A DNA stretch of 64,000 nucleotides from Nitrospirota bacterium (GTDB taxonomy: Bacteria > Nitrospirota > Thermodesulfovibrionia > Thermodesulfovibrionales > Dissulfurispiraceae). The notes beneath the pieces were generated by a model. That model was given only the letters and a program-made list of their open reading frames with translations, was not told where the DNA came from and did not search any database. Both the position numbers and the translations under genes were made by a program. Where the stretch lies: positions 192,001 to 256,000 of the forward strand of contig CAWBMP010000004.1 of assembly GCA_963790025.1 (NCBI GenBank). Reading direction: 5' to 3'. This document shows, in pieces, positions 1 to 64,000 of this stretch. Numbering within the stretch: position 1 is the first letter of the stretch; every line of letters begins with the position of its first letter.

Positions 1-2
1 CC

Positions 3-1490
3 CGGTTTTCGGTCGGCAACATCCTGTTTCACGATGAGGCCCTCGGCTCAATATCGGGAAGCTGCAGATTTGATACGGAAAACTTTTATCTTGACGGATT
101 GCGGGCCGCTTTGCCTTCAGGAAATATAGCGTTAAATGCTCAGGGAAAGCTTGCTGGCGCTCCTTTTCCGTTAAGAATAAACGCGGTTGCAAAGGACCTC
201 GATCTCGGACAGATCTCCTTGATTTATGCTGAATCAACGGCGCCCACTTACCAGTTGTCCGGAAAGCTTGGGACTGCAAGTTTTGACGGTTCCATAGAGA
301 AGACCGGTTTCTTTCAAGGCAATGCAGTGCTGGATGTGCAAAATCTGACCGTATCCGCTGCTCACGCAAAACGTCCCTTGATAAAGGATTGGACCCTGGC
401 CGGCCGTCTCGACTTTAAAGGTAAGGACCTCGATTTTTCCGCGCATGCCGGAAACAGGGGAGTGGCTGCCGACACTTACGGTTCAATAAAAAATTTTTCT
501 GAAACAAATAGAACCGCAGTAATCAATATCCTCATACCCGAGACGCAGGCGGCAAGCGTGCGCGAGGCCTTCTGGGACATCTTTCCCGATAGTCTGCTTT
601 ATACCGGTTTGGACGGCGCTGCTTCATCGGAAATCCTGCTGAGACACGGTCCGGCAGGAACAAACATCACCGGGAACATCACGCTTAAAAACCTCTCTGT
701 CTCCGGGGAGAACGGTGAATATACAATCGGACCTGTTGATGGCATACTACCCATCGTATATGCCGAGACCCCAGGCGAACAGGAGAAAATAACCATGCCT
801 CCATTCGACCGCGCTGAATTTGATATGCTCTCCAGGACCTATTCCGGCCGGTTTACCGGCGAGGGATACAACAGGATTACCGTCGCCTCGCTGCGCTACG
901 GCTTCAGGCTGCTCGATTCTGTCAGTCTTTGGGTAAAGCAGAAAGGGACCGCACTGGATGTAGGGAGATTCAGTGCAAACATCTTCGGTGGGACGCTCAA
1001 TGGGGCCGCCTTTGCAACCATTGGAAAAGGCGTGAATTATCGAATCGGCTTCATTGTCGACGGACTTAGCCTGACTTCGCTCTGCAACGGCATAGAGCCG
1101 ATCAAGGGATACATTTCAGGAAAACTTAACGGGACAGCCTCATTAAGAGGGACAGGCGCAAATTTGTCCGGGTTAATCGGAAAAGCTGATTTTTGGACAT
1201 ATAGTGACAAAAATGAAAAGACAAAAATCAGCAAGGAATTTCTGCAGAAAGTAGGCGGCCCAAGCATGGGATCATATCTCAGCGAAAAAAATTTTGATAC
1301 AGGAATAATGAGCGTCTACGCACAAAAAGGTGATCTGGTTTTTGAGCGACTGGAAATATCCAACAGGAATTTTTTAGGCATGAAAGACCTTTCGATCAAA
1401 GTTGCCCCGTTAAATAACCGGATCTCCATCGACGACCTGATGTGGGAATTGGTAGAAGCGGCGCACAGGGCGGAGTCGAAAGGTCAGTAA
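3..1490 (+). CDS. AsmA-like/YdbH-family intermembrane bridge protein, C-terminal part (truncated by the window edge)
   Basis: Frame is open from position 3; beta-strand-rich, Gly-rich repeats typical of AsmA-like proteins; followed by a YnbE/YdbL-like gene. Confidence 0.65.
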   Translation, partial: RFSVGNILFHDEALGSISGSCRFDTENFYLDGLRAALPSGNIALNAQGKLAGAPFPLRINAVAKDLDLGQISLIYAESTAPTYQLSGKLGTASFDGSIEKTGFFQGNAVLDVQNLTVSAAHAKRPLIKDWTLAGRLDFKGKDLDFSAHAGNRGVAADTYGSIKNFSETNRTAVINILIPETQAASVREAFWDIFPDSLLYTGLDGAASSEILLRHGPAGTNITGNITLKNLSVSGENGEYTIGPVDGILPIVYAETPGEQEKITMPPFDRAEFDMLSRTYSGRFTGEGYNRITVASLRYGFRLLDSVSLWVKQKGTALDVGRFSANIFGGTLNGAAFATIGKGVNYRIGFIVDGLSLTSLCNGIEPIKGYISGKLNGTASLRGTGANLSGLIGKADFWTYSDKNEKTKISKEFLQKVGGPSMGSYLSEKNFDTGIMSVYAQKGDLVFERLEISNRNFLGMKDLSIKVAPLNNRISIDDLMWELVEAAHRAESKGQ

Positions 1491-1579
1491 TATGCACCGG
1501 GTGAAAGAAAAACGGAAATGATTTAATATTAATAAGCGGTAAGCCGACGAGCTGTTGAACTGACAAGGAGGATTACAAC

Positions 1580-2218
1580 ATGATTAAAAAGGCTGGACTT
1601 ATAGCAGCGGTTATTTTTACTATTGCATCATGTGCCGTTATCACGGTGAATGTCTACTTTCCCGAAAAAGATGTGAAAGAAGCATACAAGAACCTTGAAG
1701 ATGAACTTATGAAGCCTGACAATGCAGCGCCGGACAAGCAGGAAACCCCTGCCAAAGAGAAACCGGCCCAGGACAAGCCGGAAAGTTCTATTCGTTTTGA
1801 CTTCGTCAGTTCAGCATATGCCCAGGATTCAGATCTTGCTAAAAGGATTGCAGACACCATAAGGAAAATGCCTGACGTTGTTGCGGCATACCGGGCGATA
1901 GGGGCGGTAATTCCCGATCTTGACAGATTAAGAAGCAACGGTGCTGTCGGAGAGGCCAATAACGGGTTGCTCGTGCCGAGAGAGGGCACTATGAGCCCTT
2001 CCGACAAGCAGCTCGTTGACATGGTAAACGCTGACAGAAAAATAGTCATAAACGGGATGGCAAAGGCCATCTTGCGCATCAACAGATCGCCTGAAAACGC
2101 CGACACGCTTAAACAGGTTATACCACAGGCTACAGAGCAGTTTGCCGGAATCAGAAGAGATACGGCAAAAAAGGGATGGTGGATTCAGGACACCAACGGG
2201 AACTGGGCGAAAAAATAG
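1580..2218 (+). CDS. Lipoprotein with YnbE-like N-terminus and YdbL/DUF1318-like domain
   Basis: AGGAGG RBS; lipobox IASC; ITVNVYFP; GAVGEANNGLL and KGWWIQ..GNW motifs. Confidence 0.7.
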   Translation: MIKKAGLIAAVIFTIASCAVITVNVYFPEKDVKEAYKNLEDELMKPDNAAPDKQETPAKEKPAQDKPESSIRFDFVSSAYAQDSDLAKRIADTIRKMPDVVAAYRAIGAVIPDLDRLRSNGAVGEANNGLLVPREGTMSPSDKQLVDMVNADRKIVINGMAKAILRINRSPENADTLKQVIPQATEQFAGIRRDTAKKGWWIQDTNGNWAKK

Positions 2219-2225
2219 ACAAGGG

Positions 2226-3767
2226 TCACATTTTAGCTCTACCGGAGACGAATAAAGGTGCGTGGTTGGAAGTGAAAAACGGCGGTTCGCGTCTTATAAT
2301 GGGTGCAACCGCCTTGTGCCTTTTGAATACGCCCTCCAGAAACTGTTTTACCGGTTTTCTGGTCCATCCCTTCGGATGTCTGAAATCGGTATACAGGGAC
2401 AGGTCGCCTTCATAAAAAGTGCCCGTGCCGAATTCTGCCGCATCGGGACTGTTTATCGGCATATTAAAAAGCGCGAGATTCAGGTAATCGATCTCTTTGC
2501 TGTGCTTGACCGTAAAATCCAGCGTCTTTCGGGCTTCAGCCTCCGACTCATACGGAGTGCCGAATATAAGATAAATATAACTCGCAATCCCTGCCTTAGC
2601 GAGTGTTTTCAGCACGCGGGATGCCGTTTCCAGATTAGTGCCTTTCTGCATACTGTCGAGCACACCCTGATCGCCTGATTCAATCCCCAGTTTGAGCATG
2701 ACGCAGCCGGAGCGTCTGAGCGACTCGCAAAAGGAACTGTCGGCTAATTGCTCTTCAACCCTGGCAAAACCATACCACGCAACACCCGGGGGAGTATCGG
2801 ACAATGACTTCATGAAGGATTTGCTCATAGCATTATCAAGCACATGTACGAGCACAGGTTTTGTTTTTCCATCCAGCGCGGCCAGGTCCGCAATCTCGCT
2901 CTGAGCCAGCCCGGCAGGTACGGGCCTGTACGGGACATCTTCGACGCTTTCGGGGCAAAATGAACACCTCTTCCAGTAACAGCCATCCGATGCGCTGTAG
3001 GGGAGAATAAGGCCTGGAGCCATGTATTCATTTCCCAGGAAAGGGCTGTAATCCGGCTTATAGTTTTCCATCAAATCGTCCGCCCCGAACAGGGAAAGCA
3101 AGGGTCTTTCTCCGGGACCTGCAATGACATGGTCTACCAATCCCACAAAGGGGTGGCCCCGGTCACTCCAGCGCGCAGCCTTCATCCATGAGGTAACAAG
3201 ACCTCCTCCAAGGTATACTGTGAGCCCGGCAAATGACTTTTTCAGGTATCCGATCATTGCAAAGGTGCACAGTGCCTGACTCAAAAAATTAAGTGAAAAC
3301 CCTACTGAATTGTCTTCAGTATGTTCCAGTACTGCGTGCAGGCGGCCTTTAAAATAAGAATAAAACGGATTTGTCTCAAAGTCCTCAGCTGCCCTGATCA
3401 AATCGCTGCTGTTTACTGGTGAGAGAGTATGGTGCCTGTAGTTCGACAGGCTTATTGTCACTCCACTGCCGGAGGATGATTGTTCCAACACACGGTTCAC
3501 ATCACCTATCGCCCTCCGATACTGAGCCGGCCGGCTGTATATGCCGGGTTCCCTCAGGGACACCAGATGGTCCAAACACTTTCGAAAGGCGCGGTGCGTC
3601 CATGTGTCGGAAGGCGACTGCGGCTGGTGCAAAAGATAAAGTATACCCTCCAGATTTGCATCAAGGGCATCGCCATTTATCCCGTGTGCCCTGAGAGCGC
3701 CGAGAAGCCTTGCAATACCTGCGGGAGGCTCGCAGGGCTTTGCGACAGGAGGGTATATGAGAATCAT
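2226..3767 (-). CDS. B12-binding-domain radical SAM protein
   Basis: [10 protein letters not shown] cluster motif; LGIESG; N-terminal LIYPP..PPAG. Confidence 0.8.
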
Positions 3768-4078
3768 TTGATAAACGAACAGCAGTAATCGGTCAGCGTC
3801 TTTACCTTCAGCTTAAATTTTGCATTCGGCGCAACTTCAAACGATTCGTCCCCTTTGACCGGCTTCCACTCCGATTTCCCGGGAAGAAGGACCTCAAGCT
3901 CACCCGAAAGTATTTCCATCAGTTCTTTATCGGCGGTGCCGAATTCGTATTCGCCGGGAAGCATTATCCCGAGCGTTTTCCTGGACCCGTCCCCGAAAAT
4001 AACGGTCCTGCTCGTTACCTTCCCGTCAAAATAAACGTTCGCCTTTTTGACTACAGTCACATTTCTAAATTCAGACAT
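3764..4078 (-). CDS. ppnP: Pyrimidine/purine nucleoside phosphorylase (DUF1255)
   Basis: [27 protein letters not shown] and DYCCSF signatures; start placed at MSEF after a GAGGGG RBS. Confidence 0.9.
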
Positions 4079-4266
4079 AAAAACTCCCCTCTGCAAACTT
4101 TTTTATGAAAAAACATCTTCTTACACTTTATCAGAGTGTTGGCAACGTGTTCAAGGAACAACCGGCCAGGTCGTTCCTATCCGTATGTGTTGATAAGGGT
4201 TTGGAGGGCTGCTCATTTGTGCTACAATTATAAGAATTTATATAAGACCCGAAAGGACTTGGCTGA

Positions 4267-6063
4267 ATGAAACAGATACAATGGGACCTAAAACAGCTCT
4301 TCGAGAGCGACAATGACCCTCAGATCGAGAAGGAAAGGCAAAACACCGAAGAGAAAAGCTACCGTTTTATCAACAAATGGAAAGACCGCACCGATTATCT
4401 TGAAGACCCCGCCGTTCTCAAACAGGCGCTCGATGAATATGAAGTATGGTCCCGGGAGTGCGGGACAGATGGTGATGGTGGTTACTATTTCTGGCTCAGG
4501 ACCCAGCAGGACCAGAATGACCCTGCGCTCAAAGCACGATATAATCAGGTGGAAAACTTCAGCAGGACTATACAGAACGATATCCAGTTTTTCCAACTCC
4601 GGATAGCCAAGATCCCTCCCGTACAACAAAAACAATTTCTCGATTATGGCGGGTTACAGGAGTATAGGCACTTTCTTGAGCGCATATTTGCAGAATCAAA
4701 ATATCTGCTTAGCGAAGCCGAGGAAAAGGTCCTGAACCTTAAGGCGTCGACGTCATACACAAACTGGGTAAAAATGACCTCCGGTTTCCTTGCAAAAGAA
4801 GAAAAAATAGTACTTCTTGAGGACGGCTCAAAGGACAACAGGAACATCTCGGAACTGCTAAGCCTTTTGGACAGCAAGAACAGAAAAGTGAGATATTCCG
4901 CTGCAAAGGCATTGAACAGCATTTTCGACAAATATGCAGAGGTCGCGGAGGCAGAATTAAACTCCATACTTGCCAATAAGCGGACCGACGACGAGCTGCG
5001 CGCCATTCGGCGTCCTGATTTTTCGCGCCACCTCGGTGATGACATTGGAAGCGAAATTGTGGATGCGCTCATCAATACAGTATCGGCGAGGTTTGCTATA
5101 GCTCATCGCTTTTACGGACTCAAGGCAAAGCTGCTGGGACTGAAGATACTGAAATACCACGAGAGGAATGTCGAATACGGCGATATCGTGAAAAATTATC
5201 CATATAAAAGGTCACTCATGCTCGTTGACAGGGTTTTTAAGAAGCTTGACGGAGAGTTTTCCGAAATCCTGTCCATGTTTATAAATAAAGGACATTTCGA
5301 CGTGTATCCGCGAAAGGGTAAGGGAAGCGGGGCCTTTTGTGCCCACCATCTTATTTCACAACCTACGTACATCCTCTTTAATCACACCGATAAGCTGAAC
5401 GATGTTCTTACAATAGCGCATGAACTCGGGCATGGAATCAACAACGAGCTGATCAGAAAAAAACAGAATGCCCTTAATTTCGGCACCTCCACCGCGACTG
5501 CTGAAGTTGCAAGCACTTTCATGGAGGATTTTGTTCTGCAGGAAATTCTGAGGAAAGCCGATGACGAAATGAAACTCGCCATTATGGTTAAAAAGCTCAA
5601 CGACGATGTCTCCACAATATTCCGCCAGGTCGCCTGCTACCGTTTCGAGCAGGAACTCCACCATGACTTCAGAGCAAAGGGCTATCTTTCAAAAGATGAA
5701 ATAGGAAGTCTTTTCAAAAAGCATATGGCTTCCTATATGGGGCCCTTTGTTGAGCAGTCTGCGGGCTCTGAGAACTGGTGGGTATACTGGAGCCATATCC
5801 GTTCATTCTTTTATGTATACTCGTATGCAAGCGGACTGCTGATATCGAAGGCATTGCAGCACTCCGTCAAGAAAGACCCACCATTCATAGGAAAGGTCAA
5901 GGACTTCCTTTCGGCGGGCCTCTCCGATTCACCGGCCAATATATTTAAACGCCTCGGCGTAGATATAACCGACAGCGGGTTCTGGCACAAGGGACTTGAT
6001 GAGGTGGAAGCTCTGCTGGAAGAAACAACCGCTCTGGCCCGGAGCCTGGGCAAAATAAGATAA
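4267..6063 (+). CDS. M3B oligoendopeptidase F family peptidase
   Basis: WDL N-terminus; HELGH zinc motif; AEVASTF; FYVYSY. Confidence 0.9.
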   Translation: MKQIQWDLKQLFESDNDPQIEKERQNTEEKSYRFINKWKDRTDYLEDPAVLKQALDEYEVWSRECGTDGDGGYYFWLRTQQDQNDPALKARYNQVENFSRTIQNDIQFFQLRIAKIPPVQQKQFLDYGGLQEYRHFLERIFAESKYLLSEAEEKVLNLKASTSYTNWVKMTSGFLAKEEKIVLLEDGSKDNRNISELLSLLDSKNRKVRYSAAKALNSIFDKYAEVAEAELNSILANKRTDDELRAIRRPDFSRHLGDDIGSEIVDALINTVSARFAIAHRFYGLKAKLLGLKILKYHERNVEYGDIVKNYPYKRSLMLVDRVFKKLDGEFSEILSMFINKGHFDVYPRKGKGSGAFCAHHLISQPTYILFNHTDKLNDVLTIAHELGHGINNELIRKKQNALNFGTSTATAEVASTFMEDFVLQEILRKADDEMKLAIMVKKLNDDVSTIFRQVACYRFEQELHHDFRAKGYLSKDEIGSLFKKHMASYMGPFVEQSAGSENWWVYWSHIRSFFYVYSYASGLLISKALQHSVKKDPPFIGKVKDFLSAGLSDSPANIFKRLGVDITDSGFWHKGLDEVEALLEETTALARSLGKIR

Positions 6064-6147
6064 TTAAAAAGTAAGAAGTGAGAAGTGAAAAGTGAAAAGT
6101 TAAAAAAGCAAAGAAAATGTAATCGTTTGTTTTTTATTCCTTACTTT

Positions 6148-6633
6148 TTACTTGTCTTTACGAAACTTGTCCTTCAATGCCTTTTCCACCACTTCAGGCA
6201 CAAGCCCGGTAATTGTTCCGCCGAAGGAAGCCACCTCTTTCACGATCGTCGAAGTGAGGTAGGAGTATTCCTCTGAGGGCATCATGAAAACAGTCTCAAG
6301 ATCGCCGGCTAGCCGTCTGTTCATCAAGGCCATCTGCATTTCATATTCAAAATCCGATACCGCCCGCAATCCTCTTATGATGCCGATGCCGCCCCTCCTT
6401 TTGACATAATCGATAAGCAGCCCGTCGAATGCCTCCACCCTCACGCCCTGGTACTCCCTGACAGACTCTTCAATCAACAAAAGCCGTTCCTTGATGGTAA
6501 ACAGCGGCTGTTTTTTGGGGCTGGGCGCAACAGCAATTATCAACTCATCGAATATCATCAGGCCCCTTTCAACAAGGTCGAGGTGTCCGTTTGTAACAGG
6601 ATCAAATGTGCCCGGATAAATAGCACGCTTCAT
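6148..6633 (-). CDS. coaD: Pantetheine-phosphate adenylyltransferase
   Basis: YPGTFDPVTNGH; RGLRAVSDFEYE. Confidence 0.97.
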   Translation of the reverse strand: MKRAIYPGTFDPVTNGHLDLVERGLMIFDELIIAVAPSPKKQPLFTIKERLLLIEESVREYQGVRVEAFDGLLIDYVKRRGGIGIIRGLRAVSDFEYEMQMALMNRRLAGDLETVFMMPSEEYSYLTSTIVKEVASFGGTITGLVPEVVEKALKDKFRKDK

Positions 6634-6659
6634 CGCTCTCCTCCCAAAAAAAGCAGGAA

Positions 6660-6736
6660 AAGGCGTAGGTAAAGGTAAAGAAGAAGGCTCTTCTTTACTT
6701 TTACTCTACCTCTACCTACACCTTTACCTATGCCTT
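6660..6736. repeat. Intergenic imperfect hairpin built of short repeats
   Basis: AAGGCGTAGGTAAAGGT (6660-6676) pairs with ACCTTTACCTATGCCTT (6720-6736), one G-U. Confidence 0.6.
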
Positions 6737-7299
6737 CATCTGTCTTTCATGTATAAACTGAGAGATGTATCTCCATATCTATACTTCTTCATTAAAAAAA
6801 AAGAGCCCGCATGCTCTTCTAAATCTCTTTTTGAGGAATGTTCGGCAATAATAGTCCCATCATCACCGGCTGTTCCGAGTTCGTCGATCAGCGATACTAT
6901 GGCCATGGCTTCTTCAGATGCATACGGCGGATCAAGAAAAATAATACTAAACCGCTCCTCATTTTTCTTCAGGAAATCCCGGACACGCTCCCTCGCGACC
7001 ATCGCTTTATCACTGAAGCCGAAACGGTGCACAAACTCTTTAATTATATTGACCCTGCCCGGATTTTCTTCGACAAACACAACTCTTTCGGCACCCCTGC
7101 TCAGTGCCTCGATTCCAACAGCCCCAGTCCCGGCATACAGGTCCAGAAAAGAGGAACGGTCTATTCTGTCTCTCAGAATATTAAAAATCGCCTCTCTTAC
7201 TTTTGAAGGTGTCGGCCTCAGTTGCTCCCCAGCTTTACTTAAAAAGGCCTTTTTAATGCCTACCTTTCTGCCTTTTGCAGTACCACCCGAAATTCTCAT
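6736..7299 (-). CDS. rsmD: 16S rRNA m2G966 methyltransferase
   Basis: MRISGG, LRPT..KVREAIF, DLYAGTGAVGIEALSRG, DPPY; upstream of coaD. Confidence 0.95.
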   Translation of the reverse strand: MRISGGTAKGRKVGIKKAFLSKAGEQLRPTPSKVREAIFNILRDRIDRSSFLDLYAGTGAVGIEALSRGAERVVFVEENPGRVNIIKEFVHRFGFSDKAMVARERVRDFLKKNEERFSIIFLDPPYASEEAMAIVSLIDELGTAGDDGTIIAEHSSKRDLEEHAGSFFLMKKYRYGDTSLSLYMKDR

Positions 7300-7946
7300 C
7301 TCAGCTGGGGATTGACTATATGTCCGTCATCCATTTCATAACCGGCTATCTTGACAACCCTGCCCTCGATGCTCAGCCGGCCCTCGGCATAAAGCCTTAT
7401 GGCTTCAGGGTATATCCTGTGTTCCAGCTTCAGTATCCGTGCGGAAAGCGTTTCTTCAGTGTCATCAGGAGAAACAGGCACTGCGGCCTGTATTATAACA
7501 GGTCCAGTATCCATCCCCTCGTCTACAAAATGTACTGTGCAACCGCTTATCCTGGCCCCATACTTCACCGCATCCTTCTGTCCATGAAGGCCTGGAAAAG
7601 CGGGCAGGAGGGCCGGATGAATATTCATGATCCTGTTAGGAAAAGCATCTATCAAAGGTTTTCTCACAATTCGCATAAACCCTGCAAGCGCCACAAGTTC
7701 CACCCCGCGCCTTTCAAGCTCGCCAGCTATGACCGAAAAAAAAGCGTCCTTTGAATGTGATGCTGCAGGGTCTATATAGAGGTAATCTATAGAGTGTTTT
7801 TTAGCCCTCTCGATGGCATAAGCACCCGCATTATCAACGATGAGCAGTTTAATAGAAGCATTAATTCTACCCGCCTCTATCTCATCGATAATGGATTGAA
7901 AGTTTGAGCCTCTGCCGGATGCCAGGATGCCGAGTGTCAACATCAT
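7296..7946 (-). CDS. purN: Phosphoribosylglycinamide formyltransferase
   Basis: ASGRGSN, LAGFMRI, NIHPALLPAFPG, GCTVHFVDEGMDTGP. Confidence 0.97.
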   Translation of the reverse strand: MMLTLGILASGRGSNFQSIIDEIEAGRINASIKLLIVDNAGAYAIERAKKHSIDYLYIDPAASHSKDAFFSVIAGELERRGVELVALAGFMRIVRKPLIDAFPNRIMNIHPALLPAFPGLHGQKDAVKYGARISGCTVHFVDEGMDTGPVIIQAAVPVSPDDTEETLSARILKLEHRIYPEAIRLYAEGRLSIEGRVVKIAGYEMDDGHIVNPQLR

Positions 7947-8248
7947 ATGACATTGTCGATGATTGTATCTTTCAATATCTTGCCCGCAACGTCATCTCCC
8001 TTGACGTTGTAAGTTCCTGAATTAATGGCATCTTTCAGTTTTTCCACCTTGTCTGTCCGCACATCCGGCAGTTTCATGGCTTCTGCTGAAAGCCTTGACA
8101 TCTCTTTGGCTGCGTCCGATAGTGATACCTGGTCACCTTGTGATGCAGCCTCTCCGGCCGTCCCGGTCTTCTCATCATTTACCGTTACTTTTGTCTTGTC
8201 GCTCTTCTGAAGGTTTAAATCAAGATTGCTCGTCTCCGTAATCTTCAT
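7943..8248 (-). CDS. flgM: Anti-sigma-28 factor FlgM
   Basis: DQVSLSDAAK and DVRTDKVEKLKDAINSGTYNV motifs; AGGAGG RBS. Confidence 0.9.
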   Translation of the reverse strand: MKITETSNLDLNLQKSDKTKVTVNDEKTGTAGEAASQGDQVSLSDAAKEMSRLSAEAMKLPDVRTDKVEKLKDAINSGTYNVKGDDVAGKILKDTIIDNVI

Positions 8249-8387
8249 TTATCATTACCTCCTTATCCTGCAATACTGTTCGTTCATAATGATATTATAC
8301 TCTGCAAATGAAAAAAGCGCAGGTTTTTTGAATTTACGGAGGGGCAGTTTGTCATCAGAATGGGTCGGAGCGCCACCTGCGAAGACA

Positions 8388-8762
8388 CTATTTTTTCATT
8401 TGAGCATATTTTATAGTTATTGTGTATTCAACATCCAGGCATTCGGGAGCAGAACAACTGTCACAGCCCAATTTGCCTTTTGCTGTCGTTTTGCGGTTCT
8501 TGACCATGTTGCTTATTATTTTAGTGAAATTAAACCCGCCTTCAACACAGTCCGAACATAAACAATTTACCCTGAATACAGCAAAACTGCCGGGGAAGAA
8601 ATTAACTGTCCGTGACAAAGGTTCTAATACCCCTGTTTGACTGTACATCATGCTTATAGCGATTTCTGCAACCTTGGGGAAGACTTCAGACACAAGGCCT
8701 GCATCAATTCTCTGTTGCTTCTTTTCCGCCCTGGCCGCTGTAATCTTCGCTCTGCGATTCAT
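8388..8762 (-). CDS. Cys-rich hypothetical protein, possibly metal-binding
   Basis: GGAGG RBS before MNRRAK; CLCSDC..GGF and CDSC....C clusters. Confidence 0.65.
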   Translation of the reverse strand: MNRRAKITAARAEKKQQRIDAGLVSEVFPKVAEIAISMMYSQTGVLEPLSRTVNFFPGSFAVFRVNCLCSDCVEGGFNFTKIISNMVKNRKTTAKGKLGCDSCSAPECLDVEYTITIKYAQMKK

Positions 8763-8817
8763 TTTGCCTCCAAATGAAGAGGCCCCCTCCTGCCGGGAAG
8801 GGACCTTCAACGGTAAA

Positions 8818-9018
8818 TTACAGCTTTACAACGTTTATAGCTTTGGGCCCTTTAGGTCCCTCTTCAGTATCGAAGGTGACCTTGTCCCCTTCGGCAAGAC
8901 TCTTAAAGCCGGCGCCCTGGATGGACGTATGATGTACAAAATAATCGGTTCCGTCCTCACCGCTGATAAAGCCAAACCCCTTGCTGTCGTTAAACCACTT
9001 CACAGTGCCTCGTTTCAT
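8818..9018 (-). CDS. Cold-shock protein (CspA family)
   Basis: GTVKWFN.SKGFGFI; FVHH. Confidence 0.97.
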
Positions 9019-9120
9019 TTCTTATTACTCCTTCTTGAACTCAAACTAAAAAATCTCTTAAACGCAACCTGCCCGCATAAAAATCCCTTCGTCATCTGCC
9101 GGCTGCCACCCATCGCCTTT

Positions 9121-9390
9121 TTACAGGGCTGCTTTCAGTTTCTTCCCGGCAGTAAACTTGACGGTCTTGCTCGCCTTAATCTTTATTGCCTCTCCGGTCC
9201 GGGGGTTCCTCCCTTTCCTTGCCTTTCTCTTTGCCAACGAGAAGGTGCCGAAACCCACAAGGGTAAGCCTCCCATTCTTTCTGGCAGTTTTGCCGACCGC
9301 CTCAGTAAAGGATTTAATAACTTTTTCTGCCTGGGCCTTTGAAATACCTGCGTCCTTTGAAAGCTTCTCTACAAGTTCTGTCTTGTTCAT
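9121..9390 (-). CDS. hup: DNA-binding protein HU
   Basis: MNKTELV; GFGTFS..KRKARKGRNPRTGE. Confidence 0.93.
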   Translation of the reverse strand: MNKTELVEKLSKDAGISKAQAEKVIKSFTEAVGKTARKNGRLTLVGFGTFSLAKRKARKGRNPRTGEAIKIKASKTVKFTAGKKLKAAL

Positions 9391-9491
9391 TTTCATTCTC
9401 CTATTAAAGTAACTACCTGATGACAGAAAGTATAGCACAAAATAATTTTCATAGTAATTCATAAATGCGTAACATGCTATAATTTATTGTT

Positions 9492-10148
9492 ATGTATTCC
9501 ATCGAAGCTCTTAACATCCTCGGTCATCAAAAAGAAGCGGTGCCGAACACATTCTTCCGGCAAAAAGCTGAAACGCGGCATTTGTCCATCGTCTTGCCCG
9601 GTTTCGGCTATACGTCTCACATGCCGGTTATGTATTATCCCTGCCTGGCCCTTCTTTCGAGGGGGGCCGATGTCCTGCGGGCGGAATACAACTATAGTAA
9701 GCTGGCGGATTTCATGGCCCTGTCTCAGGATGAGCGCAGACGACAGGCTGCTGACGATGTGTCGGCCATTTATGCCGCCGCTATCAGGCAGCGAGAGTAT
9801 GACACGATAACGCTTGTCGGCAAATCGATCGGGACCACTTCAATGGGTCATCTAATTACGTCGGTTTCAGGCTTTCCGGAATTGCAGTGTCTCTGGCTCA
9901 CACCCGTTTTAAAAAGTGAGCGTCTGCTTTCACAAATAAAGCAGGTGGGGCATAGGGCGCTTTTTGTTATCGGCACAGCTGATACGTACTATGATAAGGG
10001 AACCCTGGACGACCTCGTGAAGGTGACCGGCGGAGACAGCATTGTCATCGAGGGCGCCGATCACAGCCTCGAAATAGACGGTTCGCCAATAAAATCACTT
10101 CAAGCCCTTGAGCGTATAATGATCGGGATTGAAAGGTTTCTCGGTTGA
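9492..10148 (+). CDS. Alpha/beta hydrolase
   Basis: LPGFGY; GKSIG nucleophile elbow; GTAD; GADHSL. Confidence 0.8.
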   Translation: MYSIEALNILGHQKEAVPNTFFRQKAETRHLSIVLPGFGYTSHMPVMYYPCLALLSRGADVLRAEYNYSKLADFMALSQDERRRQAADDVSAIYAAAIRQREYDTITLVGKSIGTTSMGHLITSVSGFPELQCLWLTPVLKSERLLSQIKQVGHRALFVIGTADTYYDKGTLDDLVKVTGGDSIVIEGADHSLEIDGSPIKSLQALERIMIGIERFLG

Positions 10149-10339
10149 TACCTTTTATTGATTACAGCTTATGTAACGGATGTGGGGCTTGCGCTGAATC
10201 ATATCCTTTGTTCTTTGTGATACGGGACGAGAAGGCGTGGGTCATAAACCATGAGAAGTTTGTTTTGGAAGAAAATAAAAATGTTGAATACATCTGCCCT
10301 TTCGGCGCTATCACCATAGAATAAGTTAGAGGTTAGAGG

Positions 10340-11515
10340 TTAGAGGTACACGATATCGTCCGCCAGATTTGTCAGTTTTTGGCATCCTTTGTCCGTTATT
10401 GCCAGGGTGTTCTCTATGCCTACAGCCCCCTTGCCGGGGAACAGGAATTTAGGTTCAACGGCAATTGTCTGCCCTGCCTGAATAAGGGCCTTGAACTTCG
10501 GCGCAAGGACAGGCAGTTCATCCAGTTCGAGCCCGACCCCGTGCCCTACGAACTTTGCCAGTTCGCCGGGATGGCCCATAAAATGTTCTCCTAGCCCTGC
10601 ATCAGCCGCCATCTTTGCTGCACGATGGAATAGATCTTCGCAAATATTTCCGGGCGTGAGTTTCTCTTTTACCAATTCCTGTATGTCAAGAGAGATACCA
10701 AAAGCCCGTTCAAGCTCGGGGATGAGGCCGCCAAAACAGAAAATACGAGTCATATCAGCAATATACCCATTGTAAAATCCCCCATAGTCTACAACGATAG
10801 GGACCCCTTTTCGAATGACGTCTGTTGAAGGTCCGTAGGGCGCCGCGGTCCATTGCCCTTTGCCGGAAACAGGACCGTCAAAACAGCCGGCTACTGCAGC
10901 GTTCACGCCCGAAGACGCAATCCCTGTTATCTCCTGGTTGAAGCCGCGAATACGGAGATATCCACCAATGCCGGCTTTTCGCAGGCAATATTCAAATTCT
11001 GCGGCAAGGTCAAGCTCCCGCATCCCGGGAATAAGAAAGTCAGGTATCTTGTTGAATGCTCCGGCGAGCATACTGCCGCTCATCCGCATCTGCTCAAGTT
11101 CCCAGGCCGATTTCACTGACCTCAATTCCCGGTTGATTCCAGAGATATCCACAAACTCATAATCCCGAAGAATATTACGGAAAAAGTTAAAATGTTGCAA
11201 AGGGAGCACATCAAAGGTGAGGCCGATCTTTCTTATGCCCTTCCCGAGAATATCAGGCAGGTCCTTGCTTGAAGGGAACGGCCGAACGTCTTCCACATTG
11301 CTCTCCCCTATGCTGCGGATGAAGCTCTTTCTCACAAGCAGGGCAGGAACGCCGTCTATCGGTATCCATAAAACGGCATTCTGCCTGGAACCACTGAAAT
11401 AGAAGACGTCGACTGCATAATTGAAGAGGGCCCCGTCAAGCCCTTCGGCTGAAAGCCTTTTCTTGAGGTTCTCTATCCTCTGACTTATCTCTTCTTTCGG
11501 AGTTGTCGTATTCAT
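10340..11515 (-). CDS. Xaa-Pro peptidase family (M24) protein
   Basis: RSVKS, GYIADMTR, GHGVGLELDE, AVEP, GIEN. Confidence 0.9.
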   Translation of the reverse strand: MNTTTPKEEISQRIENLKKRLSAEGLDGALFNYAVDVFYFSGSRQNAVLWIPIDGVPALLVRKSFIRSIGESNVEDVRPFPSSKDLPDILGKGIRKIGLTFDVLPLQHFNFFRNILRDYEFVDISGINRELRSVKSAWELEQMRMSGSMLAGAFNKIPDFLIPGMRELDLAAEFEYCLRKAGIGGYLRIRGFNQEITGIASSGVNAAVAGCFDGPVSGKGQWTAAPYGPSTDVIRKGVPIVVDYGGFYNGYIADMTRIFCFGGLIPELERAFGISLDIQELVKEKLTPGNICEDLFHRAAKMAADAGLGEHFMGHPGELAKFVGHGVGLELDELPVLAPKFKALIQAGQTIAVEPKFLFPGKGAVGIENTLAITDKGCQKLTNLADDIVYL

Positions 11516-13197
11516 TGAAGCGGCGGTCTCCTGCGAAGTGCCTGATCGAGCTGGTCGTCCCTTTCGTATATGTCATTCCTGAACTGAAGAATACCCTCCT
11601 CATCAACCCAGGCTGTAAGATAAAGAAAATGTACATTTATCGGGTGAGAAATCAGGACGGTTTTCTCTGTAACATTCTGTAAAGCAGCCAATAATTTTTC
11701 CTGAGTCCACCGGGGATCGTCCCGCAACAGATACTCTGCCAGCTCGATAGGTTTTTCAATCCGGGTGCAACCGTGACTGAATGTACGTACATTCGCCGAA
11801 AACAGCTGTTTGGCCGGAGTGTCGTGGAGGTAAACATCGAATTGATTGGGAAACATAAATTTAATACGGCCAAGGGGGTTCAGTAGGCCGGGCTCCTGGC
11901 GGAACCTGTATATCAGATTTGTTTCGGTGATCTTCGGCCAGTTTACTGTCCCCGGGGATATTACATCTTCGCGGTGTCCCCAGCCCCTTAACACCTTGAT
12001 CTTTTGCTCAATAAGATAACTGGGATCGTGTTTGATCTTTTTCAGTATCTCTTTCCGTGCTATGCTGTCCGGAATGTTCCACGCAGGATTTAAAATGAGG
12101 GAAGTCATCTTTGCACTAAAAATTGGGGTGCGCTGGTAACGCTTCCCAACCACTACTTTCATGGAGAGAATTGACTTTCCGTTTTCGATGACATCAAGTT
12201 GAAAATTCGCGATATTGACAAAGATCAACCGCTGGTCCGCATTTCCCTGTATCCAGCGCAGTCTTTCCATATTCAATTCCATTTGTCGTATCCGTTGCTT
12301 TAACGGAACGTTGAGTGCATCGAGAGTAACGGGTCCTACAGCACCGTCGGGGTCAAGCCCGTGGCGTTTCTGGAATAAGATTACCGACTGCTGGAGTTTC
12401 TCATCAAACCGGTCGCTTCCGTTCGTCTCACTAGTCTCCGAATCACCTGAAGCGGCAAGCCTTTTTCTCAGTTCAACAACCCTGTCCGACATGGAACCCT
12501 TTTTCAGGACCGGACCATTTGAAACAAGCGGCCACGGACCCTTTGTTGAAAGTTCCCTGTACAGCGCGAGGGCCTTTTTGAGCCTGTTATACGAGCCACG
12601 CGTCGGGCGGAGCCTAATCAGGGCCTCTCTTATCTGCTTTTTTGCAAGTGCCTGGGCCAGGACAGAGGCAACATCCACATTTGCACGTTTTGCAAACCAT
12701 TCCGTTTCAATAGTCACAGGATCCACGCAACCGCCCGACAGGTGACAACCGAGAGAGAGAAATGTATCCGTGAGGAGTATATCAAGATCGCCCAGTAATG
12801 CCGGGTCGGCAAATAACGCGCTCTCTGCCTTAGCGACAAGAGATTTAATGGCTGAAAGATGATAATAATCAGGAGTGAGACCATCACCGTAGGCTTCCTC
12901 CACGGCCTTAATGAGTGTATCTACCTGCATCAGATAACCATTTTGGCTCCATGCAGGCTCGTAGTTTCTTGTCTTATAGAAGCTTTGGATTAGAACGGCA
13001 GCGTATATTTGCTCGCCCTCGATTACTATTTTTGAGGGGGCCTTCCAGTTGGTCACCCTATTTTTTATCAGCAGTCCGAGTTCTTGATCCGGTACCTGCA
13101 CATTCGAATCGCTTGCCGACAAAACATTGTGAGGGCGAAAAAAAACAACTATTAGAAGTAGAACAATAATTCCCTTACCTATCCGTAAAGTTTGCAT
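11512..13197 (-). CDS. L,D-transpeptidase, YcbB/LdtD type, with peptidoglycan-binding domain
   Basis: Signal peptide; FQKRHGLDPDG; YLHDTP...SHGC catalytic motif. Confidence 0.92.
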   Translation of the reverse strand: MQTLRIGKGIIVLLLIVVFFRPHNVLSASDSNVQVPDQELGLLIKNRVTNWKAPSKIVIEGEQIYAAVLIQSFYKTRNYEPAWSQNGYLMQVDTLIKAVEEAYGDGLTPDYYHLSAIKSLVAKAESALFADPALLGDLDILLTDTFLSLGCHLSGGCVDPVTIETEWFAKRANVDVASVLAQALAKKQIREALIRLRPTRGSYNRLKKALALYRELSTKGPWPLVSNGPVLKKGSMSDRVVELRKRLAASGDSETSETNGSDRFDEKLQQSVILFQKRHGLDPDGAVGPVTLDALNVPLKQRIRQMELNMERLRWIQGNADQRLIFVNIANFQLDVIENGKSILSMKVVVGKRYQRTPIFSAKMTSLILNPAWNIPDSIARKEILKKIKHDPSYLIEQKIKVLRGWGHREDVISPGTVNWPKITETNLIYRFRQEPGLLNPLGRIKFMFPNQFDVYLHDTPAKQLFSANVRTFSHGCTRIEKPIELAEYLLRDDPRWTQEKLLAALQNVTEKTVLISHPINVHFLYLTAWVDEEGILQFRNDIYERDDQLDQALRRRPPLQ

Positions 13198-13230
13198 CCT
13201 TTATTCTACCAAATCCGGGATTTATTACAA

Positions 13231-13284
13231 AAATAGGGACAGCGACCATTTTTGATATTACAAAAAAGGTCGCTGTCCCTATTT
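13231..13284. terminator. 17-bp-stem inverted repeat (terminator or REP-like)
   Basis: AAATAGGGACAGCGACC ... GGTCGCTGTCCCTATTT, perfect arms with A/T tails, downstream of the 13337-13513 gene. Confidence 0.65.
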
Positions 13285-13336
13285 ATTTTCTTCTATTTCT
13301 TTGTTTACCTGTTGGCCGAAATCACATTTGTACAGC

Positions 13337-13513
13337 TCACTTCTGAGGAGCCTGCGCCGCAGCCTGTTGTGCTGCTTTCGCAGCGTCGCTAACCTGCACA
13401 GTGTCATCAGGGGGCGGCATCGGTTTAGATTCTGTTTCCTTTGGTTTCGCTGGTGCTGGTGCGGGTGGGGCCGCCTGCTGGACTTGAGTTGGACTTGATA
13501 CATTAGTAACCAT
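13337..13513 (-). CDS. Small Pro/Ala/Gln-rich protein with FlgM-like D-x-V-x-V-S-D-A-A-K motif
   Basis: GGAGG RBS before ATG 13513; 58 aa; sigma28-like promoter upstream. Confidence 0.7.
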   Translation of the reverse strand: MVTNVSSPTQVQQAAPPAPAPAKPKETESKPMPPPDDTVQVSDAAKAAQQAAAQAPQK

Positions 13514-13554
13514 ATTGGACCTCCGTAGTTTGGCGTAATAATCCTTAATATTAT

Positions 13555-13581
13555 TTATCGGAAGAATGATCAAAAACTTGA
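13555..13581 (-). promoter_or_regulatory. Putative sigma28 (FliA) promoter
   Basis: TCAA-N15-TCCGATAA versus consensus TAAA-N15-GCCGATAA. Confidence 0.6.
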
Positions 13582-13716
13582 GGGGAAGCCCTAACCTCTT
13601 GTTTTGCCATCTTATAATCATCCAGGACTTTTCCATTCGCTCCTCAAAAGTGCTGTTGAAGTCTTAACGTATATTTTCCGAGCTATTCAAAATCTGTTCA
13701 TGCTGATATTGAATGA

Positions 13717-13751
13717 AAAGAAAGAATAGGCACGAGGGGTTTCGAACCCCT
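13717..13751 (-). repeat. att site: 35-bp duplicate of the tRNA-Val 3' end plus 10 bp of flank
   Basis: Identical to 18281-18315 (AAAGAAAGAATAGGCACGAGGGGTTTCGAACCCCT). Confidence 0.93.
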
Positions 13752-13828
13752 TTGATAGCTCCGCAAATCAAATATTGCAATCATATTTATAATATCGTAC
13801 TATTGTAATATGATAACGGAGGATCGGA

Positions 13829-13993
13829 ATGGTTAAAGCGAAGGACGACGTTAAGAGAGAAAGTTACTCAGTGAGATTGAATCCTGATTTGATACAAAAG
13901 GTAAAGCACATCGCGGTCGATGAAAAGAAAACCGTAAGCCGGGTAATTGAAGAAGGGATAGCCTTACTTCTCAAAAGTAAAAAGGCAGAATAA
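13829..13993 (+). CDS. Ribbon-helix-helix DNA-binding protein (54 aa, below the ORF-track cutoff)
   Basis: GGAGG RBS; MVKAKDDVKRESYSVRLNPDLIQKVKHIAVDEKKTVSRVIEEGIALLLKSKKAE. Confidence 0.8.
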   Translation: MVKAKDDVKRESYSVRLNPDLIQKVKHIAVDEKKTVSRVIEEGIALLLKSKKAE

Positions 13994-14010
13994 GCTCGGA
14001 GGTTGGCCTT

Positions 14011-14340
14011 ATGGGGATGGAAGCAGGCGGCTGGATTGAAAAAAGAATTAATCCCAGGATACCTGCATCAGGTGAAGTATTGTTCAGGGCACATTGGATA
14101 TCCGACTTTTACGGAAGCAATCTCTCTTTAAGCACATACTTACATGCCGACCTGATAGACACGAGCATCGATGGTATGCGCATAAAGACATCTTTCCCCC
14201 TAAACAAAAAAGACGTGTTGGAACGCGTCTCGCAATATACCGATTCTCTTAGACAGACAGAACTGGTGAAATGGGTGGAAAAAATAGATGATTGCTATTG
14301 CGCAGGCCTCCAGTCTGTGCGTGAATTGAGCAAGCTGTGA
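14011..14340 (+). CDS. PilZ-domain protein
   Basis: RxxxR (RINPR) and DxSxxG (DTSIDG) motifs; stop codon lies inside the MITE end. Confidence 0.7.
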   Translation: MGMEAGGWIEKRINPRIPASGEVLFRAHWISDFYGSNLSLSTYLHADLIDTSIDGMRIKTSFPLNKKDVLERVSQYTDSLRQTELVKWVEKIDDCYCAGLQSVRELSKL

Positions 14341-14498
14341 ATCGGCATCGAATATTGACCCGGCATCGGCGTCGAATTGTGACCCGCATATCGTAAATAT
14401 AACAGCCAGAATAACAAGCAGTTAATGGATATAGAAGCGGGTCAAGTTTGAATGCCGATATAGCTTAAAAGTGGGTCAAATGGCTGTGCCAATTCACA
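14336..14498. mobile_element. 163-bp MITE with IS21-type ends, copy 1
   Basis: TGTGAATCGGCA...TGCCAATTCACA termini; internal TGACCC/GGGTCA repeats; 3 mismatches to 16999-17161. Confidence 0.8.
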
Positions 14499-14753
14499 AA
14501 AAAGGCCATAAAGGCAGTAGAGGAAGTGACAGGCGTACTTTGGGATGAGATAAGCTCCCGAAGCAGGAGCAAGGAAGTAATATTTGCGCGAGGATTATTA
14601 GTTGGGGTATGGAGAGAGGCGGGGCATCGGATAGTGAACTTACAGCCCCAACTGAGGAGGGACTTATCAGTGCTTTCAAGATTGTCAAAAATCGCAGAGA
14701 GTGAAAGAGGACGAAAAGCCATGAAACAAATATTTCACATGCTAAATGCATGA
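14499..14753 (+). pseudogene. C-terminal fragment of a REP-associated tyrosine transposase (RAYT-like, DnaA-C-like HTH tail)
   Basis: EISSRSRSKEVIFARGL...RRDLSVLSR tail; begins abruptly at the MITE end; followed by GCAAGCCTGA(CCCC) motif. Confidence 0.55.
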
Positions 14754-14797
14754 ACGCAAGCCTGAACATCCCGCTGGAATTTTCAATATATTTTTTC

Positions 14798-15997
14798 TTA
14801 TTTAGATAAGATGTACCCTCTGTTCTCCTTCAGCATCTTGAAAATAACACGGCAAAGATGACGACCAAGCGCACGTAGTGCCTGGTTATGTTTCTTGCCT
14901 TCAGCTCTTTTTTTCTCATAATATTGTTGAGACTGCGGAACTTGTTTTCGGTGCCGATCTACGGCAACCATCATTGCGGCCTTAGCCCGAGTATTAACCT
15001 GCGTTGGTGGTTTTGATCCTTTTTGCTTGCCTGAACTATTGTCAAGATTCGCCATCCCAATATACAGAGCCAGACTTGCTTCGCTGCCAAAGCGCTCGAT
15101 AGTTCCAATCTCTCCGGCGAGTTCAGATGTACAAATGGAACCGAATCCTGGAATGGTTGCGAGCGTTTGCGCAATATCCGAGCCGTGTGCAACACCCTCC
15201 ATCTTTGCTTCAAGTGATTTTATCTTGGCATGGAGTTCCATCACGCGGATTGCATCTTCCTGGATCATTTCACCGACCCACTCGACGTCGTGACTAAACT
15301 GTGCTGTTTTCTGCCATTCAACAATAACAGAGGCATATTTCTTACCAATGCCCGGGATCTTGCGGATAGTTGTTTCCCGCATGCGTGCAAGCGTGCGAAG
15401 GTCATCCGTGCTGGTCAGAAATCCAAGAAACCACATATTGTCGGCCTCACCGGTAATCTCCAGAAGTCCCGGACATACAGCGTGAAGATCGGCCTGTAGG
15501 TTGTTTACTACCCGTACTCGCTCATCGACCAAACGACGCCGGCGCCGTGATAGCCGCTTTAGAATGTCGTTGTCCCGCGGCGTTTTGCGTACCTCCTGCA
15601 GCACATCCTTGGCTATCGGCAGATGATCTCGAAGCTGAAAAAGCTCCAGTCCTTTCCTTGCGTCGATTGCATCGGTCTTCGCGGCACCGGGGAATATCTC
15701 CTTGAATCGAGCAAGCTTGAGATTGTTGATATTGAAGAGGCGATAATTGCGGGCTCGAACGAGCGTGTCCAGCGGACGTGCGTAGCCGTTGAAGCCCTCC
15801 ATTGCTACGGCAACGGGACAACTAAACCTTTGCTCCTGCTTCTCGATGCGACAGAAGAATTGCCGGAACCCTTCAGGTTCATGCACGATTGAGAATTCAT
15901 CGAGGACTTCACCGCTGGATAGGCCGATTGCAACGTTGTGACTGCGGCAGCCAATATCGACGCTTACACGCAGTTCGAGGGGATCATCTTTTTTCAT
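14798..15997 (-). CDS. IS110-family recombinase/transposase
   Basis: DEDD domain (VSVDIG, AMEG, KTDAIDA); TIPGFG; SSG catalytic-serine motif; YYEKKRAEGK. Confidence 0.95.
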   Translation of the reverse strand: MKKDDPLELRVSVDIGCRSHNVAIGLSSGEVLDEFSIVHEPEGFRQFFCRIEKQEQRFSCPVAVAMEGFNGYARPLDTLVRARNYRLFNINNLKLARFKEIFPGAAKTDAIDARKGLELFQLRDHLPIAKDVLQEVRKTPRDNDILKRLSRRRRRLVDERVRVVNNLQADLHAVCPGLLEITGEADNMWFLGFLTSTDDLRTLARMRETTIRKIPGIGKKYASVIVEWQKTAQFSHDVEWVGEMIQEDAIRVMELHAKIKSLEAKMEGVAHGSDIAQTLATIPGFGSICTSELAGEIGTIERFGSEASLALYIGMANLDNSSGKQKGSKPPTQVNTRAKAAMMVAVDRHRKQVPQSQQYYEKKRAEGKKHNQALRALGRHLCRVIFKMLKENRGYILSK

Positions 15998-16020
15998 GTA
16001 GTCTCCTTTGCAGACAAGAT

Positions 16021-16215
16021 TATCATCCTCAGGTCTCGTCTACTTACAGAGCCACATTTGGCACCATCCCGGTCGACCCTTTTGAGGATGATGCAGATGA
16101 CGGAGGCGGCATTTCAGACTCAAGTGAGCCTGAATGAACAGGCCACTGACCCCACAAGCCACACCCCCGTTAAGCATATCTTACATGAATAAAGCTGCCA
16201 TAGTCATCTGCATAA
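16021..16215 (-). ncRNA. Putative IS110 bridge RNA in the left non-coding end
   Basis: Two stem/internal-loop/stem domains whose loops match the target (TGGGGTC, GAGTCTGA) and the donor (CGGGATG, GTAGA); ends approximate. Confidence 0.8.
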
Positions 16216-16315
16216 ATCCTATGGTAGACCCCATTGTTTCCTTATTCTGAACTATTCGGAATTATAGCAGAATGCCATTTGAACAACTACAACAAGTAAT
16301 CTGAAATTATAGTCA

Positions 16316-16597
16316 CTACTTCGTTGCACCATGCAATTCTTCATCTACCTTCTCAGTCAGGAACATTTTCAGGAGCGATTGGTAAGGAACATCTCTCTTG
16401 TTCGCGAGCACCTTAAGATGCTCAATAAGCGATTCAGGCAGACGAATCGAGATTGTCTTAGTAGATGGCTTTAAGTTCGGAAAAGCGACCCGCTTTGCCT
16501 TTGTATAGTCAATGTACTCAGTAGAATCATGAGTCGCCCAAAAATTGACTTCTTCTGCTTCGCTTTTAAACTTCGGTATCTTCTTGAATTTGCTCAT
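16316..16597 (-). CDS. brnA: BrnA/CopG-like antitoxin
   Basis: IPKFKSEAEE..FW.THD; TISIRLP...LK..A....VPYQSL. Confidence 0.85.
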   Translation of the reverse strand: MSKFKKIPKFKSEAEEVNFWATHDSTEYIDYTKAKRVAFPNLKPSTKTISIRLPESLIEHLKVLANKRDVPYQSLLKMFLTEKVDEELHGATK

Positions 16598-16889
16598 ATA
16601 CTCTTCTCTCCCTGCGGTTCATATCACGCGCCGAAATTATTCTTATCTTGGCTCCCCTCACTGTAAAAACAATGAAAAGTAATCTTCCGGTATCCGTTCT
16701 CCCTAAAACAAAGTATCGGTCTTCACCAATTGAATGTGACGCATCTTTCTTTACGATAATCGGATCGTTAAAGAATATCTCTTCGCATTCAACATGAGAG
16801 ACCCGATGTTTCTCCCAATTCTTCTTGATATTGCCCTCGTCCCATTCAAACCCTTCGAGTGAACCCAATATGTCGGACCAATCTTTCAT
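16566..16889 (-). CDS. brnT: BrnT-family ribonuclease toxin
   Basis: FEWDEGN..KN..KH.V; IRIISAR; overlaps the antitoxin gene. Confidence 0.9.
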   Translation of the reverse strand: MKDWSDILGSLEGFEWDEGNIKKNWEKHRVSHVECEEIFFNDPIIVKKDASHSIGEDRYFVLGRTDTGRLLFIVFTVRGAKIRIISARDMNRRERRVYEQIQEDTEV

Positions 16890-16902
16890 ATAGTATATTA
16901 TC

Positions 16903-16931
16903 AATATATACAAATAAGTTTTCCTTGTCAA
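16903..16931 (-). promoter_or_regulatory. sigma70 promoter of the brnTA operon
   Basis: TTGACA-N17-TATATT just upstream of the brnT ATG. Confidence 0.65.
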
Positions 16932-16998
16932 TTCTGTTACTCCTTATTTGCGACACCTGAAGATTTGAATCATAAAATATAGTCATGCAAACCCCGGC

Positions 16999-17161
16999 TG
17001 TGAATCGGCATCGAATATTGACCCGGCATCGGCGTCGAATTGTGACCCGCATATCGTAAATATAACAGCCAGAATAACAAGCAGTTAATGGATATAGAAG
17101 CGGGTCAACTTTGAATGCCGGTATAGCTTAAAAGTGGGTCAAATGGCTGTGCCGATTCACA
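16999..17161. mobile_element. 163-bp MITE with IS21-type ends, copy 2
   Basis: Perfect 12-bp TIR TGTGAATCGGCA/TGCCGATTCACA; same orientation as copy 1. Confidence 0.8.
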
Positions 17162-17317
17162 ATCGGCCACTGTGATCAAACAATTTCTAATCGTAATCTA
17201 CTTTACAACTGTCTATCAATGGAAGCTTACGATATGGTATCTAAGTTAATCCAGGAATGAATCTGAACTGACGCAATAATAATCGTGTATAATAATTTCA
17301 TGCCGAAGGGAAAAAGT

Positions 17318-17809
17318 ATGTACGAAGAACTGCTGACAGTTCTAAACCGCCAGAAGGTTAGATATTTAGTTGTCGGCGGAGTGGCTGTGAATTTGTATGG
17401 GATTGAGAGGATGACGGGCGATTTCGATATTATCATTGAAATGTCTCCGGCTAACTTAGAGAGGTTCTTGGATGCTGCTCAACTGCTTAAGCTAAAGCCC
17501 TCCATCCCGGTTAAGTACAAGGATATCACCCTCGAATCGATAGCTAAGTGGCGTCGGGAGAAGGACATGATCGCACTTCGTTTAATCCATTCCCAAAACC
17601 AGATGCTTATTCTTGACCTTGTGTTCGACGATACGGTTTCGTTTGAGGAGGCCTTCAGCCTACGAGAAACATTTCGTATCGGGCACATCTCGTTTCCTGT
17701 TATGTCTATCAACGACCTTATTAAGATGAAACAGGGAGTGGCAAGAGAACAGGATATCGCGGACGTCTATCATCTGAAACGCCGAAGGGATGTTGATAGT
17801 GACAGGTAA
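17318..17809 (+). CDS. Nucleotidyltransferase-fold protein (AbiEii/DUF6036-like)
   Basis: YLVVGGVAV..YG..R.T.DFD; LIKMK....R..D..D. Confidence 0.75.
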   Translation: MYEELLTVLNRQKVRYLVVGGVAVNLYGIERMTGDFDIIIEMSPANLERFLDAAQLLKLKPSIPVKYKDITLESIAKWRREKDMIALRLIHSQNQMLILDLVFDDTVSFEEAFSLRETFRIGHISFPVMSINDLIKMKQGVAREQDIADVYHLKRRRDVDSDR

Positions 17810-17975
17810 GTTACTTATCTATTACCGTTCAGCAGAGCAAATAGCAAGCTATCAGAAAGTCCCAGTCCGGACAAAATTTCTTATGCTTGAGGAGGCCGCT
17901 AAATTCTTCACAAAAGTTAAGCGAGCGCGGAAACGACAATCCAGTCGAACAATCTCACCATTCCGCAACAAATAA
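17790..17975 (+). CDS. Small basic hypothetical protein, possible partner of the nucleotidyltransferase
   Basis: Overlaps the 3' end of the upstream gene; 61 aa. Confidence 0.45.
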   Translation: MLIVTGKLLIYYRSAEQIASYQKVPVRTKFLMLEEAAKFFTKVKRARKRQSSRTISPFRNK

Positions 17976-18290
17976 AAAATACCCGCGCGTGGACCGAAAG
18001 TCAATTGTGAGCATTTCCGGTTATACTCTATCGCATATGCAGGTCAACCTCTGGTGCGGTGTGCTGTGAGGACTCTGCCCTGAGGAACAATTTCACTTTA
18101 CGCTTTAACCATCGAGCAAGGAATGCAATTGAATTTTAAAATTTACTGACGGTTTTGGAGATGCCCCTTTCAAATGGTCATTCGATGGTAGCATGTTATT
18201 GATAAATCAGGATAATCATAAGTGGAAAAAAGACCCGGAACGGTTACTGCTGAGTGATATAACTCATTAATAAATAAAAGAAAGAAAGAA

Positions 18291-18362
<72 letters not shown>

Positions 18363-18444
18363 GATTGGAAGTCAGGCTTTTAATTTAACTAAAAGAACCA
18401 CATTTTTTCAAGGGCACAGGCTGCAAAAACTCAAACCCAACGCT

Positions 18445-19809
18445 TCAACGTTCAATCAGCTTTCGAGAAAGGTCACGGGCGAAATCCGCAAGGGTCTCGT
18501 CACGCGCGCCCATGATTGCATAACTGTCCCATTCAAAAGACCGCCTTAATATAATTTCCCTGCTCTCTGCCACCTCTACGGATTTCCCACGCTGGCGTAT
18601 GCCCACGGCAAGGTCATTGCTCGATATGTCTTTGCTCACGGTCCCGCCGGCATAAAAGATTGGCAGCAGTATAAGATGGTCCCCGGAGCGGAGATTTTCA
18701 GCAAAAGCCCCTATATACTCTGTCTTCATCATACGCGTCGGCGCAAATCCGTGAGGCTGGAATATATAGCAGATACGCTCGCGCACTTTCTGAACGGTAC
18801 CCATAAAAGATACTATCTTATGCGGGTTGTGCGCATAATCGTCAATAACAAGCCGCCTTCCGTCATCAAGATGTATATCAAACCGCCGTTCGATGCCGCT
18901 GAATTCAACCAGAGCGCCGGCGATATCCTGAGATGAAATGCCGCTTTCCCTGAGCAGCGCGATGCAGGAAAGTGCATTGTAAAGATTATATTTCCCCGGA
19001 ATGGAGAGTCTGAAATCAGTCCCGTTCAGCGAGAAGGTTGTGCTGAAAGGCCGCAAATCAACAGCTTCAGCACGGTATGCGGAAGGGGTCCCGATGGAGA
19101 AACATATCGCATGCCGTATGGGAATTTGCATTAGATACACGTCATCAGCGTTTATTACATTCATACCGGAGGTATTTCCGCCAAGGGCTTCGAACATTGC
19201 CGAGGTCTTTTCCACTGAATGGTGGTCCAGATCAAGATTCAATATTATCGAATGCTCAGGTCTATAATTTATTATTGTCCCGTCAGATTCGCATGCTTCT
19301 ATTATGAGGCGTTCCGAGTCCCCTGTAATTGCATTGCCGGGGTTATGCTCTGTCCTGAACTGTTTCACCCTTCCGCCGCCTATGAAATTCGGTCGCAGCC
19401 CGAGGCGCTGCATGATAAATGCAAGCATTCCCGCAGTGGTCGATTTCCCGCTGGTCCCTGCAACTGCTATGGTATTGTATTCGGTTATCAGTCTTGCAAG
19501 GTATTCAGGCCTTGTTTCTATCGGGATGCCGAGAAGTTTTGCTTTAATCACTTCGGGCCGATCAGCTTCCACAGCAGTGCTGAAAACGGCAAAATCAAAG
19601 GAGCTGTCGATGCCGCTGCCGTCCTGGGGAACTATGGCGATATTTTTTGCTTTCAGGAGTTGACAGACCGGATGTGCCGGATTACTGTCAAAAGACCTGT
19701 CGGAGCCGACTACTATATGGCCTTTCTCAGCCATGAAACTCGCAATCGCTGAAACACCGCTGCCGCCGATGCCGGAGAAGAATATTTTTAAAGGCCTGTT
19801 TTCCATCAT
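18445..19809 (-). CDS. Mur ligase family protein (MurC/Mpl-like)
   Basis: GIGGSGVS, GTSGKSTT, EACESD, DDYAHNP, FQPHG. Confidence 0.85.
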   Translation of the reverse strand: MMENRPLKIFFSGIGGSGVSAIASFMAEKGHIVVGSDRSFDSNPAHPVCQLLKAKNIAIVPQDGSGIDSSFDFAVFSTAVEADRPEVIKAKLLGIPIETRPEYLARLITEYNTIAVAGTSGKSTTAGMLAFIMQRLGLRPNFIGGGRVKQFRTEHNPGNAITGDSERLIIEACESDGTIINYRPEHSIILNLDLDHHSVEKTSAMFEALGGNTSGMNVINADDVYLMQIPIRHAICFSIGTPSAYRAEAVDLRPFSTTFSLNGTDFRLSIPGKYNLYNALSCIALLRESGISSQDIAGALVEFSGIERRFDIHLDDGRRLVIDDYAHNPHKIVSFMGTVQKVRERICYIFQPHGFAPTRMMKTEYIGAFAENLRSGDHLILLPIFYAGGTVSKDISSNDLAVGIRQRGKSVEVAESREIILRRSFEWDSYAIMGARDETLADFARDLSRKLIER

Positions 19810-19837
19810 GCTGCCGACTTAATTATAACAAATAATA

Positions 19838-20021
19838 AGTGTAATGCAGGATATATCCCTGAAGCGAATCGCGGAGATTTGGTAACAGTTCTCGGCGAAG
19901 GGAGCGTTAAGCAGTCGCAATGTCCGAGCCCGGAGGGCGAGTTTTGCGACTGTAGCAAACAAGCCGTTATAACTGTCAAGACGGAGCGTCTGAGCGTAAG
20001 AGATATATCCTGCATTGCACT
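19838..20021. repeat. 184-bp palindromic MITE/REP-like element
   Basis: 20-bp terminal IR AGTGTAATGCAGGATATATC / GATATATCCTGCATTGCACT (1 mismatch); inner IR CAGTCGCAA/TTGCGACTG. Confidence 0.7.
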
Positions 20022-20062
20022 ATCCGAATTGCACTTATTCTCAAAATGTTAAAATAAACGAT

Positions 20063-21772
20063 ATGTCCGGCTACACTGGCAAGAGTTTGCGCGTCAATCT
20101 CACCACAAAGGAAATCTCAGTTTATGACACGCCCCCTGCCCTCTGCGATGAATTCCTGGGCGGCAGGGGCATGGGTGTTGCAATGATCACCGACCGCATA
20201 ACCCAACCCTGCGATTCTCCTGAAATGCCCCTGATCTTTGCCACCGGGCCGCTTGTCGGCACCGCTTCACCAACTTCAGGCCGAATGTCGGTTGTTTCAC
20301 GATCTCCCCTCACCGGCACCGTATTTGACTGTTCAGTAGGCGGACTCTTCGGCACTCAACTTAAAAAAGCCGGTTTCGATGTCCTTGAAGTAACAGGCTC
20401 TGCCGAACGATGGACTCTTTTGAATATCTGCAATGGCAGCGTTGCTTTCGAAGATGCCTCCCGACTAGCTGGAGAGAACACCTCGGAGGTGGGCAAAAAG
20501 ATTCATAGCAAAGGCTCATATGCTGCAATAGGTATCGCCGGAGAAAAAAAGGTCCGGTTTGCATCGATTGTTTTTGACGGGCATTACTGCGCCGGGCGCG
20601 GCGGCCTCGGTGCTGTGATGGGGGCAAAAAAGTTGAAGGCAATAGCAGTACGGGGTGAAGGGAGAATCCCTGTTGCCGATGAGGAAGGACTAAGGCAGGC
20701 ACGTGAAGACATAATGAGGCTTTTAAGGACCTCACCTGCCATATTCGGAGAATTCGGCCTATCGGAATTCGGCACTGCTGCCCTCGTCGATTTGATACAT
20801 GCAAGGAGAATGGAACCTACGGATAATTTCAAAAAAACGGTGTTCCCTTATGCATCAAATTACTCCGGGTATGCCATGAAAACACATTATAGTGCAAAAA
20901 AAACCGGATGTGCCGGCTGCCCCATCCTCTGTAAGAAAGTCGGATCAGGCGGAGAGGTCATCCCTGAATATGAAAGCGTTTCGCATTTCGGAGCCTTGAA
21001 CGGCTGCGGCGACATGGAAAGCATTGTCAAGGCAAATCGCATTTGCAATGAATTCGGTCTGGATACTATTACCGCTGCCTCCACCATTGCCTGTTATTCC
21101 GAAATTCACAATAAGCGACTTTCTCCGAAAGAGATGCTGGATTTGCTTGTACTCATAGGCTCCAGGGGACCGGGCTTAGGCGATGCGCTTGCCGAAGGTT
21201 CGCTGCGGTATGCCACGTCGATGGGCCATCCGGACTTAAGCATGTCTGTAAAGGGTCTTGAACTGCCTGCCTATGACCCGAGGGGCGCTTACGGCATGGC
21301 CCTGGCATACTCTACTTCTAACAGGGGAGGATGCCACCTGAGGGCCTATCCGATCAGCCACGAGATACTGAGAAAACCGGTTGCTACAGACAGGTTCTCC
21401 TTTGAAGGCAAGGCACGCATTATTTCGATAGCCGAGGACCTGAACGCCGTCATCGATTCCCTTACGGCGTGCAAATTTGTTTTTTTTGCCGCGAGCCTCG
21501 AAGAATATGCAAACGCTGTCAATGCGGTCACCGGCAAGGAATTTAGTGTTCAGTCACTTCTTAAAACCGGTAAACGCATATGGGACCTCGAACACAGCTT
21601 AAACGAAAAAAACGGATTTAACCAAACTCACGACGATCTGCCACAGCGCTTTTTCTCTGAGGAGGGGACTTCAAGCCCTAATATTTCAATATCTCCGATT
21701 GACCGTGATGCCTTCCTGAAGGCAAAGGAACGCTATTATAAAATCAGAGGCTATGGAAAAACTCATCAATAA
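20063..21772 (+). CDS. Aldehyde:ferredoxin oxidoreductase family protein
   Basis: LGGRG, SRSPLTG, AGRGGLGAVMGAKKLKA, CAGCPILC, PEYE, YDPRG, RGGCHL. Confidence 0.93.
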   Translation: MSGYTGKSLRVNLTTKEISVYDTPPALCDEFLGGRGMGVAMITDRITQPCDSPEMPLIFATGPLVGTASPTSGRMSVVSRSPLTGTVFDCSVGGLFGTQLKKAGFDVLEVTGSAERWTLLNICNGSVAFEDASRLAGENTSEVGKKIHSKGSYAAIGIAGEKKVRFASIVFDGHYCAGRGGLGAVMGAKKLKAIAVRGEGRIPVADEEGLRQAREDIMRLLRTSPAIFGEFGLSEFGTAALVDLIHARRMEPTDNFKKTVFPYASNYSGYAMKTHYSAKKTGCAGCPILCKKVGSGGEVIPEYESVSHFGALNGCGDMESIVKANRICNEFGLDTITAASTIACYSEIHNKRLSPKEMLDLLVLIGSRGPGLGDALAEGSLRYATSMGHPDLSMSVKGLELPAYDPRGAYGMALAYSTSNRGGCHLRAYPISHEILRKPVATDRFSFEGKARIISIAEDLNAVIDSLTACKFVFFAASLEEYANAVNAVTGKEFSVQSLLKTGKRIWDLEHSLNEKNGFNQTHDDLPQRFFSEEGTSSPNISISPIDRDAFLKAKERYYKIRGYGKTHQ

Positions 21773-22958
21773 ATACATAAATAAGCTCGAACAGCAGGGG
21801 CTTGCCCTCAAAGATAACATAACGTTCCTTGCGCTCGATGACGATCTGGTCTCAAACAGGACAATCGATGGTGAAACATTGATGCTCTCCAAACTCTTCT
21901 CGTTAATGAACATCAATGTCGTGCTCTTTGCCGAGCCCTCGGAACCTTACAAGAGTATCATACGGGAAATCACAAAACATGACGCACTCTGCCGGACACA
22001 GTCCAAGCTGGTACCGATGGATTGCGAGACGCGGACGTTCTTTCACGATATTCCTATAGTCAATGATTTTTCTCCTGAAGCGATTGCCGCTGCGCTTTCC
22101 CGCCGCAAATCGGCAATCATCAAAGACAGAGGGATTGTGACCTATGGGGTGGTAACTCCTGAACAGGCTTTTGTTTCATTAAGTTCCACCTGCTTTTCGA
22201 CGTTTGTAAAATATTTCTACGACAGCCTCGTCTATAGTGAAAAGTGCGCTGCCGGGAAGCTGCCCCCTGACGATGACTTCATAAAATCTTTCGGGACCAT
22301 TTCATCACATTCTGAAATGCGTCAGCCTGCCGTCTCAAACGCCTCACTCTCGCCGGGACCGCCTTTAAACGGCGATGACGTCGTTGCAATGCTTTCGGAG
22401 GCCGGCAGGGCAGTGGTAGGGCACCGGCTCGTAGACTCGTTTTTCGGGAATATATCATATATGTTCAATAATATCATCTATATAAGTGAGACGGGCAGTT
22501 CGCTGGACGAACTCGAATGCTGCATCGATGCCGTTCCTCTGGACGGGACATCTTCGGTAGGCATCACCGCATCATCCGAATTGTCGGCCCACAAAAAAAT
22601 TTATCAGGAAACCGGAAACACCGCTGTATTGCATGGTCACCCAAAGTTCTCCGTGATCATGTCGATGCGCTGCGGGAAGGAAGGCTGCGACAGGTCTTTG
22701 TGCCACAAAGTGTGTAAAGAGAAACGTTATATTTCGGAAACGCCCATTGTCTCAGGAGAAATAGGCACAGGACAAACCGGGCTCATGCATACCGTGCCGG
22801 CCGCAATCAAGGAGGGGAAAGGCGCCATAGTGTACGGGCACGGTGTTTTTGCCGCCGGACAGGGCAGTTTTCAAGGACCTTTCTCGATGCTTATGGAGAT
22901 AGAGAATACGTGCAAGAGCGAATATTTTAATGCCGTAAAAAACTGCATGGAGATATAG
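21753..22958 (+). CDS. Class II aldolase/adducin family protein, two-domain
   Basis: DSFFGNIS, SSEL.AH..IY, LHGHP, GHGVFA. Confidence 0.8.
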   Translation: MEKLINKYINKLEQQGLALKDNITFLALDDDLVSNRTIDGETLMLSKLFSLMNINVVLFAEPSEPYKSIIREITKHDALCRTQSKLVPMDCETRTFFHDIPIVNDFSPEAIAAALSRRKSAIIKDRGIVTYGVVTPEQAFVSLSSTCFSTFVKYFYDSLVYSEKCAAGKLPPDDDFIKSFGTISSHSEMRQPAVSNASLSPGPPLNGDDVVAMLSEAGRAVVGHRLVDSFFGNISYMFNNIIYISETGSSLDELECCIDAVPLDGTSSVGITASSELSAHKKIYQETGNTAVLHGHPKFSVIMSMRCGKEGCDRSLCHKVCKEKRYISETPIVSGEIGTGQTGLMHTVPAAIKEGKGAIVYGHGVFAAGQGSFQGPFSMLMEIENTCKSEYFNAVKNCMEI

Positions 22959-23319
22959 AGGTGTAATATTATGGGCGGTACAAATCGAGCTCATAAAATC
23001 GGGTGTAAGAGTTTTGATCGTCCTGAAAAAAGACCGGACGGTCTTTTCACAGTGGGGGGACAGGAGGAGAAGAATATCAGGACCAAGCCTGCCGGAGAGT
23101 CACCGATGTACTGAAGAAGGTGTTTGAGAAGTAGGGTCGTTTGCAAAATTGATTGTCTGCTGAGTTCGGCAGGAAGTCCGCAAAATCATTGGATTTAAAT
23201 TCTGATTATTACTCAAAATAGCCATGATTTCATCCGAGGAGGCTCATTTGGTTTAGAAAAAAATTGATACAGACTACACAGTGGCATAAGCACAATGCTA
23301 TATGGTTAAATAAAAATAC

Positions 23320-25455
23320 GTGATGGGAAAGTCTTCCAATAAAAAGAAAAAAACTGAAGCGGTGTCCCGCATCGGAAGAGACAGCAAGGTATCATCAAAT
23401 GAGCAACACAGAGATGTCTCCCGATGCGATGGGAACATAATAAAATACAGCAATGTCAGATATGGTATTGCCTCGGCTGTTTCGCTAATAACCTTTATCG
23501 TCTATCTTTCCTCTCTGCATAATGAGTTTGTATCGTGGGATGACAACCATTATGTTTACGAAAACCCGCATATTCATTCATTGAATGCAGACTTTTTCAG
23601 GTGGGCATTTTCCGAATTCTATGCTGGAAACTGGCATCCGCTAACCTGGGTATCCCATGCACTGGATTATGCCGTATGGGGATTGAATCCCCTGGGGCAC
23701 CATCTGACCAATAATATTCTGCATGCTGTCAACACCTTTGTTGTAGTAATACTTGCAACAACACTTTTAGAGGCATGGAAGAGGAAGGCGGAAAAAAGTG
23801 GTCAAAAGATTTTTTTCAATGCGCAGGCGATTCTTATTGCCGGTGGGATAACAGGGTTATTATTCGGCCTTCATCCTGTGCATGTGGAATCAGTGGCATG
23901 GGTTTCCGAAAGAAAAGATCTCTTATGCGCCCTATTTTACTTACTGGCAATTGTTCAGTATGCCAAATACGCTAATATCGGGGGTGCCGAAACAATTCAA
24001 GAGAATTCCAAAACACGCTTTCTGAACAAATATTACCTCCTCGTCCTGGCGTTTTTTGTTCTTGCTCTGTTAAGCAAGCCGATGGCGGTCAGTCTTCCTG
24101 CAGTTCTGCTCATATTAGACTGGTATCCATTTCAAAGAATCCGGTCTATAAAATCGTTTATGTCTGCATTTGTCGAGAAAATGCCGCTTATCGTATTAAG
24201 TATCATCTCTTCAATACTGACAGTTCTGGCACAAAAGGCAGGAGGGGCAATACAATCCACTGAGATAATACCATTTTCATCGCGGGTTTCTGTGGCTGCT
24301 GAATCCCTCCTGGGTTACCTTTTGAAAATGGCATTGCCTGTGAATATGGTCCCGTTTTATCCATATCCTGAGAATGTTTCGCCGTTTTCGGCAGGGTATC
24401 TTTTATCGATCGTTCTTGTGCTTGGGATTACAGCGACCTGCATTGTCATGTCAAAAAGACAGAAGTTATGGTTATCAGTCTGGGGCTACTATGTTATCAC
24501 CCTGGTCCCTGTCCTCGGAATCGTTCAGGTGGGAAGCCAGTCAATGGCAGACAGGTATACTTATTTGCCGAGTCTTGGCCCATTCCTTTTGGCAGGTTTG
24601 CTTTCTGCATGGTGCATTGAAAAGACAAATATTCGGCGGAAGCAAGCCCAGATCGTTAAGCTTATTGGCGGCATTGCAGCCATTTTGGTATCAGTTTGCC
24701 TTTCATTTATAACTTTTAGGCAAGTGGCGATATGGAAAGACAGCGTCACCCTGTGGACTTACGTTATCGAGAAAGAACCAAATGCCCCTGTAGCACATAA
24801 CAATCTCGGCCTTATCTATCAAAATCAAAATATGCCTGATGAGGCCGAAAAGGAATTTCTGACTGCTCTCAAACTAAAACCGGATTACGCTCTGGCACAC
24901 AATAATCTCGGACTCGTCTATAAAACCCACAACATGCTTGACAAGGCGATGGAGCAATATCTAATCGCCACTAAGCTGAAGCCTGACGACGCTGAGGCGC
25001 ATAGCAATCTTGGCATCTCATATCAAGCCTGCAATATGCCTGATAAGGCTGAAGAAGAATTTCTGACTGCCGTTAAACTAAAACCCGATGATGCTGCGCT
25101 CCACTTCAATCTCGGCCTCTTTTATAAATCACGCAATATGCCTGACAAGGCTATGGAGCACTATGCGATTGCCATTAAACTAAAACCCGATTTAGCAGAA
25201 GCGCATAATAATCTTGGCGGCATTTATCTGGTCCTCAAGATGCCCGATAAGGCCGAACAAGAATTTCAGACTGCTCTTATATTAAAGCCAGATTTGGCGG
25301 AAGCGCATTATAGTCTTGGTTTTGCGTACTACAATACGGGACAGATGGAAAAGGCGCAAAGGGAATTAGCCAGAGGATTAGAAATAAAGCCGACTAACCA
25401 ACAGGCTCAGCAATTGTTAAAAATAATAACAGAATATCTGAAAGCAAAAGATTAA
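23320..25455 (+). CDS. TMTC-like membrane glycosyltransferase (GT-C) with C-terminal TPR repeats
   Basis: FVSWDD, WHPLTW.S, HPVHVESVAWVSERKD, MADRYTYLP; repeated AHNNLG TPR units. Confidence 0.85.
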   Translation: MMGKSSNKKKKTEAVSRIGRDSKVSSNEQHRDVSRCDGNIIKYSNVRYGIASAVSLITFIVYLSSLHNEFVSWDDNHYVYENPHIHSLNADFFRWAFSEFYAGNWHPLTWVSHALDYAVWGLNPLGHHLTNNILHAVNTFVVVILATTLLEAWKRKAEKSGQKIFFNAQAILIAGGITGLLFGLHPVHVESVAWVSERKDLLCALFYLLAIVQYAKYANIGGAETIQENSKTRFLNKYYLLVLAFFVLALLSKPMAVSLPAVLLILDWYPFQRIRSIKSFMSAFVEKMPLIVLSIISSILTVLAQKAGGAIQSTEIIPFSSRVSVAAESLLGYLLKMALPVNMVPFYPYPENVSPFSAGYLLSIVLVLGITATCIVMSKRQKLWLSVWGYYVITLVPVLGIVQVGSQSMADRYTYLPSLGPFLLAGLLSAWCIEKTNIRRKQAQIVKLIGGIAAILVSVCLSFITFRQVAIWKDSVTLWTYVIEKEPNAPVAHNNLGLIYQNQNMPDEAEKEFLTALKLKPDYALAHNNLGLVYKTHNMLDKAMEQYLIATKLKPDDAEAHSNLGISYQACNMPDKAEEEFLTAVKLKPDDAALHFNLGLFYKSRNMPDKAMEHYAIAIKLKPDLAEAHNNLGGIYLVLKMPDKAEQEFQTALILKPDLAEAHYSLGFAYYNTGQMEKAQRELARGLEIKPTNQQAQQLLKIITEYLKAKD

Positions 25456-25554
25456 AAGCAAATGCTTACATGATACTCGGGAAGAAACTTGGCCCTCCTG
25501 CCTATCCGATCTCTCTAACCTTTTTATATCATATTTATCGGTAGGAGGAAGTTA

Positions 25555-26388
25555 TTAAGTACCTGCGAGGCTATCCTGCGAGTGCGGATTTCGTTCGTTA
25601 ACAAAACCCATGATTGTTTGCCACCAGTGCAGGTCTACCCTGTTCGGCCAATCGTTATGCCCGGCCCCTTTAATCACCCACATCGCTTTGTTTCCGTCCA
25701 GTGATTGGTATAATGTATTTGCATGCCTTATAGGGATTATCTCATCCCGTTCTGCCCCTGCCACCGCAATTCTTCCCATGTAACTTTTGAGGTTCCTCAT
25801 ACTGTCATATTTGTCTTTCATAAACAATCGCACCGGCAACCATGGAAATTTAGATTGAGCAACGGACAGAAGCGAATCCCAAGGCGTTATGAGCACAACT
25901 CCGTCGATCTTTATAGACATCTTATTAACTACTGCTGCCACAACTCCGCAGCCGAGTGATTCTCCCAAGAGAAAAATCGGGGCGCCATATTGCTGGTAGG
26001 CCAGGCGTATTGTTTCTTTTGCATCGCTAACAAATGAATTCTCTCCCAATTCTCCTGCTCTTGCCCCATATCCTGGATATTCGGCAAGTATGACGAGATA
26101 CCCCAACTGCCCCATTGCCGTCAAATAATATGCCCTATCTGCCGCCGTGCCGGCGTTCCCATGAAAAACTATGATGGTGCCCTTCAGATTTTTGACAGCT
26201 TGATTGCCGATGAACCCTTTATAGTTAACGGGTCCAGAGGGCCAAAATTGCATATTTTTGAAGACGAGCTCGTCCTGGGAGGGTAACGATGAGTTTGGAT
26301 AATAAAGCAGCTTATGTTGAAGATCACAGCCCGACATAGCCATAAAGATATTCATTAGTATGAATATATATTTTCCAATGTTATTCAA
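25555..26388 (-). CDS. Alpha/beta hydrolase (ABHD13/17-like), possibly a lipoprotein
   Basis: FHGNAG, EYPGYG, GESLG, DEIIP, GAGHND. Confidence 0.85.
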   Translation of the reverse strand: MNNIGKYIFILMNIFMAMSGCDLQHKLLYYPNSSLPSQDELVFKNMQFWPSGPVNYKGFIGNQAVKNLKGTIIVFHGNAGTAADRAYYLTAMGQLGYLVILAEYPGYGARAGELGENSFVSDAKETIRLAYQQYGAPIFLLGESLGCGVVAAVVNKMSIKIDGVVLITPWDSLLSVAQSKFPWLPVRLFMKDKYDSMRNLKSYMGRIAVAGAERDEIIPIRHANTLYQSLDGNKAMWVIKGAGHNDWPNRVDLHWWQTIMGFVNERNPHSQDSLAGT

Positions 26389-26416
26389 AACAGAGCCGGT
26401 CTCTTCGGTTTGTTCT

Positions 26417-27253
26417 TCATTGTTTGAAAAATTCTTTTATTCTCTCCAGGAAAGACGTGCGGATTTTGGCCCTGAGGAAGAGGTCCCCGGGTTCGCCGCC
26501 TTTCTTGCCCTCCTGACCGAGACCCTTGAGTTTTATCTTCTGTCCGTCTCTTATCCCGGGCGGGACCGTGATCAGCAAATCCCTGGGTTGGCCCCGTTTC
26601 TTGTATAGGTATCGGACCTTGCCGCCGGCCACTGCTTCTTTGCGGGCAATCCCGATGACATCATATAAATCTTTTCCCCTTGTCGGCAGTTCCAGGCCCA
26701 ACCGGCGGGCAGCTAATCCCGTAAAGAAGTCCAGAATCCTGGCTATGATTACCGAAAGCAAAGGATGCAATTGCCGCATCTGATCAGGAGAAGTCTTCAA
26801 GCGGTCCTGATAAATTTTTCTCATAGGACCGTAAAAGTAGAAACCACTACCGGAAAATCCGGGGTCCTTGAATTCAAAGGTCCTGTAGCGGGAACCGTAA
26901 AAATTGTTCCGGCTAAAAATATCTTCCGGCCTGCTAAAACCGAATGCCTTGCTGAACTCTTCGAAAACCTGACCAATATCGGAACCGCGGAAAATATCCT
27001 GATCAGTATGTGACTGTCTGAACTGGTCCCTGGCGAAGGGGCCATACGCTTGTCTCAGCGCATCATACTCTTTCTTCTTCACAGGATTTGAAAGGACGGC
27101 ATAGGCCTCATTGATTGCCTTCATCATCTCCTCGCCTCCAGGATTCCTGTCGGGGTGATACCGGAAGGCGAGGTTCCGATAAGCTTTTTTTATCTCGCCG
27201 GGGCCTGCATCTTCTCCCACACCGAGAGTCTTGTAATAGTCCTTTTGGTTCAT
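26417..27253 (-). CDS. J-domain protein (DnaJ/CbpA-like, no zinc finger)
   Basis: KDYY.TLGV, YHPD, INEAYAVLS; C-terminal VPPGIRDGQKIKLKG..GDL. Confidence 0.9.
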   Translation of the reverse strand: MNQKDYYKTLGVGEDAGPGEIKKAYRNLAFRYHPDRNPGGEEMMKAINEAYAVLSNPVKKKEYDALRQAYGPFARDQFRQSHTDQDIFRGSDIGQVFEEFSKAFGFSRPEDIFSRNNFYGSRYRTFEFKDPGFSGSGFYFYGPMRKIYQDRLKTSPDQMRQLHPLLSVIIARILDFFTGLAARRLGLELPTRGKDLYDVIGIARKEAVAGGKVRYLYKKRGQPRDLLITVPPGIRDGQKIKLKGLGQEGKKGGEPGDLFLRAKIRTSFLERIKEFFKQ

Positions 27254-27255
27254 CG

Positions 27256-27951
27256 CTATCGCTTGATCTCGATCCGGTGGAACGCTTCGGCGAGTTCGCA
27301 CTCAGCGCCTTCAGCCATAGAGCAGGACCACTCTCTCACCCAAGCCTCCAGATCTGCCACTTTGAGCTCTTTTACCTGGCTTTCATGGCAGCGCAGCGCC
27401 GCAACTTTCAGATCGAAGGTCGCCGATATATCGGAGCGGTAATTAATGTCTTCCGAACCAAAGAAGAGCATCTCGCCGACCTTGTGAGGTCCGAGGCCTT
27501 CCTCCAGCAGTTCCGGATAGGACAGGTGGTCCCGCGCTAAGGGGAAGACGGCGTCGAGTGTCGCCTGCCCCACAATCCTGTGGTCCCGGTGCCAGATGTA
27601 CCGGTGGTAAGGGTCCGAGGTGACAACTGTTTCTGGACGATATGTACGAATTGTACGCACGATCATTTTCCTGAATTCGGAAGTGTCTTCCAGCCCCTGA
27701 TCAGGAATCCGGAGAAAGACGACTTCCCGTACGCCCAGGACTCTTGCAGCAGCTTCCTGTTCTCTCTCTCTTATTTGGGCCAGGAGCCCGGGTTGCATCG
27801 TCTCGTCCGATGTTCCCTTCTCCCCGCTCGTACAGACAACATATACTACCTGTTTGCCTTCCAGGACCCAGCGCGCCACCGTTCCGGCGACGCCAAATTC
27901 GGCATCGTCAGGATGCGCTATGATGACGAGTATATCAGCAGAAGCTGCCAT
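27256..27951 (-). CDS. PIG-L family N-deacetylase (MshB/BshB-like)
   Basis: AHPDD, TSGEKG, R..E...AA..LGV, HRDH, ALRCHESQ. Confidence 0.9.
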   Translation of the reverse strand: MAASADILVIIAHPDDAEFGVAGTVARWVLEGKQVVYVVCTSGEKGTSDETMQPGLLAQIREREQEAAARVLGVREVVFLRIPDQGLEDTSEFRKMIVRTIRTYRPETVVTSDPYHRYIWHRDHRIVGQATLDAVFPLARDHLSYPELLEEGLGPHKVGEMLFFGSEDINYRSDISATFDLKVAALRCHESQVKELKVADLEAWVREWSCSMAEGAECELAEAFHRIEIKR

Positions 27952-27973
27952 ATTACAACTCCCTGTACCATTT

Positions 27974-29257
27974 TTATGCAACACAAGGCTGGAGGGCAGT
28001 CGTGTACTCCTGCACGACGGCGGATGCAATGTCAGCCCAGCCATAACTTAAAACAGAAGAACGTATTTCATCACGGGACAAGACGCAGTTAGTCGGGTCT
28101 ACGATGAATTTTCGGATTGCCGATGCGAAGGAATGCGGGCTCGGCGTGTCAACAAGAAGTCCCGTCTTTCCGTCCCTTATCAAGGTTTCCATTGCACCTA
28201 CGCGCGCGGCAATAACAGGCGTTCCGCAGGCAAGCGCTTCGAGTGCGACGAGGCCGAAACTTTCGTAGTAAGACGGTACGACGACTACGTCGGCGGCGCT
28301 GTAATACAAAGGGAGAAGATCATGACTGACCCTGCCCTGAAATCTCACTATATCATCTACAGAGGCACGGCGGGCGAGCCGCGAAAGTTCAGCGGATGCA
28401 TGCGCCTGCGGACCGTCACCGCCGACTATCAAAAACATCAGTCCACGGTGAGAGCGCAGATGTGCGGCCGCAGATACTAGTCTGTGGAGCCCCTTGACAG
28501 GGGCGAACCTGCCAACGTAAAGAACAAGAAACCGGGTATTATGAAGTCCCAGTTCCTTTCGCGCCAGATCTTTCGCTACAGGCCGGAACCGTTCGAGGTC
28601 AACGCCGCAGGGGACCATGCCGATCTTTTCTCGCGGCACCCCATAGTATCTCACAAGCAGGTCCTTCTCCCTATCAGTTGCGGCCATAATCCGGTCGCTT
28701 TTACGGGCCAGCCTCTTTTCGGCAATCAGACGCAGGGCCGGTTCTCTCTCCTGGCTGCAGGCAACACGCTTTGCGATGCCGGTCGTGTGGAACATCACGA
28801 CATGAGGGATGTCCCACCTGTTTTGGGCAAGAAACCCCACTTCGCCGGATATCCAATAGTGGCTGTGGATGAGATCATAGCACACATTGTTTCTCGTAAT
28901 ATACTTCTCGAGCGATTGAAACGTTTCCGGCAGATGTCTGTACAGCATGCTCTTTGTGACATCCCCCTTGCACCCTATGCCCAGATGAATAAGGCGCACA
29001 TTCCCGGACATAAACATCTTAGTATCCATTATGCCGGCGCCGGCGCACGTATAAATGTCGACGCTGTGGCCCGCTCTTCCAAGTTCCCGCGAGAGTTCAC
29101 GGATATATACGCTCATGCCGCCCGTGTCCTCTGTCCCGAGTTCGCCGAGCGGACTAGAATGGATGCTGAGAGCAGCGATCCTCAATGGCCGCACATTAGA
29201 TAACTCCCCGTGTCCTTTCAAACCGGCTTCTGAAACAACAATGGAAGTTGGAGTCAT
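27974..29257 (-). CDS. GT4 glycosyltransferase, MshA-like
   Basis: SIHSSPL..LGTEDTGGMSVY, HSHYW.SG, PCGVD, PSYYESFGLVALEA.ACGTPV. Confidence 0.85.
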   Translation of the reverse strand: MTPTSIVVSEAGLKGHGELSNVRPLRIAALSIHSSPLGELGTEDTGGMSVYIRELSRELGRAGHSVDIYTCAGAGIMDTKMFMSGNVRLIHLGIGCKGDVTKSMLYRHLPETFQSLEKYITRNNVCYDLIHSHYWISGEVGFLAQNRWDIPHVVMFHTTGIAKRVACSQEREPALRLIAEKRLARKSDRIMAATDREKDLLVRYYGVPREKIGMVPCGVDLERFRPVAKDLARKELGLHNTRFLVLYVGRFAPVKGLHRLVSAAAHLRSHRGLMFLIVGGDGPQAHASAELSRLARRASVDDIVRFQGRVSHDLLPLYYSAADVVVVPSYYESFGLVALEALACGTPVIAARVGAMETLIRDGKTGLLVDTPSPHSFASAIRKFIVDPTNCVLSRDEIRSSVLSYGWADIASAVVQEYTTALQPCVA

Positions 29258-30261
29258 TTCAGAAGTGCCTCGCAGTGAAGCAGTCTCACCGGCCGACCGC
29301 CGAGGCGTCCTTTGTATGCCTCACCGCCCCGAAGAAAATTAAACTTTTTCCTGTTTCTTTTTATGCTTTCCCGTATGCAGAAGACCTTGCTCAGGAGTCC
29401 CACACTGAGATGCTCATAGCGCCGGTCATAGCCGTTATTGTAAAGGTAAACCGTCGAGTGATAGTCGAAACACATCGTTGAGGCTACGGGCTTATCGTTC
29501 AAGTCTAAAAAAAATAGACTTAAGAGCCCGGCCTCGGCCATTTCGACTGCTGCAGACCTGAAAAATAACTCGACATCGCCTGACATGAACCCGGCCTTAT
29601 CCTTCCTATTGGACCGGAAAAGAGCTATGAAAGTGTCCAACGCATGTGCAACATCCTTCTTGTCCTCGATAACGCGCAGCCCGACATGACCGGCACTCTC
29701 CAACCGCCTGAGCTTCCGGCGCGTCTCGTGCCGCTCCCTTCCCGACAGGAGGTCGAGATATCCTTCCCACGTGCCGGCCAGGTCCATTTCATAAAGCACA
29801 TCAACGTGGTCCCAGGAGACATCGCAACCGAGGAACGCAGAGTATGCCTGGAGGCATAAGATGATGGTTGAATCGGCACGGACGCGTCCCGCATCGAAAC
29901 GACTTATGCCCTCGCCTCTGAGGTAGTCAAAAAGGGTCGACAAAAATTCCCTCTCCCTTGAGGGCGCAACGATGAAATCAGTGTAATCGATCAGGTCGCT
30001 GTCGCCGATGAGGTGAGCTGTGTGTCCTCTGACCTCAAGCGGCGCCACACCGAGGACCTCATCGTGCTGTCTCACAACGCATAGGTGAGTTTCCAGGCCT
30101 TGTGCGAAATACGACCGCCAGGTACCAAGCAATGGGGGAAGCATAAACAAACAATCCCACTTGAGCTGGCTCCCTGCAACCTGCCAGTAGCTCTCAAGAT
30201 CGTACAGAGGCTCGATGCTTACCCACCCTCCCGGTGCTGCAATTTCAGCCTTATCTTTCAT
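29254..30261 (-). CDS. CelD/BcsL-like GNAT (Acetyltransf_6, FemAB-related fold)
   Basis: DY.DFI, WEGYL..L..R.R...RRKLRRL, YLYNNGYD, FNFLRGGEAYK.RLG. Confidence 0.85.
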   Translation of the reverse strand: MKDKAEIAAPGGWVSIEPLYDLESYWQVAGSQLKWDCLFMLPPLLGTWRSYFAQGLETHLCVVRQHDEVLGVAPLEVRGHTAHLIGDSDLIDYTDFIVAPSREREFLSTLFDYLRGEGISRFDAGRVRADSTIILCLQAYSAFLGCDVSWDHVDVLYEMDLAGTWEGYLDLLSGRERHETRRKLRRLESAGHVGLRVIEDKKDVAHALDTFIALFRSNRKDKAGFMSGDVELFFRSAAVEMAEAGLLSLFFLDLNDKPVASTMCFDYHSTVYLYNNGYDRRYEHLSVGLLSKVFCIRESIKRNRKKFNFLRGGEAYKGRLGGRPVRLLHCEALLK

Positions 30262-31522
30262 ACCACCGCCACCCTTCCTGAGTATCATCGACTTCAATGT
30301 TCACCCGCTTCAGGCAATCACGGACCGCATCGGCCTCATGCCACTGGTTATTTTTCCTGAATAGAGCTCTTAATGCAAGTAATTCTTCCACGAGTGGCGC
30401 GAGACACTCGTAACTGCTTTTCGGCGCTGAGGACAGGCGCATTCCTAAAAGAACTATGAATTCGTGAAAGAGATCTCTTGCCTGGGAGATGACCTCCGGT
30501 CCCTCCTTATCCTGCTGGGCCTGCCAGATTAGCCTATCGAGGGCCAAAACAGCGTTGGCAGCATCCCGGGCATCTTCGTCGAGGCCTTTGTGGAACCCAA
30601 CTTCGACGGCATGCACGGCGCCCCAGAAGTCTGTCTCATCAGACGAGGACCGAGCACTCAACACGCTGTTCACTCCCGCCTCAAAAGTCTGCGACTTCCC
30701 GGGACCTCCCGGCGATTTGAGTGCTCGGCTCCCTTCTCTGTCTGAAAAGGCACTGAGCGGGAATTGTTCTCCCCTGACGAATGTCCTCTCATATGTACCA
30801 TGTCTCAAAGTCACAGAGCCGATACCTTTTATCGAGATTTCCTTCCTGTCAATATCTATGATGCAGGCCGTATGTTCGTCGATACCAAGGATACTCATAT
30901 CCTCCGGCAGCATTGATTCGAGCAACCTGAACCGGCCCTCTCCCATAAAGCAGAAACGCGTGTCGTGTGTCCCTCCCTCGGCGTTATTCCAGTGAGGGAC
31001 CACAACCGTATTCAGCCCGAAATGACCTAGTATCTTGAGGCCTTCAGTCCAATGTGGCTCCTGACCGACCTTGTAAATCTCGTATACAGGCAGGGTAAAA
31101 CTCCCTGCTGTTAGTGCCGCCGCGCTGGCGGCGACAAGACATGCGCCTTTTTCGATCCGCCGCTGCAGTATCCCTGGTATGGGAGTCCCCTGCCACTGCC
31201 TAATGGCATATGTCGGGCTACCGGGTCCGACCAGGACATAATCCGCCTCTTTCAGGGTGCGAAAGGCCTGCTCTCTTTCAAGGGCCGGTATGTCTTTCGA
31301 CTTGTACGATATGACTGCCATTGGATGGCCGACACTCACTCGGAAATATTCTACCGCCCGTTCGGACAACTGGTCGGCGTTCAACTGGAACCCCGCAGGA
31401 GTATCGAGAAAGAACGCTTTGGGAGAAATGCCGAGTCGTGCAAGTATGTCCTTGTGGACCTCGACCATTGTGGCTGTGAGTTCACCTGAGCCCATGAGAA
31501 CAATCAAACCCTTTTTATGCAT
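30251..31522 (-). CDS. Peptidase S51 (cyanophycinase/PepE-like) domain fused to a cysteinyl-tRNA synthetase C-terminal domain
   Basis: LMGSGE, GPGSP, AASAAA, VPHWNN, GIDEHTA; tail RKNNQWHEADAVRDCLKRVNIEVDDTQEGWRW. Confidence 0.75.
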   Translation of the reverse strand: MHKKGLIVLMGSGELTATMVEVHKDILARLGISPKAFFLDTPAGFQLNADQLSERAVEYFRVSVGHPMAVISYKSKDIPALEREQAFRTLKEADYVLVGPGSPTYAIRQWQGTPIPGILQRRIEKGACLVAASAAALTAGSFTLPVYEIYKVGQEPHWTEGLKILGHFGLNTVVVPHWNNAEGGTHDTRFCFMGEGRFRLLESMLPEDMSILGIDEHTACIIDIDRKEISIKGIGSVTLRHGTYERTFVRGEQFPLSAFSDREGSRALKSPGGPGKSQTFEAGVNSVLSARSSSDETDFWGAVHAVEVGFHKGLDEDARDAANAVLALDRLIWQAQQDKEGPEVISQARDLFHEFIVLLGMRLSSAPKSSYECLAPLVEELLALRALFRKNNQWHEADAVRDCLKRVNIEVDDTQEGWRWYER

Positions 31523-31598
31523 ATTCTAATTTGAGCGTGTTTCATGGCCGTTGTCAAGTGCCGGGACGCATCCTCAGTAGGGCAGCCGAAACCCGAGT

Positions 31599-34438
31599 TT
31601 ATTTTACAATCCACTGCGTGCCGCAGATATACTGGAAATCGCATGTCGGGCACACCTTCTTACTGTCGGCTGCCTGTCCGAAGGGAACCAGAGGATCTAT
31701 TATTTCGTTGAGTGCCTTGAAGATCAGTATCTTCAGTGGTGCAAACATTTCTGCCGGCGATGAACCATCAAATAGGGAAAGTTCAACATCTCTACTTATC
31801 ATCGAGCGGCCCAAAAGCAGAAAAAGCGCATCGAGCTTCTCTATCGTTCTTTTTTTCTTTTCAGTATAAAGCAAGAGGTAAAATGGAAGCTGGATACTAC
31901 CTATAGCCTTGTCCCAAGTCTCTCTTTTGCCGATGTCGAGTTTTTCCATATCAATCTTCAGATAATTTGGGCTGGAGCCTGTCTTGTAATCGACTATGAC
32001 TGTCTTATCGTCCCGCTGCTCAACGCTATCCAGCCTTCCGCTCAAATTAAAGGAACCAACATTTACCCGTATCGGCTCCTCGCTTTGCAAAACAGTCACT
32101 TTTTTTTCTTTCACAAGAGGAAGATAGTAATATTTAAGAACGTCAGCCATGTGTCTCTTGACCTGCCTCTTTAGAAAATAGAGAGCTCCAGAAGGGTCTT
32201 TGCCATATTTTTGCTCAAAGAGCCCTTCCACAATAGAATCCATTTGCCTGATGATTATGTCTGTTTCCTCTAAAGGCCTGCCTTTCTTGTCGAAGAAATA
32301 TCGCATCAAGACAGCATGGACGAAATTTCCCAAATCATCTCGTTCGATGTCTCCTGTCATCTCTTCCTTACGGCTGAGTCCGAGTACAGAGGCGTAGTAG
32401 AACTGAAGCGGGCACTTGAGATACCTGTTCAGCGCGGTCGCACTGTAGCAGAAGTCTCTTAGGAAGGCTACCATCCCATCGGTCTTTGCAATCGGGCCGG
32501 GAGCGCTGTTTATTAGTTTCACCTGATACTGGACAGGTCTGATGTAGGACATTACATCGGTTATCTTGTCTTTTTTCTGTCTGTCCCAGAGAAGCTTCTC
32601 AACGAACCTCGACCGCTCTGTTTTGTCGTTTTCGATGAAAAAGAGATGGACCTTTTTTGCCCCTTTAAGGAGTGCATCGAAATAGTATGCGGTGAGCTTG
32701 TCCCTGTCCATATAAGTGGGAAGCCCCAGTATCTCCCGGGCCTTGAAGGGGAGGAGAGTTTCTTCTTTCCTCGTATCGGGCAGGATGTCCTCATTCGCGT
32801 CCAGGACAAAGACTGTCTCGAACTTCAGGTTCCTCGTCTCGAGGGACCCCAGCACCTGCAGTCCCTTGACAGGCGTGCCTGAAAAAGGGGTATGGACGGT
32901 CATTATGTATTTCCTTAAGAATACGAAATAGCTGGACCTTTCCGAAAAGGCGATGTCTTTCATCATAGATCTCAGAAGTACATCAAGAGATGCTATAAAG
33001 GACTCGGAGAATGGATGAAAAAGGGGGTGAAGTCTTGCCGTGCTGTTATTGAAGATAAACAGTAGCGCCTCGATGCATTTACTCGCAAAGTCTCTGATGT
33101 TTTGGAAGGAAATGAATCTTTCTATTGTATTTTTGTGAATGACTTTCAGATGCTCCCTAAGGTGTTCTTCCCTGGTCCCCTTTTCGTATTCCGGGAGCTT
33201 TTTCAGAATGTCCCCAAAAAGAGTTTCGTTCCTCTCGATCTCTTTTATAGTGGTAAAGGTCCTGGCCTTGTGCTTGAGAAGCTCCTCCTCGATAGTATGG
33301 AACATCACTCGTGTCGTCTCGGACTTACCGTTGAAATAAATATTCTTTGTGTAGGGATGAAGAATGAATTTCAAGTAATCGGGGATATAAATCCTGTCGC
33401 CATCCATCGAATTCACCAGTTCCATCAGGTTATTGAGAAAACCGAAGACAGGGGTACGATGTAATGGATACCCTAACGACACGTTGTATTCATCCTCGTG
33501 CATGTCCGAGATCCCTGGCGCAAGAGAGGGAAAAGGGTCTCTGACGAAGGCAGGACAATGACTGTGTTCTCGTCAGGATTATTAACCGCGTCGCCGTTTG
33601 TCCCAAGGATTTTCCCAAGCGCCAGAACCTGGCCATGAGTGTCGGGACTGCTGTAAAAGTGCACCTCCGGTCCCGTGTCCACGCTTTCCATTATCTCGTG
33701 GGTGATGCCAAGCTCCTTGAGTTTCTCATTCAATCCCATACCATCCTGGAAGATAAGGACTGTATTGTCGTATAAGAGCAGCTTTCGAAACAGGGCCTTT
33801 TCTGCATTAGTGAGAGCAAAGAAGCCCGCGAAGATTATACTTTCAAAGCTGCTGAGCACGGCTTTGTATATCTTCTCAGCAGCAATCTGATATCTCCTTG
33901 ACCTGGTCGAAAACCCCAATGCATCTATTTCTCTATAGAACTGCTCATAGAAATAAGACAGGGACTGTAACCCGATGATCGTCTGCTCAGGCATACCCTC
34001 TGTAATGAAGGATTCGATTCCCTTGACCATCTGGGGCTTGATGCCTTCAATAGTCAACTCCTCGATGTCACGATATATTTTGAGCCCAAGGGGGAAAAAA
34101 CTATCAGGAGTCATGAACCCTTTTCCGCCAAGCGGCGTCGCGGCCTTCCTGTGTATATCGTAAAGCAGGGCAACAGCATCTATGGTCTCAATCTTCTTTC
34201 CAGGGCTTAACTCATAGAATAGCGAATCCATAAACTCATCCATCGAAAAGACCATAGGCGGGATGAAGCTTGCATTGACCTTCGCGGCCAGCGCCTTTCT
34301 AAGAAAGTGGGACGGCCTTTTGCCGGGAAAAACCACAAGGGATGAAGAGTAATCCCTTTCAGTTCCAGTCAAGTGGGCCAGCACTTCTTCTATCAAGCTT
34401 TTGCCGGGTGGAATGATAACCGTGTTCAGTGTATTCAT
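31599..34438 (-). pseudogene. AddB-like PD-(D/E)XK nuclease with Fe-S cysteines, split by a 1-nt frameshift near 33514
   Basis: ORFs 33473-34438 and 31599-33503 join if one G is added; YSATAL..YLKCP, GRLD..E..IVDYKTG, CPTCDFQYIC. Confidence 0.8.
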
Positions 34439-37400
34439 CCGGCCTTCTCCACTTCGCCGAGGTCGACGAAGGCAATAATACCCTTGACGGTTTTTCCGGT
34501 ATAGACATCACCCAGTATGTTCATGTAATTCTTCAACTGGGCCCTGTATTTTTCTATCGCTTCCTTGTCCTTTCCTGTCTTATAGTCGATCACAATAACG
34601 CTGTCATTGTCTATTACGACCCTGTCCATCCTGAAAAGCCTGCCGGCATTGTCAGAATACTCCTGCTCTTTCCTGGTCACCATCCCCGGCACTGCACTGA
34701 AATACCTTTCTATCTCTTTGTTCCTTACTAATGCAATGACGATAGCTTTGATCTCTTTGTCGGAATAATCCGATCCGGTCTCATCCTTTACACGACTTAT
34801 GATCTCTTGCAGTTCGGTTTCAAAATTGTCCTTCACGCAGTCAACAAAGAACAGTACTCTGTGGATGAACTCACCCCTCCTTTTTTCATCTAATGTCAGG
34901 AACTTTTCGGGACCGGCCCGGAATTCAAGCTGCCTGTGGCGGTACAGGAGCTGACATGAAGAAGGAGTCCCTTGTGCTTCCGCCGGCGGGACCTCAGGAC
35001 TATATTCAGGTTTGGCCGAAGGAGAAAAGTCGCCTGCCGGGAGTAAAACGAACGGATAACCCTTGTCATTGCTTTTGACCCCGATCACGTAAAGCTCACT
35101 CTTGGGACGGGTGAACCCCACATAGAGGCTGTTAAGCCTGTTCACCATCTCACTCATCCTCTCTTTATCATAGAGAATCCGGAGGGTCTCGTCACAGGCT
35201 GCAGTAGTCTTGTTGATCTTGAGGAGGCAGACCGTCTCACCCTTGTCCTCGATAATATATTCAAAGCCCCTGTTTCTTACTTCATAGAGGAGGACAATAA
35301 CAACGGGGAACCCCAGCCCTTTGGATTTGTGTATGGTCATGACCTGAACAGCATTAATGTTCCTGGGGACGGCCATGTCCCATTCAGACTCGCCCTTTTC
35401 ATCGTCCGTTGCGGTCTCCAGAAAATCCTTGAGGCTGTTGAATCCTCCTCCTTCAAAGTCTTTGACCACCTCAAGTATCTTAACGAGTGCCGCCTCCTCA
35501 GACGGCATGTTCTCAAAAACACTGAATACGGCAAAAACCTCTGTGACCAGGTCGTAAAGCGGCAGGAACCCGGTTGCCCTGAAAAGACCGTCGAAATACT
35601 GTTCCCAAAGGCCGCTGAACTTCTTTTGAAACGCCTTATATAAAGGAGGCTTCTTTCTATGCGTGAAGCAGAATTCCCTCAGCCCCTCGATACCGTCCCC
35701 AGGATGGTCCTTCGCAATCGTACTCGTGAAAACATCGCCCAGAATGAAGACGCCGAATGAAAAGTCGTCAGTAGGAGAGTCGAGGAAGTTCATGAGCGCG
35801 ATAATCTCTCCGGTTATCTTGCGCCTCCTCACATCCAGGCTGCTGTATGATATAAAGGGGATTTCCTTCTCGTTCAGCCATGTCGTGGCACTGACTGCAT
35901 ATTCGTTCGTCTGAGTAAGCACGGCAATATCACCGTACCGGTAACCGCGTGTGTGCAGTTCTTTTATGATTTCCTGGATCTTTTCCCGCTCAGCAGGTTC
36001 TTCGTCGTTCCGTTCGTGAAGGGAGACCTCTACATACCCATCGTCGCCTTTATCTTCTTTCGGCTTTTGTATGTATTCGGTAAGACCACTTCTGCGTCCG
36101 GCCTCTCTGTATTCATCGTTCCCGGGAAGTTTCTCTTTGAAAACTCTTTCGTTGAACTGAAGTATCCTCTTTCTGCTCCTGTAGTTAGTGTCAAGCTCCC
36201 TGACGGCATGTTCGGCTGAAGGAAATGGATTTGTCTCTTCGAGTCCTTTCATGATGGTGTAGTCTGCGTTCCGGAAGCCGTATATAGCCTGCTTTGTGTC
36301 CCCAACCGCAAAGAGGCTTCCTCCCTGGGAAAGCGAGTTCTCGATGAGGGGCAAAAGATTCTCCCACTGTATGGGCGAGGTGTCTTGAAACTCATCGATG
36401 AGGAAATGGAAAATAGTGTCGCCGAGCCTGAAATAGACATCGGGGACCATTGAACTGTTGAGATACTCGGCAAGCTGCATGTTGATGTCCTCGATGAATA
36501 CCTTGCCTTGCTGCCTCTTCACCAAATCCACAGTCCCGCTGAAGGCCTGATAGGCCTTCACGTACGGCACACAGCGAGTGCGGACGAAACAAATGGTGTA
36601 CTGCCGGGTCAATTCCCCGACATCAGACCACAAATTTAATATCCTGTCATATGCAGCCTGCTCCCTGCCTTCACCTTTTTTCGGCTTGTTAACTGGAGGA
36701 TTGGCAAATCCCTTTCCTATAAGATCTGGAAATCTTTTCTCCCTAACCAGAGACAAGATAGTCTTGTAAGAGGAATTGCCGCGTTCCTTTAGGCCCGAGA
36801 CCCCGATCTCTTTTTCAATGTCGTTAACAAGCGCAATTATTTTGTCTTTAACTTTGTTAAGGTCTTCACCGTAATCCTCAATCGCAGCCAATTTCCCCTT
36901 GGATGAAAGTTTCCTGTAAATTTTCTTTATCTCGTCAAGAAGCACCGTTGATGGGTCCCATAAATAGGCTTCAGTGACCCTCTTCTGCTCCAGCAGCAGG
37001 TCCACGATCTCTTCGATGCAGACCGCCTCGGTCGTCCCATGCCTGACATTTCGCATAAAAAGATTGAAGGAGTAGCCCATCAGCAAATCGTTGTTTATTA
37101 AGATATCAAAGTCCGGGTTATACCCAAAATCGATAGCCGAGGCCTTAAAAACGGTCGCCATGAAACTGTCGATCGTCTTCACCTGGAAATCCGAGTAGCT
37201 GTCAAGTATCTCTCCTATCAGGAGGCCGGCCTGTTCTCGCATGCCTCCAACATCGAGCGAGGTTATCTTTGAGAGTTCCCGTACCTTTGCCTCGTCCCCG
37301 AAATAGACCTCCTTCAGCCACGAGAGCGTCCTCTCCTTCATTTCTTTTGCGGCATTGTTAGAAAAGGTTATTGCAAGCATGTTCCTGAGACTGTTTCTCG

Positions 37401-37551
37401 GGACCCTGGCGGAAAGAAGAAATTGGACGAACCTCTCTGTGAGGGCATAAGTTTTCCCGGAGCCGGCCGATGCCTTAAGGACCGTGAAGTGGGGAAACTT
37501 CAAATCTGTATCTTTTATTAAAAACGGTTCTCCCATATGCTCCTCACCCAA
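34435..37551 (-). CDS. AddA-like UvrD helicase with C-terminal nuclease
   Basis: ASAGSGKT, ITFSNNAA, IDEFQDTS, GDTKQAIYGFR, NYRS, MTIHKSKGL, IDYKTG. Confidence 0.92.
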   Translation of the reverse strand: MGEEHMGEPFLIKDTDLKFPHFTVLKASAGSGKTYALTERFVQFLLSARVPRNSLRNMLAITFSNNAAKEMKERTLSWLKEVYFGDEAKVRELSKITSLDVGGMREQAGLLIGEILDSYSDFQVKTIDSFMATVFKASAIDFGYNPDFDILINNDLLMGYSFNLFMRNVRHGTTEAVCIEEIVDLLLEQKRVTEAYLWDPSTVLLDEIKKIYRKLSSKGKLAAIEDYGEDLNKVKDKIIALVNDIEKEIGVSGLKERGNSSYKTILSLVREKRFPDLIGKGFANPPVNKPKKGEGREQAAYDRILNLWSDVGELTRQYTICFVRTRCVPYVKAYQAFSGTVDLVKRQQGKVFIEDINMQLAEYLNSSMVPDVYFRLGDTIFHFLIDEFQDTSPIQWENLLPLIENSLSQGGSLFAVGDTKQAIYGFRNADYTIMKGLEETNPFPSAEHAVRELDTNYRSRKRILQFNERVFKEKLPGNDEYREAGRRSGLTEYIQKPKEDKGDDGYVEVSLHERNDEEPAEREKIQEIIKELHTRGYRYGDIAVLTQTNEYAVSATTWLNEKEIPFISYSSLDVRRRKITGEIIALMNFLDSPTDDFSFGVFILGDVFTSTIAKDHPGDGIEGLREFCFTHRKKPPLYKAFQKKFSGLWEQYFDGLFRATGFLPLYDLVTEVFAVFSVFENMPSEEAALVKILEVVKDFEGGGFNSLKDFLETATDDEKGESEWDMAVPRNINAVQVMTIHKSKGLGFPVVIVLLYEVRNRGFEYIIEDKGETVCLLKINKTTAACDETLRILYDKERMSEMVNRLNSLYVGFTRPKSELYVIGVKSNDKGYPFVLLPAGDFSPSAKPEYSPEVPPAEAQGTPSSCQLLYRHRQLEFRAGPEKFLTLDEKRRGEFIHRVLFFVDCVKDNFETELQEIISRVKDETGSDYSDKEIKAIVIALVRNKEIERYFSAVPGMVTRKEQEYSDNAGRLFRMDRVVIDNDSVIVIDYKTGKDKEAIEKYRAQLKNYMNILGDVYTGKTVKGIIAFVDLGEVEKAG

Positions 37552-37713
37552 TATTATAGAACAATAAACACATATCGATTATGCAGGCTTCCGGCAAGAG
37601 TTGTATACTATTAACGGTACTGAGTATCGGTCCAGGATAATATTAATTTGTTTTCTTGACGCAGAACCACAAGCAGGCGCCTTAGGCAAGCCGTGTGGAG
37701 AGAAGGAGGTTTT

Positions 37714-38511
37714 ATGGGAACACCCGGATTTCAAATATCGCTGAGTCTGATTTTTTCTGTCGTACTTGCTCTCTATATACTTGGGAGCGCAATAAGAATA
37801 CTTAAAGAATATGAGCGCGGTGTGGTATTCAGGCTCGGAAGGATAATACCCCTTAAGGGCCCGGGCCTTGTTCTGATATTTCCTGTCATTGATAAGTTGG
37901 TGAAAGTGAGCCTGCGGACGGTGACAATGGACGTTCCACCGCAGGACATCATCACAAAAGACAATATTACGGTTAAAGTCAACGCCGTGATCTATTTCAG
38001 GCCGGTAGACCCTATACGGGCAATCACTGAAGTCGAGGATTTCATTTATGCCACCTCTCAAATAGCGCAGACCACTCTGAGAAGCATTCTTGGCCAGAGC
38101 CAGCTCGATGATCTTCTCGCAAAACGTGACGAGCTTAATGTGGAACTGCAGCGCGTGATTGATCAGCAGACGGAACCCTGGGGGGTTAAAGTCAGCGCCG
38201 TTGAAGTAAAAAATGTCGATCTGCCAAGTGAGATGCTGCGGGCAATAGCGCGGCAGGCCGAAGCCGAAAGGGAACGGAGGGCAAAGATAATACATGCTGA
38301 AGGAGAATTCCAGGCATCTCAAAAGCTTGCGGATGCCGCAAAGATCATTTCATCCGAGCCCGCTACACTGCAGCTCAGGTACCTTCAGACGCTCACGGAA
38401 ATAGCGACCGAGAAAAATTCAACGATCATATTTCCGCTACCCATAGATCTTCTGAGTCTCTTTCTCGACAAGATCGGGAAGAAGACGCGCTCCGAGCTAC
38501 CATCTGATTAA
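37714..38511 (+). CDS. Stomatin/SPFH (slipin) family protein
   Basis: [39 protein letters not shown]. Confidence 0.93.
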
Positions 38512-39477
38512 CGCTGAAGCCCATGTCAGTCCGCCGCCAAAGGCCTCAAGGAGCACATAGTCGTCACTTCTGATCCTTCCGCTCCTTACTGCCTCATCGA
38601 GCGCTATGGGTATTGAAGCCGCCGAAGTATTGCCGTAATGGTCTAAATTGATGATGACCTTATCCATCGGCAGGCCGAGCCGCTTTGCTGTGGCCTGAAT
38701 AATCCGCAGATTGGCCTGATGTGGTACCAGACATGAAAGCTGAGAGATTTTCAGATTGTTCTGCCTCAACGTGTCGGTGACAAGACTTTCGAGTACCTTC
38801 ACCGCAACTTTGAAGGTCTCATTGCCTTTCATCTTTATAAAGTGCATTCCTTTGCCGATTGTCTCTTTTGAGGAAGGATGTCTCGAGCCACCGGCGGGAA
38901 GGGTCAATAAATCGCCTAAACTGCCGTCGGCATGGAGGTCTGCAGAAAGAATCCCGTTATCTCCGGTAGTGGCCTCTAGGACCGCCGCGCCTGCACCGTC
39001 GCCGAAAAGAACGCAGGTATTCCTGTCTTCCCAATCAGTGAAACGGGAAAGCGTTTCAGAGCCCACAAGGAGTATTTTCTTGTACTGTCCTGACCTTATG
39101 AAGCTGTTTGCAATGGATAGGCCGTAGATGAAACCTGAACACGCGGCATTTATATCAAAAGCAGCGGCTTTTTTAGCATCGAGACAGTGTTGAAGCAGAC
39201 AGGCCGTCGAAGGCAGTGGAGAATCGCCCGTCAAAGTCGCCATAATGATCAGGTCCAGCTCTTTTGCCTTAAGGCCCGCGTATTTCAGGGCATTTTTGGC
39301 GGCATTCAGGGCCAAGTCTGATGTTGCCTGTTTCGCCCCCGCTATACGTCGTTCCTTTATTCCTGTACGCTCGATAATCCATTCATCTGAAGTCGTAACA
39401 ATTTTTTCAAGATCGGAATTTGTGACCACCCTTTCAGGAACATACGAACCGGTCGCTATTATTCGCGCTCTAAGCAT
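38497..39477 (-). CDS. fabH: 3-oxoacyl-ACP synthase III
   Basis: [27 protein letters not shown]. Confidence 0.96.
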
Positions 39478-39480
39478 GCC

Positions 39481-40497
39481 CTATACGCCTTCCGCTGTCT
39501 TTCTGTTTGCATAATCGGCAAGTGTTTGCGCAATCGTTTCGTGCACTTTTTTCTCCGCCATCTCGGCAGACACCCGTATGGCATTTTTTATGGCCTTGGA
39601 TGATGAACGCCCGTGGCTTATGATACACGTACCGTTAATTCCGAGCAGCGGGGCACCGCCATATTCAGAATAATCGGTCCTCTTTCTGAAGTTCCGGATC
39701 GCAGGTTTGATCATAAGGTAACCGAGCTTGCCGGTCGTGACATTGATGATTTCCCTTTTAAGCATCTTTAAAATGGCTTCGGCAAGCCCCTCGCTGACTT
39801 TCAGGACAATATTACCGATAAATCCGTCGCACACAATTACATCGGCTTTTCCTGCGAAGATATCTTTCCCCTCTATGTTGCCGGTAAAATTCATGCCTGC
39901 GTGCCTGAGGAGTTTAAAAGCCTCTTTTGTGAGTTCGTTTCCCTTGGTATCTTCCTCGCCTATGCCCAGAAGAGAGACTGACGGCTCCGGGACACCAAAA
40001 ATCTCCCTGTAATAAGCGTTCCCCATTTGGGCAAATTGCAGAAGATTATCGGGTTTGCAGTCGACGTTGGCGCCGGCATCGATCAGCACGAAGAAACCGG
40101 TAAGTGAGGGCATGATAGTGGCGATAGCAGGCCTGTCCACATTGGGCAGCTTTCCAAGCAGGAAAAGTGCGGTTGCCATGGCGACACCCGAATGACCTGC
40201 ACTGACCGCGGCATCTGCGAGATTGCTTTTGACGAGTTCGACTGCCACCCGGATCGAGGAATCCTTTTTTTTCCTGAGCGCAACAGCAGGCGCTTCCTGC
40301 ATCGCGACAACTTCAGATGCATGGACTATGGATATTTTATGGGACGGATAACGCCTTGTGCTGAGAGAATCAGCCAGCTGTTGGCGGTCACCGACCAGAA
40401 TTACCTCAACATCATACTCGTTGACCGCCTCCACTGCTCCAGCTATGGTTAGTTCAGGAGCAAAATCGCCCCCCATAGCATCGAGGGCAACCTTCAT
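39481..40497 (-). CDS. plsX: Phosphate acyltransferase PlsX
   Basis: ALDAMGGDFAP, DAGAN, CDGFIGN, GGAPLLG, HGRS. Confidence 0.96.
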   Translation of the reverse strand: MKVALDAMGGDFAPELTIAGAVEAVNEYDVEVILVGDRQQLADSLSTRRYPSHKISIVHASEVVAMQEAPAVALRKKKDSSIRVAVELVKSNLADAAVSAGHSGVAMATALFLLGKLPNVDRPAIATIMPSLTGFFVLIDAGANVDCKPDNLLQFAQMGNAYYREIFGVPEPSVSLLGIGEEDTKGNELTKEAFKLLRHAGMNFTGNIEGKDIFAGKADVIVCDGFIGNIVLKVSEGLAEAILKMLKREIINVTTGKLGYLMIKPAIRNFRKRTDYSEYGGAPLLGINGTCIISHGRSSSKAIKNAIRVSAEMAEKKVHETIAQTLADYANRKTAEGV

Positions 40498-40682
40498 GAC
40501 TCTTTGGAGACGACCTCTAATATCTTCTTGCCGTTGTAAGTCCCGCATTGGGAACATACCCGGTGCGGCTGCTTCATTTCCTTGCAATCAGGACAGGCAA
40601 CAAGGCTGGGAGTTTGTCCCTTCCAGTTAGCCCTTCTTTTGTCCCTTCTTGTACGTGTATGCCGATGTGTTGGATTTGCCAT
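40494..40682 (-). CDS. rpmF: 50S ribosomal protein L32 (Zn-ribbon type)
   Basis: MANP..RH..TRRDKRR; CPDC...PHRVC..CGTY. Confidence 0.95.
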   Translation of the reverse strand: MANPTHRHTRTRRDKRRANWKGQTPSLVACPDCKEMKQPHRVCSQCGTYNGKKILEVVSKES

Positions 40683-40685
40683 AGA

Positions 40686-41195
40686 TTACTCCTTTCTCTT
40701 TAATAATTGTTCCAATACCTTTAAACGCGAATCTATTTCAGAAGTACTGCATTTGCAGTCCGAAACATTCAAATCTGCCCCGCACTTTGGGCATAGGCCC
40801 TTACACTCAGGTGAACAGAGCGGCTTCATAGGCATATTCAGCAGCAGCTGCTCCGTCAGCACTTCATCTGTATCAAGCGTGTCCTCTTTGTAAAAGCCTA
40901 TGTCAAGCTCATCGCTCTTCAATTTGTGGCGCTCTTCTTTATTAATCCTCTCTGAAGGCTCATACACAACATCGATCTGTGACAGCACCCCCATGGTATA
41001 CGCATTGAGGCACCTGCTGCACAACAACTCGACATCTCCTTCGATCATGCCGTTCACCAGCACTTCAGAACCTAATGTCCGCAGCTTCAAAGAGGCATGC
41101 AGCGGCGACACCGTTCTTACAGACTCCACCGTAATAGCCTCATTGAGTTCTATATCTATTCCCTCTTCAGGAATTTCAGAAACAATAATCTTCAT
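40686..41195 (-). CDS. yceD: DUF177/YceD family protein
   Basis: CSRCL, PMKPLC..ECKGLCPKCG, DSRL; canonical position before rpmF. Confidence 0.9.
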   Translation of the reverse strand: MKIIVSEIPEEGIDIELNEAITVESVRTVSPLHASLKLRTLGSEVLVNGMIEGDVELLCSRCLNAYTMGVLSQIDVVYEPSERINKEERHKLKSDELDIGFYKEDTLDTDEVLTEQLLLNMPMKPLCSPECKGLCPKCGADLNVSDCKCSTSEIDSRLKVLEQLLKRKE

Positions 41196-41284
41196 AGAAT
41201 TAATTCACATACTTATAAATGAGTGTCGAATTGAATATTCTAAGTTTATCAGGCTGTTTTGTCAAGTGCGGTAGAAAATTATCC

Positions 41285-42487
41285 TTAAAGTTTAGCGGCT
41301 TTCAATTCAGCCATGATCGCTTCGGAAAGTCTCTTCAGGGATTGTCCCGTTTTCTTCGAAAGCGCTTTCAGGTCGGCATATTCGGGAGAAATATTGACAA
41401 TAGCACCTTCACTCCTTGCTATTTTCACCCTAACTTCGCCGAATCCGGTCTTGACTTTCCTGACCTCCCTTCCGAGCACCTGACGCCCGGCCTTATAGAA
41501 CCTGAGGCCGATGGTAGTAGTTTCGTTAAATATCAAAGAAGTAAGACGCTCCAGTTTGTGCTCGTCGGTAATTACAGTCAGCTTTATTGCAGGCCTCCCC
41601 TTTTTCATAATTATATTCTCCAAAAACACATCAAGAGCACCGGCTTTAAAGAGCTTATCGATAATATCCTCGTAGAATTGCGGATTCATATCATCTATAT
41701 TGGTCTCGATAACAACTACCTCTGTATCAGACGATCTTCTATCAGCCGCACTACTGTCTGTTCCGGCTGTTTTTCCGACAAATAGCCTGAGAACGTTTGG
41801 AACATGCTCTAAATCCCTGTTGCCGGCCCCATAGCCTATGACCTCCCTCCGCATAGCCGGTACAGGGAGCATTACAGCCTCCAACCCTGCTATAAGCACA
41901 GCACCTGTAGGAGTCGTCAACTCAAACGGGATACCGGATACATACGTCGTATACCCCTTCAAAAGCTCGGCGGTTGCCGGGGCCGGCACCGGCAATGTTC
42001 CATGTGCGCATTTTACCGTGCCGCTGCCCAGGTTAATGGGTGATGTATATACTTTCTCCACTCCGAGGAGATCGAGAGCGATGAGTGTTCCAAAGATGTC
42101 GACCATGCAATCTATTCCGCCAAGCTCGTGCAGATGCACCCGTTCGAGACTGTGGCCGTGCACTTTTGCCTCTGCCTCAAAAAGCCTTTTGAAAACCTTG
42201 AGCCCCTGATGTTGTATTTTCGCAGACAGTTTGGCCTTATTAATAACGGCCCTGAGATCTTTCCACCGCAAGGGCGAAGCATTATATCCCTTGTCGAGTA
42301 CGACATCCACCTTGGTCGCTGCGACACCCAAACGTAAAACCTTTTTTGACGTGAGATGGTACTGCCTGACAGGTAGCTTCCTGAGCAATGACCCGAGTTT
42401 TTCTATGCTGACACCGGCATCCACCAGGGCCCCGAGGCACATATCGCCGCTTATGCCGGCAAAACAGTCAAAATAGGCTATCTTCAT
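41285..42487 (-). CDS. larC: Nickel pincer cofactor nickel insertase LarC
   Basis: YFDCFAGISGDM.LGAL, AEAKVHG, HLHELG, CAHG.LPVPAPAT, ETNIDD, MKKGRP, PEY. Confidence 0.93.
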   Translation of the reverse strand: MKIAYFDCFAGISGDMCLGALVDAGVSIEKLGSLLRKLPVRQYHLTSKKVLRLGVAATKVDVVLDKGYNASPLRWKDLRAVINKAKLSAKIQHQGLKVFKRLFEAEAKVHGHSLERVHLHELGGIDCMVDIFGTLIALDLLGVEKVYTSPINLGSGTVKCAHGTLPVPAPATAELLKGYTTYVSGIPFELTTPTGAVLIAGLEAVMLPVPAMRREVIGYGAGNRDLEHVPNVLRLFVGKTAGTDSSAADRRSSDTEVVVIETNIDDMNPQFYEDIIDKLFKAGALDVFLENIIMKKGRPAIKLTVITDEHKLERLTSLIFNETTTIGLRFYKAGRQVLGREVRKVKTGFGEVRVKIARSEGAIVNISPEYADLKALSKKTGQSLKRLSEAIMAELKAAKL

Positions 42488-42542
42488 CACAGTATTGTAC
42501 AATATAATCAGAAGTATAATCACATCTAAAGAGTGAAGGGTC

Positions 42543-43082
42543 ATGAAAATAATTGCTGAGCGCTCAATTGCTGGTAAGTCGTTAAGACTGGTTATGGGAG
42601 ACATCACGGAACGTGACGTCGATGCAATTGTCAATGCCGCCAACTCGCGCCTTCAGCACGGTGGTGGCGTCGCCGGCGCCATAGTCAGGAAAGGCGGGAT
42701 GGTCATTCAGGAAGAAAGCGACGCAATCGGCTTTGTCCCTGTAGGCCAGGCTGCGATCACAACGGCAGGCAAATTACCGTCGAAGTTCGTTATTCACGCA
42801 GTGGGTCCAAGGATGGGGGAAGGCGACGAAGACAACAAGCTTCAAAGCGCCGTGGCAAGCTCTTTTGCCCTGGCGTCGGGCAACGGTCTGGCTTCCATTG
42901 CGATGCCTGCCATCAGCTCCGGCATTTTCGGATTTCCCAAAGAGCGGTGTGCAAAGATACTCGTCAGAACGGCAAAAGATTTCCTTGCCGAAAATACGGG
43001 GTCATCTCTTAAGGTTGTCGAGTTCTGCATTTTTGATGAAACTACTCTTGGTTTTTTTAAGCAGGAATTTGATAAACTATAG
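42543..43082 (+). CDS. Macro domain protein (YmdB-like)
   Basis: GDIT...DAIVNAAN..L.HGGGVAGAI, IHAVGP, PAISSGIFGFP. Confidence 0.93.
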   Translation: MKIIAERSIAGKSLRLVMGDITERDVDAIVNAANSRLQHGGGVAGAIVRKGGMVIQEESDAIGFVPVGQAAITTAGKLPSKFVIHAVGPRMGEGDEDNKLQSAVASSFALASGNGLASIAMPAISSGIFGFPKERCAKILVRTAKDFLAENTGSSLKVVEFCIFDETTLGFFKQEFDKL

Positions 43083-43108
43083 CTTCTGTTTTTTGGCGTC
43101 CTTTCAGT

Positions 43109-43180
43109 GCCGGGATAGCACAGTGGTAGTGCAGCTGATTCGTAATCAGCAGGTCGTCGGTTCAAATCCGATTCCCGGCT
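43109..43180 (+). tRNA. tRNA-Thr(CGT)
   Basis: GCCGGGA...GCTGA-TT-CGT-AA-TCAGC...GGTTCAAATCC...TCCCGGC-T; CCA not encoded. Confidence 0.96.
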
Positions 43181-43441
43181 TTTCTTTTTCAACGACTTAC
43201 GCCCAACATGGGCAACTGATTTTATTGTAGAACAAGTTTAGAACAGTTTTCCTGTGCTCATTTGATCTATCTCAGCAGTTATTTAAAGTAATAGATTATC
43301 GAGATAGCTTTAACATCATCCTCCCTTTCACTTTGCCTATTATTGCGCTGAATGAACATGGCTATCCTCATTTTACGAATGAAGGGGAGAATAGTGAAAC
43401 GCTTATTTCAGGATTTATCATTCATTGTCTCTGCTTTATTC

Positions 43442-43473
43442 GATGGTGATACTGCACGGGCAGTATCACCATC
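43442..43473. repeat. Perfect 14-bp-stem hairpin
   Basis: GATGGTGATACTGC-ACGG-GCAGTATCACCATC. Confidence 0.7.
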
Positions 43474-43573
43474 CTCTGAAAGTACCGCCTTGCTTTTCAT
43501 ATTCCCTGTAAACGAGAGCATCAGAAATAAAGACAGTATAAGAAATGCAACCCTTTCCGAATCGGGTCTCATT

Positions 43574-45055
43574 TCAATGTCCGGATCCCTCTGATTGTTT
43601 TATCGCAACGTATATAGATCCTCCGTTCCGATACAGCAACAGAAGCACGGTATCAGAAGGCCCGATCTTCGATACGATCTGCTCGTACTCCTTCAATCCT
43701 TTTACTGCCTTATGATCTATCTCCTCAATGACGTCTTTTTTTGCAACCAGACCACTGGCCGGGCTGTCTTCACCAACGTCCACTACGAGTACCCCTTCAA
43801 CAGACGCCGGAATGTTCAGGCTCTCCCTCATATCAGCAGTGAGTTCCCGGACCTCTACTCTGTCCAGTACGTTATTGTTCTTTAGCTTCTTCTCCCTCTT
43901 CGCCATCATTTTTTGAGGTAGCTCTTCAAGAGTCACAGTAAGGATCTCCTCTTTGCCCTGCCTTATCACTTTTACTTTCACTGTTTTGCCCGGAGCTGTA
44001 TTGCCCACCATGTTTCTGAGGCTCGTTGTATTATCCACTGGTTTGCCGTCGAATTCCACAATCATATCGCCACGCTTAAGTCCTGCTTTCCCGGCAGGGC
44101 TGTTTTTCATCACTTCTGTTACAAGGGCGCCTTTTTCTGTCTTCACCCCAAAGGATTTTGCAAGGTCCGATGTCAGGTCCTGTATTTCCACTCCGAGCCA
44201 GCCGCGAATGACCTTGCCGTACTTGAGAATGCTTTGTACCACCGAGTCCGCCAAATTGGAGGGTATGGCAAATCCTACACCCATGTAGCCACCACTGGTC
44301 GAAAATATTGCCGAATTAATGCCCACGAGTTCACCATTTGCATTGACGAGGGCTCCTCCGGAATTCCCCGGGTTAATTGCCGCGTCAGTTTGAATATAGT
44401 CCTCATAAGCAGAAATGCCCATATTGGTCCTTCCGACCGCACTCACTATTCCCATGGTTACTGTCTGGTTCAGGCCAAAAGGGTTTCCTATCGCGAGCAC
44501 CACATCGCCTGCCTTCAGTTTGCCGGAATCTCCCATCTTGATGGCGGGGAGGTCCTTGGCATCAATCTTTATTACGGCAATATCTGTCAGAGGATCATAG
44601 CCTACGACCTTTCCTTTAAATTCCCTTTTGTCATAGAGTCTTACCTTTATCTCGTCGGCATTCTTGATAACGTGGTAATTCGTAAGGATATAGCCGTCCT
44701 TTGACACTATCACACCGGAGCCAAGTGCGGAAGACTTGTACTTTTTGGGTAAATCCGGATGATCGAAGTTGTCGCCGAAAAATTTCCTGAAAAAAGGATC
44801 ATTAAACAATTGGCCCATGGGATTATCCTTAACACTCATAGTCGTAGTAGTCGATATGTTAACAACAGAGGGCCTTGTCACTTCCGCAACCTCGGATAAA
44901 TAGTCGCTCATTTTGTTGAGGAAAACCCTTGCATCAGGTGAAACCTCTTTGGCAAAGGCGGTAGCCTGAAAGTGAAGAGATACTGAGAGAAACAGACTGA
45001 TGAAAATAATAAGAGGTAACCTCAAACCGTTCCTTCTTAAGTTAAGAGTCTTCAT
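43574..45055 (-). CDS. DegP/DegQ (HtrA) serine protease with two PDZ domains
   Basis: GSGVI, TNYHV, TDAAINPGNSGG, RGWLGV. Confidence 0.95.
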   Translation of the reverse strand: MKTLNLRRNGLRLPLIIFISLFLSVSLHFQATAFAKEVSPDARVFLNKMSDYLSEVAEVTRPSVVNISTTTTMSVKDNPMGQLFNDPFFRKFFGDNFDHPDLPKKYKSSALGSGVIVSKDGYILTNYHVIKNADEIKVRLYDKREFKGKVVGYDPLTDIAVIKIDAKDLPAIKMGDSGKLKAGDVVLAIGNPFGLNQTVTMGIVSAVGRTNMGISAYEDYIQTDAAINPGNSGGALVNANGELVGINSAIFSTSGGYMGVGFAIPSNLADSVVQSILKYGKVIRGWLGVEIQDLTSDLAKSFGVKTEKGALVTEVMKNSPAGKAGLKRGDMIVEFDGKPVDNTTSLRNMVGNTAPGKTVKVKVIRQGKEEILTVTLEELPQKMMAKREKKLKNNNVLDRVEVRELTADMRESLNIPASVEGVLVVDVGEDSPASGLVAKKDVIEEIDHKAVKGLKEYEQIVSKIGPSDTVLLLLYRNGGSIYVAIKQSEGSGH

Positions 45056-45096
45056 TATTGCACTCCTTTCATGTTTATTGTTTACGATACTCGGGC

Positions 45097-45720
45097 TCAT
45101 TTTGCCTCTTTCAGTGCCTTTCTCTTCATCCGGCTGACAAGTTCCCCATATGAACTGGAATCTATTATTTCCGCGAATTGTGACCTGTAGTTATCTACCA
45201 AACTTACTCCTTCAATCACCACGTCGTATACAATCCATTTAGCACCTTCTTTCAAAAGCATATAGTCTACCGGTATGTCCCTTTCTCTGTTAGTATTATC
45301 AATGATTTTAGTCTGGACCTCCGCATAGTCGCCATCGATGGATTCACGGCCGTACTGGACTGTCTCCCCATTATATCTTTCTATTTTTGCCGCGTACGCA
45401 TCTTCGATCAGGTCCTCAAAAAGAGGAACGAATTCGTTTTTTTCTTCCGGAGTCCTTTTCCTCCAGTTAAGTCCCATTGCACGTCTGGACATCTCTTTGA
45501 AATCGAATATGCCGTCAACTACCTTCCGTATTTCCGCTCTTCTTTCAGCCTTTTTCTCAGGTCCTTTCAGTGCGCCGTTGCTTACGATTGCTATTACGGA
45601 ATCTATTGACTGTCTTATACGGTCAGTTGGTTCGCCTGCATATGCAACCTGCGAGCAGCTCAGAACAACCAGACAAATAACAAGTGAAAAGAACTTTTCA
45701 CGAGACCCTGATCGAAACAT
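45097..45720 (-). CDS. mlaC: MlaC/Ttg2D family periplasmic lipid-binding protein
   Basis: FDFKEMSRRAMG..W, YDVVIEGVSLVDNYRSQF. Confidence 0.88.
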   Translation of the reverse strand: MFRSGSREKFFSLVICLVVLSCSQVAYAGEPTDRIRQSIDSVIAIVSNGALKGPEKKAERRAEIRKVVDGIFDFKEMSRRAMGLNWRKRTPEEKNEFVPLFEDLIEDAYAAKIERYNGETVQYGRESIDGDYAEVQTKIIDNTNRERDIPVDYMLLKEGAKWIVYDVVIEGVSLVDNYRSQFAEIIDSSSYGELVSRMKRKALKEAK

Positions 45721-45792
45721 AAAAATTCTGTCCCCCTCTTTCAATTAGTAAAAGGTTATCTATAACTTTTCAAAAAAATTCGAAACAACTGA

Positions 45793-46257
45793 CTACGGTT
45801 TAAACTGCTGGTGACATCTGGCACAGTTATTAATGATTCCTGCGGTCCGTCTCACCATTAATTCCCAATTATTGTTTGCTGCAGCATCCTTAATATTTGC
45901 AAGCCTGCCCTGAAACTCTTTCTCAAGCTTATTGAAGTCTTCCTGTTTTTCAGCATTTTTCTTCAGTTTGGCTGCACCGGACTTGACCGCCGAGTAAATT
46001 ATATCCATAGCGCCGTTAACAGGCTCAATAGCCTTGAGTACGCTTTTGCCGTCACCAACTATTGAGGCAGAAACTATTTGTCGAATGGAAATATCAAGGC
46101 TATCCATCACGGTAGCTATGGGGAACCCAACTTCAACCGATTTTTCCTGTTCTTTACCGGTTGCGTTTTCAGATGCTGCAAAAGACAATACTGCCATCAT
46201 TAGAATAAAAATTGAAGATAGAAGACATAGTGTTATCAGCCGTGAGTCCTTTCTCAT
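45793..46257 (-). CDS. Cytochrome c'-like (class II) monoheme cytochrome
   Basis: Signal peptide; helical; single C-terminal CARCH. Confidence 0.75.
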   Translation of the reverse strand: MRKDSRLITLCLLSSIFILMMAVLSFAASENATGKEQEKSVEVGFPIATVMDSLDISIRQIVSASIVGDGKSVLKAIEPVNGAMDIIYSAVKSGAAKLKKNAEKQEDFNKLEKEFQGRLANIKDAAANNNWELMVRRTAGIINNCARCHQQFKP

Positions 46258-46406
46258 GTTGACCTCCTCAATTCCAAATTAATAGGCTCATTATTAAACA
46301 TATAGCACTTACCCGAAAGATTATCAACTGCGTGAAGAATTTGCAGGCCGGAAACTCCAGGATGCATATGTGTCCGTTGTATGTTGTCAGTTGTTGTCCA
46401 GTTGGA

Positions 46407-46434
46407 TTGACAAGCAAATAGGGTATGATAAAAT
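46407..46434 (+). promoter_or_regulatory. Putative sigma70 promoter of the multiheme cytochrome gene
   Basis: TTGACA-N16-TAAAAT with extended TG. Confidence 0.45.
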
Positions 46435-46479
46435 CTAATAGGCCGCTACGCAGAATGGACACATGAATTCACTAAGTCT

Positions 46480-47985
46480 ATGAAAACAAAATTGCCGCCA
46501 TTATTACATAACTGGATAAGTGTCGCCGGGTTTGTTATGGCGATTGTTTCATCTCTTGTCGTTTTATTTCTGCTTGGCATAAATTTCATTGTTGGCATGA
46601 GGAACCCCTATATCGGGATTCTTCTTTATATGGTCTTACCGGCCTTTCTGGTACTGGGCCTTTCTCTAATCCCCTTAGGCATGTATATAAGGTGGCGTTT
46701 ACTCGTGAAAACAGGCGATCTGCCTTTCAAGTGGCCTCACGTTGACCTTAATGATAAACGGCACAGGCTGGCCGCCTTGATATTCTTTGTTGGCACATTG
46801 CTTTTCGTCTTTATGAGCTCGGTGGGAATTTACCAGGCTTATCATTTTACTGATTCGGTTGCCTTTTGCGGCAGGACTTGTCACGCCGTAATGAAGCCTG
46901 AGTATACAGCTTACCAGGGCTCGCCCCATGCCCGGGTGGAATGTGTTGAATGCCATATAGGGCCCGGAGTAGGCTGGTATGCCAAATCCAAACTCTCCGG
47001 TCTGTATCAGGTATATGCTACGATCGCCGGCAAATATCCCCGACCTATTCCGACACCTGTGACCGATTTGAGGCCGGCCAGGGAGACCTGCGAACAGTGC
47101 CACTGGCCAAAACAGTTCTACGGAGCCTTGCAGCGCCGGTTTGATCATTATGAATACGATAAAAACAACAGCCACTGGCCGATAACTATGCTCATCAAGG
47201 TTGGCAGCGGCACCCCGCTGACCTCGACTATGTCAGGAATCCACTGGCATGTAAATCCGGAAGTTACAGTTGAATATGCGGCCAGGGACAGACAAAGGCA
47301 GGACATCGCGTGGGTGAGGGTAACCGATAAAGCAACCGGAAGAACAACGTTTTTTCAGGATTCCTCCAACTCAGTTCCAAGCAACACAATAAGATCAGCG
47401 GTCCCTCGGGTCATGGACTGCGTTGATTGCCATAATCGCCCGAGCCACAACCTGCATTCTCCGGACTATGTAATCGATCTCGAAATCTCTTCGGGCTGGA
47501 TAGCGTCATCCATCCCGGAAATCAAACAGGTAGCCGTAACATCGATGTCAAACAAATATGATTCTGACGCCGTTGCAATGAGCGGCATTGCTGCATCTAT
47601 AAACGATTTCTACCGCACTAACTATCCCCAGTTTTATATAACTGGAAAGACGGCAATCAACAATGCAGTGCAGGCAACACAGAAGGCATTTCAGGAAAAT
47701 ATTTTCCCTGCCATGAAGTCAAGATGGTCGGACTACCCGAACAACATCGGACATTTTATTTTCCCTGGCTGCATGAGGTGCCATGACGGAAAGCACAAGA
47801 GCACTGACGGACTGATTATCCCGTCGGATTGTCATACATGCCATATAATCCTGGAACAGGGTAAAAATGGTCCGGCGGAAACCGTGAATATGGAAACCGG
47901 CGAGGAATTCAGACACCCTGTTGACATCGGAAACACCTGGCAGGAGACGGGCTGCTACGAATGTCATAGTGGCATACGCCCTTAA
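46480..47985 (+). CDS. Membrane-anchored NapC/NirT-like multiheme cytochrome c
   Basis: Three N-terminal TM segments; CGRTCH plus six CxxCH motifs. Confidence 0.88.
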   Translation: MKTKLPPLLHNWISVAGFVMAIVSSLVVLFLLGINFIVGMRNPYIGILLYMVLPAFLVLGLSLIPLGMYIRWRLLVKTGDLPFKWPHVDLNDKRHRLAALIFFVGTLLFVFMSSVGIYQAYHFTDSVAFCGRTCHAVMKPEYTAYQGSPHARVECVECHIGPGVGWYAKSKLSGLYQVYATIAGKYPRPIPTPVTDLRPARETCEQCHWPKQFYGALQRRFDHYEYDKNNSHWPITMLIKVGSGTPLTSTMSGIHWHVNPEVTVEYAARDRQRQDIAWVRVTDKATGRTTFFQDSSNSVPSNTIRSAVPRVMDCVDCHNRPSHNLHSPDYVIDLEISSGWIASSIPEIKQVAVTSMSNKYDSDAVAMSGIAASINDFYRTNYPQFYITGKTAINNAVQATQKAFQENIFPAMKSRWSDYPNNIGHFIFPGCMRCHDGKHKSTDGLIIPSDCHTCHIILEQGKNGPAETVNMETGEEFRHPVDIGNTWQETGCYECHSGIRP

Positions 47986-48088
47986 GGCCAAGAACTCAAT
48001 TTTGCGCATGCCGACCTGAATTCAGCCTGCGCTGTTCGGCTTAAACGTGATAGTCATTGATTCCTTGATATAAAGGCAATAGGGGAGA

Positions 48089-49597
48089 ATGAATATGAAA
48101 ATTAAACAAAGATTAAGAATAAGCTTTACTGGTTCGGCAATAACTGTTTTTATAGTTATTTTGATACTATCCGTAACAATGTTTAACGTCAAGAGTGCAT
48201 TCGAGGAAAAAAAAATTGCCGACGAAATAATAAGGGGCTCACTGGAAAGAAGCATATTAGCAAGTGACTATTTGGCGACCGACAATGTAATGTCAAAAAA
48301 ACAGTGGCTTGTAGTTGGTGATCATATCGGCAAAATTCTGAAATTGGCATCTGAAGAGTTCAAGGACAAGCAAGACAAAATAATAGTTAAAGCATTGCTG
48401 GAAAATCATGAGTCAAGCGGCAACCTCTTTTTAAAAATAGAGGAAGCAAGGGAAAAAGCGAGTTCGGACCCACGCCATACCGTGCTTTATCATCATGACG
48501 CAGCCAAATTGTCAAGCCAATTGGCCACGAAACGATACGCTACAATGGAGTATGCGAGCAACTTACAAAGGGCAGGCAACCAGTATCTTTTGTCCACTCT
48601 GCAAATAGCGGGATGGAGCATCCTTTTTGTAATCATAGTAGTGACAGCTACCATAATAATTAATTTATGGTCAATGGGTCGGACAATAACTCATCGCATA
48701 AATCATCTCAGCAACAGCGCTATAGTTATTGGACAGGGAGACCTGGATCACAGAATTCAAATTAACGGTGATGACGAGTTGACGGAGTTCGCACATGTTT
48801 TTAATACAATGACGGAAAAATTACATAAGTCTTATCTTGACATTGAAAACGAAATTTCCGAGCGGAAACTTGCAGAAGAGAAATTGAAACAGGCAAATGA
48901 GCATCTTGAAGCTGTTAACAAAGAGCTTGACGCATTTAGCTATTCCGTCGCCCACGACCTTCGTGCGCCACTTGTGCATATGTCGGGCTTTGCCGGACTT
49001 TTGCAAAAAAAGCTGAGTGAACACCAGGATGAAAAAATTCGTACTTATGCGGCTGCAATCGTCAGTGCCGCAAAAAGGATGGGAATGCTTATTGATGATC
49101 TGTTGGCTTTTTCACATATCGAACGTTCAGCTATGCATAAAGAAGAAATCGGACTTAAGTCCCTTGTAATGGATGTAGCTCAGGAAATTCAGTCTGAAAC
49201 AAGGGGACAGGACATTCTCTGGCAAGTCGACGAACTTCCCCAAGTACACGGCGATCAATCTTTGCTTAGGCTTGTTCTCGTTAATCTGTTGTCTAACTCG
49301 GTTAAGTATACAAGAACGCGTCCCCGCTCAGAAATCACGGTCGGGTACAAAGATGAGGAACTCGAATTGATTTTTTTTGTCAAAGATAATGGCGTGGGAT
49401 TTGACATGAAATGTGTGGATAAACTCTTTGGAGTATTTCAACGGCTCCATACGCAGGATGAATTTGAAGGCACAGGCATAGGACTTGCCAGTGTCCGGCG
49501 TATCATTTCGCGCCACGGAGGAAGGACGTGGGCCGAAGGCGCTGTGGGAAAGGGTGCCACATTTTACTTTACCCTTCCGAAGGCAAAGGAGATATGA
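48089..49597 (+). CDS. Sensor histidine kinase (HAMP-HisKA-HATPase)
   Basis: FSYSVAHDLRAPL, NLLSNSVKY, DNGVGF, GTGIGL. Confidence 0.93.
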   Translation: MNMKIKQRLRISFTGSAITVFIVILILSVTMFNVKSAFEEKKIADEIIRGSLERSILASDYLATDNVMSKKQWLVVGDHIGKILKLASEEFKDKQDKIIVKALLENHESSGNLFLKIEEAREKASSDPRHTVLYHHDAAKLSSQLATKRYATMEYASNLQRAGNQYLLSTLQIAGWSILFVIIVVTATIIINLWSMGRTITHRINHLSNSAIVIGQGDLDHRIQINGDDELTEFAHVFNTMTEKLHKSYLDIENEISERKLAEEKLKQANEHLEAVNKELDAFSYSVAHDLRAPLVHMSGFAGLLQKKLSEHQDEKIRTYAAAIVSAAKRMGMLIDDLLAFSHIERSAMHKEEIGLKSLVMDVAQEIQSETRGQDILWQVDELPQVHGDQSLLRLVLVNLLSNSVKYTRTRPRSEITVGYKDEELELIFFVKDNGVGFDMKCVDKLFGVFQRLHTQDEFEGTGIGLASVRRIISRHGGRTWAEGAVGKGATFYFTLPKAKEI

Positions 49598-49853
49598 AAC
49601 ACGTTCGAAGCTTGTGCGGCACACCTTATCTATCGAAATATGTGATATCATTGACTGAATTTCGCAAGTCAGAACATTGAGGCTTATTATGGCAATAAAA
49701 CGTTTCGCAGCAAAACTTGAAGGGTCTCTTGAAAGCAAATCCATATCCGCTCTTCTATTGACGGCTTTAATTCTGGATTTTCTAATTAGATAAAAAGAAG
49801 AAAGATACATAGGGTATTCTCGTTGATCATTGATAAGTACAGAAAATTTTAAT

Positions 49854-50438
49854 ATGTACCTTTCATCAATTGCAGGTCATTTCCCCTATTTGGGACTGTT
49901 TATTCTCCTGATTCTGCGAGGCATTGGCTTGCCATTTCCTGAAGGTGGCACGCTTATGCTATGCGGATTTTTAATTTCTACAAAAGTTATAAAACCTGTT
50001 TACTCTCTCGTAATGGTATATTCGGGAGTTCTAATCGGAGATTCCCTATTTTATTCCATTGGAAGGAAGTATGGTCGCATGATTATCAAGCACAAAGTCT
50101 TTCGCAAGGTGCTGCCTCCGCGACGACTTGAAATGCTGGAAAATAAATTCAACCAATGGGGAATTCTCTTCATAATGATCGGTGGCCGCCTCATTGGTGA
50201 AATATTCCTGGTCGCCGGCATTCTCAAGATGTCACGAACCAAATTTCTTGCAATTGATGTATTTTCAGCCCTATTAACCGTTGCAATATGGGTTGGATTG
50301 GGCTATTTGGGAGGACATACTCTTCAAAAAGTAATAAAACAAGATATTGTACGTATTGAGCATATTTTAGTATTCTTAATAGTATCAATTGCAAGCTATT
50401 TGTTTTTTCGACACATTTTTTGGTCTCGAAAGCATTAA
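49854..50438 (+). CDS. DedA family membrane protein
   Basis: GLPFPE, GD...YSIGRKYG, AGILKM...KF. Confidence 0.8.
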   Translation: MYLSSIAGHFPYLGLFILLILRGIGLPFPEGGTLMLCGFLISTKVIKPVYSLVMVYSGVLIGDSLFYSIGRKYGRMIIKHKVFRKVLPPRRLEMLENKFNQWGILFIMIGGRLIGEIFLVAGILKMSRTKFLAIDVFSALLTVAIWVGLGYLGGHTLQKVIKQDIVRIEHILVFLIVSIASYLFFRHIFWSRKH

Positions 50439-50601
50439 CCTGCATGGCGTCTATCACCTTTAATGGCATGCAACTAAAGCTCTCCCGCGGAAGGAGCGCC
50501 TTAACAGCAAGGGTCTTTTATAAGCCGCCTCCGACAAGACTATGATAGAGAACATTTCGCTATGGCCGGTGGTTCAAGGCCAATAGGGGTTCAGTCGCCA
50601 C

Positions 50602-51222
50602 GTGATGTCCAAAGAAAATAAGCCGAAGTTTTCAATTTCCAGCTCCGGTATGGGTTATAATATGTCAGCGATGCTCTTAATCCAGTGGAACTTACGGAAA
50701 GAGGCTGCTTTGGTTACGACTGCAAATGGTGCTATCAGATGCTCCAGAGTTGAAATATCCGAAACCGGGATCAGTGAACTTGACGGTGAGAAGGTGCTGG
50801 CAACTTTTCGGAGAGATCAGATTCGACGAATTCAGCTCTGTTACGCTACAAACGCCAAGTATCCGTTTTTTCAATACTTCCTCGGTTTTACCCTGCTTTC
50901 TTTTGCTTTGATAGGGCTGCTGGTTACATTTCTTGGAAGTGCGGGAGGCAGATTGATAATTCGGCCTGAATCAGTCGGTTTTCCGCTTCCCATAGTCCCA
51001 ACCCTACAGTGGCTCATGGCCGGAATTGGTTTCTGGCTCCTGGTCGGGATATTCAGTGGCAGGTATCTTTTTTTGATCGACACCGGAAATCAAACACATA
51101 AGATCTTTTTTGAAAAATCGGTGGACATCGATGAAATTCGGCAAATTATAAGGAAGGCACAGTTGAAGTTTGGATATGCTATAGATGATTCCATCCTGCA
51201 AAAAAAAATGTTATCCTCCTGA
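50602..51222 (+). CDS. Hypothetical membrane protein (start uncertain)
   Basis: Open frame with two hydrophobic segments. Confidence 0.5.
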   Translation: MMSKENKPKFSISSSGMGYNMSAMLLIQWNLRKEAALVTTANGAIRCSRVEISETGISELDGEKVLATFRRDQIRRIQLCYATNAKYPFFQYFLGFTLLSFALIGLLVTFLGSAGGRLIIRPESVGFPLPIVPTLQWLMAGIGFWLLVGIFSGRYLFLIDTGNQTHKIFFEKSVDIDEIRQIIRKAQLKFGYAIDDSILQKKMLSS

Positions 51223-51224
51223 AG

Positions 51225-52640
51225 TCAGGAAGTGCTATTTTTTTCTGCGTCTTTCCGGAATTCACCGGAAGATATGCCATATTTTTTCATTATGTGCTGA
51301 AGGGATTGTCGCTCCAAGCCGGCGGTTTGGGCCGCCAGGGAAACATTCCCCCCGGTGCGGCGCAGCAAATGTGTTATATATTCAACATTGAACGTCAAGA
51401 GGATTTTTTTCCGTGCTTCCCTGTAATCGAACTCATATATTTCAGGGGCTTCTTCGGCCCCGCTGATAAGCGATCTACCATTTCTGAAATCCTCAGCCTC
51501 AAGAAAGTCGTTCTTCGAAAAAATAACCGCCCGCTTTATCTCGTTCTGCAGTTCACGAGCGTTCCCCTTCCACTGTCTGGAAACAAGAAGCTTTATTGCA
51601 TCTTCTGTAATCGTCTTTGGGTCCAGTCCCAGCTCGGCACAAAATAATGATAGGAAGTGGAAGGCTATAAGGGGTATATCCTCGGGTATCTCCCGGAGCG
51701 GAGGCGTATGAACTAAAACTACATTCAGCCTGTAATAGAGATCCGACCTGAAAAGCCCCGCTGCAACGCTCGCTTCGAGGTCCCGGTTTGTGGCAGCGAT
51801 GACCCGTACGTCAACTCTGTGGCTTATGGTATCTCCAAGAGGTTTTAGTTCCCTCTCCTGGAGTACCCTCAGCAGTTTTGCCTGCAATGGGTAGGATATG
51901 TCCCCAATCTCGTCCAGGAACAAGGTACCTTCCCGGGCAGCCTGGAAAAGCCCTTCCCTGTCAGAGTTGGCCCCGGTAAAAGCGCCTTTGCGATACCCGA
52001 AAAGTTCGCTCTCCAATATGTTTTCAGGGATAGCGGGGCAGTTTACTCCCACGAATGGTTTGCCGGCCCTGCTGCTGAGGTTGTGAATCATGCGGGCAGC
52101 CAGCTCCTTGCCTGTACCGGTCTCACCGGTAATTAGGACCGGCACTTCCGTCCTTGCTACCAGCTTCAGGGTGTCGATGAGTTCTTTAATGCGGGGAGAC
52201 TTCCCGACAAAGAAAGTTTTCTCTTCTTTTTCCAGCAGCCTTTTTTCAAGATTCAGATTTTTTTTCAGGAGTCCTCGATGTTCCAGTGCCCGCTGTATCG
52301 TGTGCAGAAGTCGCTCCTCTTCAAAGGGCTTGGTAATAAAGTCATATGCCCCTTGTTTTATGGACTGCACGGCGGTTTCGATAGCTCCATATGCGGTCAT
52401 TATGATTACAGGCAGTAAAGAGTCTCTCTCTTTGATGGCCTGCAGAAGCTCCATACCGCCCATGCCGGGCATCTTCATATCGGCGAGAACGCAATGGACG
52501 CTGCTTTTCTCAAGAATCAGCAGGGCCGATTCCGCGCCGGCAGCGCCGCGGGTCTCAATATGCAGTTCTCTTTCGATGAGCCTTGCAAGGAAACGGATCA
52601 CATCAGGGTTGTCGTCAACAATGAGAATGACCTGTTTCAT
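51225..52640 (-). CDS. Sigma54-dependent response regulator (NtrC/AtoC family)
   Basis: REC domain; GETGTGKE; ESELFG; GAFTGA; C-terminal HTH. Confidence 0.95.
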   Translation of the reverse strand: MKQVILIVDDNPDVIRFLARLIERELHIETRGAAGAESALLILEKSSVHCVLADMKMPGMGGMELLQAIKERDSLLPVIIMTAYGAIETAVQSIKQGAYDFITKPFEEERLLHTIQRALEHRGLLKKNLNLEKRLLEKEEKTFFVGKSPRIKELIDTLKLVARTEVPVLITGETGTGKELAARMIHNLSSRAGKPFVGVNCPAIPENILESELFGYRKGAFTGANSDREGLFQAAREGTLFLDEIGDISYPLQAKLLRVLQERELKPLGDTISHRVDVRVIAATNRDLEASVAAGLFRSDLYYRLNVVLVHTPPLREIPEDIPLIAFHFLSLFCAELGLDPKTITEDAIKLLVSRQWKGNARELQNEIKRAVIFSKNDFLEAEDFRNGRSLISGAEEAPEIYEFDYREARKKILLTFNVEYITHLLRRTGGNVSLAAQTAGLERQSLQHIMKKYGISSGEFRKDAEKNSTS

Positions 52641-54262
52641 GTCTTATCTCCGTTAAAAGGGAACCAGAGAGTAAATGCAGTTCCACACCCCTCTTCGCTT
52701 TGCACAGAAATCTTTCCTTTGTGGTCCTTTACGATGCCATAGCTCACCGCAAGACCGAGGCCCGTACCCTGCCCGGCAGGCTTTGTTGTGAAAAAAGGTT
52801 CGAATATCTCATCCCTGATCTTTTCCGGCATGCCGCAGCCTGTGTCGGAAAATATGATCTTTGCGCCGTTGCCCTCCTTGTCGTATTCAGTCTTGACAGT
52901 AATGCAGCCGCCCGGCTTCATGGCCTGAAAAGAGTTGACCAGAAGATTAGTAAAAATAATTTTCATCTTGTCTTCGTCCGCCTGCAGATGAGGAAGCAAG
53001 GCGTCATAATACCGCACTATACTGATCCCGCCCTCTTTGAATGTTTCCTCCAATGAAGCCGCCGTCGTTTCTATAGCCATATTTATGTCCGTGGGGACAA
53101 GATTGACCTTGGTCTGACGCGAGAAATTCAGGAGGTCCTCGACAATTTTCTTGCAGAGACGTGCGTTGTTATAGATTACATCCAGGTCTTCATTAGCCTG
53201 TCGTCCCTCGCCCTGGTATTCTTTGCGCAGCAAATTTGTATATCCCAGGATAAGGCTAAGCGGATTATTGATCTCATGAGCCACACCTGCGGCCAGCCGG
53301 CCGATTGAAGCAAGTTTGTCCGCCTGGCGTAACTGTTCCCACATCTTATTTCTTTCCTGGTCGGATATCTTGAGGTACTCCATCATCCGGTTGAAGGATT
53401 CAGCGAGTTCCGACACTTCATAATAGTCCCGTGCGTCAAAATAGAGATCCAGCCCCCTGTGTCCGTTTACCACATCCTTGAAAAAGGAACTCATCCGTTT
53501 CATGGGGAGCACTGCCACCCGGTAATGGAAGTAGTTGAGAACGCCAAAAAGCACCGTCATGCCGGCGACGCCGATCAGGAAAATGGAAAAGGCCACATGC
53601 CGCAACTTCCGGAAGGTACCGCTCACCGGCGCGGCAATTGATTCCAGACCAATTATATCACCCACTTTCCGGCGGCGACCGTGCACTTTTCCGTACTGCA
53701 GGGTAATGGCCTCCGGTGAAGCAGCAGGATCTCCATGGCAGAGGAGGCACTCTTCTTCCATGACAATCGCCTTAAGATGGACAAAGTAATCCTCGCCGTT
53801 CTTGGTGATAAGGCCCCTCCATTCTTTCTTCGAATAGGGGACATTCCTGAACTGTCTTATATACCCTTCTTCAAAGGCATCAGCCTTGTTGGCGGGATTC
53901 ATGGGATCAATGGCGACCCTGCGGTAGATATAGCGTGGAAACTTTTCTTTGAACGTTTTCATGATCTCCATATTCATAAAGGAACTGGACATGACCTGGC
54001 GTATAAAGAGACTGCTGGGCAGTAAATGGAAGATCTGAGGTCTCAATTTATCTCGGGCATACGCCATGGTAGCGTCAATATGCCCCAGTACCATATCTGT
54101 CTTCTCGTAGGCCTCACTGATATACATTTCTTTCAGATAATCATAGATCAGCAAGGAAAAAATAGCGATGACACACAGAAGTATAATGCCTAGTCCTAAC
54201 ATGAATTTTGCTGTCAGCGTTGATCCGCCCAGCTTTGTTGAATTGCTCAAAGTTGTCACCAA
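52637..54262 (-). CDS. Sensor histidine kinase with periplasmic heme-c (DUF3365-like) domain
   Basis: PMNPANKAD, CLLCHG, AHEINNPL, EPFFTTK..GTGLGL. Confidence 0.9.
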   Translation of the reverse strand: MVTTLSNSTKLGGSTLTAKFMLGLGIILLCVIAIFSLLIYDYLKEMYISEAYEKTDMVLGHIDATMAYARDKLRPQIFHLLPSSLFIRQVMSSSFMNMEIMKTFKEKFPRYIYRRVAIDPMNPANKADAFEEGYIRQFRNVPYSKKEWRGLITKNGEDYFVHLKAIVMEEECLLCHGDPAASPEAITLQYGKVHGRRRKVGDIIGLESIAAPVSGTFRKLRHVAFSIFLIGVAGMTVLFGVLNYFHYRVAVLPMKRMSSFFKDVVNGHRGLDLYFDARDYYEVSELAESFNRMMEYLKISDQERNKMWEQLRQADKLASIGRLAAGVAHEINNPLSLILGYTNLLRKEYQGEGRQANEDLDVIYNNARLCKKIVEDLLNFSRQTKVNLVPTDINMAIETTAASLEETFKEGGISIVRYYDALLPHLQADEDKMKIIFTNLLVNSFQAMKPGGCITVKTEYDKEGNGAKIIFSDTGCGMPEKIRDEIFEPFFTTKPAGQGTGLGLAVSYGIVKDHKGKISVQSEEGCGTAFTLWFPFNGDKT

Positions 54263-54302
54263 CGTTTCTAAAGATACCTTTTATATTATACTCTAAAATT
54301 AA

Positions 54303-54326
54303 AGAGGGCTGTTTTATCAGCCCTCT
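54303..54326. terminator. Hairpin, likely terminator of the MFS operon
   Basis: AGAGGGCTG-TTTTAT-CAGCCCTCT with T run on the minus strand. Confidence 0.6.
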
Positions 54327-54360
54327 CTGTAAGGTATAAATCAGCTTGATTCACAGAGGC

Positions 54361-55938
54361 CTAAGCCGCATCAACAAATTCCCTGGCAGCTTCAATCACT
54401 TCAGCATCAATTTCGATCTTGTTCGAAGCCGAAAAAAATGCAGCGAGGAGATTCAGAAAAAGAAGGACGCCCATTACAGCGAAGAAACCATGCATAAAAG
54501 CATTCGTCTTTACCGGAACAGGAATGATCGAGTTGCTTAACACATGTTGAACGCTCGGATATCCGTTTTCGGACAGGTACCGGTGCTCCAGAGTGGTGAA
54601 TATGACGCCGGATATATCGACCCCTAATATCAGACCCAGGGACCGCATCATGTTCAGGACGCCTCCGGCAACGCCCAGTTTCTCTTTCGGCGCTGAACCC
54701 ATGATCGAGCTGTTGTTCGGCGGGGTGAACAATCCCATGCCAACTCCGAGGAGTATCAACACTGCCACAAGGAGCGGTAGTTGCGCAGAAGCCCCCATCA
54801 ACATGAGGGCAAAGCAGGCAAGGGCGGAAATAAGCATCCCGGACGTGGTCATTATTCTCGGGCCGTGTTTATCCGAAATATGCCCGGCGAATGGGGCTAC
54901 TGCAGCCATAGCGAGAGGGACGGGTGTTAACAAAGAGCCGGTAAGGGCAACGCTGCATCCCAATATATGCTGAAGATAAAATGGCATCAGAAACATGACC
55001 GCAAACAGGACGTAATAGGAGAGCATGCCTGTCAGGTTTCCAAAAAAGAAGGCGGCATTCCTGAAAAGCTTGAGGTCTATCAAAGGGTGCTCAACCTTCA
55101 ACTCCGTGATAATAAAAAGGGTCAGCAGAAGTGTGCCGGACAGAAAGTACGTCATAATGGTATTTGAGCTCCAACCCAATTTTACTCCCTCATTGAAAGC
55201 CAGCACAATAAAAGCGAGACCGGATGCAAAGAAGGCCGTTCCGATATAATCGACTTTTTCCTTTTTTTCCTTTTTTTCATCGGGCGGCAGGATAAAAAGA
55301 GCGGCCAGGGTGCCCGCTATGCCGATGGGGATATTAATATAGAAGATGGCCCTCCAGCCTACAGTGGCTATAAGAATCCCCCCGACAAACGGACCTACCG
55401 ACATCGATATCGCCTGTACGGCACCCTGGATCCCGATTGCCTTGCCTCTCTCATTCGCCGGGAAAGCATGCGTAATCAAAGCGACAGAATTTGCCTGTAA
55501 TAGCCCGGCCCCTATGGCCTGAATTATGCGGGAAATTATCATGAAGGAAGCTGTGGATGACATCCCGCAAAGTACCGAACCCACGGAAAAGACCACAAAG
55601 CCGATATTATAAAGCTTCGATCTGCCGTAAATATCAGCGAGTCTACCGAATAGCGGGAGAAAAATGGTCAGAGTGAGCATATATGCCATTGCTATCCACT
55701 CGATAACCGCCATCGAGACACCAAAGGTGTGCTGGAGGGTCGGCATAGCTACGTTGACGATGCTTACGTCAAGGGCAGACATTGTGGCTCCAAGAAGAAC
55801 GGTGGAAAGAATGAACCACTTCCATCCCGGATGTGATGAAAAGCGAGGATGAGGAGACTGTAGCCTAATCATTTTTGACGACTCCTTTTCTAAAAATTTC
55901 TTTAGTGATCTAAAAGATCCTTTTTGCCTGACTTGCAT
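54361..55938 (-). CDS. DHA2 (EmrB/QacA-like) MFS transporter, copy 1
   Basis: LDVSIVNVAMP, GRLADIYGR, ERGKAIG, GPFVGG; start may be 55872. Confidence 0.92.
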   Translation of the reverse strand: MQVRQKGSFRSLKKFLEKESSKMIRLQSPHPRFSSHPGWKWFILSTVLLGATMSALDVSIVNVAMPTLQHTFGVSMAVIEWIAMAYMLTLTIFLPLFGRLADIYGRSKLYNIGFVVFSVGSVLCGMSSTASFMIISRIIQAIGAGLLQANSVALITHAFPANERGKAIGIQGAVQAISMSVGPFVGGILIATVGWRAIFYINIPIGIAGTLAALFILPPDEKKEKKEKVDYIGTAFFASGLAFIVLAFNEGVKLGWSSNTIMTYFLSGTLLLTLFIITELKVEHPLIDLKLFRNAAFFFGNLTGMLSYYVLFAVMFLMPFYLQHILGCSVALTGSLLTPVPLAMAAVAPFAGHISDKHGPRIMTTSGMLISALACFALMLMGASAQLPLLVAVLILLGVGMGLFTPPNNSSIMGSAPKEKLGVAGGVLNMMRSLGLILGVDISGVIFTTLEHRYLSENGYPSVQHVLSNSIIPVPVKTNAFMHGFFAVMGVLLFLNLLAAFFSASNKIEIDAEVIEAAREFVDAA

Positions 55939-55988
55939 TGGTCAATTCCTGTTTTCAGTGACTGAATAACCCCGGACAGAAAGATTTT

Positions 55989-57791
55989 TTAAAAAAATGT
56001 CAGACTCAATAGCTCAATATCAGCCTCTTTTTCAGTGATTGGACCCCGGACAGAGAGCTTTTTCATGACCGGATCATTTTTTCCGGCATCAGGCCCCAGG
56101 ACTATTTTTTCGTGCCCGGTCGTATAACGGGCTGTGGCCGCGTCAGCTTCATGAGCAATAAAATTGCCGCTCACCGACCGGAAGGAGGCAAAAGAAAAGA
56201 CGATGACTGTAAAGAGGAGGAGAATGACAAATAAAGCCATCCCCCTGACCTCCCGGCTGAAGCCATTAAAGAATCCGGAAGAAACAACCGCTGTCCCAGT
56301 CGCCTGATGATCTATAATTGCCGATGTTTTGACTTTTCTGACAGACGAAAGGAACGCCGATAGAACAGTAACAGCCATAAGTACCATAATTACCATGATG
56401 AAGCCGTGCATAAAGGCGTTGGCTTTAACATGCATTGGAATGCTGCTGTTACTGAATACATTTTGAACATTCATATATCCTTTTTCAACCAGATAGCGGT
56501 GCTCCAGAGTAGAAAATATAACACCTGATATGTTCACACCGAATATAAGGCCCAGAGACCGCGTCATGTTCAGGACACCTCCGGCAACTCCCAATTTCTC
56601 ACTCGGAGCTGAGCCCATTATCGCACTATTGTTGGGCGCAATGAACAGTCCCATGCCGACTCCGAGGGAGATTAACGCAACCACTATTGCCGGCAGCCGC
56701 GCAGCCTCACCTAAAAACAAGAGTGAAAAACACGCCATGGCGGAGACGAGCATGCCGGAGGTGGTCATTATCCTCGCACCGTACTTGTCCGAGACATGTC
56801 CCGACAATGGGGCTGCTGCCGCCATGGCAAGGAGAAGGGGCGTCAGCAGAGAGCCGGTGAGCGCAACGCTATAGCCCAACACCTTTTCGAAATAAAAAGG
56901 CATAAGGAACATGATTGCAAACAACACATAATAAGACAGCATGCCGGTGAGGTTCCCTAACAGGAAGGTCGCATTTTTGAAGAGCTTGAGGTCTATCAGG
57001 GGACGCTCAACCTTCAACTCTGCAACGATAAAAAAAGTCAGCAAAACGATACCGGACAGGAAATAGGTTATGACGGTGCCTGAACCCCACCCAAGTCTCA
57101 TTCCTTTGTTGAAAGCCAGCAAAATCAGAGCAAGCCCTGATGCGAAAAATGCTGCTCCAAAATAATCAATCTTTTTCTCCTCTTTCGTCTTCCGGTCAGG
57201 AGGAAGCATGAACAAGGCAGCCAGTATGCCTAAAACGCCAATCGGGACATTCATATAAAAAATAGCCCTCCAGCCTACAGTGACTATAAGGACGCCCCCG
57301 ACAAATGGCCCCACGGCCATCGCTATCGCCTGCACTGCACCCTGAATGCCTATTGCCTTACCCCGCTCTCCTGTGGGAAACGCACCGGTAATGAGAGCGA
57401 CTGAGTTCGCCTGGAGAAGTCCCGCTCCTATGGCCTGCACTACGCGGGATACTATCAAGAAATTAGCTGTGTTTGACATCCCGCAAAGAAGCGAACCCGC
57501 CGAAAAAACAACAAACCCGCTATTATAAAGCTTCGATCTGCCGTATACGTCCGCTAACCTGCCAAACAGCGGAAGCAAGACCGTTAACGAAAGCATATAT
57601 GCCATCGATATCCACTCGATTACTGCCAAAGAGACGCCGAAGTTACTACTCAATGTCGGCATCGCAACGTTGACAATGCTTACGTCCAGCGCAGACATTG
57701 TGGCCCCGATCAAAACAGTGGTAAGAATAAACCACTTGCGGGCCGGATGCAGGGAAAGGTTGGCTCGTAAAATTTGTAACTCAGCATTCAT
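55989..57791 (-). CDS. DHA2 MFS transporter, copy 2, with C-terminal extension
   Basis: Close paralog of 54361-55938; extra hydrophobic segment and tail. Confidence 0.9.
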   Translation of the reverse strand: MNAELQILRANLSLHPARKWFILTTVLIGATMSALDVSIVNVAMPTLSSNFGVSLAVIEWISMAYMLSLTVLLPLFGRLADVYGRSKLYNSGFVVFSAGSLLCGMSNTANFLIVSRVVQAIGAGLLQANSVALITGAFPTGERGKAIGIQGAVQAIAMAVGPFVGGVLIVTVGWRAIFYMNVPIGVLGILAALFMLPPDRKTKEEKKIDYFGAAFFASGLALILLAFNKGMRLGWGSGTVITYFLSGIVLLTFFIVAELKVERPLIDLKLFKNATFLLGNLTGMLSYYVLFAIMFLMPFYFEKVLGYSVALTGSLLTPLLLAMAAAAPLSGHVSDKYGARIMTTSGMLVSAMACFSLLFLGEAARLPAIVVALISLGVGMGLFIAPNNSAIMGSAPSEKLGVAGGVLNMTRSLGLIFGVNISGVIFSTLEHRYLVEKGYMNVQNVFSNSSIPMHVKANAFMHGFIMVIMVLMAVTVLSAFLSSVRKVKTSAIIDHQATGTAVVSSGFFNGFSREVRGMALFVILLLFTVIVFSFASFRSVSGNFIAHEADAATARYTTGHEKIVLGPDAGKNDPVMKKLSVRGPITEKEADIELLSLTFF

Positions 57792-57917
57792 GTTTGTTTC
57801 ACCTCTCATGCAGTAACAAAGTTTAATTTCTCTCACTTCTTCCCATTTTTCAGAATCGTAATGATGAAGCGGTCCCTTTTTTTATAGTTTCCTTATTTAT
57901 GAGTCTATTGAGCATTT

Positions 57918-57934
57918 TGCAAGTATTATGCCGA
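57918..57934 (-). promoter_or_regulatory. Putative sigma54 (-24/-12) promoter
   Basis: TCGGCATAATACTTGCA has GG-N10-GC spacing, upstream of the MFS pair. Confidence 0.65.
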
Positions 57935-58322
57935 AGGATCAGGTTTAGACAACTCTTTGATAAATATTAATTTTAGCCCGCTGGCAAATATAACATTTAC
58001 TGTTTTGGATGCAAAAAAAATATTGCAGTGCATTATTTTTTTTATTGTGACGAAAGAAATTTTCCCGAAAGAATTGTCAATGTCCAGGATATCCATATGC
58101 GAAATCGCAAACTCCTTGGCCTATCAGAATTCAAAAGTTGAATTGCCTTTTGTGGAGCTTATCTTTTATCGCTCAACCGGGATCCAAGTTATATACTTTT
58201 TAAAGAACGAGTAAGTATAATTATTTATCTATAAATCTATTTAATAAGTTTTTAGTATGGTTGAAAGATGAAAGATCCAGTTAAATAGTTTTACCACTAT
58301 AAATTTTTAAAAGGAGCGGGCA

Positions 58323-60032
58323 ATGACAAACTCGGGCATTATGACTGACAGGAAATTTTCAAAATTTACGTTGCGGCTAGTTATCGCTGCATCTCTTCTC
58401 ATGTTATTTCTGACAGTCGTATTTTCGATCTTTTCCACCTTCCAGAAAACTACGGATTATTTAGTACTATTTGCTCTGCCGCTCCTTGCCATAGTATCTG
58501 CCTTTGCCTTTCTCTACTTGTCAATTGTAAAACCGGCGAATCAGGTCGTAGAAATGGTCAATGCCTTTTCATCTGACGGAGGACCCCTGTCGGAGGGAGA
58601 GCGTGCAGCATTAAACTCTGATGTCATAAATCTGGCAGACACTTTAAGCGAAGCTGTCGTAAAACCAAAAAATTCGATAGCTACCAATCTGAACAAGTCG
58701 ATGAAAGTTGCCAACAAATCTGCTAATGCGATAAAGCGCGTTAAGGAGACGGCAAACAGTGCCAACAAGCAAAGTGAGTTAACAGATGTGATATTCAATT
58801 TGAGCAATGTTTCAAGCTCCGCCATTACTGATATGGCCAAGAATGCCCAGTCAATTTCCACCTCGACCTCGCAGAATCTTTCGACCGCAAAATCCTCTCT
58901 TGAGGAATTGATTAATGTTACGGAGGAAGTGAATATGATAGACACCAAACTATCGACATTCACCGAGACCGTTATGATGTTGAGCAAGAATTCGGACAGC
59001 ATCAGAGATATCGTATCAATGATAAAGGACATTTCTGACCAGACCAATCTGTTGGCGCTGAATGCGGCCATTGAGGCCGCCCGCGCCGGTGAACAGGGCA
59101 GGGGATTTGCGGTTGTGGCTGATGAAGTCAGGAAACTCGCGGAGAGGGTCAATTCGGCAACTGGAGATATATCAGGCAATATAGATGAAATGAGAGACCA
59201 GGTGTCAAGTACGCTTTCTGAAATAAAGGAAATCAACGAATTCACTTCACATCTGAAAAATGTAGTAGGCAAGACGTCGGATAATTTCAAGGGAATGCTC
59301 TCAGACTTTGAGAATAACAGCCATCAAATTAACGGAATAGCCCAAACAATTGAAAACCTGTCACAAACCAATGAAGATATTCATGAGAAAGTCTCTGATA
59401 TACGCACACTGAGCATCCAGACGAGCCGGCAAATGCAGGAAACGGAAGCTTACACTTCGGATCTGTTCGACATTGCCGAGGAGATGCAGGAGGACATGTC
59501 AACATTTATGGTCGGCACAGGTCTTGTACTTGAGGTCATCAGGAAGACAGCAGGATATAAGGATATCTTTGAGGGAAAACTCAGGGAGTATCATCACAAG
59601 GGCATAAATGTATTTGATAAAAATTACAAGGAAATACCCGGCAGTAACCCGAAGCGTTACAAAACTGCATACGATGAGCTATTTGAAAAGGAGTTGCAAC
59701 CTGTTTACGATAAAGCACTGCTTGATATCCAGGGGGCGATTTATGTGCTTTGCGTTGACGAAGGCGGGTATGCACCCAGTCATAACAGTAAGTTCTCAAA
59801 ACCACCTACGGGAAAGTATGAGATAGACCTTTTAAACTGTCGCGACAAAAGGATTTTCAATGACAAGGTCGGCATGGCATTGGCAAGAAATACCAGGCCG
59901 TTTCTGCTCCAGACATATATGCGGGATACCGGAGAAACAATCAATGATTTTTCAATGCCTATCTTTGTGGAGGGTAAGCATTGGGGCGCTCTCAGAATAG
60001 GCGTGCCGGCATCAGTGTTGGGGACGGAATAA
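58323..60032 (+). CDS. Methyl-accepting chemotaxis protein with C-terminal extra domain
   Basis: [35 protein letters not shown]; two adjacent TMs; Cache-like tail ending HWGALRIG. Confidence 0.93.
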
Positions 60033-60076
60033 TTAAAGGGCTTCTGATATAACGGATATGCTTTCATGGAGATCCT

Positions 60077-60937
60077 ATGGAAAAAATGATATTGAGCTAT
60101 GAAAATTTTTTCAGCATACTCGATACCATTCTTTCCACTCTGAATATTGATGAATTGCTGACGATCGTTGTCAGTAAAATACAGTCGATCGTCGGCGCCG
60201 ACCGGTGCACGCTGTATCTGTTTAGCGCTGAGACCAATGAATTATATTCCAAAGTCCTGCAGGCGGATAACCTTGTCGAGATACGGGTCCCCATCACGAA
60301 AACCAGTCTTGCAGGTTTTACCGCTGCAACCGGCAGGCTCCTAAATATAAAAGACGCCTATGACGATACCGAACTCGCGGGGATCGACCCGGAATTATCA
60401 TTCGACAGGACATGGGACCGGAAAAGCGGCTATTGGACAAAGAGCGTGCTTGTCGTTCCCATTCCCATGAAAGGAAGCGAGGAGTCGGGTGTTTTCGAGG
60501 CAATTAACAAAGCCGGCGGGTTTACTGACGACGATGTTGATACCGTGAAGCAGCTTGCCTATATACTCAGCATTGCCGTCAACAATGCGCTTCTCTATCA
60601 GATCGCGGAAGATGAGGCGCGGCTCAGGGAATATATAATCGATGACATTGAAGAAGGCATCTGCATCCTCGACACAAAAAAACGGATTATTTCAGCGAGC
60701 AGGTTCATGGAAGTAATGAGCGGCATGCGCTATACTGCTGCTGAGATGCGGGGCGAGGACATCTTCGATTTGTTCCCGAGCCTCGCCGGCACGGAACTGG
60801 AAGAAAAAATGAGCGAAGTGTTACGGGATGGTTTCAAGAAAGTAGCTCAGCTCGAGGTGCTTCAGATAAAGATTGTTCCTTATCTGAATGATAAAGGCTT
60901 AACGACGAAACTGATACTGATATTAACGAGAATGTAA
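60077..60937 (+). CDS. GAF plus PAS domain protein
   Basis: ADRCTLYL, NIKDAYDD..F....D.KSGY.TKS, AINK.GGFT..D; PAS-like EEGICILD. Confidence 0.85.
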   Translation: MEKMILSYENFFSILDTILSTLNIDELLTIVVSKIQSIVGADRCTLYLFSAETNELYSKVLQADNLVEIRVPITKTSLAGFTAATGRLLNIKDAYDDTELAGIDPELSFDRTWDRKSGYWTKSVLVVPIPMKGSEESGVFEAINKAGGFTDDDVDTVKQLAYILSIAVNNALLYQIAEDEARLREYIIDDIEEGICILDTKKRIISASRFMEVMSGMRYTAAEMRGEDIFDLFPSLAGTELEEKMSEVLRDGFKKVAQLEVLQIKIVPYLNDKGLTTKLILILTRM

Positions 60938-62718
60938 TGACGGAACCGGTCAGGACTCTGGACATTTGCGGCCCACGCGAAATAAGGAAACCCTCGAGTA
61001 AGAGCTTTGAGGAACTGCTGATCGAAAAAGGATTCGTTACAAAAGAACGACTGCAGGAATACCTCGCAAGGGCCACAAAAGAGAAGAAAAATCTTGAAAA
61101 GATCCTCGTTGAAATAGGATTGGCCGAAGAGAAGTTGGCTATTGTAAAAGCCGAATATCTCGGCTACGAGTTCATCGACATATCCCGATATCCGCTGCAG
61201 TCCGATTTGTTGAAATATATAAAACCGGCCTACGCTAGAAATTACAGAGTGCTGCCTTTGAGATACGATGACGAAACTCTTACCGTTGCCATGGTCGAAC
61301 CGAGAGATTTTATGGCAATAGATGAGGTCCTCCGCATATACAAGGATGCCCGTTTCAGGATAAAGGATGTGAAGGTGGTGATGACCACATCGACGCATCT
61401 CTTCGATCTTATTAAAAATTTTTTTGCAATCCCCAGGGAGACGGAAAAGGAAAAAGTCCACCTCGGCAGCATTATGACCCAGCTTGCCGAAAGCTACAAA
61501 CCTGCCGTCAAGGTTGCTGATGTTGCGAAAGAGGAGGCTACTGAAAACAGCGCACCCATCGTGATGCTGGCAAACAAGGTGGTCGAAGACGCCTTTTATA
61601 AGAGATCGAGCGATATTCACCTTGAGCCCAGCACAGACTATTTGCGCGTAAGATACCGCATTGACGGTTATCTCCAGGAAGTAATGCGCATTCCCAAATA
61701 TGCACAGGACGCGGTCACAACAAGATTCAAGATAATGGCCGATCTGAGGATCGATGAGCGGAGGGTGCCTCAGGATGGGAGAGTGGATTTTACAAAATAT
61801 AATCCTTCTTTTCAAATAGACCTCCGTGTTTCCACAGTGCCTTCCTTTTATGGAGAGGATGTTGTAATGAGGATACTTGACAAGTCGAGCAACATTCTGA
61901 CGCTTGACAGGCTCGGATTTAACGACCACTGCATGAAGCTTTACAAAGAAGCTATCCGGTCGCCATACGGGATAATGCTCCATGTAGGCCCCACGGGCAG
62001 CGGTAAATCAACCGCCCTCTTCGCTGCCTTAAAAACGCTCGATACTGTTGATGTAAAGATAGTGACGGCGGAAGACCCGGTAGAGAGTACACTTGGAGGA
62101 CGGATTATTCAAAGCAGTATCAACCCCGTTACCGGTTATACCTTTGCCAAGGCACTGAAGTCCTTTATGAGGCATGATCCGGATATCATGCTGATAGGAG
62201 AAATAAGAGACCTGGAAACAGCAAAGGCCACGGTTGAGGCGTCCCTCACCGGACACATGGTTTTTTCCACTCTCCATACAAACGATGCAGTGGGAACGGT
62301 GACAAGGCTCATCGAAATGGGTATGGAAACGTACCTTATCGCGGACTCCCTTATTTTAGTGTGCGCGCAAAGGCTTGTCAGAAGGATTTGCATGAAATGC
62401 AAAGAGCCGTACATTGCCACAAAGGAAGAAGAGGAGTTGTCAAAAGGCAACGTAAAGGCGGGCGTGACTCTTTACAGGGGACTGGGTTGCGACGAGTGCG
62501 ACGGCAAAGGTGAAAAAGGCCGCACTGGAATTTTTGAAGTGCTTTTGGTAAACAGGGAATTCAGAAATCTCCTCATAAAAAAGGCCGACACTGAAGAATT
62601 AAGGAGGGCAGCTCTCGAAAGTGGCATGATGACACTCAGGCAGGAGGCCATTGACAAAGCGTTAAAGGGTATCATTTCACTTGAGCAAGTCCTTGAAAAT
62701 ACTCTCCCGGACACTTGA
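60937..62718 (+). CDS. GspE/PilB family secretion ATPase
   Basis: SDIHLEP, RYRIDG, PQDGR, GPTGSGKS, EDPVE, DPDIMLIGEIRD, TGHMVFSTLHTN, two CxxC. Confidence 0.95.
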   Translation: MTEPVRTLDICGPREIRKPSSKSFEELLIEKGFVTKERLQEYLARATKEKKNLEKILVEIGLAEEKLAIVKAEYLGYEFIDISRYPLQSDLLKYIKPAYARNYRVLPLRYDDETLTVAMVEPRDFMAIDEVLRIYKDARFRIKDVKVVMTTSTHLFDLIKNFFAIPRETEKEKVHLGSIMTQLAESYKPAVKVADVAKEEATENSAPIVMLANKVVEDAFYKRSSDIHLEPSTDYLRVRYRIDGYLQEVMRIPKYAQDAVTTRFKIMADLRIDERRVPQDGRVDFTKYNPSFQIDLRVSTVPSFYGEDVVMRILDKSSNILTLDRLGFNDHCMKLYKEAIRSPYGIMLHVGPTGSGKSTALFAALKTLDTVDVKIVTAEDPVESTLGGRIIQSSINPVTGYTFAKALKSFMRHDPDIMLIGEIRDLETAKATVEASLTGHMVFSTLHTNDAVGTVTRLIEMGMETYLIADSLILVCAQRLVRRICMKCKEPYIATKEEEELSKGNVKAGVTLYRGLGCDECDGKGEKGRTGIFEVLLVNREFRNLLIKKADTEELRRAALESGMMTLRQEAIDKALKGIISLEQVLENTLPDT

Positions 62719-62766
62719 GGGAGAAGAATTCATTTTTTTCGTTAAAGACAATTATACCCCCGTTCT

Positions 62767-63999
62767 TCAGCAGTCGACCTGCCAGGAATCAAGCTCCCCT
62801 TGGGCATATTCCAGGTAAATTTTTTCCTGCATGAACAACTCAAGTATGTCCCCGTCTATCTTACCGTCTTCCTTCATAGATCCAAGAATATTTAGGGCCT
62901 GTGAAACATGCATTGGTTTTCTGTAAGGGCGGTCACTTGCCGTTAATGCCTCGAATATGTCGGCAATAGCGATGATCCTGGAAGGTATGGGCAATCCTTC
63001 GGCCTTTAAGCCGAACGGATAGCCGGTGCCATCAAGTTTTTCATGATGTGCCGCGGCATACACCGGAACGTTTTTAAGTTTCTTGGGTAATGGCAGACTT
63101 TCCAGCATTTTGAATGTCACAAGGGCATGATTTTCAATCACTTTTCTTTCTTCGGCAGTCAGCGAGCCTTGCCTGATCGAGAGGTTTGACACTTCATCTT
63201 CAGTAAGATACGGCACATCCCGGCCATTGCAATTCCAATTATTGGAGGCGATCTTTTTGAGCCTGTCGATTTTCGCATCATCCATAAACTCGCCCGGTTG
63301 ATTGCAGTTCAGAACAAACTTCTCCTCTTCAACGAGAGAATTGCACTCCTGTTCGCATCTCCCGTCTATCTCCTCAAATTCTTTTACATGCGCTCCCGCG
63401 GCTTTGTAAACTTTGAGTTTGTCTTCAAGCGCCCTGATTCTAGCATCTCTTTTGAAGACTTCATATTTTAAGGTTATCATGTGCGCCATATCGAATATCT
63501 TCTCAAGTTTGGTGGACTTATCTGCCACATGCTCGGGCGTGACGATCTTTCCAATATCATGCAGCCATGAAGCAATGCTCAGTTCTTTAAGCTCTTCTTT
63601 ATTCATTGAGAAGTCTTTGAACGGTCCCTCGGTCTTTTTACTCATGCACACGGCAATGCTCATGGCAAGTTTCTGCACTCTCTCAATATGGCCCGCCGTA
63701 TAATGCGATTTCTCATCTATTGCAAGAGCAATAGTCCTTATAAAAGAATCGAAAAGGTTCTCCATGTCTCTATACAGTTTTACATTAGATATTGCGACAG
63801 CAGCCTGTGAAGAGAGGGATGCTATCAGATCAATATGGTCCTTTAAAAAGGGGACTGCCCTGTGCGTTGCGGGATCAATGGCGTTGATTAGCTGCAAGAC
63901 ACCGATAATCTCATCTTCCTTGTTTTTCATCGGGATTACGAGCATGGATTCCGAGCGGTAGCCCGTGACTGAATCATATTTTCGGGTACCCGAAAAATC
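62767..63999 (-). CDS. GAF plus HD-GYP phosphodiesterase (5' end outside the window)
   Basis: LHDIGK, HHEKLDGTGYP, IADIFEALT..RPY; frame open to the window edge. Confidence 0.92.
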   Translation of the reverse strand, partial: DFSGTRKYDSVTGYRSESMLVIPMKNKEDEIIGVLQLINAIDPATHRAVPFLKDHIDLIASLSSQAAVAISNVKLYRDMENLFDSFIRTIALAIDEKSHYTAGHIERVQKLAMSIAVCMSKKTEGPFKDFSMNKEELKELSIASWLHDIGKIVTPEHVADKSTKLEKIFDMAHMITLKYEVFKRDARIRALEDKLKVYKAAGAHVKEFEEIDGRCEQECNSLVEEEKFVLNCNQPGEFMDDAKIDRLKKIASNNWNCNGRDVPYLTEDEVSNLSIRQGSLTAEERKVIENHALVTFKMLESLPLPKKLKNVPVYAAAHHEKLDGTGYPFGLKAEGLPIPSRIIAIADIFEALTASDRPYRKPMHVSQALNILGSMKEDGKIDGDILELFMQEKIYLEYAQGELDSWQVDC

Positions 64000-64000
64000 G

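Follow-up and report, generated by a model that had tools for sequence, protein, structure and literature searches.

A divergent IS110-group insertion sequence of a Nitrospirota bacterium with a predicted two-loop bridge RNA

Bridge recombinases are wanted as compact programmable tools for genome rearrangement and, to our knowledge, only few orthologues (IS621, IS622 and ISCro4) have been characterised. Elements of the IS1111 group possess long sub-terminal inverted repeats, and their RNA is also called seekRNA. According to passages of PMC11208160, the RNA is located in the left end of IS110-group elements and in the right end of IS1111-group elements, and in the left-end bridge RNA of IS621 the target-binding loop precedes the donor-binding loop. 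As far as described in parts of PMC11208160 and PMC13626964, IS621 of E. coli and ISCro4 (PDB 8wt6-8wt9, 9t56) share with the element reported here a left-end bridge RNA, a core of two nucleotides, a promoter that is restored where right and left end join, a short right end, and a recombinase composed of RuvC-like DEDD, helical and Tnp(Ser) domains. IS1111 elements have in common with it the DEDD/Tnp recombinase family and an element-encoded RNA that reads target and ends (PMC11208160, same passages).

The locus was identified on the minus strand of a 64-kb stretch of a Nitrospirota contig, here called the window. Positions 14764..16228 (-), both copies of a TC core included, very probably represent a complete insertion sequence of the IS110 group, which is mobilised by recombination under the guidance of a bridge RNA. 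The kind of system, an RNA-guided DNA recombinase, is already known, while the branch is little studied and very divergent. Counting one TC core, the element comprises 1,463 bp. On the minus strand, a left non-coding end of 229 nt precedes the recombinase ORF (399 aa), and this is followed by a right non-coding end of 32 nt (14766..14797), as is apparent from the sequence and from the ends of relatives. The left junction reads AATGGGG-TC-TACCAT (16236..16221) and the right junction CGGGATGT-TC-AGGCTTG (14773..14757); both have only TC in common, at 16227..16228 (-) and 14764..14765 (-), respectively. The same ends were found at 80 related loci, and where several copies of one element reside within one genome, their sequences part just beyond the shared ends. 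A long left and a short right end without long terminal inverted repeats are typical of the element and of its relatives.

Neither a second copy of the element nor a solo RNA was found within the 64-kb window, and the rebuilt 16-nt target had elsewhere in the window only one match with three mismatches, which is at chance level (41 of 100 shuffles). The nearest relative detected showed 90-91% identity. Among the PLSDB plasmids, 950 records matched, all with less than 60% identity (25-28% among the 12 matches listed), and no named close relative was found. The element occupies an intergenic spot in a toxin-antitoxin islet and is biologically an ordinary insertion sequence.

The recombinase ORF (14798..15997 (-)) contains the Pfam domains DEDD_Tnp_IS110 (PF01548; residues 12-176, E 7e-21) and Transposase_20 (PF02371; residues 277-361, E 1e-16). 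D14, E67, D109, D112 and S322 are invariant among 16 homologues. In a profile alignment S322 lies opposite the serine of the IS621 motif YESG, and KTDAIDAR opposite KTDTVDAR of IS621. When the single protein was compared to the PDB by phmmer, no match was obtained at E <= 0.001. A profile of the 16 sequences reached IS621 with an E-value of 8.5e-6, this match being confined to the C-terminal part. The AF2 model of the recombinase (pLDDT 82) was most similar to ISCro4 and IS621: the ten best Foldseek hits in the PDB were all chains of ISCro4 (9t56) or IS621 (8wt6, 8wt9), with E-values from 1e-10 to 2e-9, albeit the structural alignment of the predicted fold disclosed an identity of only 15-16%. 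It is the profile match together with the predicted fold that links the protein to IS621, and Pfam assignment, invariant residues and fold agree on a RuvC-like DEDD domain joined to a Tnp domain with a catalytic serine. The sequence-only reading, an earlier interpretation made from the letters of the window, had called the recombinase intact and larger. Intactness holds in so far as the frame of 399 aa is open and the DEDD and Ser residues are invariant in the alignment; the size is correct, yet ordinary for the family. Five peptide words of the recombinase gave no match in the accessible portion of the supplementary data of Durrant et al., which does not show that the clade is absent there.

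Upstream of the ORF, a bridge-RNA gene comprising a closing stem, a target-binding loop and a donor-binding loop is predicted at 16022..16213 (-) on the basis of fold and covariation, its 5' and 3' ends being inferred. RNAfold gave -84.6 kcal/mol for 15998-16228 (-) (z = -3.33), and none of 200 shuffles folded equally well. Across 43 left ends, 95.5% of the cells were paired compared to 36-47% in controls with slid partners, and double-sided (compensatory) changes affected 22 of the 39 pairs; in 500 shuffles none of these measures was ever reached. The left end thereby revealed an RNA with two internal loops and six helices supported by covariation. A search of Rfam 15 in E-value mode with 14500-16500 yielded no match, leaving the RNA without a curated family.

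The closing stem is formed by AUGCAGAUGAC (16203..16213 (-)) and GUCAUCUGCAU (16091..16101 (-)). The 11 bp claimed for it by the sequence-only reading are the maximum attained in the window, while the stem conserved in the family has 6-7 bp (GCAGRU/AYCUGC). Within its 6-bp family core, five of the six pairs exhibited compensatory changes and 82.9% of the cells were paired. The inner GAC/GUC of the long version competes with the conserved closing stem of the target loop (16158..16171 with 16099..16110 (-)), a helix of 12 pairs, six of them with compensatory changes and 99% of the cells paired. For this helix a contiguous GTGGC/GCCGC stem had been suggested; the compensatory changes favour GGC/GCC, a 2-nt bulge and a 9-bp stem instead. 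The inner stem-loop of the target loop (AGUGGCCUG ... CAGGCUCACU, one bulge; 16123..16147 (-)) has eight pairs, seven with compensatory changes, and 95% of its cells were paired.

The donor loop is enclosed by a nearly invariant outer stem of AUCAUCCUCA (16083..16092 (-)) and UGAGGAUGAU (16022..16031 (-)), supported by the RNA fold and by 99.6% paired cells. A second stem, GGUC (16075..16078 (-)) with GACC (16032..16035 (-)), delimits the donor loop and is conserved too, with compensatory changes in two of four pairs and 95.3% of the cells paired. It had been overlooked by the earlier interpretation, which correctly named the guides of this loop and its inner GCCA/UGGC hairpin (16051..16062 (-)), a hairpin that is longer in many relatives. 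All strings and coordinates given by that interpretation are present in the window, including TGGGGTC (16154..16148), GAGTCTGA (16121..16114), CGGGATG (16071..16065) and GTAGA (16043..16039), and the stems it named appear in the MFE or centroid structure of 15998-16228 (-). RNAfold and covariance across homologs, which it had proposed as a check, strongly support the two-loop RNA, and the corrections to be made are minor.

We also compared the guides of the target loop to the insertion sites. The left target guide UGGGGUC (16148..16154 (-)) has the same sequence as the left flank together with the core. In a set of 60 unique guide-flank pairs, left guides and left flanks scored 4.38 compared to 4.05 after shuffling, and none of 5,000 shuffles gave a value as high; since this guide is strongly conserved (mostly TGGGGTC), its covariation rests on few lineages. 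The right target guide GAGUCUGA (16114..16121 (-)) pairs with the core and the right flank TCAGGCTT through six Watson-Crick and two G-U/G-T pairs. Here the 60 unique pairs comprised 37 distinct guides. At positions 5-10 the mean number of Watson-Crick pairs was 2.67 with the own flank and 1.81 with shuffled flanks (as high in 0 of 10,000 shuffles), and 26 of the 60 insertions showed at least seven contiguous pairs, compared to an expectation of 7.8 and a maximum of 16 in 5,000 shuffles. Target guides match the insertion sites and covary with them across orthologues, with poor matches in 18 of the 60 unique insertions, where at most four contiguous positions of the right guide are paired (L003, L004, L007, L013, L028, L032, L034, L037, L040, L051, L053, L054, L056, L064, L066, L069, L071 and L079). 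The copy in the window itself occupies a near-cognate site, in which the fifth right-target position forms a U-G pair; a relative with the same right guide (L001) resides at TCAGACT, a 7-nt Watson-Crick match.

Some relatives have been reprogrammed naturally. In L044-46 the complement of the guide is TCAGAGTAAGT and the flank is TCAGAGTAAG or TCAGAGTAAT, a further example is L059 (TCACAAG), and in L080 the flank equals the left guide CTCTGTC. It is in this natural sense only that the element can be called programmable, as had been claimed. Flank logos were informative only between about -7 and +7 relative to the core; an apparent longer similarity among some right flanks was dropped.

The guides of the donor loop match the right and the left end of the element. 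The left donor guide CGGGAUG (16065..16071 (-)) equals the right end at 14773..14767. This identity stood up to examination, but it stops 1 nt short of the core, where the next RNA base is G and the element end has T. Past the guide, the RNA reads G-U-G and the end plus core T-T-C, so that beyond the G/T mismatch pairing could extend to no more than the first core base. The family shows hardly any variation in either the left donor guide or the right end, and both are too uniform for covariation testing. The right donor guide GUAGA (16039..16043 (-)) is complementary to TCTAC, the core plus left end. It was replaced by AUAGA in six of six TCTATCAT left ends, while the other 37 sequences of alignment A2 have GUAGA. 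Three guides cover the core: left target, right target and right donor. An IS621-like dinucleotide handshake was considered and rejected; a single base fits in each loop (A following UGA, C following GUAGA), the second base misfits, and right ends with A or G at position -1 (L014, L020 and L032) were not accompanied by a matching change of the RNA. Judged by eye, a single post-exchange handshake base per loop might conceivably form.

To assess chance matches, the 231-nt left end was subjected to 100,000 mononucleotide shuffles. The 7-mers of the left target and left donor guide occurred in 2,005 and 1,785 shuffles, respectively, while a wobble-tolerant 8-nt partner for the right target was present in 14,488 and a 5-nt partner for the right donor in 73,714 of them. 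Being so common, GTAGA and the wobble-rich right guide carry little information singly. All four matches occurred jointly in one of 100,000 shuffles. The set of four guides is informative, and the covariation in the family far more so. Because RNA pairs, guides and flanks, and guides and ends each covary, three independent family-wide tests uphold the IS621-type architecture, with the target-binding loop ahead of the donor-binding loop, as the sequence-only reading had proposed. Other copies and their flanks, which it had suggested to map, agree with this: the 80 related loci have the same ends, and guides covary with flanks among the unique pairs.

Joining of the two ends rebuilds a predicted sigma-70 promoter across the circle junction. 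Its -35 region would be TTGAAA in the right end (14781..14786 (-)), which is conserved at a fixed distance: 35 of 51 unique right ends have TTGAAA and seven TTGCAA. The predicted -10 region is TACCAT (16221..16226 (-)), the terminus of the left end, which together with the core also makes up the right-donor half-site; out of 46 unique left ends, 40 have TACCAT and five TATCAT. A spacing of 17 nt, core included, arises only once the ends are joined; in the integrated element, no sigma-70-like site was found ahead of the RNA. In some lineages a DnaA-box module is located between the junction promoter and the RNA; it could link expression to the replication state of the host.

Following the model of IS621, as described in parts of PMC11208160 and PMC13626964, the element would be excised as a circle, whose joined ends would switch on the expression of RNA and recombinase. 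A recombinase tetramer would hold the RNA, one loop of which would bind the circle junction and the other a genomic site (T)GGGG-TC-AGNCT. The TC core would be the place of strand exchange, in which S322 would act as nucleophile and D14/E67/D109/D112 would form the metal site.

Other explanations have to be weighed. The left end might be a mere structured 5' leader for translation or stability of the transposase, its similarities to flanks and ends being coincidental or terminal repeats. The RNA does immediately precede the ORF with its ribosome-binding site, and 5-nt as well as wobble-rich matches are frequent by chance as given above. A leader does not predict, however, that guides change in step with the element's own left end and, for independent insertions of other genomes, with the respective flanks. 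Moreover, the guides are located in internal loops between covarying stems, a position like that in IS621 (passages of PMC11208160). This explanation is already disfavoured and we consider it highly improbable. Still less credible, to a degree that it can almost be neglected, is an assignment to the IS1111 group with its guide RNA downstream of the recombinase gene. The protein superfamily is common to both groups, but the anatomy of the element refutes this assignment, since the right end has only 32 nt and the structured, covarying RNA resides in the 229-nt left end, the side that passages of PMC11208160 describe for the IS110 group and not for IS1111.

An element of the right kind, equipped with a bridge RNA, might nevertheless be a dormant or dead fossil, in which the guides match because it has not moved after insertion. 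The single copy in the window, the lack of a sigma-70-like promoter upstream of the integrated RNA, the near-cognate, imperfect insertion site and a nearest relative of only 90-91% identity would all agree with such a state. On the other hand, the ORF is full-length with every catalytic residue, six RNA helices and four guides are all intact, both hexamers of the junction promoter equal the family consensus, and weak expression of integrated copies is normal for IS621 according to a part of PMC13626964. We regard a fossil as unlikely, although less so than the two preceding explanations, and prefer the reading of a complete element moving under the guidance of its bridge RNA.

Several features set the element apart from IS621 and ISCro4. 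The core is TC and not CT. The recombinase has 399 aa, compared to 328 and 341 residues in the PDB chains of IS621/ISCro4, and the approximately 80 extra residues are located before residue 251. On the 5' side of its target loop the RNA possesses an additional three-way junction, and the donor domain contains the GGUC/GACC stem. Its left donor guide stops 1 nt before the core, whereas that of IS621 is described as reading through it, and by eye there is one candidate handshake base per loop in place of the dinucleotide of IS621. From IS1111 elements, which carry their RNA behind the gene in an extended right end, it differs by the upstream RNA and the 32-nt right end. Relatives are spread over environmental Nitrospirota, Desulfobacterota-like, Binatia, Methylococcales and other MAGs. 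We only tentatively suggest that they form a deep clade of bridge recombinases that has so far escaped characterisation (15-16% identity in the structural alignment with IS621 and ISCro4), with possibly IS621-divergent rules, a proposal towards which we remain rather doubtful. Such rules may include the TC core, a left half-site that is almost fixed as GGGGTC while natural reprogramming mostly affects the right guide, failure of the left donor guide to read the core, and a handshake of one base.

Provided that they are functional, these differences would give bridge editing a second set of design rules. The clade is remote in sequence from the characterised orthologues, yet its RNA can be read directly, and with 37 distinct right guides and their insertion sites the relatives constitute a natural reprogramming series. 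They are therefore a ready set of candidates for orthologue screening and for testing how general the rules are, namely core identity, coverage of the core by the donor guide, length of the handshake and tolerance of the half-sites. For genome annotation, the finding means that the sequence alone suffices to call the ends, the target site and the core of such elements.

The recombinase gene of the IS110 element, an ORF of 399 aa, runs on the minus strand from 15997 to 14798. Upstream of it, a left non-coding end of 229 nt reaches back to the junction AATGGGG-TC-TACCAT (16236..16221, minus strand), and 32 nt past the stop codon lies the right junction CGGGATGT-TC-AGGCTTG (14773..14757, minus strand). 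The TC dinucleotide is the sole sequence common to both junctions; with one core counted, the element measures 1,463 bp. Homologues of the recombinase number in the thousands, the best 120 of which are 71-90% identical and nearly all metagenomic. A search of genome contigs with an alignment of 16 protein sequences (A1) as query gave 80 loci (L001-L080) of 57-91% identity, residing in MAGs labelled Nitrospirota, Thermodesulfovibrionales, Syntrophaceae, Binatia, Nitrospira, Methylococcales, Geminicoccaceae and others. In PLSDB plasmids the relatives are distant only, with 950 matching records all below 60% identity and, among the 12 matches listed, at 25-28%.

DNA similarity of the relatives to the element begins and ends at the proposed termini or a few bases from them. 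Very little variation is seen in the right end, ...GCGGGATGT and then TC, and 40 of 46 unique left ends start with TC-TACCAT, five with TC-TATCAT. In genomes with several copies (L009/L010/L015; L044-46; twelve Methylococcales copies) divergence starts just beyond the ends, so the boundaries are empirical and independent of any guide reading. The ends at a TC core, proposed earlier by a sequence-only reading, were confirmed. No second copy or solo RNA was found in the 64-kb window. The copy of the closest relative, L001, adjoins an inverted 136-nt recombinase-gene fragment of a related element (L001:1118-1253; 87.5% identical), which suggests insertion into or beside an older copy.

Pfam assigned DEDD_Tnp_IS110 to residues 12-176 (E 7e-21) and Transposase_20 to residues 277-361 (E 1e-16), and all sequences of A1 retain D14, E67, D109, D112 and S322. 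In a profile alignment with IS621 (8wt6; E 8.5e-6), residues 251-391 fell on chain residues 168-314 and S322 on the Ser of the YESG motif, the catalytic S241 of IS621; KTDAIDAR was aligned with KTDTVDAR of IS621 in a weaker stretch. The enzyme is indeed larger, as had been proposed, being approximately 80 residues longer than IS621, with the extra residues ahead of residue 251. In an AF2 model (pLDDT 82.2, pTM 0.65) the N-terminal domain is of beta-alpha type and the C-terminal domain is helical, long helices span residues 141-174 and 238-270, and confidence is low in the Ser loop (318-332). Chains from complexes of ISCro4 and IS621 made up the ten best Foldseek matches in the PDB (E 1e-10 to 2e-9; TM 0.66-0.72 on target; 15-16% identity). 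Next in rank came Nop5/Nop56-type proteins and TIGR-TasR, echoing a link named in 10.1101/2024.06.21.599552.

Folded as RNA, the left end reached -84.6 kcal/mol (z -3.33; 0/200 shuffles equally good), and the stems drawn before were present in the MFE and centroid structures. For comparison, 43 non-redundant left ends from 47 references were aligned (A2); the four set aside, L048, L056, L057 and L080, contain inserts in left ends that measure 277-298 nt. Both the target-loop and the donor-loop stems appeared in the RNAalifold prediction, 17 of its 42 pairs showing compensatory changes. A hand-built six-helix structure, scored on A2 with the guide segments kept unpaired, gave standard pairs in 95.5% of 1,671 cells versus 36-47% when the 3' partners were slid by 1-3 columns. 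Both sides had changed in 22 of 39 pairs, and none of 500 shuffles attained any of five measures. The compensatory changes support the two-loop fold across A2, with some corrections. The stem closing the target domain exists, its length in the family being 6-7 bp instead of the 11 bp assumed, because the inner GAC/GUC competes with a conserved extension of the next stem; five of its six scored pairs showed compensatory changes, and its share of paired cells (82.9%) is lowered by the L018 group, where it is displaced by one column. The target-loop closing stem (12 pairs, six with compensatory changes, 99% of cells paired) is not the contiguous GTGGC/GCCGC but consists of GGC/GCC, a 2-nt bulge and nine more pairs, since paired G-to-A and C-to-U changes fit no other register. 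Compensatory changes affected seven of eight pairs in the target inner stem (95% of cells paired), one of six in the donor outer stem (99.6%) and one of three in the donor inner hairpin (99.2%). The donor loop had been recognised without its bounding GGUC/GACC stem (four pairs, two with compensatory changes, 95.3%).

All four guide segments named by the sequence-only reading were located on the minus strand: the left target guide TGGGGTC (16154..16148), the right target guide GAGTCTGA (16121..16114), the left donor guide CGGGATG (16071..16065) and the right donor guide GTAGA (16043..16039). When the left end was shuffled 100,000 times by mononucleotides, the four matches arose jointly once. 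A 5-nt match occurred in 73,714 of these shuffles and a wobble-tolerant 8-nt match in 14,488; either alone is uninformative.

For the right target guide, the 13 nt preceding the conserved AAUGCC were compared with the core and right flank of each element (65 pairs, 60 unique, 37 distinct guides), scoring positions 5-10, with positions 1-4 (TCAG) almost constant. Own flanks gave 2.67 Watson-Crick pairs versus 1.81 after shuffling, and 3.60 versus 2.98 with wobble (each 0/10,000 shuffles as high), and the covariation persisted when each distinct guide was counted once. At least seven contiguous pairs from the core were formed in 26 of the 60 unique cases (7.8 expected; maximum 16 in 5,000 shuffles), five to six in 16 and at most four in 18. 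Sequence comparison points to clear natural reprogramming in L044-46 (guide complement TCAGAGTAAGT, flanks TCAGAGTAAG or TCAGAGTAAT), L059 (TCACAAG), L058 (TCATA) and the Nitrospira set (TCAGGCA). The guide complement of the window element is TCAGACT and its site TCAGGCT, leaving a single U-G pair at position 5; L001, with the same guide, is inserted at TCAGACT. The left target guide is nearly fixed, TGGGGTC occurring in most of 19 variants. Nevertheless, identity to the own flank at positions 3-8 of the 10-nt segment was 4.38 versus 4.05 (0/5,000 shuffles as high), with informative cases in L080 (CTCTGTC in guide and flank), L042 (AGCGGTC), L041 (GGTGTC), L023 (CGGGGTC) and L063 (AAGGGGTC). 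Four Geminicoccaceae copies agree as well (guide TTTGGGTC, flanks TT(C/T)GGGTC). Both target guides thus covary with the insertion site, as predicted.

The 18 poor right-half matches are compatible, by analogy, with half-match insertions as reported for IS621 (10.64898/2026.08.31.748434); they could also reflect later flank changes. They include three Geminicoccaceae copies with well-matched left halves. These belong to four identical copies in one MAG (L051, L053, L054, L055), all with left flanks matching the left guide, and the three, whose right flank matches at TCAA only, look like half-match events. One Methylococcales MAG holds twelve copies (L062, L064-L066, L068-L075); 7 of 11 with a readable right flank lie in the same host repeat, ...GGTGTC-AGTCAT(T/C)G..., a partial match only to the guides.

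On the donor side, the right guide reads AUAGA in all six A2 left ends with TCTATCAT (L006, L007, L012, L013, L024, L043) and GUAGA in the remaining 37, a switch that tracks the left end. The left donor guide matches the right end over 7 nt, as claimed; both are near-invariant in the family, so they agree but cannot covary. This match ends one base short of the core, beyond which RNA G-U-G faces DNA T-T-C, whereas in IS621 the core is reported to be included in all four guide pairings (PMC11208160).

In the right end, TTGAAA (14786..14781, minus strand) comes to lie 17 nt from the left-end TACCAT, one core included, only with the ends joined. TTGAAA occupies this fixed position in 35 of 51 unique right ends and TTGCAA in seven. 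In the integrated state the corresponding upstream hexamer is CAGAAT, and a consensus scan of the minus strand found nothing resembling a promoter upstream of the RNA. The arrangement matches IS621, for which a promoter reconstituted across the right-end/left-end junction is described (PMC11208160; PMC13626964). Such a junction promoter would begin the RNA near the closing stem. Of the 80 relatives, 22 carry a perfect DnaA-box word (TTATCCACA) upstream of the gene; the window's own element has none. In L004 it is in the upstream flank; in the other 21 (L031, L051, L053-L055, L058, L059, L062, L064-L066, L068-L075, L077, L078) it resides in an insert of ~110-150 nt that separates the left-end terminus from the closing stem of the bridge RNA, placed between junction promoter and RNA, where it could couple expression to DnaA.

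The element is surrounded by a small toxin-antitoxin islet (13829-17809) comprising genes for an RHH protein (13829-13993, +), a 109-aa ORF without family (14011-14340, +), a CopG/BrnA-like antitoxin (16316-16597, -), a BrnT-like toxin (16566-16931, -) and a DUF6036/AbiEii-like nucleotidyltransferase (17285-17809, +). It is bounded by a YkuD L,D-transpeptidase gene (11512-13197) and by tRNA-Val (18291-18362) with a Mur ligase gene. Two 166-nt direct repeats (14334-14499 and 16997-17162; 98% identical) flank the IS and the BrnT/BrnA pair, a unit of ~1.2 kb without the IS. They bear terminal inverted repeats of 12 bp (TGTGAATCGGCA / TGCCGATTCACA), fold as single-stranded DNA into a hairpin that is long but imperfect (-32 kcal/mol, z -4.9), and look like a MITE or cassette-boundary repeat; the repeat is not what the IS targeted. 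Elsewhere in the window, at least three tandem 102-nt units (24788-25195; 65-72% identical) within a 711-aa ORF (23320-25455) indicate a repeat-containing protein, and two adjoining minus-strand ORFs of 525 and 615 aa (54361-57836), sharing 71-82% identical DNA stretches at a spacing of 1,916 nt, look like tandem paralogues.

Beyond the anatomy, the structure and guide covariation and the junction hexamers observed here, the mechanism is drawn by analogy with IS621. Circle formation would turn on expression of RNA and recombinase, a recombinase tetramer would hold both RNA loops, and strand exchange would occur at TC with the Ser as nucleophile. One pair could form between the invariant A that follows UGA and the T preceding the core in the right end, and another between the invariant C that follows GUAGA and the invariant G preceding the core in targets, both only following top-strand exchange. 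We weakly infer that these pairs may correspond, with a single base each, to the handshake dinucleotides described in PMC13626964; covariation backing them was not found. The sequence-only reading was accurate in what it observed, and its interpretation as an IS621-type bridge RNA is supported by structure and guide covariation across the relatives. As bridge RNAs are reported as predicted in 85.7% of IS110 elements (PMC11208160), its kind is already known, and the element probably represents an additional IS110 bridge-RNA element, of putative activity, from a divergent uncharacterised clade.

Follow-up and report, generated by a model that had tools for sequence, protein, structure and literature searches.

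How could cysteine be added in a mycothiol-like pathway whose gene cluster carries no MshC? This question is raised by a 64-kb stretch of Nitrospirota DNA (the window, taken here at its full length), in which four co-oriented, tightly packed genes occupy positions 27256-31522 of the minus strand. A first-pass annotation had read them as a route to a cysteine-containing thiol, an interpretation that is partly supported by the analysis described below. Judged from sequence, an uncharacterised fusion of an S51 hydrolase domain with a CysRS-type tail looks like it stands in place of the usual cysteine-adding enzyme.

Arrangement and spread of the gene cluster

The genes encode, in order, the fusion protein (30251-31522, 423 aa), a two-domain GNAT of the PF13480 (Acetyltransf_6) family (29254-30297, 347 aa when read from a TTG), an MshA-like retaining glycosyltransferase of family GT4 (27974-29257, 427 aa) and a PIG-L/LmbE-family N-acetylglucosaminide deacetylase (27256-28044, 262 aa from the first ATG). 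For the GNAT, the ATG at 30261 (335 aa), with a purine-rich stretch upstream, is the more likely start, as is the ATG at 27951 (231 aa) for the deacetylase, which has AGGGAG upstream and orthologues of equal length. With these starts the first two junctions are overlaps of 11 and 4 nt and the third is a gap of 22 nt, which reproduces the spacing given in the first-pass annotation; the four-gene observation is confirmed.

The fusion family is large: at least 595 species genomes contain relatives. Neighbourhoods were surveyed at 80 loci, with flanks of up to 8 kb, in records labelled Nitrospirota, Thermodesulfobacteriota, Nitrospinaceae, Deferrisomatales and others. Most tblastn matches at these loci cover approximately residues 3-420 of the fusion query, indicating a constant architecture, and the shorter matches that were checked (L039 and L061) run into a contig end. 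Among the 46 loci whose downstream flank reaches 7 kb or more, GNAT, GT4 and PIG-L genes are all present in 31, mostly in the same order; at least one of them is found in 38, colinear in 33 of these, and none of them is nearby in the other eight. By tblastn, the GNAT gene lies directly 3' of the fusion gene, or of a Gfo/Idh/MocA insert, in most sufficiently flanked loci. The four-gene set is conserved in many anaerobic bacteria, across phyla, and its recurrence beside the fusion gene in other phyla makes the arrangement more than chance.

Glycosyltransferase, deacetylase and the nature of the product

The GT4 protein carries the MshA-type motif SIHSSPLGELGTEDTGGMSVY announced in the first-pass annotation, and scores 336 bits against the MshA model TIGR03449 (cut-off 462.5), far above both the next family (140 bits) and BshA (105 bits, cut-off 274). 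Its best PDB matches are CgMshA (3c48, E 4e-69, 237 bits) and the cyanobacterial sucrose-phosphate synthase of T. elongatus (6kih, E 1.2e-66, 229 bits). The deacetylase, matched by PF02585 at E 1.2e-33, has both expected motifs, AHPDD (residue 43) and HRDH (residue 152); its NCBIfam scores (BshB1 101 bits, BshB2 86, Mca 60, MshB 46) all lie under the cut-offs. Several further genes recur around the cluster. An inositol-3-phosphate synthase, forming ORF clusters in 6 and 5 loci, reaches 409 bits against the 'mycothiol_INO1' model, and two inositol-dehydrogenase-like Gfo/Idh/MocA genes are found in 30 and 21 loci, histidine phosphatases in 9 and 4, a GloB-like MBL hydrolase in 12, and a fusion of a mycoredoxin-like Grx with a TrxR-like flavoprotein in 5. 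These recurrent extra neighbours point to an inositol-containing thiol.

A non-thiol product, namely a GlcN-inositol or a different amino-sugar conjugate (for example an osmolyte, the head group of a glycolipid or a metabolite resembling an aminocyclitol), with the tail of the fusion being a borrowed helical domain devoid of tRNA(Cys) specificity, seems to us quite unlikely. It would fit the near-equal closeness of the GT4 to sucrose-phosphate synthase and CgMshA, the sub-threshold scores of all thiol-pathway equivalog models, and the two Gfo/Idh/MocA genes, present in as many as 30 loci, which suggest further sugar or cyclitol chemistry. Across the family, however, the MshA model is matched at E <= 1e-30 by all 40 cluster GT4s and the sucrose-phosphate synthase model by 4 of the 40, which bears out the MshA-like assignment of the first pass; the tight PIG-L linkage argues for a GlcNAc donor rather than for sucrose-phosphate, and the recurrent GloB-like and mycoredoxin-TrxR neighbours also speak against such a product.

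The fusion protein and the cysteine-adding step

The HMM searches and structure prediction proposed for the 423-aa fusion yielded, in a confident model (pLDDT 90.9), an S51 domain and a CysRS-type module with a disordered stretch of some 29 residues between them. This linker (residues 268-296; 30635..30721, minus strand) has a pLDDT below 50 in the alignment-based model, and is weakly conserved and variable in length among relatives. The C-terminal tail (residues 297-423 plus the stop codon; 30251..30634, minus strand) is predicted to fold into a helical bundle, after which comes a small alpha/beta domain. Although PF23493 (CysS_C), at 17.7 bits, falls short of its cut-off of 23, TIGR00435 (cysS) aligns with residues 306-421 (E 3.3e-6), and a profile of 90 fusion relatives compared with PDB chains matches CysRS 8qhp (E 2.2e-14) and residues 328-460 of E. 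coli CysRS 1li5/1u0b (E 1.7e-12); Foldseek likewise pairs the tail with 1u0b_B (E 3.7e-4). On these profile and model comparisons the tail is homologous to the anticodon-recognition module of CysRS, as had been anticipated. The signature attributed to it is present and reads RKNNQWHEADAVRDCLKRVNIEVDDTQEGWRW, the earlier spacing before IEV having been one residue short.

Tail residues R389, W394, D398 and R401 align with R427, W432, D436 and R439 of E. coli CysRS, and are retained in 87, 88 (as any aromatic), 90 and 90 of the 90 relatives, respectively. In the available part of a 2026 engineering paper, these E. coli residues are those mutated to alter anticodon specificity, and Arg427 is described as bonding to G34 (PMC13449415). 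Such retention speaks against a borrowed domain and a non-thiol product. NCBI, on the other hand, calls the tail 'CysS/YqeB C-terminal domain', a name that implies settings outside CysRS and suggests that this small domain is shared with a protein to which no tRNA function is ascribed. In agreement with the first pass, the 423-aa sequence contains neither HIGH nor a KMSKS-like string, and no tRNA-Cys gene was found in the 64-kb window or in the 60 loci scanned.

The N-terminal domain (residues 1-267; 30722..31522, minus strand) belongs to the S51, class I glutamine-amidotransferase-like, hydrolases: PF03575 (Peptidase_S51) clears its cut-off of 23.9 with 26.5 bits, the profile of the 90 relatives matches the S51 protein 6nqc at E 2.3e-13, and a fold search returns 6nqc (TMt 0.83) as well as PepE and cyanophycinase. 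The predicted catalytic triad Ser133, His177 and Glu216 aligns with the S, H and E of 6nqc, and is kept in 89, 90 and 88 of the 90 relatives. We know of no S51-fold enzyme that uses aminoacyl-tRNA.

The enzymes matched by the fold search (PepE, cyanophycinase, dipeptidase E) are peptidases, acting beside a residue with a free amine, and it could be proposed that the fusion is itself a hydrolase rather than a ligase: an amidase freeing Cys from a Cys-GlcN conjugate or cleaving S-conjugates, or a Cys-tRNA(Cys) deacylase, with the tail sensing tRNA(Cys), for instance its charging state, and the cysteine ligase encoded elsewhere. We regard this as improbable, but several observations agree with it. 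A second, stand-alone S51 gene, with only remote similarity to the fusion, lies directly upstream in 20 loci and suggests hydrolase paralogues in the system, and the eight fully flanked loci without biosynthetic partners fit such a role. Fusion relatives are also found in Actinomycetota, the phylum known for producing mycothiol by way of MshC, an enzyme placed there by the consulted part of a survey (PMC6282198), and the role of the family may therefore not be that of an MshC replacement; these relatives warn against a simple 'MshC substitute' reading. Against a hydrolase stands the position of the fusion, which mostly opens a colinear biosynthetic cluster whose reading frames overlap. Nor did a ligase candidate recur nearby: tblastn with E. 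coli K-12 CysRS at E <= 1e-3 detected no CysRS/MshC-like catalytic domain in either the window or the 80 loci, so that the description of the cluster as lacking MshC holds for the window and for up to 8 kb on each side of those loci; no other ligase-like family is recurrent among the 25 commonest ORF clusters (13 annotated, one representative each), and no BshC family member appeared among the window ORFs scanned. A hydrolase regulated by a fused anticodon reader would, to our knowledge, be without precedent, which also counts against this explanation.

Our preferred reading, which we hold tentatively, is that the four genes are a conserved biosynthetic module whose product is a mycothiol-like low-molecular-weight thiol, a cysteinyl-glucosaminyl-inositol, to which the fusion adds Cys before acylation by the GNAT. 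The MshA-like GT4 would place GlcNAc from UDP-GlcNAc on inositol phosphate, and the PIG-L enzyme would deacetylate the product, exposing its amine. Cysteine would then be added by the fusion without an MshC-type ATP-dependent ligase: the CysRS-derived tail may grip the GCA anticodon of Cys-tRNA(Cys) while the flexible linker allows the acceptor end to reach the S51 domain, where a cysteinyl acyl-enzyme on Ser133 would hand cysteine to the GlcN amine. Finally, the PF13480 GNAT would acylate the cysteine amine from acyl-CoA, the role of MshD in mycothiol synthesis. The comparisons establish the identities of the domains, the fold, the retained triad and anticodon-contact positions, the conserved cluster and its inositol- and thiol-related surroundings; in this scheme we infer every substrate, the dependence on tRNA, the acyl-enzyme chemistry and the way in which fusion and GNAT share the work. 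Points against the scheme are that no S51-fold enzyme known to us uses aminoacyl-tRNA, that eight fully flanked loci have none of the partners, that relatives occur in Actinomycetota, that the name of the tail extends beyond CysRS, that the GT4 is almost as close to sucrose-phosphate synthase as to CgMshA, and that no tRNA-Cys gene turned up in the window or the 60 scanned loci. Delivery from Cys-tRNA(Cys) is plausible on sequence grounds because of the CysRS-type tail, the conserved cluster, the inositol- and thiol-related neighbours and the absence of the usual ligase from the surveyed surroundings. No description of such a route was found in print.

PF13480 covers residues 188-329 of the GNAT (E 6.4e-27). 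The only named relative of this protein, and its sole NCBIfam match, is the BspF crotonyl transferase, an acyl-CoA-type transferase, with a weak score (31.5 bits, far under the cut-off). The first-pass label 'FemAB-like' was loose, FemAB (PF02388) giving no match to the window GNAT at E <= 0.01. Nevertheless, the GNAT could be the transferase instead, because the nearest Atlas clusters carry PF04339 (FemAB_like) on 19-33% of their members and the family is related to Fem-type aminoacyl-tRNA transferases. The same product would then arise through a Cys-tRNA(Cys)-dependent GNAT, the fusion recruiting or presenting tRNA(Cys) through its tail and the S51 domain serving, say, in editing or side-product hydrolysis, with no N-acylation step, as in bacillithiol. 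The GNAT gene does follow the fusion gene in most loci, and, in the part of the source at hand, the GNAT-fold Fem, MprF and VlmA are established aminoacyl-tRNA transferases, small-molecule pathways included (PMC2922099). We nonetheless consider this arrangement unlikely: besides the missing PF02388 match and the acyl-CoA-type character of the one NCBIfam relative, the profile search found no solved relative of the GNAT, Fem structures included, and the strictly conserved Ser-His-Glu triad of the fusion would be left without a role.

Comparison with known systems

With the mycothiol pathway of Actinobacteria (Ino1, MshA, MshA2, MshB, MshC, MshD) the cluster shares a GT4 for which MshA is the best model, a PIG-L-family deacetylase and a two-domain GNAT, and related loci add the inositol-3-phosphate synthase and the mycoredoxin-like domain. 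It differs in having the S51-CysRS-tail fusion and no MshC-like catalytic domain in window or loci, in a PF13480 GNAT that gave no MshD match, in equivalog scores that are all under the cut-offs, and in its hosts, which are Nitrospirota, Thermodesulfobacteriota and other phyla, whereas the portion of the 2018 survey consulted restricts mshA-D to Actinobacteria (PMC6282198). Bacillithiol synthesis (BshA, BshB, BshC) follows the same logic of GT4, PIG-L deacetylase and cysteine addition, and BshB1 and BshB2 are the best NCBIfam models of the cluster deacetylase; the GT4, however, is far nearer to MshA than to BshA, the context points to inositol and not to malate, and BshC has no counterpart among the scanned window ORFs.

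Compared with E. coli CysRS, the fusion has homologous counterparts of the helical bundle and anticodon-binding domain but no Rossmann catalytic domain, and would be unable to activate cysteine. With the S51 family (PepE, cyanophycinase CphB, 6nqc) it has in common the fold (TMt 0.70-0.83), the Ser-His-Glu triad and a score reaching the Pfam gathering threshold, yet it is only 13-20% identical to solved members, carries the CysRS tail, and contains after the catalytic His a highly conserved segment specific to the fusion family, NAEGGTHDTRFC, which is partly absent in 6nqc. As far as is known, aminoacyl-tRNA transferases recognise chiefly the acceptor end together with the aminoacyl group. The cluster would share with the GNAT-fold Fem, MprF and VlmA the concept of moving an amino acid from aminoacyl-tRNA to a non-ribosomal acceptor, small molecules included, as set out in the part of the source consulted (PMC2922099), but its own GNAT sits in a neighbouring Pfam family and, in the reading that we propose as the best, transfer would be carried out by a serine-hydrolase fold equipped with its own anticodon reader.

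Architecture of the fusion protein and its tail

The 423-aa fusion protein (30251-31522, minus strand) carries PF03575 (Peptidase_S51) over residues 7-223, at 26.5 bits against a cut-off of 23.9. The profile and structure check proposed in the first-pass annotation has been carried out, and both profile searches and Foldseek resolve the protein into an S51 domain and a tail resembling the end of cysteinyl-tRNA synthetase (CysRS). Structure prediction from the single sequence was unusable (pLDDT 44) and was replaced by a model built on A2, a 90-sequence alignment of relatives of the fusion, which reached a pLDDT of 90.9. In this model residues 1-267 form a compact domain, residues 268-296 a disordered linker with pLDDT below 50, and residues 297-423 a bundle of helices that closes with a small beta hairpin. 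Foldseek against the PDB matched the first domain to 6nqc, a peptidase from an acI-B1 actinobacterium (E 8e-15, TMt 0.83), followed by dipeptidase E, PepE and cyanophycinase, and 6nqc was also matched when the A2 profile was run against PDB chains (E 2.3e-13). Ser133 (AASAAA), His177 (PHWNN) and Glu216 (DEHTA) occupy the S, H and E positions of 6nqc in that profile alignment and are kept in 89/90, 90/90 and 88/90 relatives, respectively. The gathering score, the modelled fold and the Ser-His-Glu triad together place the fusion in the Peptidase S51 family by sequence and fold.

The synthetase core is absent from the fusion, which has no HIGH or KMSKS motif and whose match to the cysS model TIGR00435 is confined to model positions 346-464, aligned with residues 306-421 (E 3.3e-6). 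PF23493 (CysS_C) covers residues 375-419 at 17.7 bits, under the cut-off of 23, compared with 34 and 27.6 bits in the relatives P0181 and P0269. The homology to the CysRS C-terminus suspected at first reading is borne out by the A2 profile, which matches CysRS 8qhp (E 2.2e-14) and residues 328-460 of E. coli CysRS (1li5/1u0b; E 1.7e-12), and by Foldseek, which matches the tail to 1u0b_B, the E. coli enzyme in complex with tRNA(Cys) (E 3.7e-4). In the consulted passages of a 2026 paper, Arg427, Trp432, Asp436 and Arg439 of E. coli CysRS are the positions randomised to alter anticodon specificity, and Arg427 hydrogen-bonds O6 of G34 (PMC13449415). With the E. coli numbering verified on the K-12 cysS translation, and residues mapped through the HMM alignment of the A2 profile to PDB chains, these positions align with R389, W394, D398 and R401 of the window protein. 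The first is R in 87/90 relatives and K in 3/90, D398 and R401 are invariant (90/90 each), and the W394 position is aromatic in 88/90 (W 48, F 23, Y 17). By homology, helical bundle and conserved contact residues the tail qualifies as a CysRS-type anticodon-binding module, and this conservation is the strongest single argument that it may recognise tRNA(Cys). Since NCBI names the actinobacterial members "CysS/YqeB C-terminal domain-containing protein", the small terminal domain appears to occur also outside CysRS. No tRNA-Cys gene was found in the window or in 60 (L001-L060) of 80 related loci (L001-L080), each extending up to 8 kb on either side of a fusion-gene relative, which would leave the housekeeping tRNA as the one used, if any is.

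A word-indexed search of limited reach with the tail alone retrieved 52 proteins, all matching the fusion family in length and domain composition, and no other architecture. Only two longer forms were found, P0307 (768 aa), whose C-terminal extension matches no Pfam family, does not resemble the GNAT and looks like read-through, and P0308 (856 aa), which is joined to part of an MFS transporter. The two probably arose in gene calling and are not true fusions, and no Rosetta-stone link can be drawn from the unannotatable extension of the former or the MFS part of the latter.

The gene cluster and the assignment of its enzymes

The four-gene cluster described in the first-pass annotation is real, and gene calls and tblastn of related loci show it to be conserved and widespread. 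Downstream of the fusion gene, and on the same minus strand, lie genes for a GNAT (29254-30297, 347 aa; PF13480 Acetyltransf_6, E 6.4e-27), a GT4 glycosyltransferase (27974-29257, 427 aa) and a PIG-L deacetylase (27256-28044, 262 aa; PF02585, E 1.2e-33). With the better-supported ATG starts at 30261 for the GNAT and 27951 for PIG-L, successive genes overlap by 11 nt, overlap by 4 nt and are separated by 22 nt, which agrees with the two overlaps and one gap noted before. The sequence motifs listed at that stage are present, and the fusion lacks a HIGH or KMSKS string; one spacing within the tail motif was off by one residue. The G+C content of 2-kb windows over the cluster (26001-32000) is 0.51-0.54 compared with 0.41-0.51 elsewhere in the window, which may hint at horizontal acquisition. 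A promoter and terminator scan of 26000-32000 gave counts inside the shuffled expectation.

In the window the cluster lies between an AddAB-like helicase-nuclease, on its upstream side, and a J-domain protein on its downstream side, neither of which adjoins it in the 80 related loci. The helicase-nuclease genes (31599-37551, minus strand) lie directly upstream. Their AddB-like part is divided between the overlapping ORFs 33473-34438 (no Pfam match) and 31599-33503 (PD-(D/E)XK), which could reflect a frameshift or a real split. Elsewhere in the window, an IS110-family transposase (14798-15997, minus strand) adjoins a BrnT/BrnA-type toxin-antitoxin pair (16316-16931, minus strand). An aldehyde:ferredoxin oxidoreductase followed by a class II aldolase-like protein (20015-22958, plus strand), a LarC-type nickel insertion protein (41285-42643, minus strand) and a NapC/NirT cytochrome (46480-47985) fit an anaerobic lifestyle.

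The GT4 scores 336.1 bits with the MshA model TIGR03449, under the equivalog cut-off of 462.5, and MshA is its top match by about 196 bits, ahead of a second-best NCBIfam score of 140, BshA at 105.4 (cut-off 273.7) and a sucrose-phosphate synthase domain at 97. A sucrose-phosphate synthase is suggested by the T. elongatus enzyme 6kih, matched at 229 bits when the window GT4 is compared with PDB chains, close to the 237 bits of CgMshA (3c48); as the two matches are nearly equal, sequence does not settle the acceptor. This reading is taken as the less likely one in view of the linkage to PIG-L and of the model scores, the MshA model matching 40/40 cluster GT4s tested at E <= 1e-30 (best 8e-111) and the sucrose-phosphate synthase model 4/40. 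In the 2008 MshA structure work of Vetting et al. the inositol-phosphate ligands of CgMshA are reported to be K78, Y110, T134 and R154, and K, Y, T and R of the window GT4 align with them. Similar ligands would be possible for a sugar-phosphate acceptor such as F6P, judging from part of a published account (PMC7264703). A GPI-like GlcN-phosphatidylinositol product was considered and seems less likely, as the core cluster shows no recurrent membrane protein and the MshA model dominates.

Membership of the PIG-L family is clear (PF02585, 116.8 bits, cut-off 28.2; AHPDD and HRDH are present), and scores with the dedicated models all fall under their cut-offs: BshB1 101.4 bits (cut-off 182.5), BshB2 86, Mca 60 and MshB (TIGR03445) 46.5 (cut-off 224). 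The GNAT has no match to the MshD model in NCBIfam at E <= 0.01, where BspF crotonyl transferase alone was returned at 31.5 bits, far under its cut-off, and its profile found no solved relative among PDB chains at E <= 0.1 (best E 0.24). A main rival explanation holds that this GNAT, as a Fem-related enzyme, performs the tRNA-dependent transfer. The earlier description of it as FemAB-like is loose, as PF02388 is unmatched and Pfam at E <= 0.01 gives PF13480 alone; tRNA use by the GNAT is putative. Complex prediction for the fusion (A2) and the GNAT (alignment A3) returned a score of 0.00 on both runs and was counted neither way.

The claim that the operon lacks MshC stands for the window and the 80 loci, by tblastn and ORF scan, and is to be read as local rather than genomic. 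With full-length E. coli CysRS or parts of it, tblastn gave nothing at E <= 1e-3 in the window and the 80 loci, no class I synthetase or BshC family was found among the 51 other window ORFs scanned, and the 25 commonest ORF clusters of the 80 loci include no recurrent family resembling a ligase.

Distribution and genomic company

A word-indexed search returned 7645 relatives of the fusion at E <= 0.001 among 8000 scored candidates, under source names such as "peptidase E", "cyanophycinase-like exopeptidase" and "type 1 glutamine amidotransferase-like". An exhaustive search of 50%-identity representatives gave 1477 at E <= 0.001, 463 of them at E <= 1e-30. Family members with names belong to Nitrospirota, Thermodesulfobacteriota, Chloroflexota, Planctomycetota and Actinomycetota, Acidithrix ferrooxidans being an example from the last phylum. 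In the species-genome collection a relative is present in at least 595 genomes (595 of 599 pattern matches listed), and the best 80 loci among the matches listed were taken for the neighbourhood survey that the first-pass annotation had called for. A partner gene was counted as present when tblastn with the window proteins gave at least 150 aligned residues at no less than 35% identity. The four genes do co-occur: among the 46 loci with a downstream flank of at least 7 kb, GNAT, GT4 and PIG-L are all present in 31, some in seven (three GNAT and GT4, two GT4 and PIG-L, one GT4 only, one GNAT only) and none in eight. The 15 loci with flanks of 3.3-7 kb comprise seven with all three, six partial and two with none, and the 19 with less than 3.3 kb are uninformative. 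Gene order is colinear with the window in 33 of the 38 fully flanked loci having any partner gene. Records with the complete cluster are labelled Nitrospirota, Thermodesulfobacteriota (many), Nitrospinaceae, Deferrisomatales and, in one case, a Hyphomicrobiales MAG; the minimal version of the cluster is the window's own. The eight solitary loci, together with the actinobacterial members of the family, make a second main rival attractive, in which the fusion would be a hydrolase tuned by tRNA(Cys) and the ligase gene would lie elsewhere in the genome.

For the remaining neighbours, 917 ORFs, crudely called on the 80 loci, were clustered and one representative of each recurrent cluster was annotated; the counts are lower bounds because such calling loses genes to antisense ORFs. 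The commonest are a 550-aa ThuA-like and Gfo/Idh/MocA protein (30 loci) and a 336-aa Gfo/Idh/MocA protein (21 loci), both with inositol 2-dehydrogenase among their top NCBIfam matches, under cut-off. They form a two-gene insert between the fusion gene and the GNAT (L006:9400-12055, L024:9400-12082, L074:9229-11947 and some 20-30 further loci), which is absent from the window's cluster and may alter the cyclitol, for example from myo- to scyllo-inositol. Directly upstream of the fusion gene, on the same strand, 20 loci (e.g. L020:7263-7976) have a stand-alone 237-aa cyanophycinase-like S51 protein, with only remote similarity to the S51 domain of the fusion (BLASTP E 4e-6 over 54 residues); this protein may act as an amidase within the system. 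A GloB-like metallo-beta-lactamase-fold hydrolase occurs in 12 loci (e.g. L015:12417-13058), histidine phosphatases in two ORF clusters of 9 and 4 loci (e.g. L043:5103-5723, L040:841-1500), and EamA transporters in two of 5 and 4 loci; the phosphatases could be candidates for the unidentified MshA2 step. Myo-inositol-phosphate synthase forms two ORF clusters of 6 and 5 loci (e.g. L024:15989-17095, L057:15172-16527), one representative matching "mycothiol_INO1" at 409 bits, under the cut-off of 638. Upstream of the cluster in 5 loci (L020:5845-7116, L008:4274-5515, L045:6026-7267, L067:5820-7145, L036:670-2289) a glutaredoxin domain closest to mycoredoxin (E 3.3e-19) is fused to a TrxR-like flavoprotein (TIGR01292, 314 bits, under cut-off), and this protein could be what reduces the disulfide of the predicted thiol. 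A third main rival is that the cluster product is not a thiol; inositol supply, GloB-like and redoxin-reductase genes are the sort of company in which a low-molecular-weight thiol is found. The thiol reading is well supported by this context, and unproven.

A proposed route and its relation to known systems

By elimination, the conserved core offers four proteins for four expected steps. Glycosyl transfer would fall to the GT4, de-N-acetylation to the PIG-L enzyme, cysteine addition, in the assignment we favour, to the fusion, and an optional N-acylation to the GNAT as an MshD-like N-acyltransferase. The tail of the fusion would grip the anticodon of Cys-tRNA(Cys), and the flexible linker of about 29 residues would let the acceptor end arrive at the S51 site, where Ser133 would form a cysteinyl acyl-enzyme to be resolved by the GlcN amine. 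The absence of a ligase fits such a scheme, since the ester-to-amide direction is favourable and ATP would not be needed. We know of no S51 enzyme that uses aminoacyl-tRNA, and the chance of the key enzyme belonging to an altogether new category is substantial. In its fullest form the proposal is that the fusion is the first of a new class of aminoacyl-tRNA-dependent transferases, in which an S51 fold with a captured CysRS anticodon reader would pass cysteine from Cys-tRNA(Cys) through an acyl-enzyme to glucosaminyl-inositol, the product being the main low-molecular-weight thiol, still to be identified, of Thermodesulfobacteriota, Nitrospirota, Nitrospinota, Chloroflexota and other lineages; taken whole, this is a tentative proposal that we consider rather unlikely.

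Transfer of cysteine from tRNA is put forward as a specific and testable hypothesis. The first-pass annotation knew of no description of such a route, which agrees with the full-text literature searched, most subscription journals lying outside it, in which neither the fusion architecture nor a tRNA-dependent pathway for a GlcN-based thiol was found described. MshC and Fem-type enzymes are discussed in a 2010 survey on peptide ligases that resemble synthetases, whose searched passages do not mention an S51 fusion with a CysRS tail (PMC2922099). Assigning a function to the fusion family would re-annotate thousands of genes, because the family is abundant and its members are named only as peptidase E, cyanophycinase-like or type 1 glutamine amidotransferase-like proteins. 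If the proposal is true, large anaerobic lineages without an assigned glutathione, mycothiol or bacillithiol pathway, sulfate reducers and Nitrospirota included, would gain a candidate redox buffer. The CysRS paralogues in the consulted part of a 2022 review of synthetase paralogues are CysRS* and MshC only (PMC9437257); the fusion would add a new use of aminoacyl-tRNA outside translation, by a hydrolase fold with its own anticodon reader. In the sections consulted of a 2018 survey, mshA-D were found in Actinobacteria only (PMC6282198), and the mycothiol chemotype would, on the same condition, reach far beyond that phylum.
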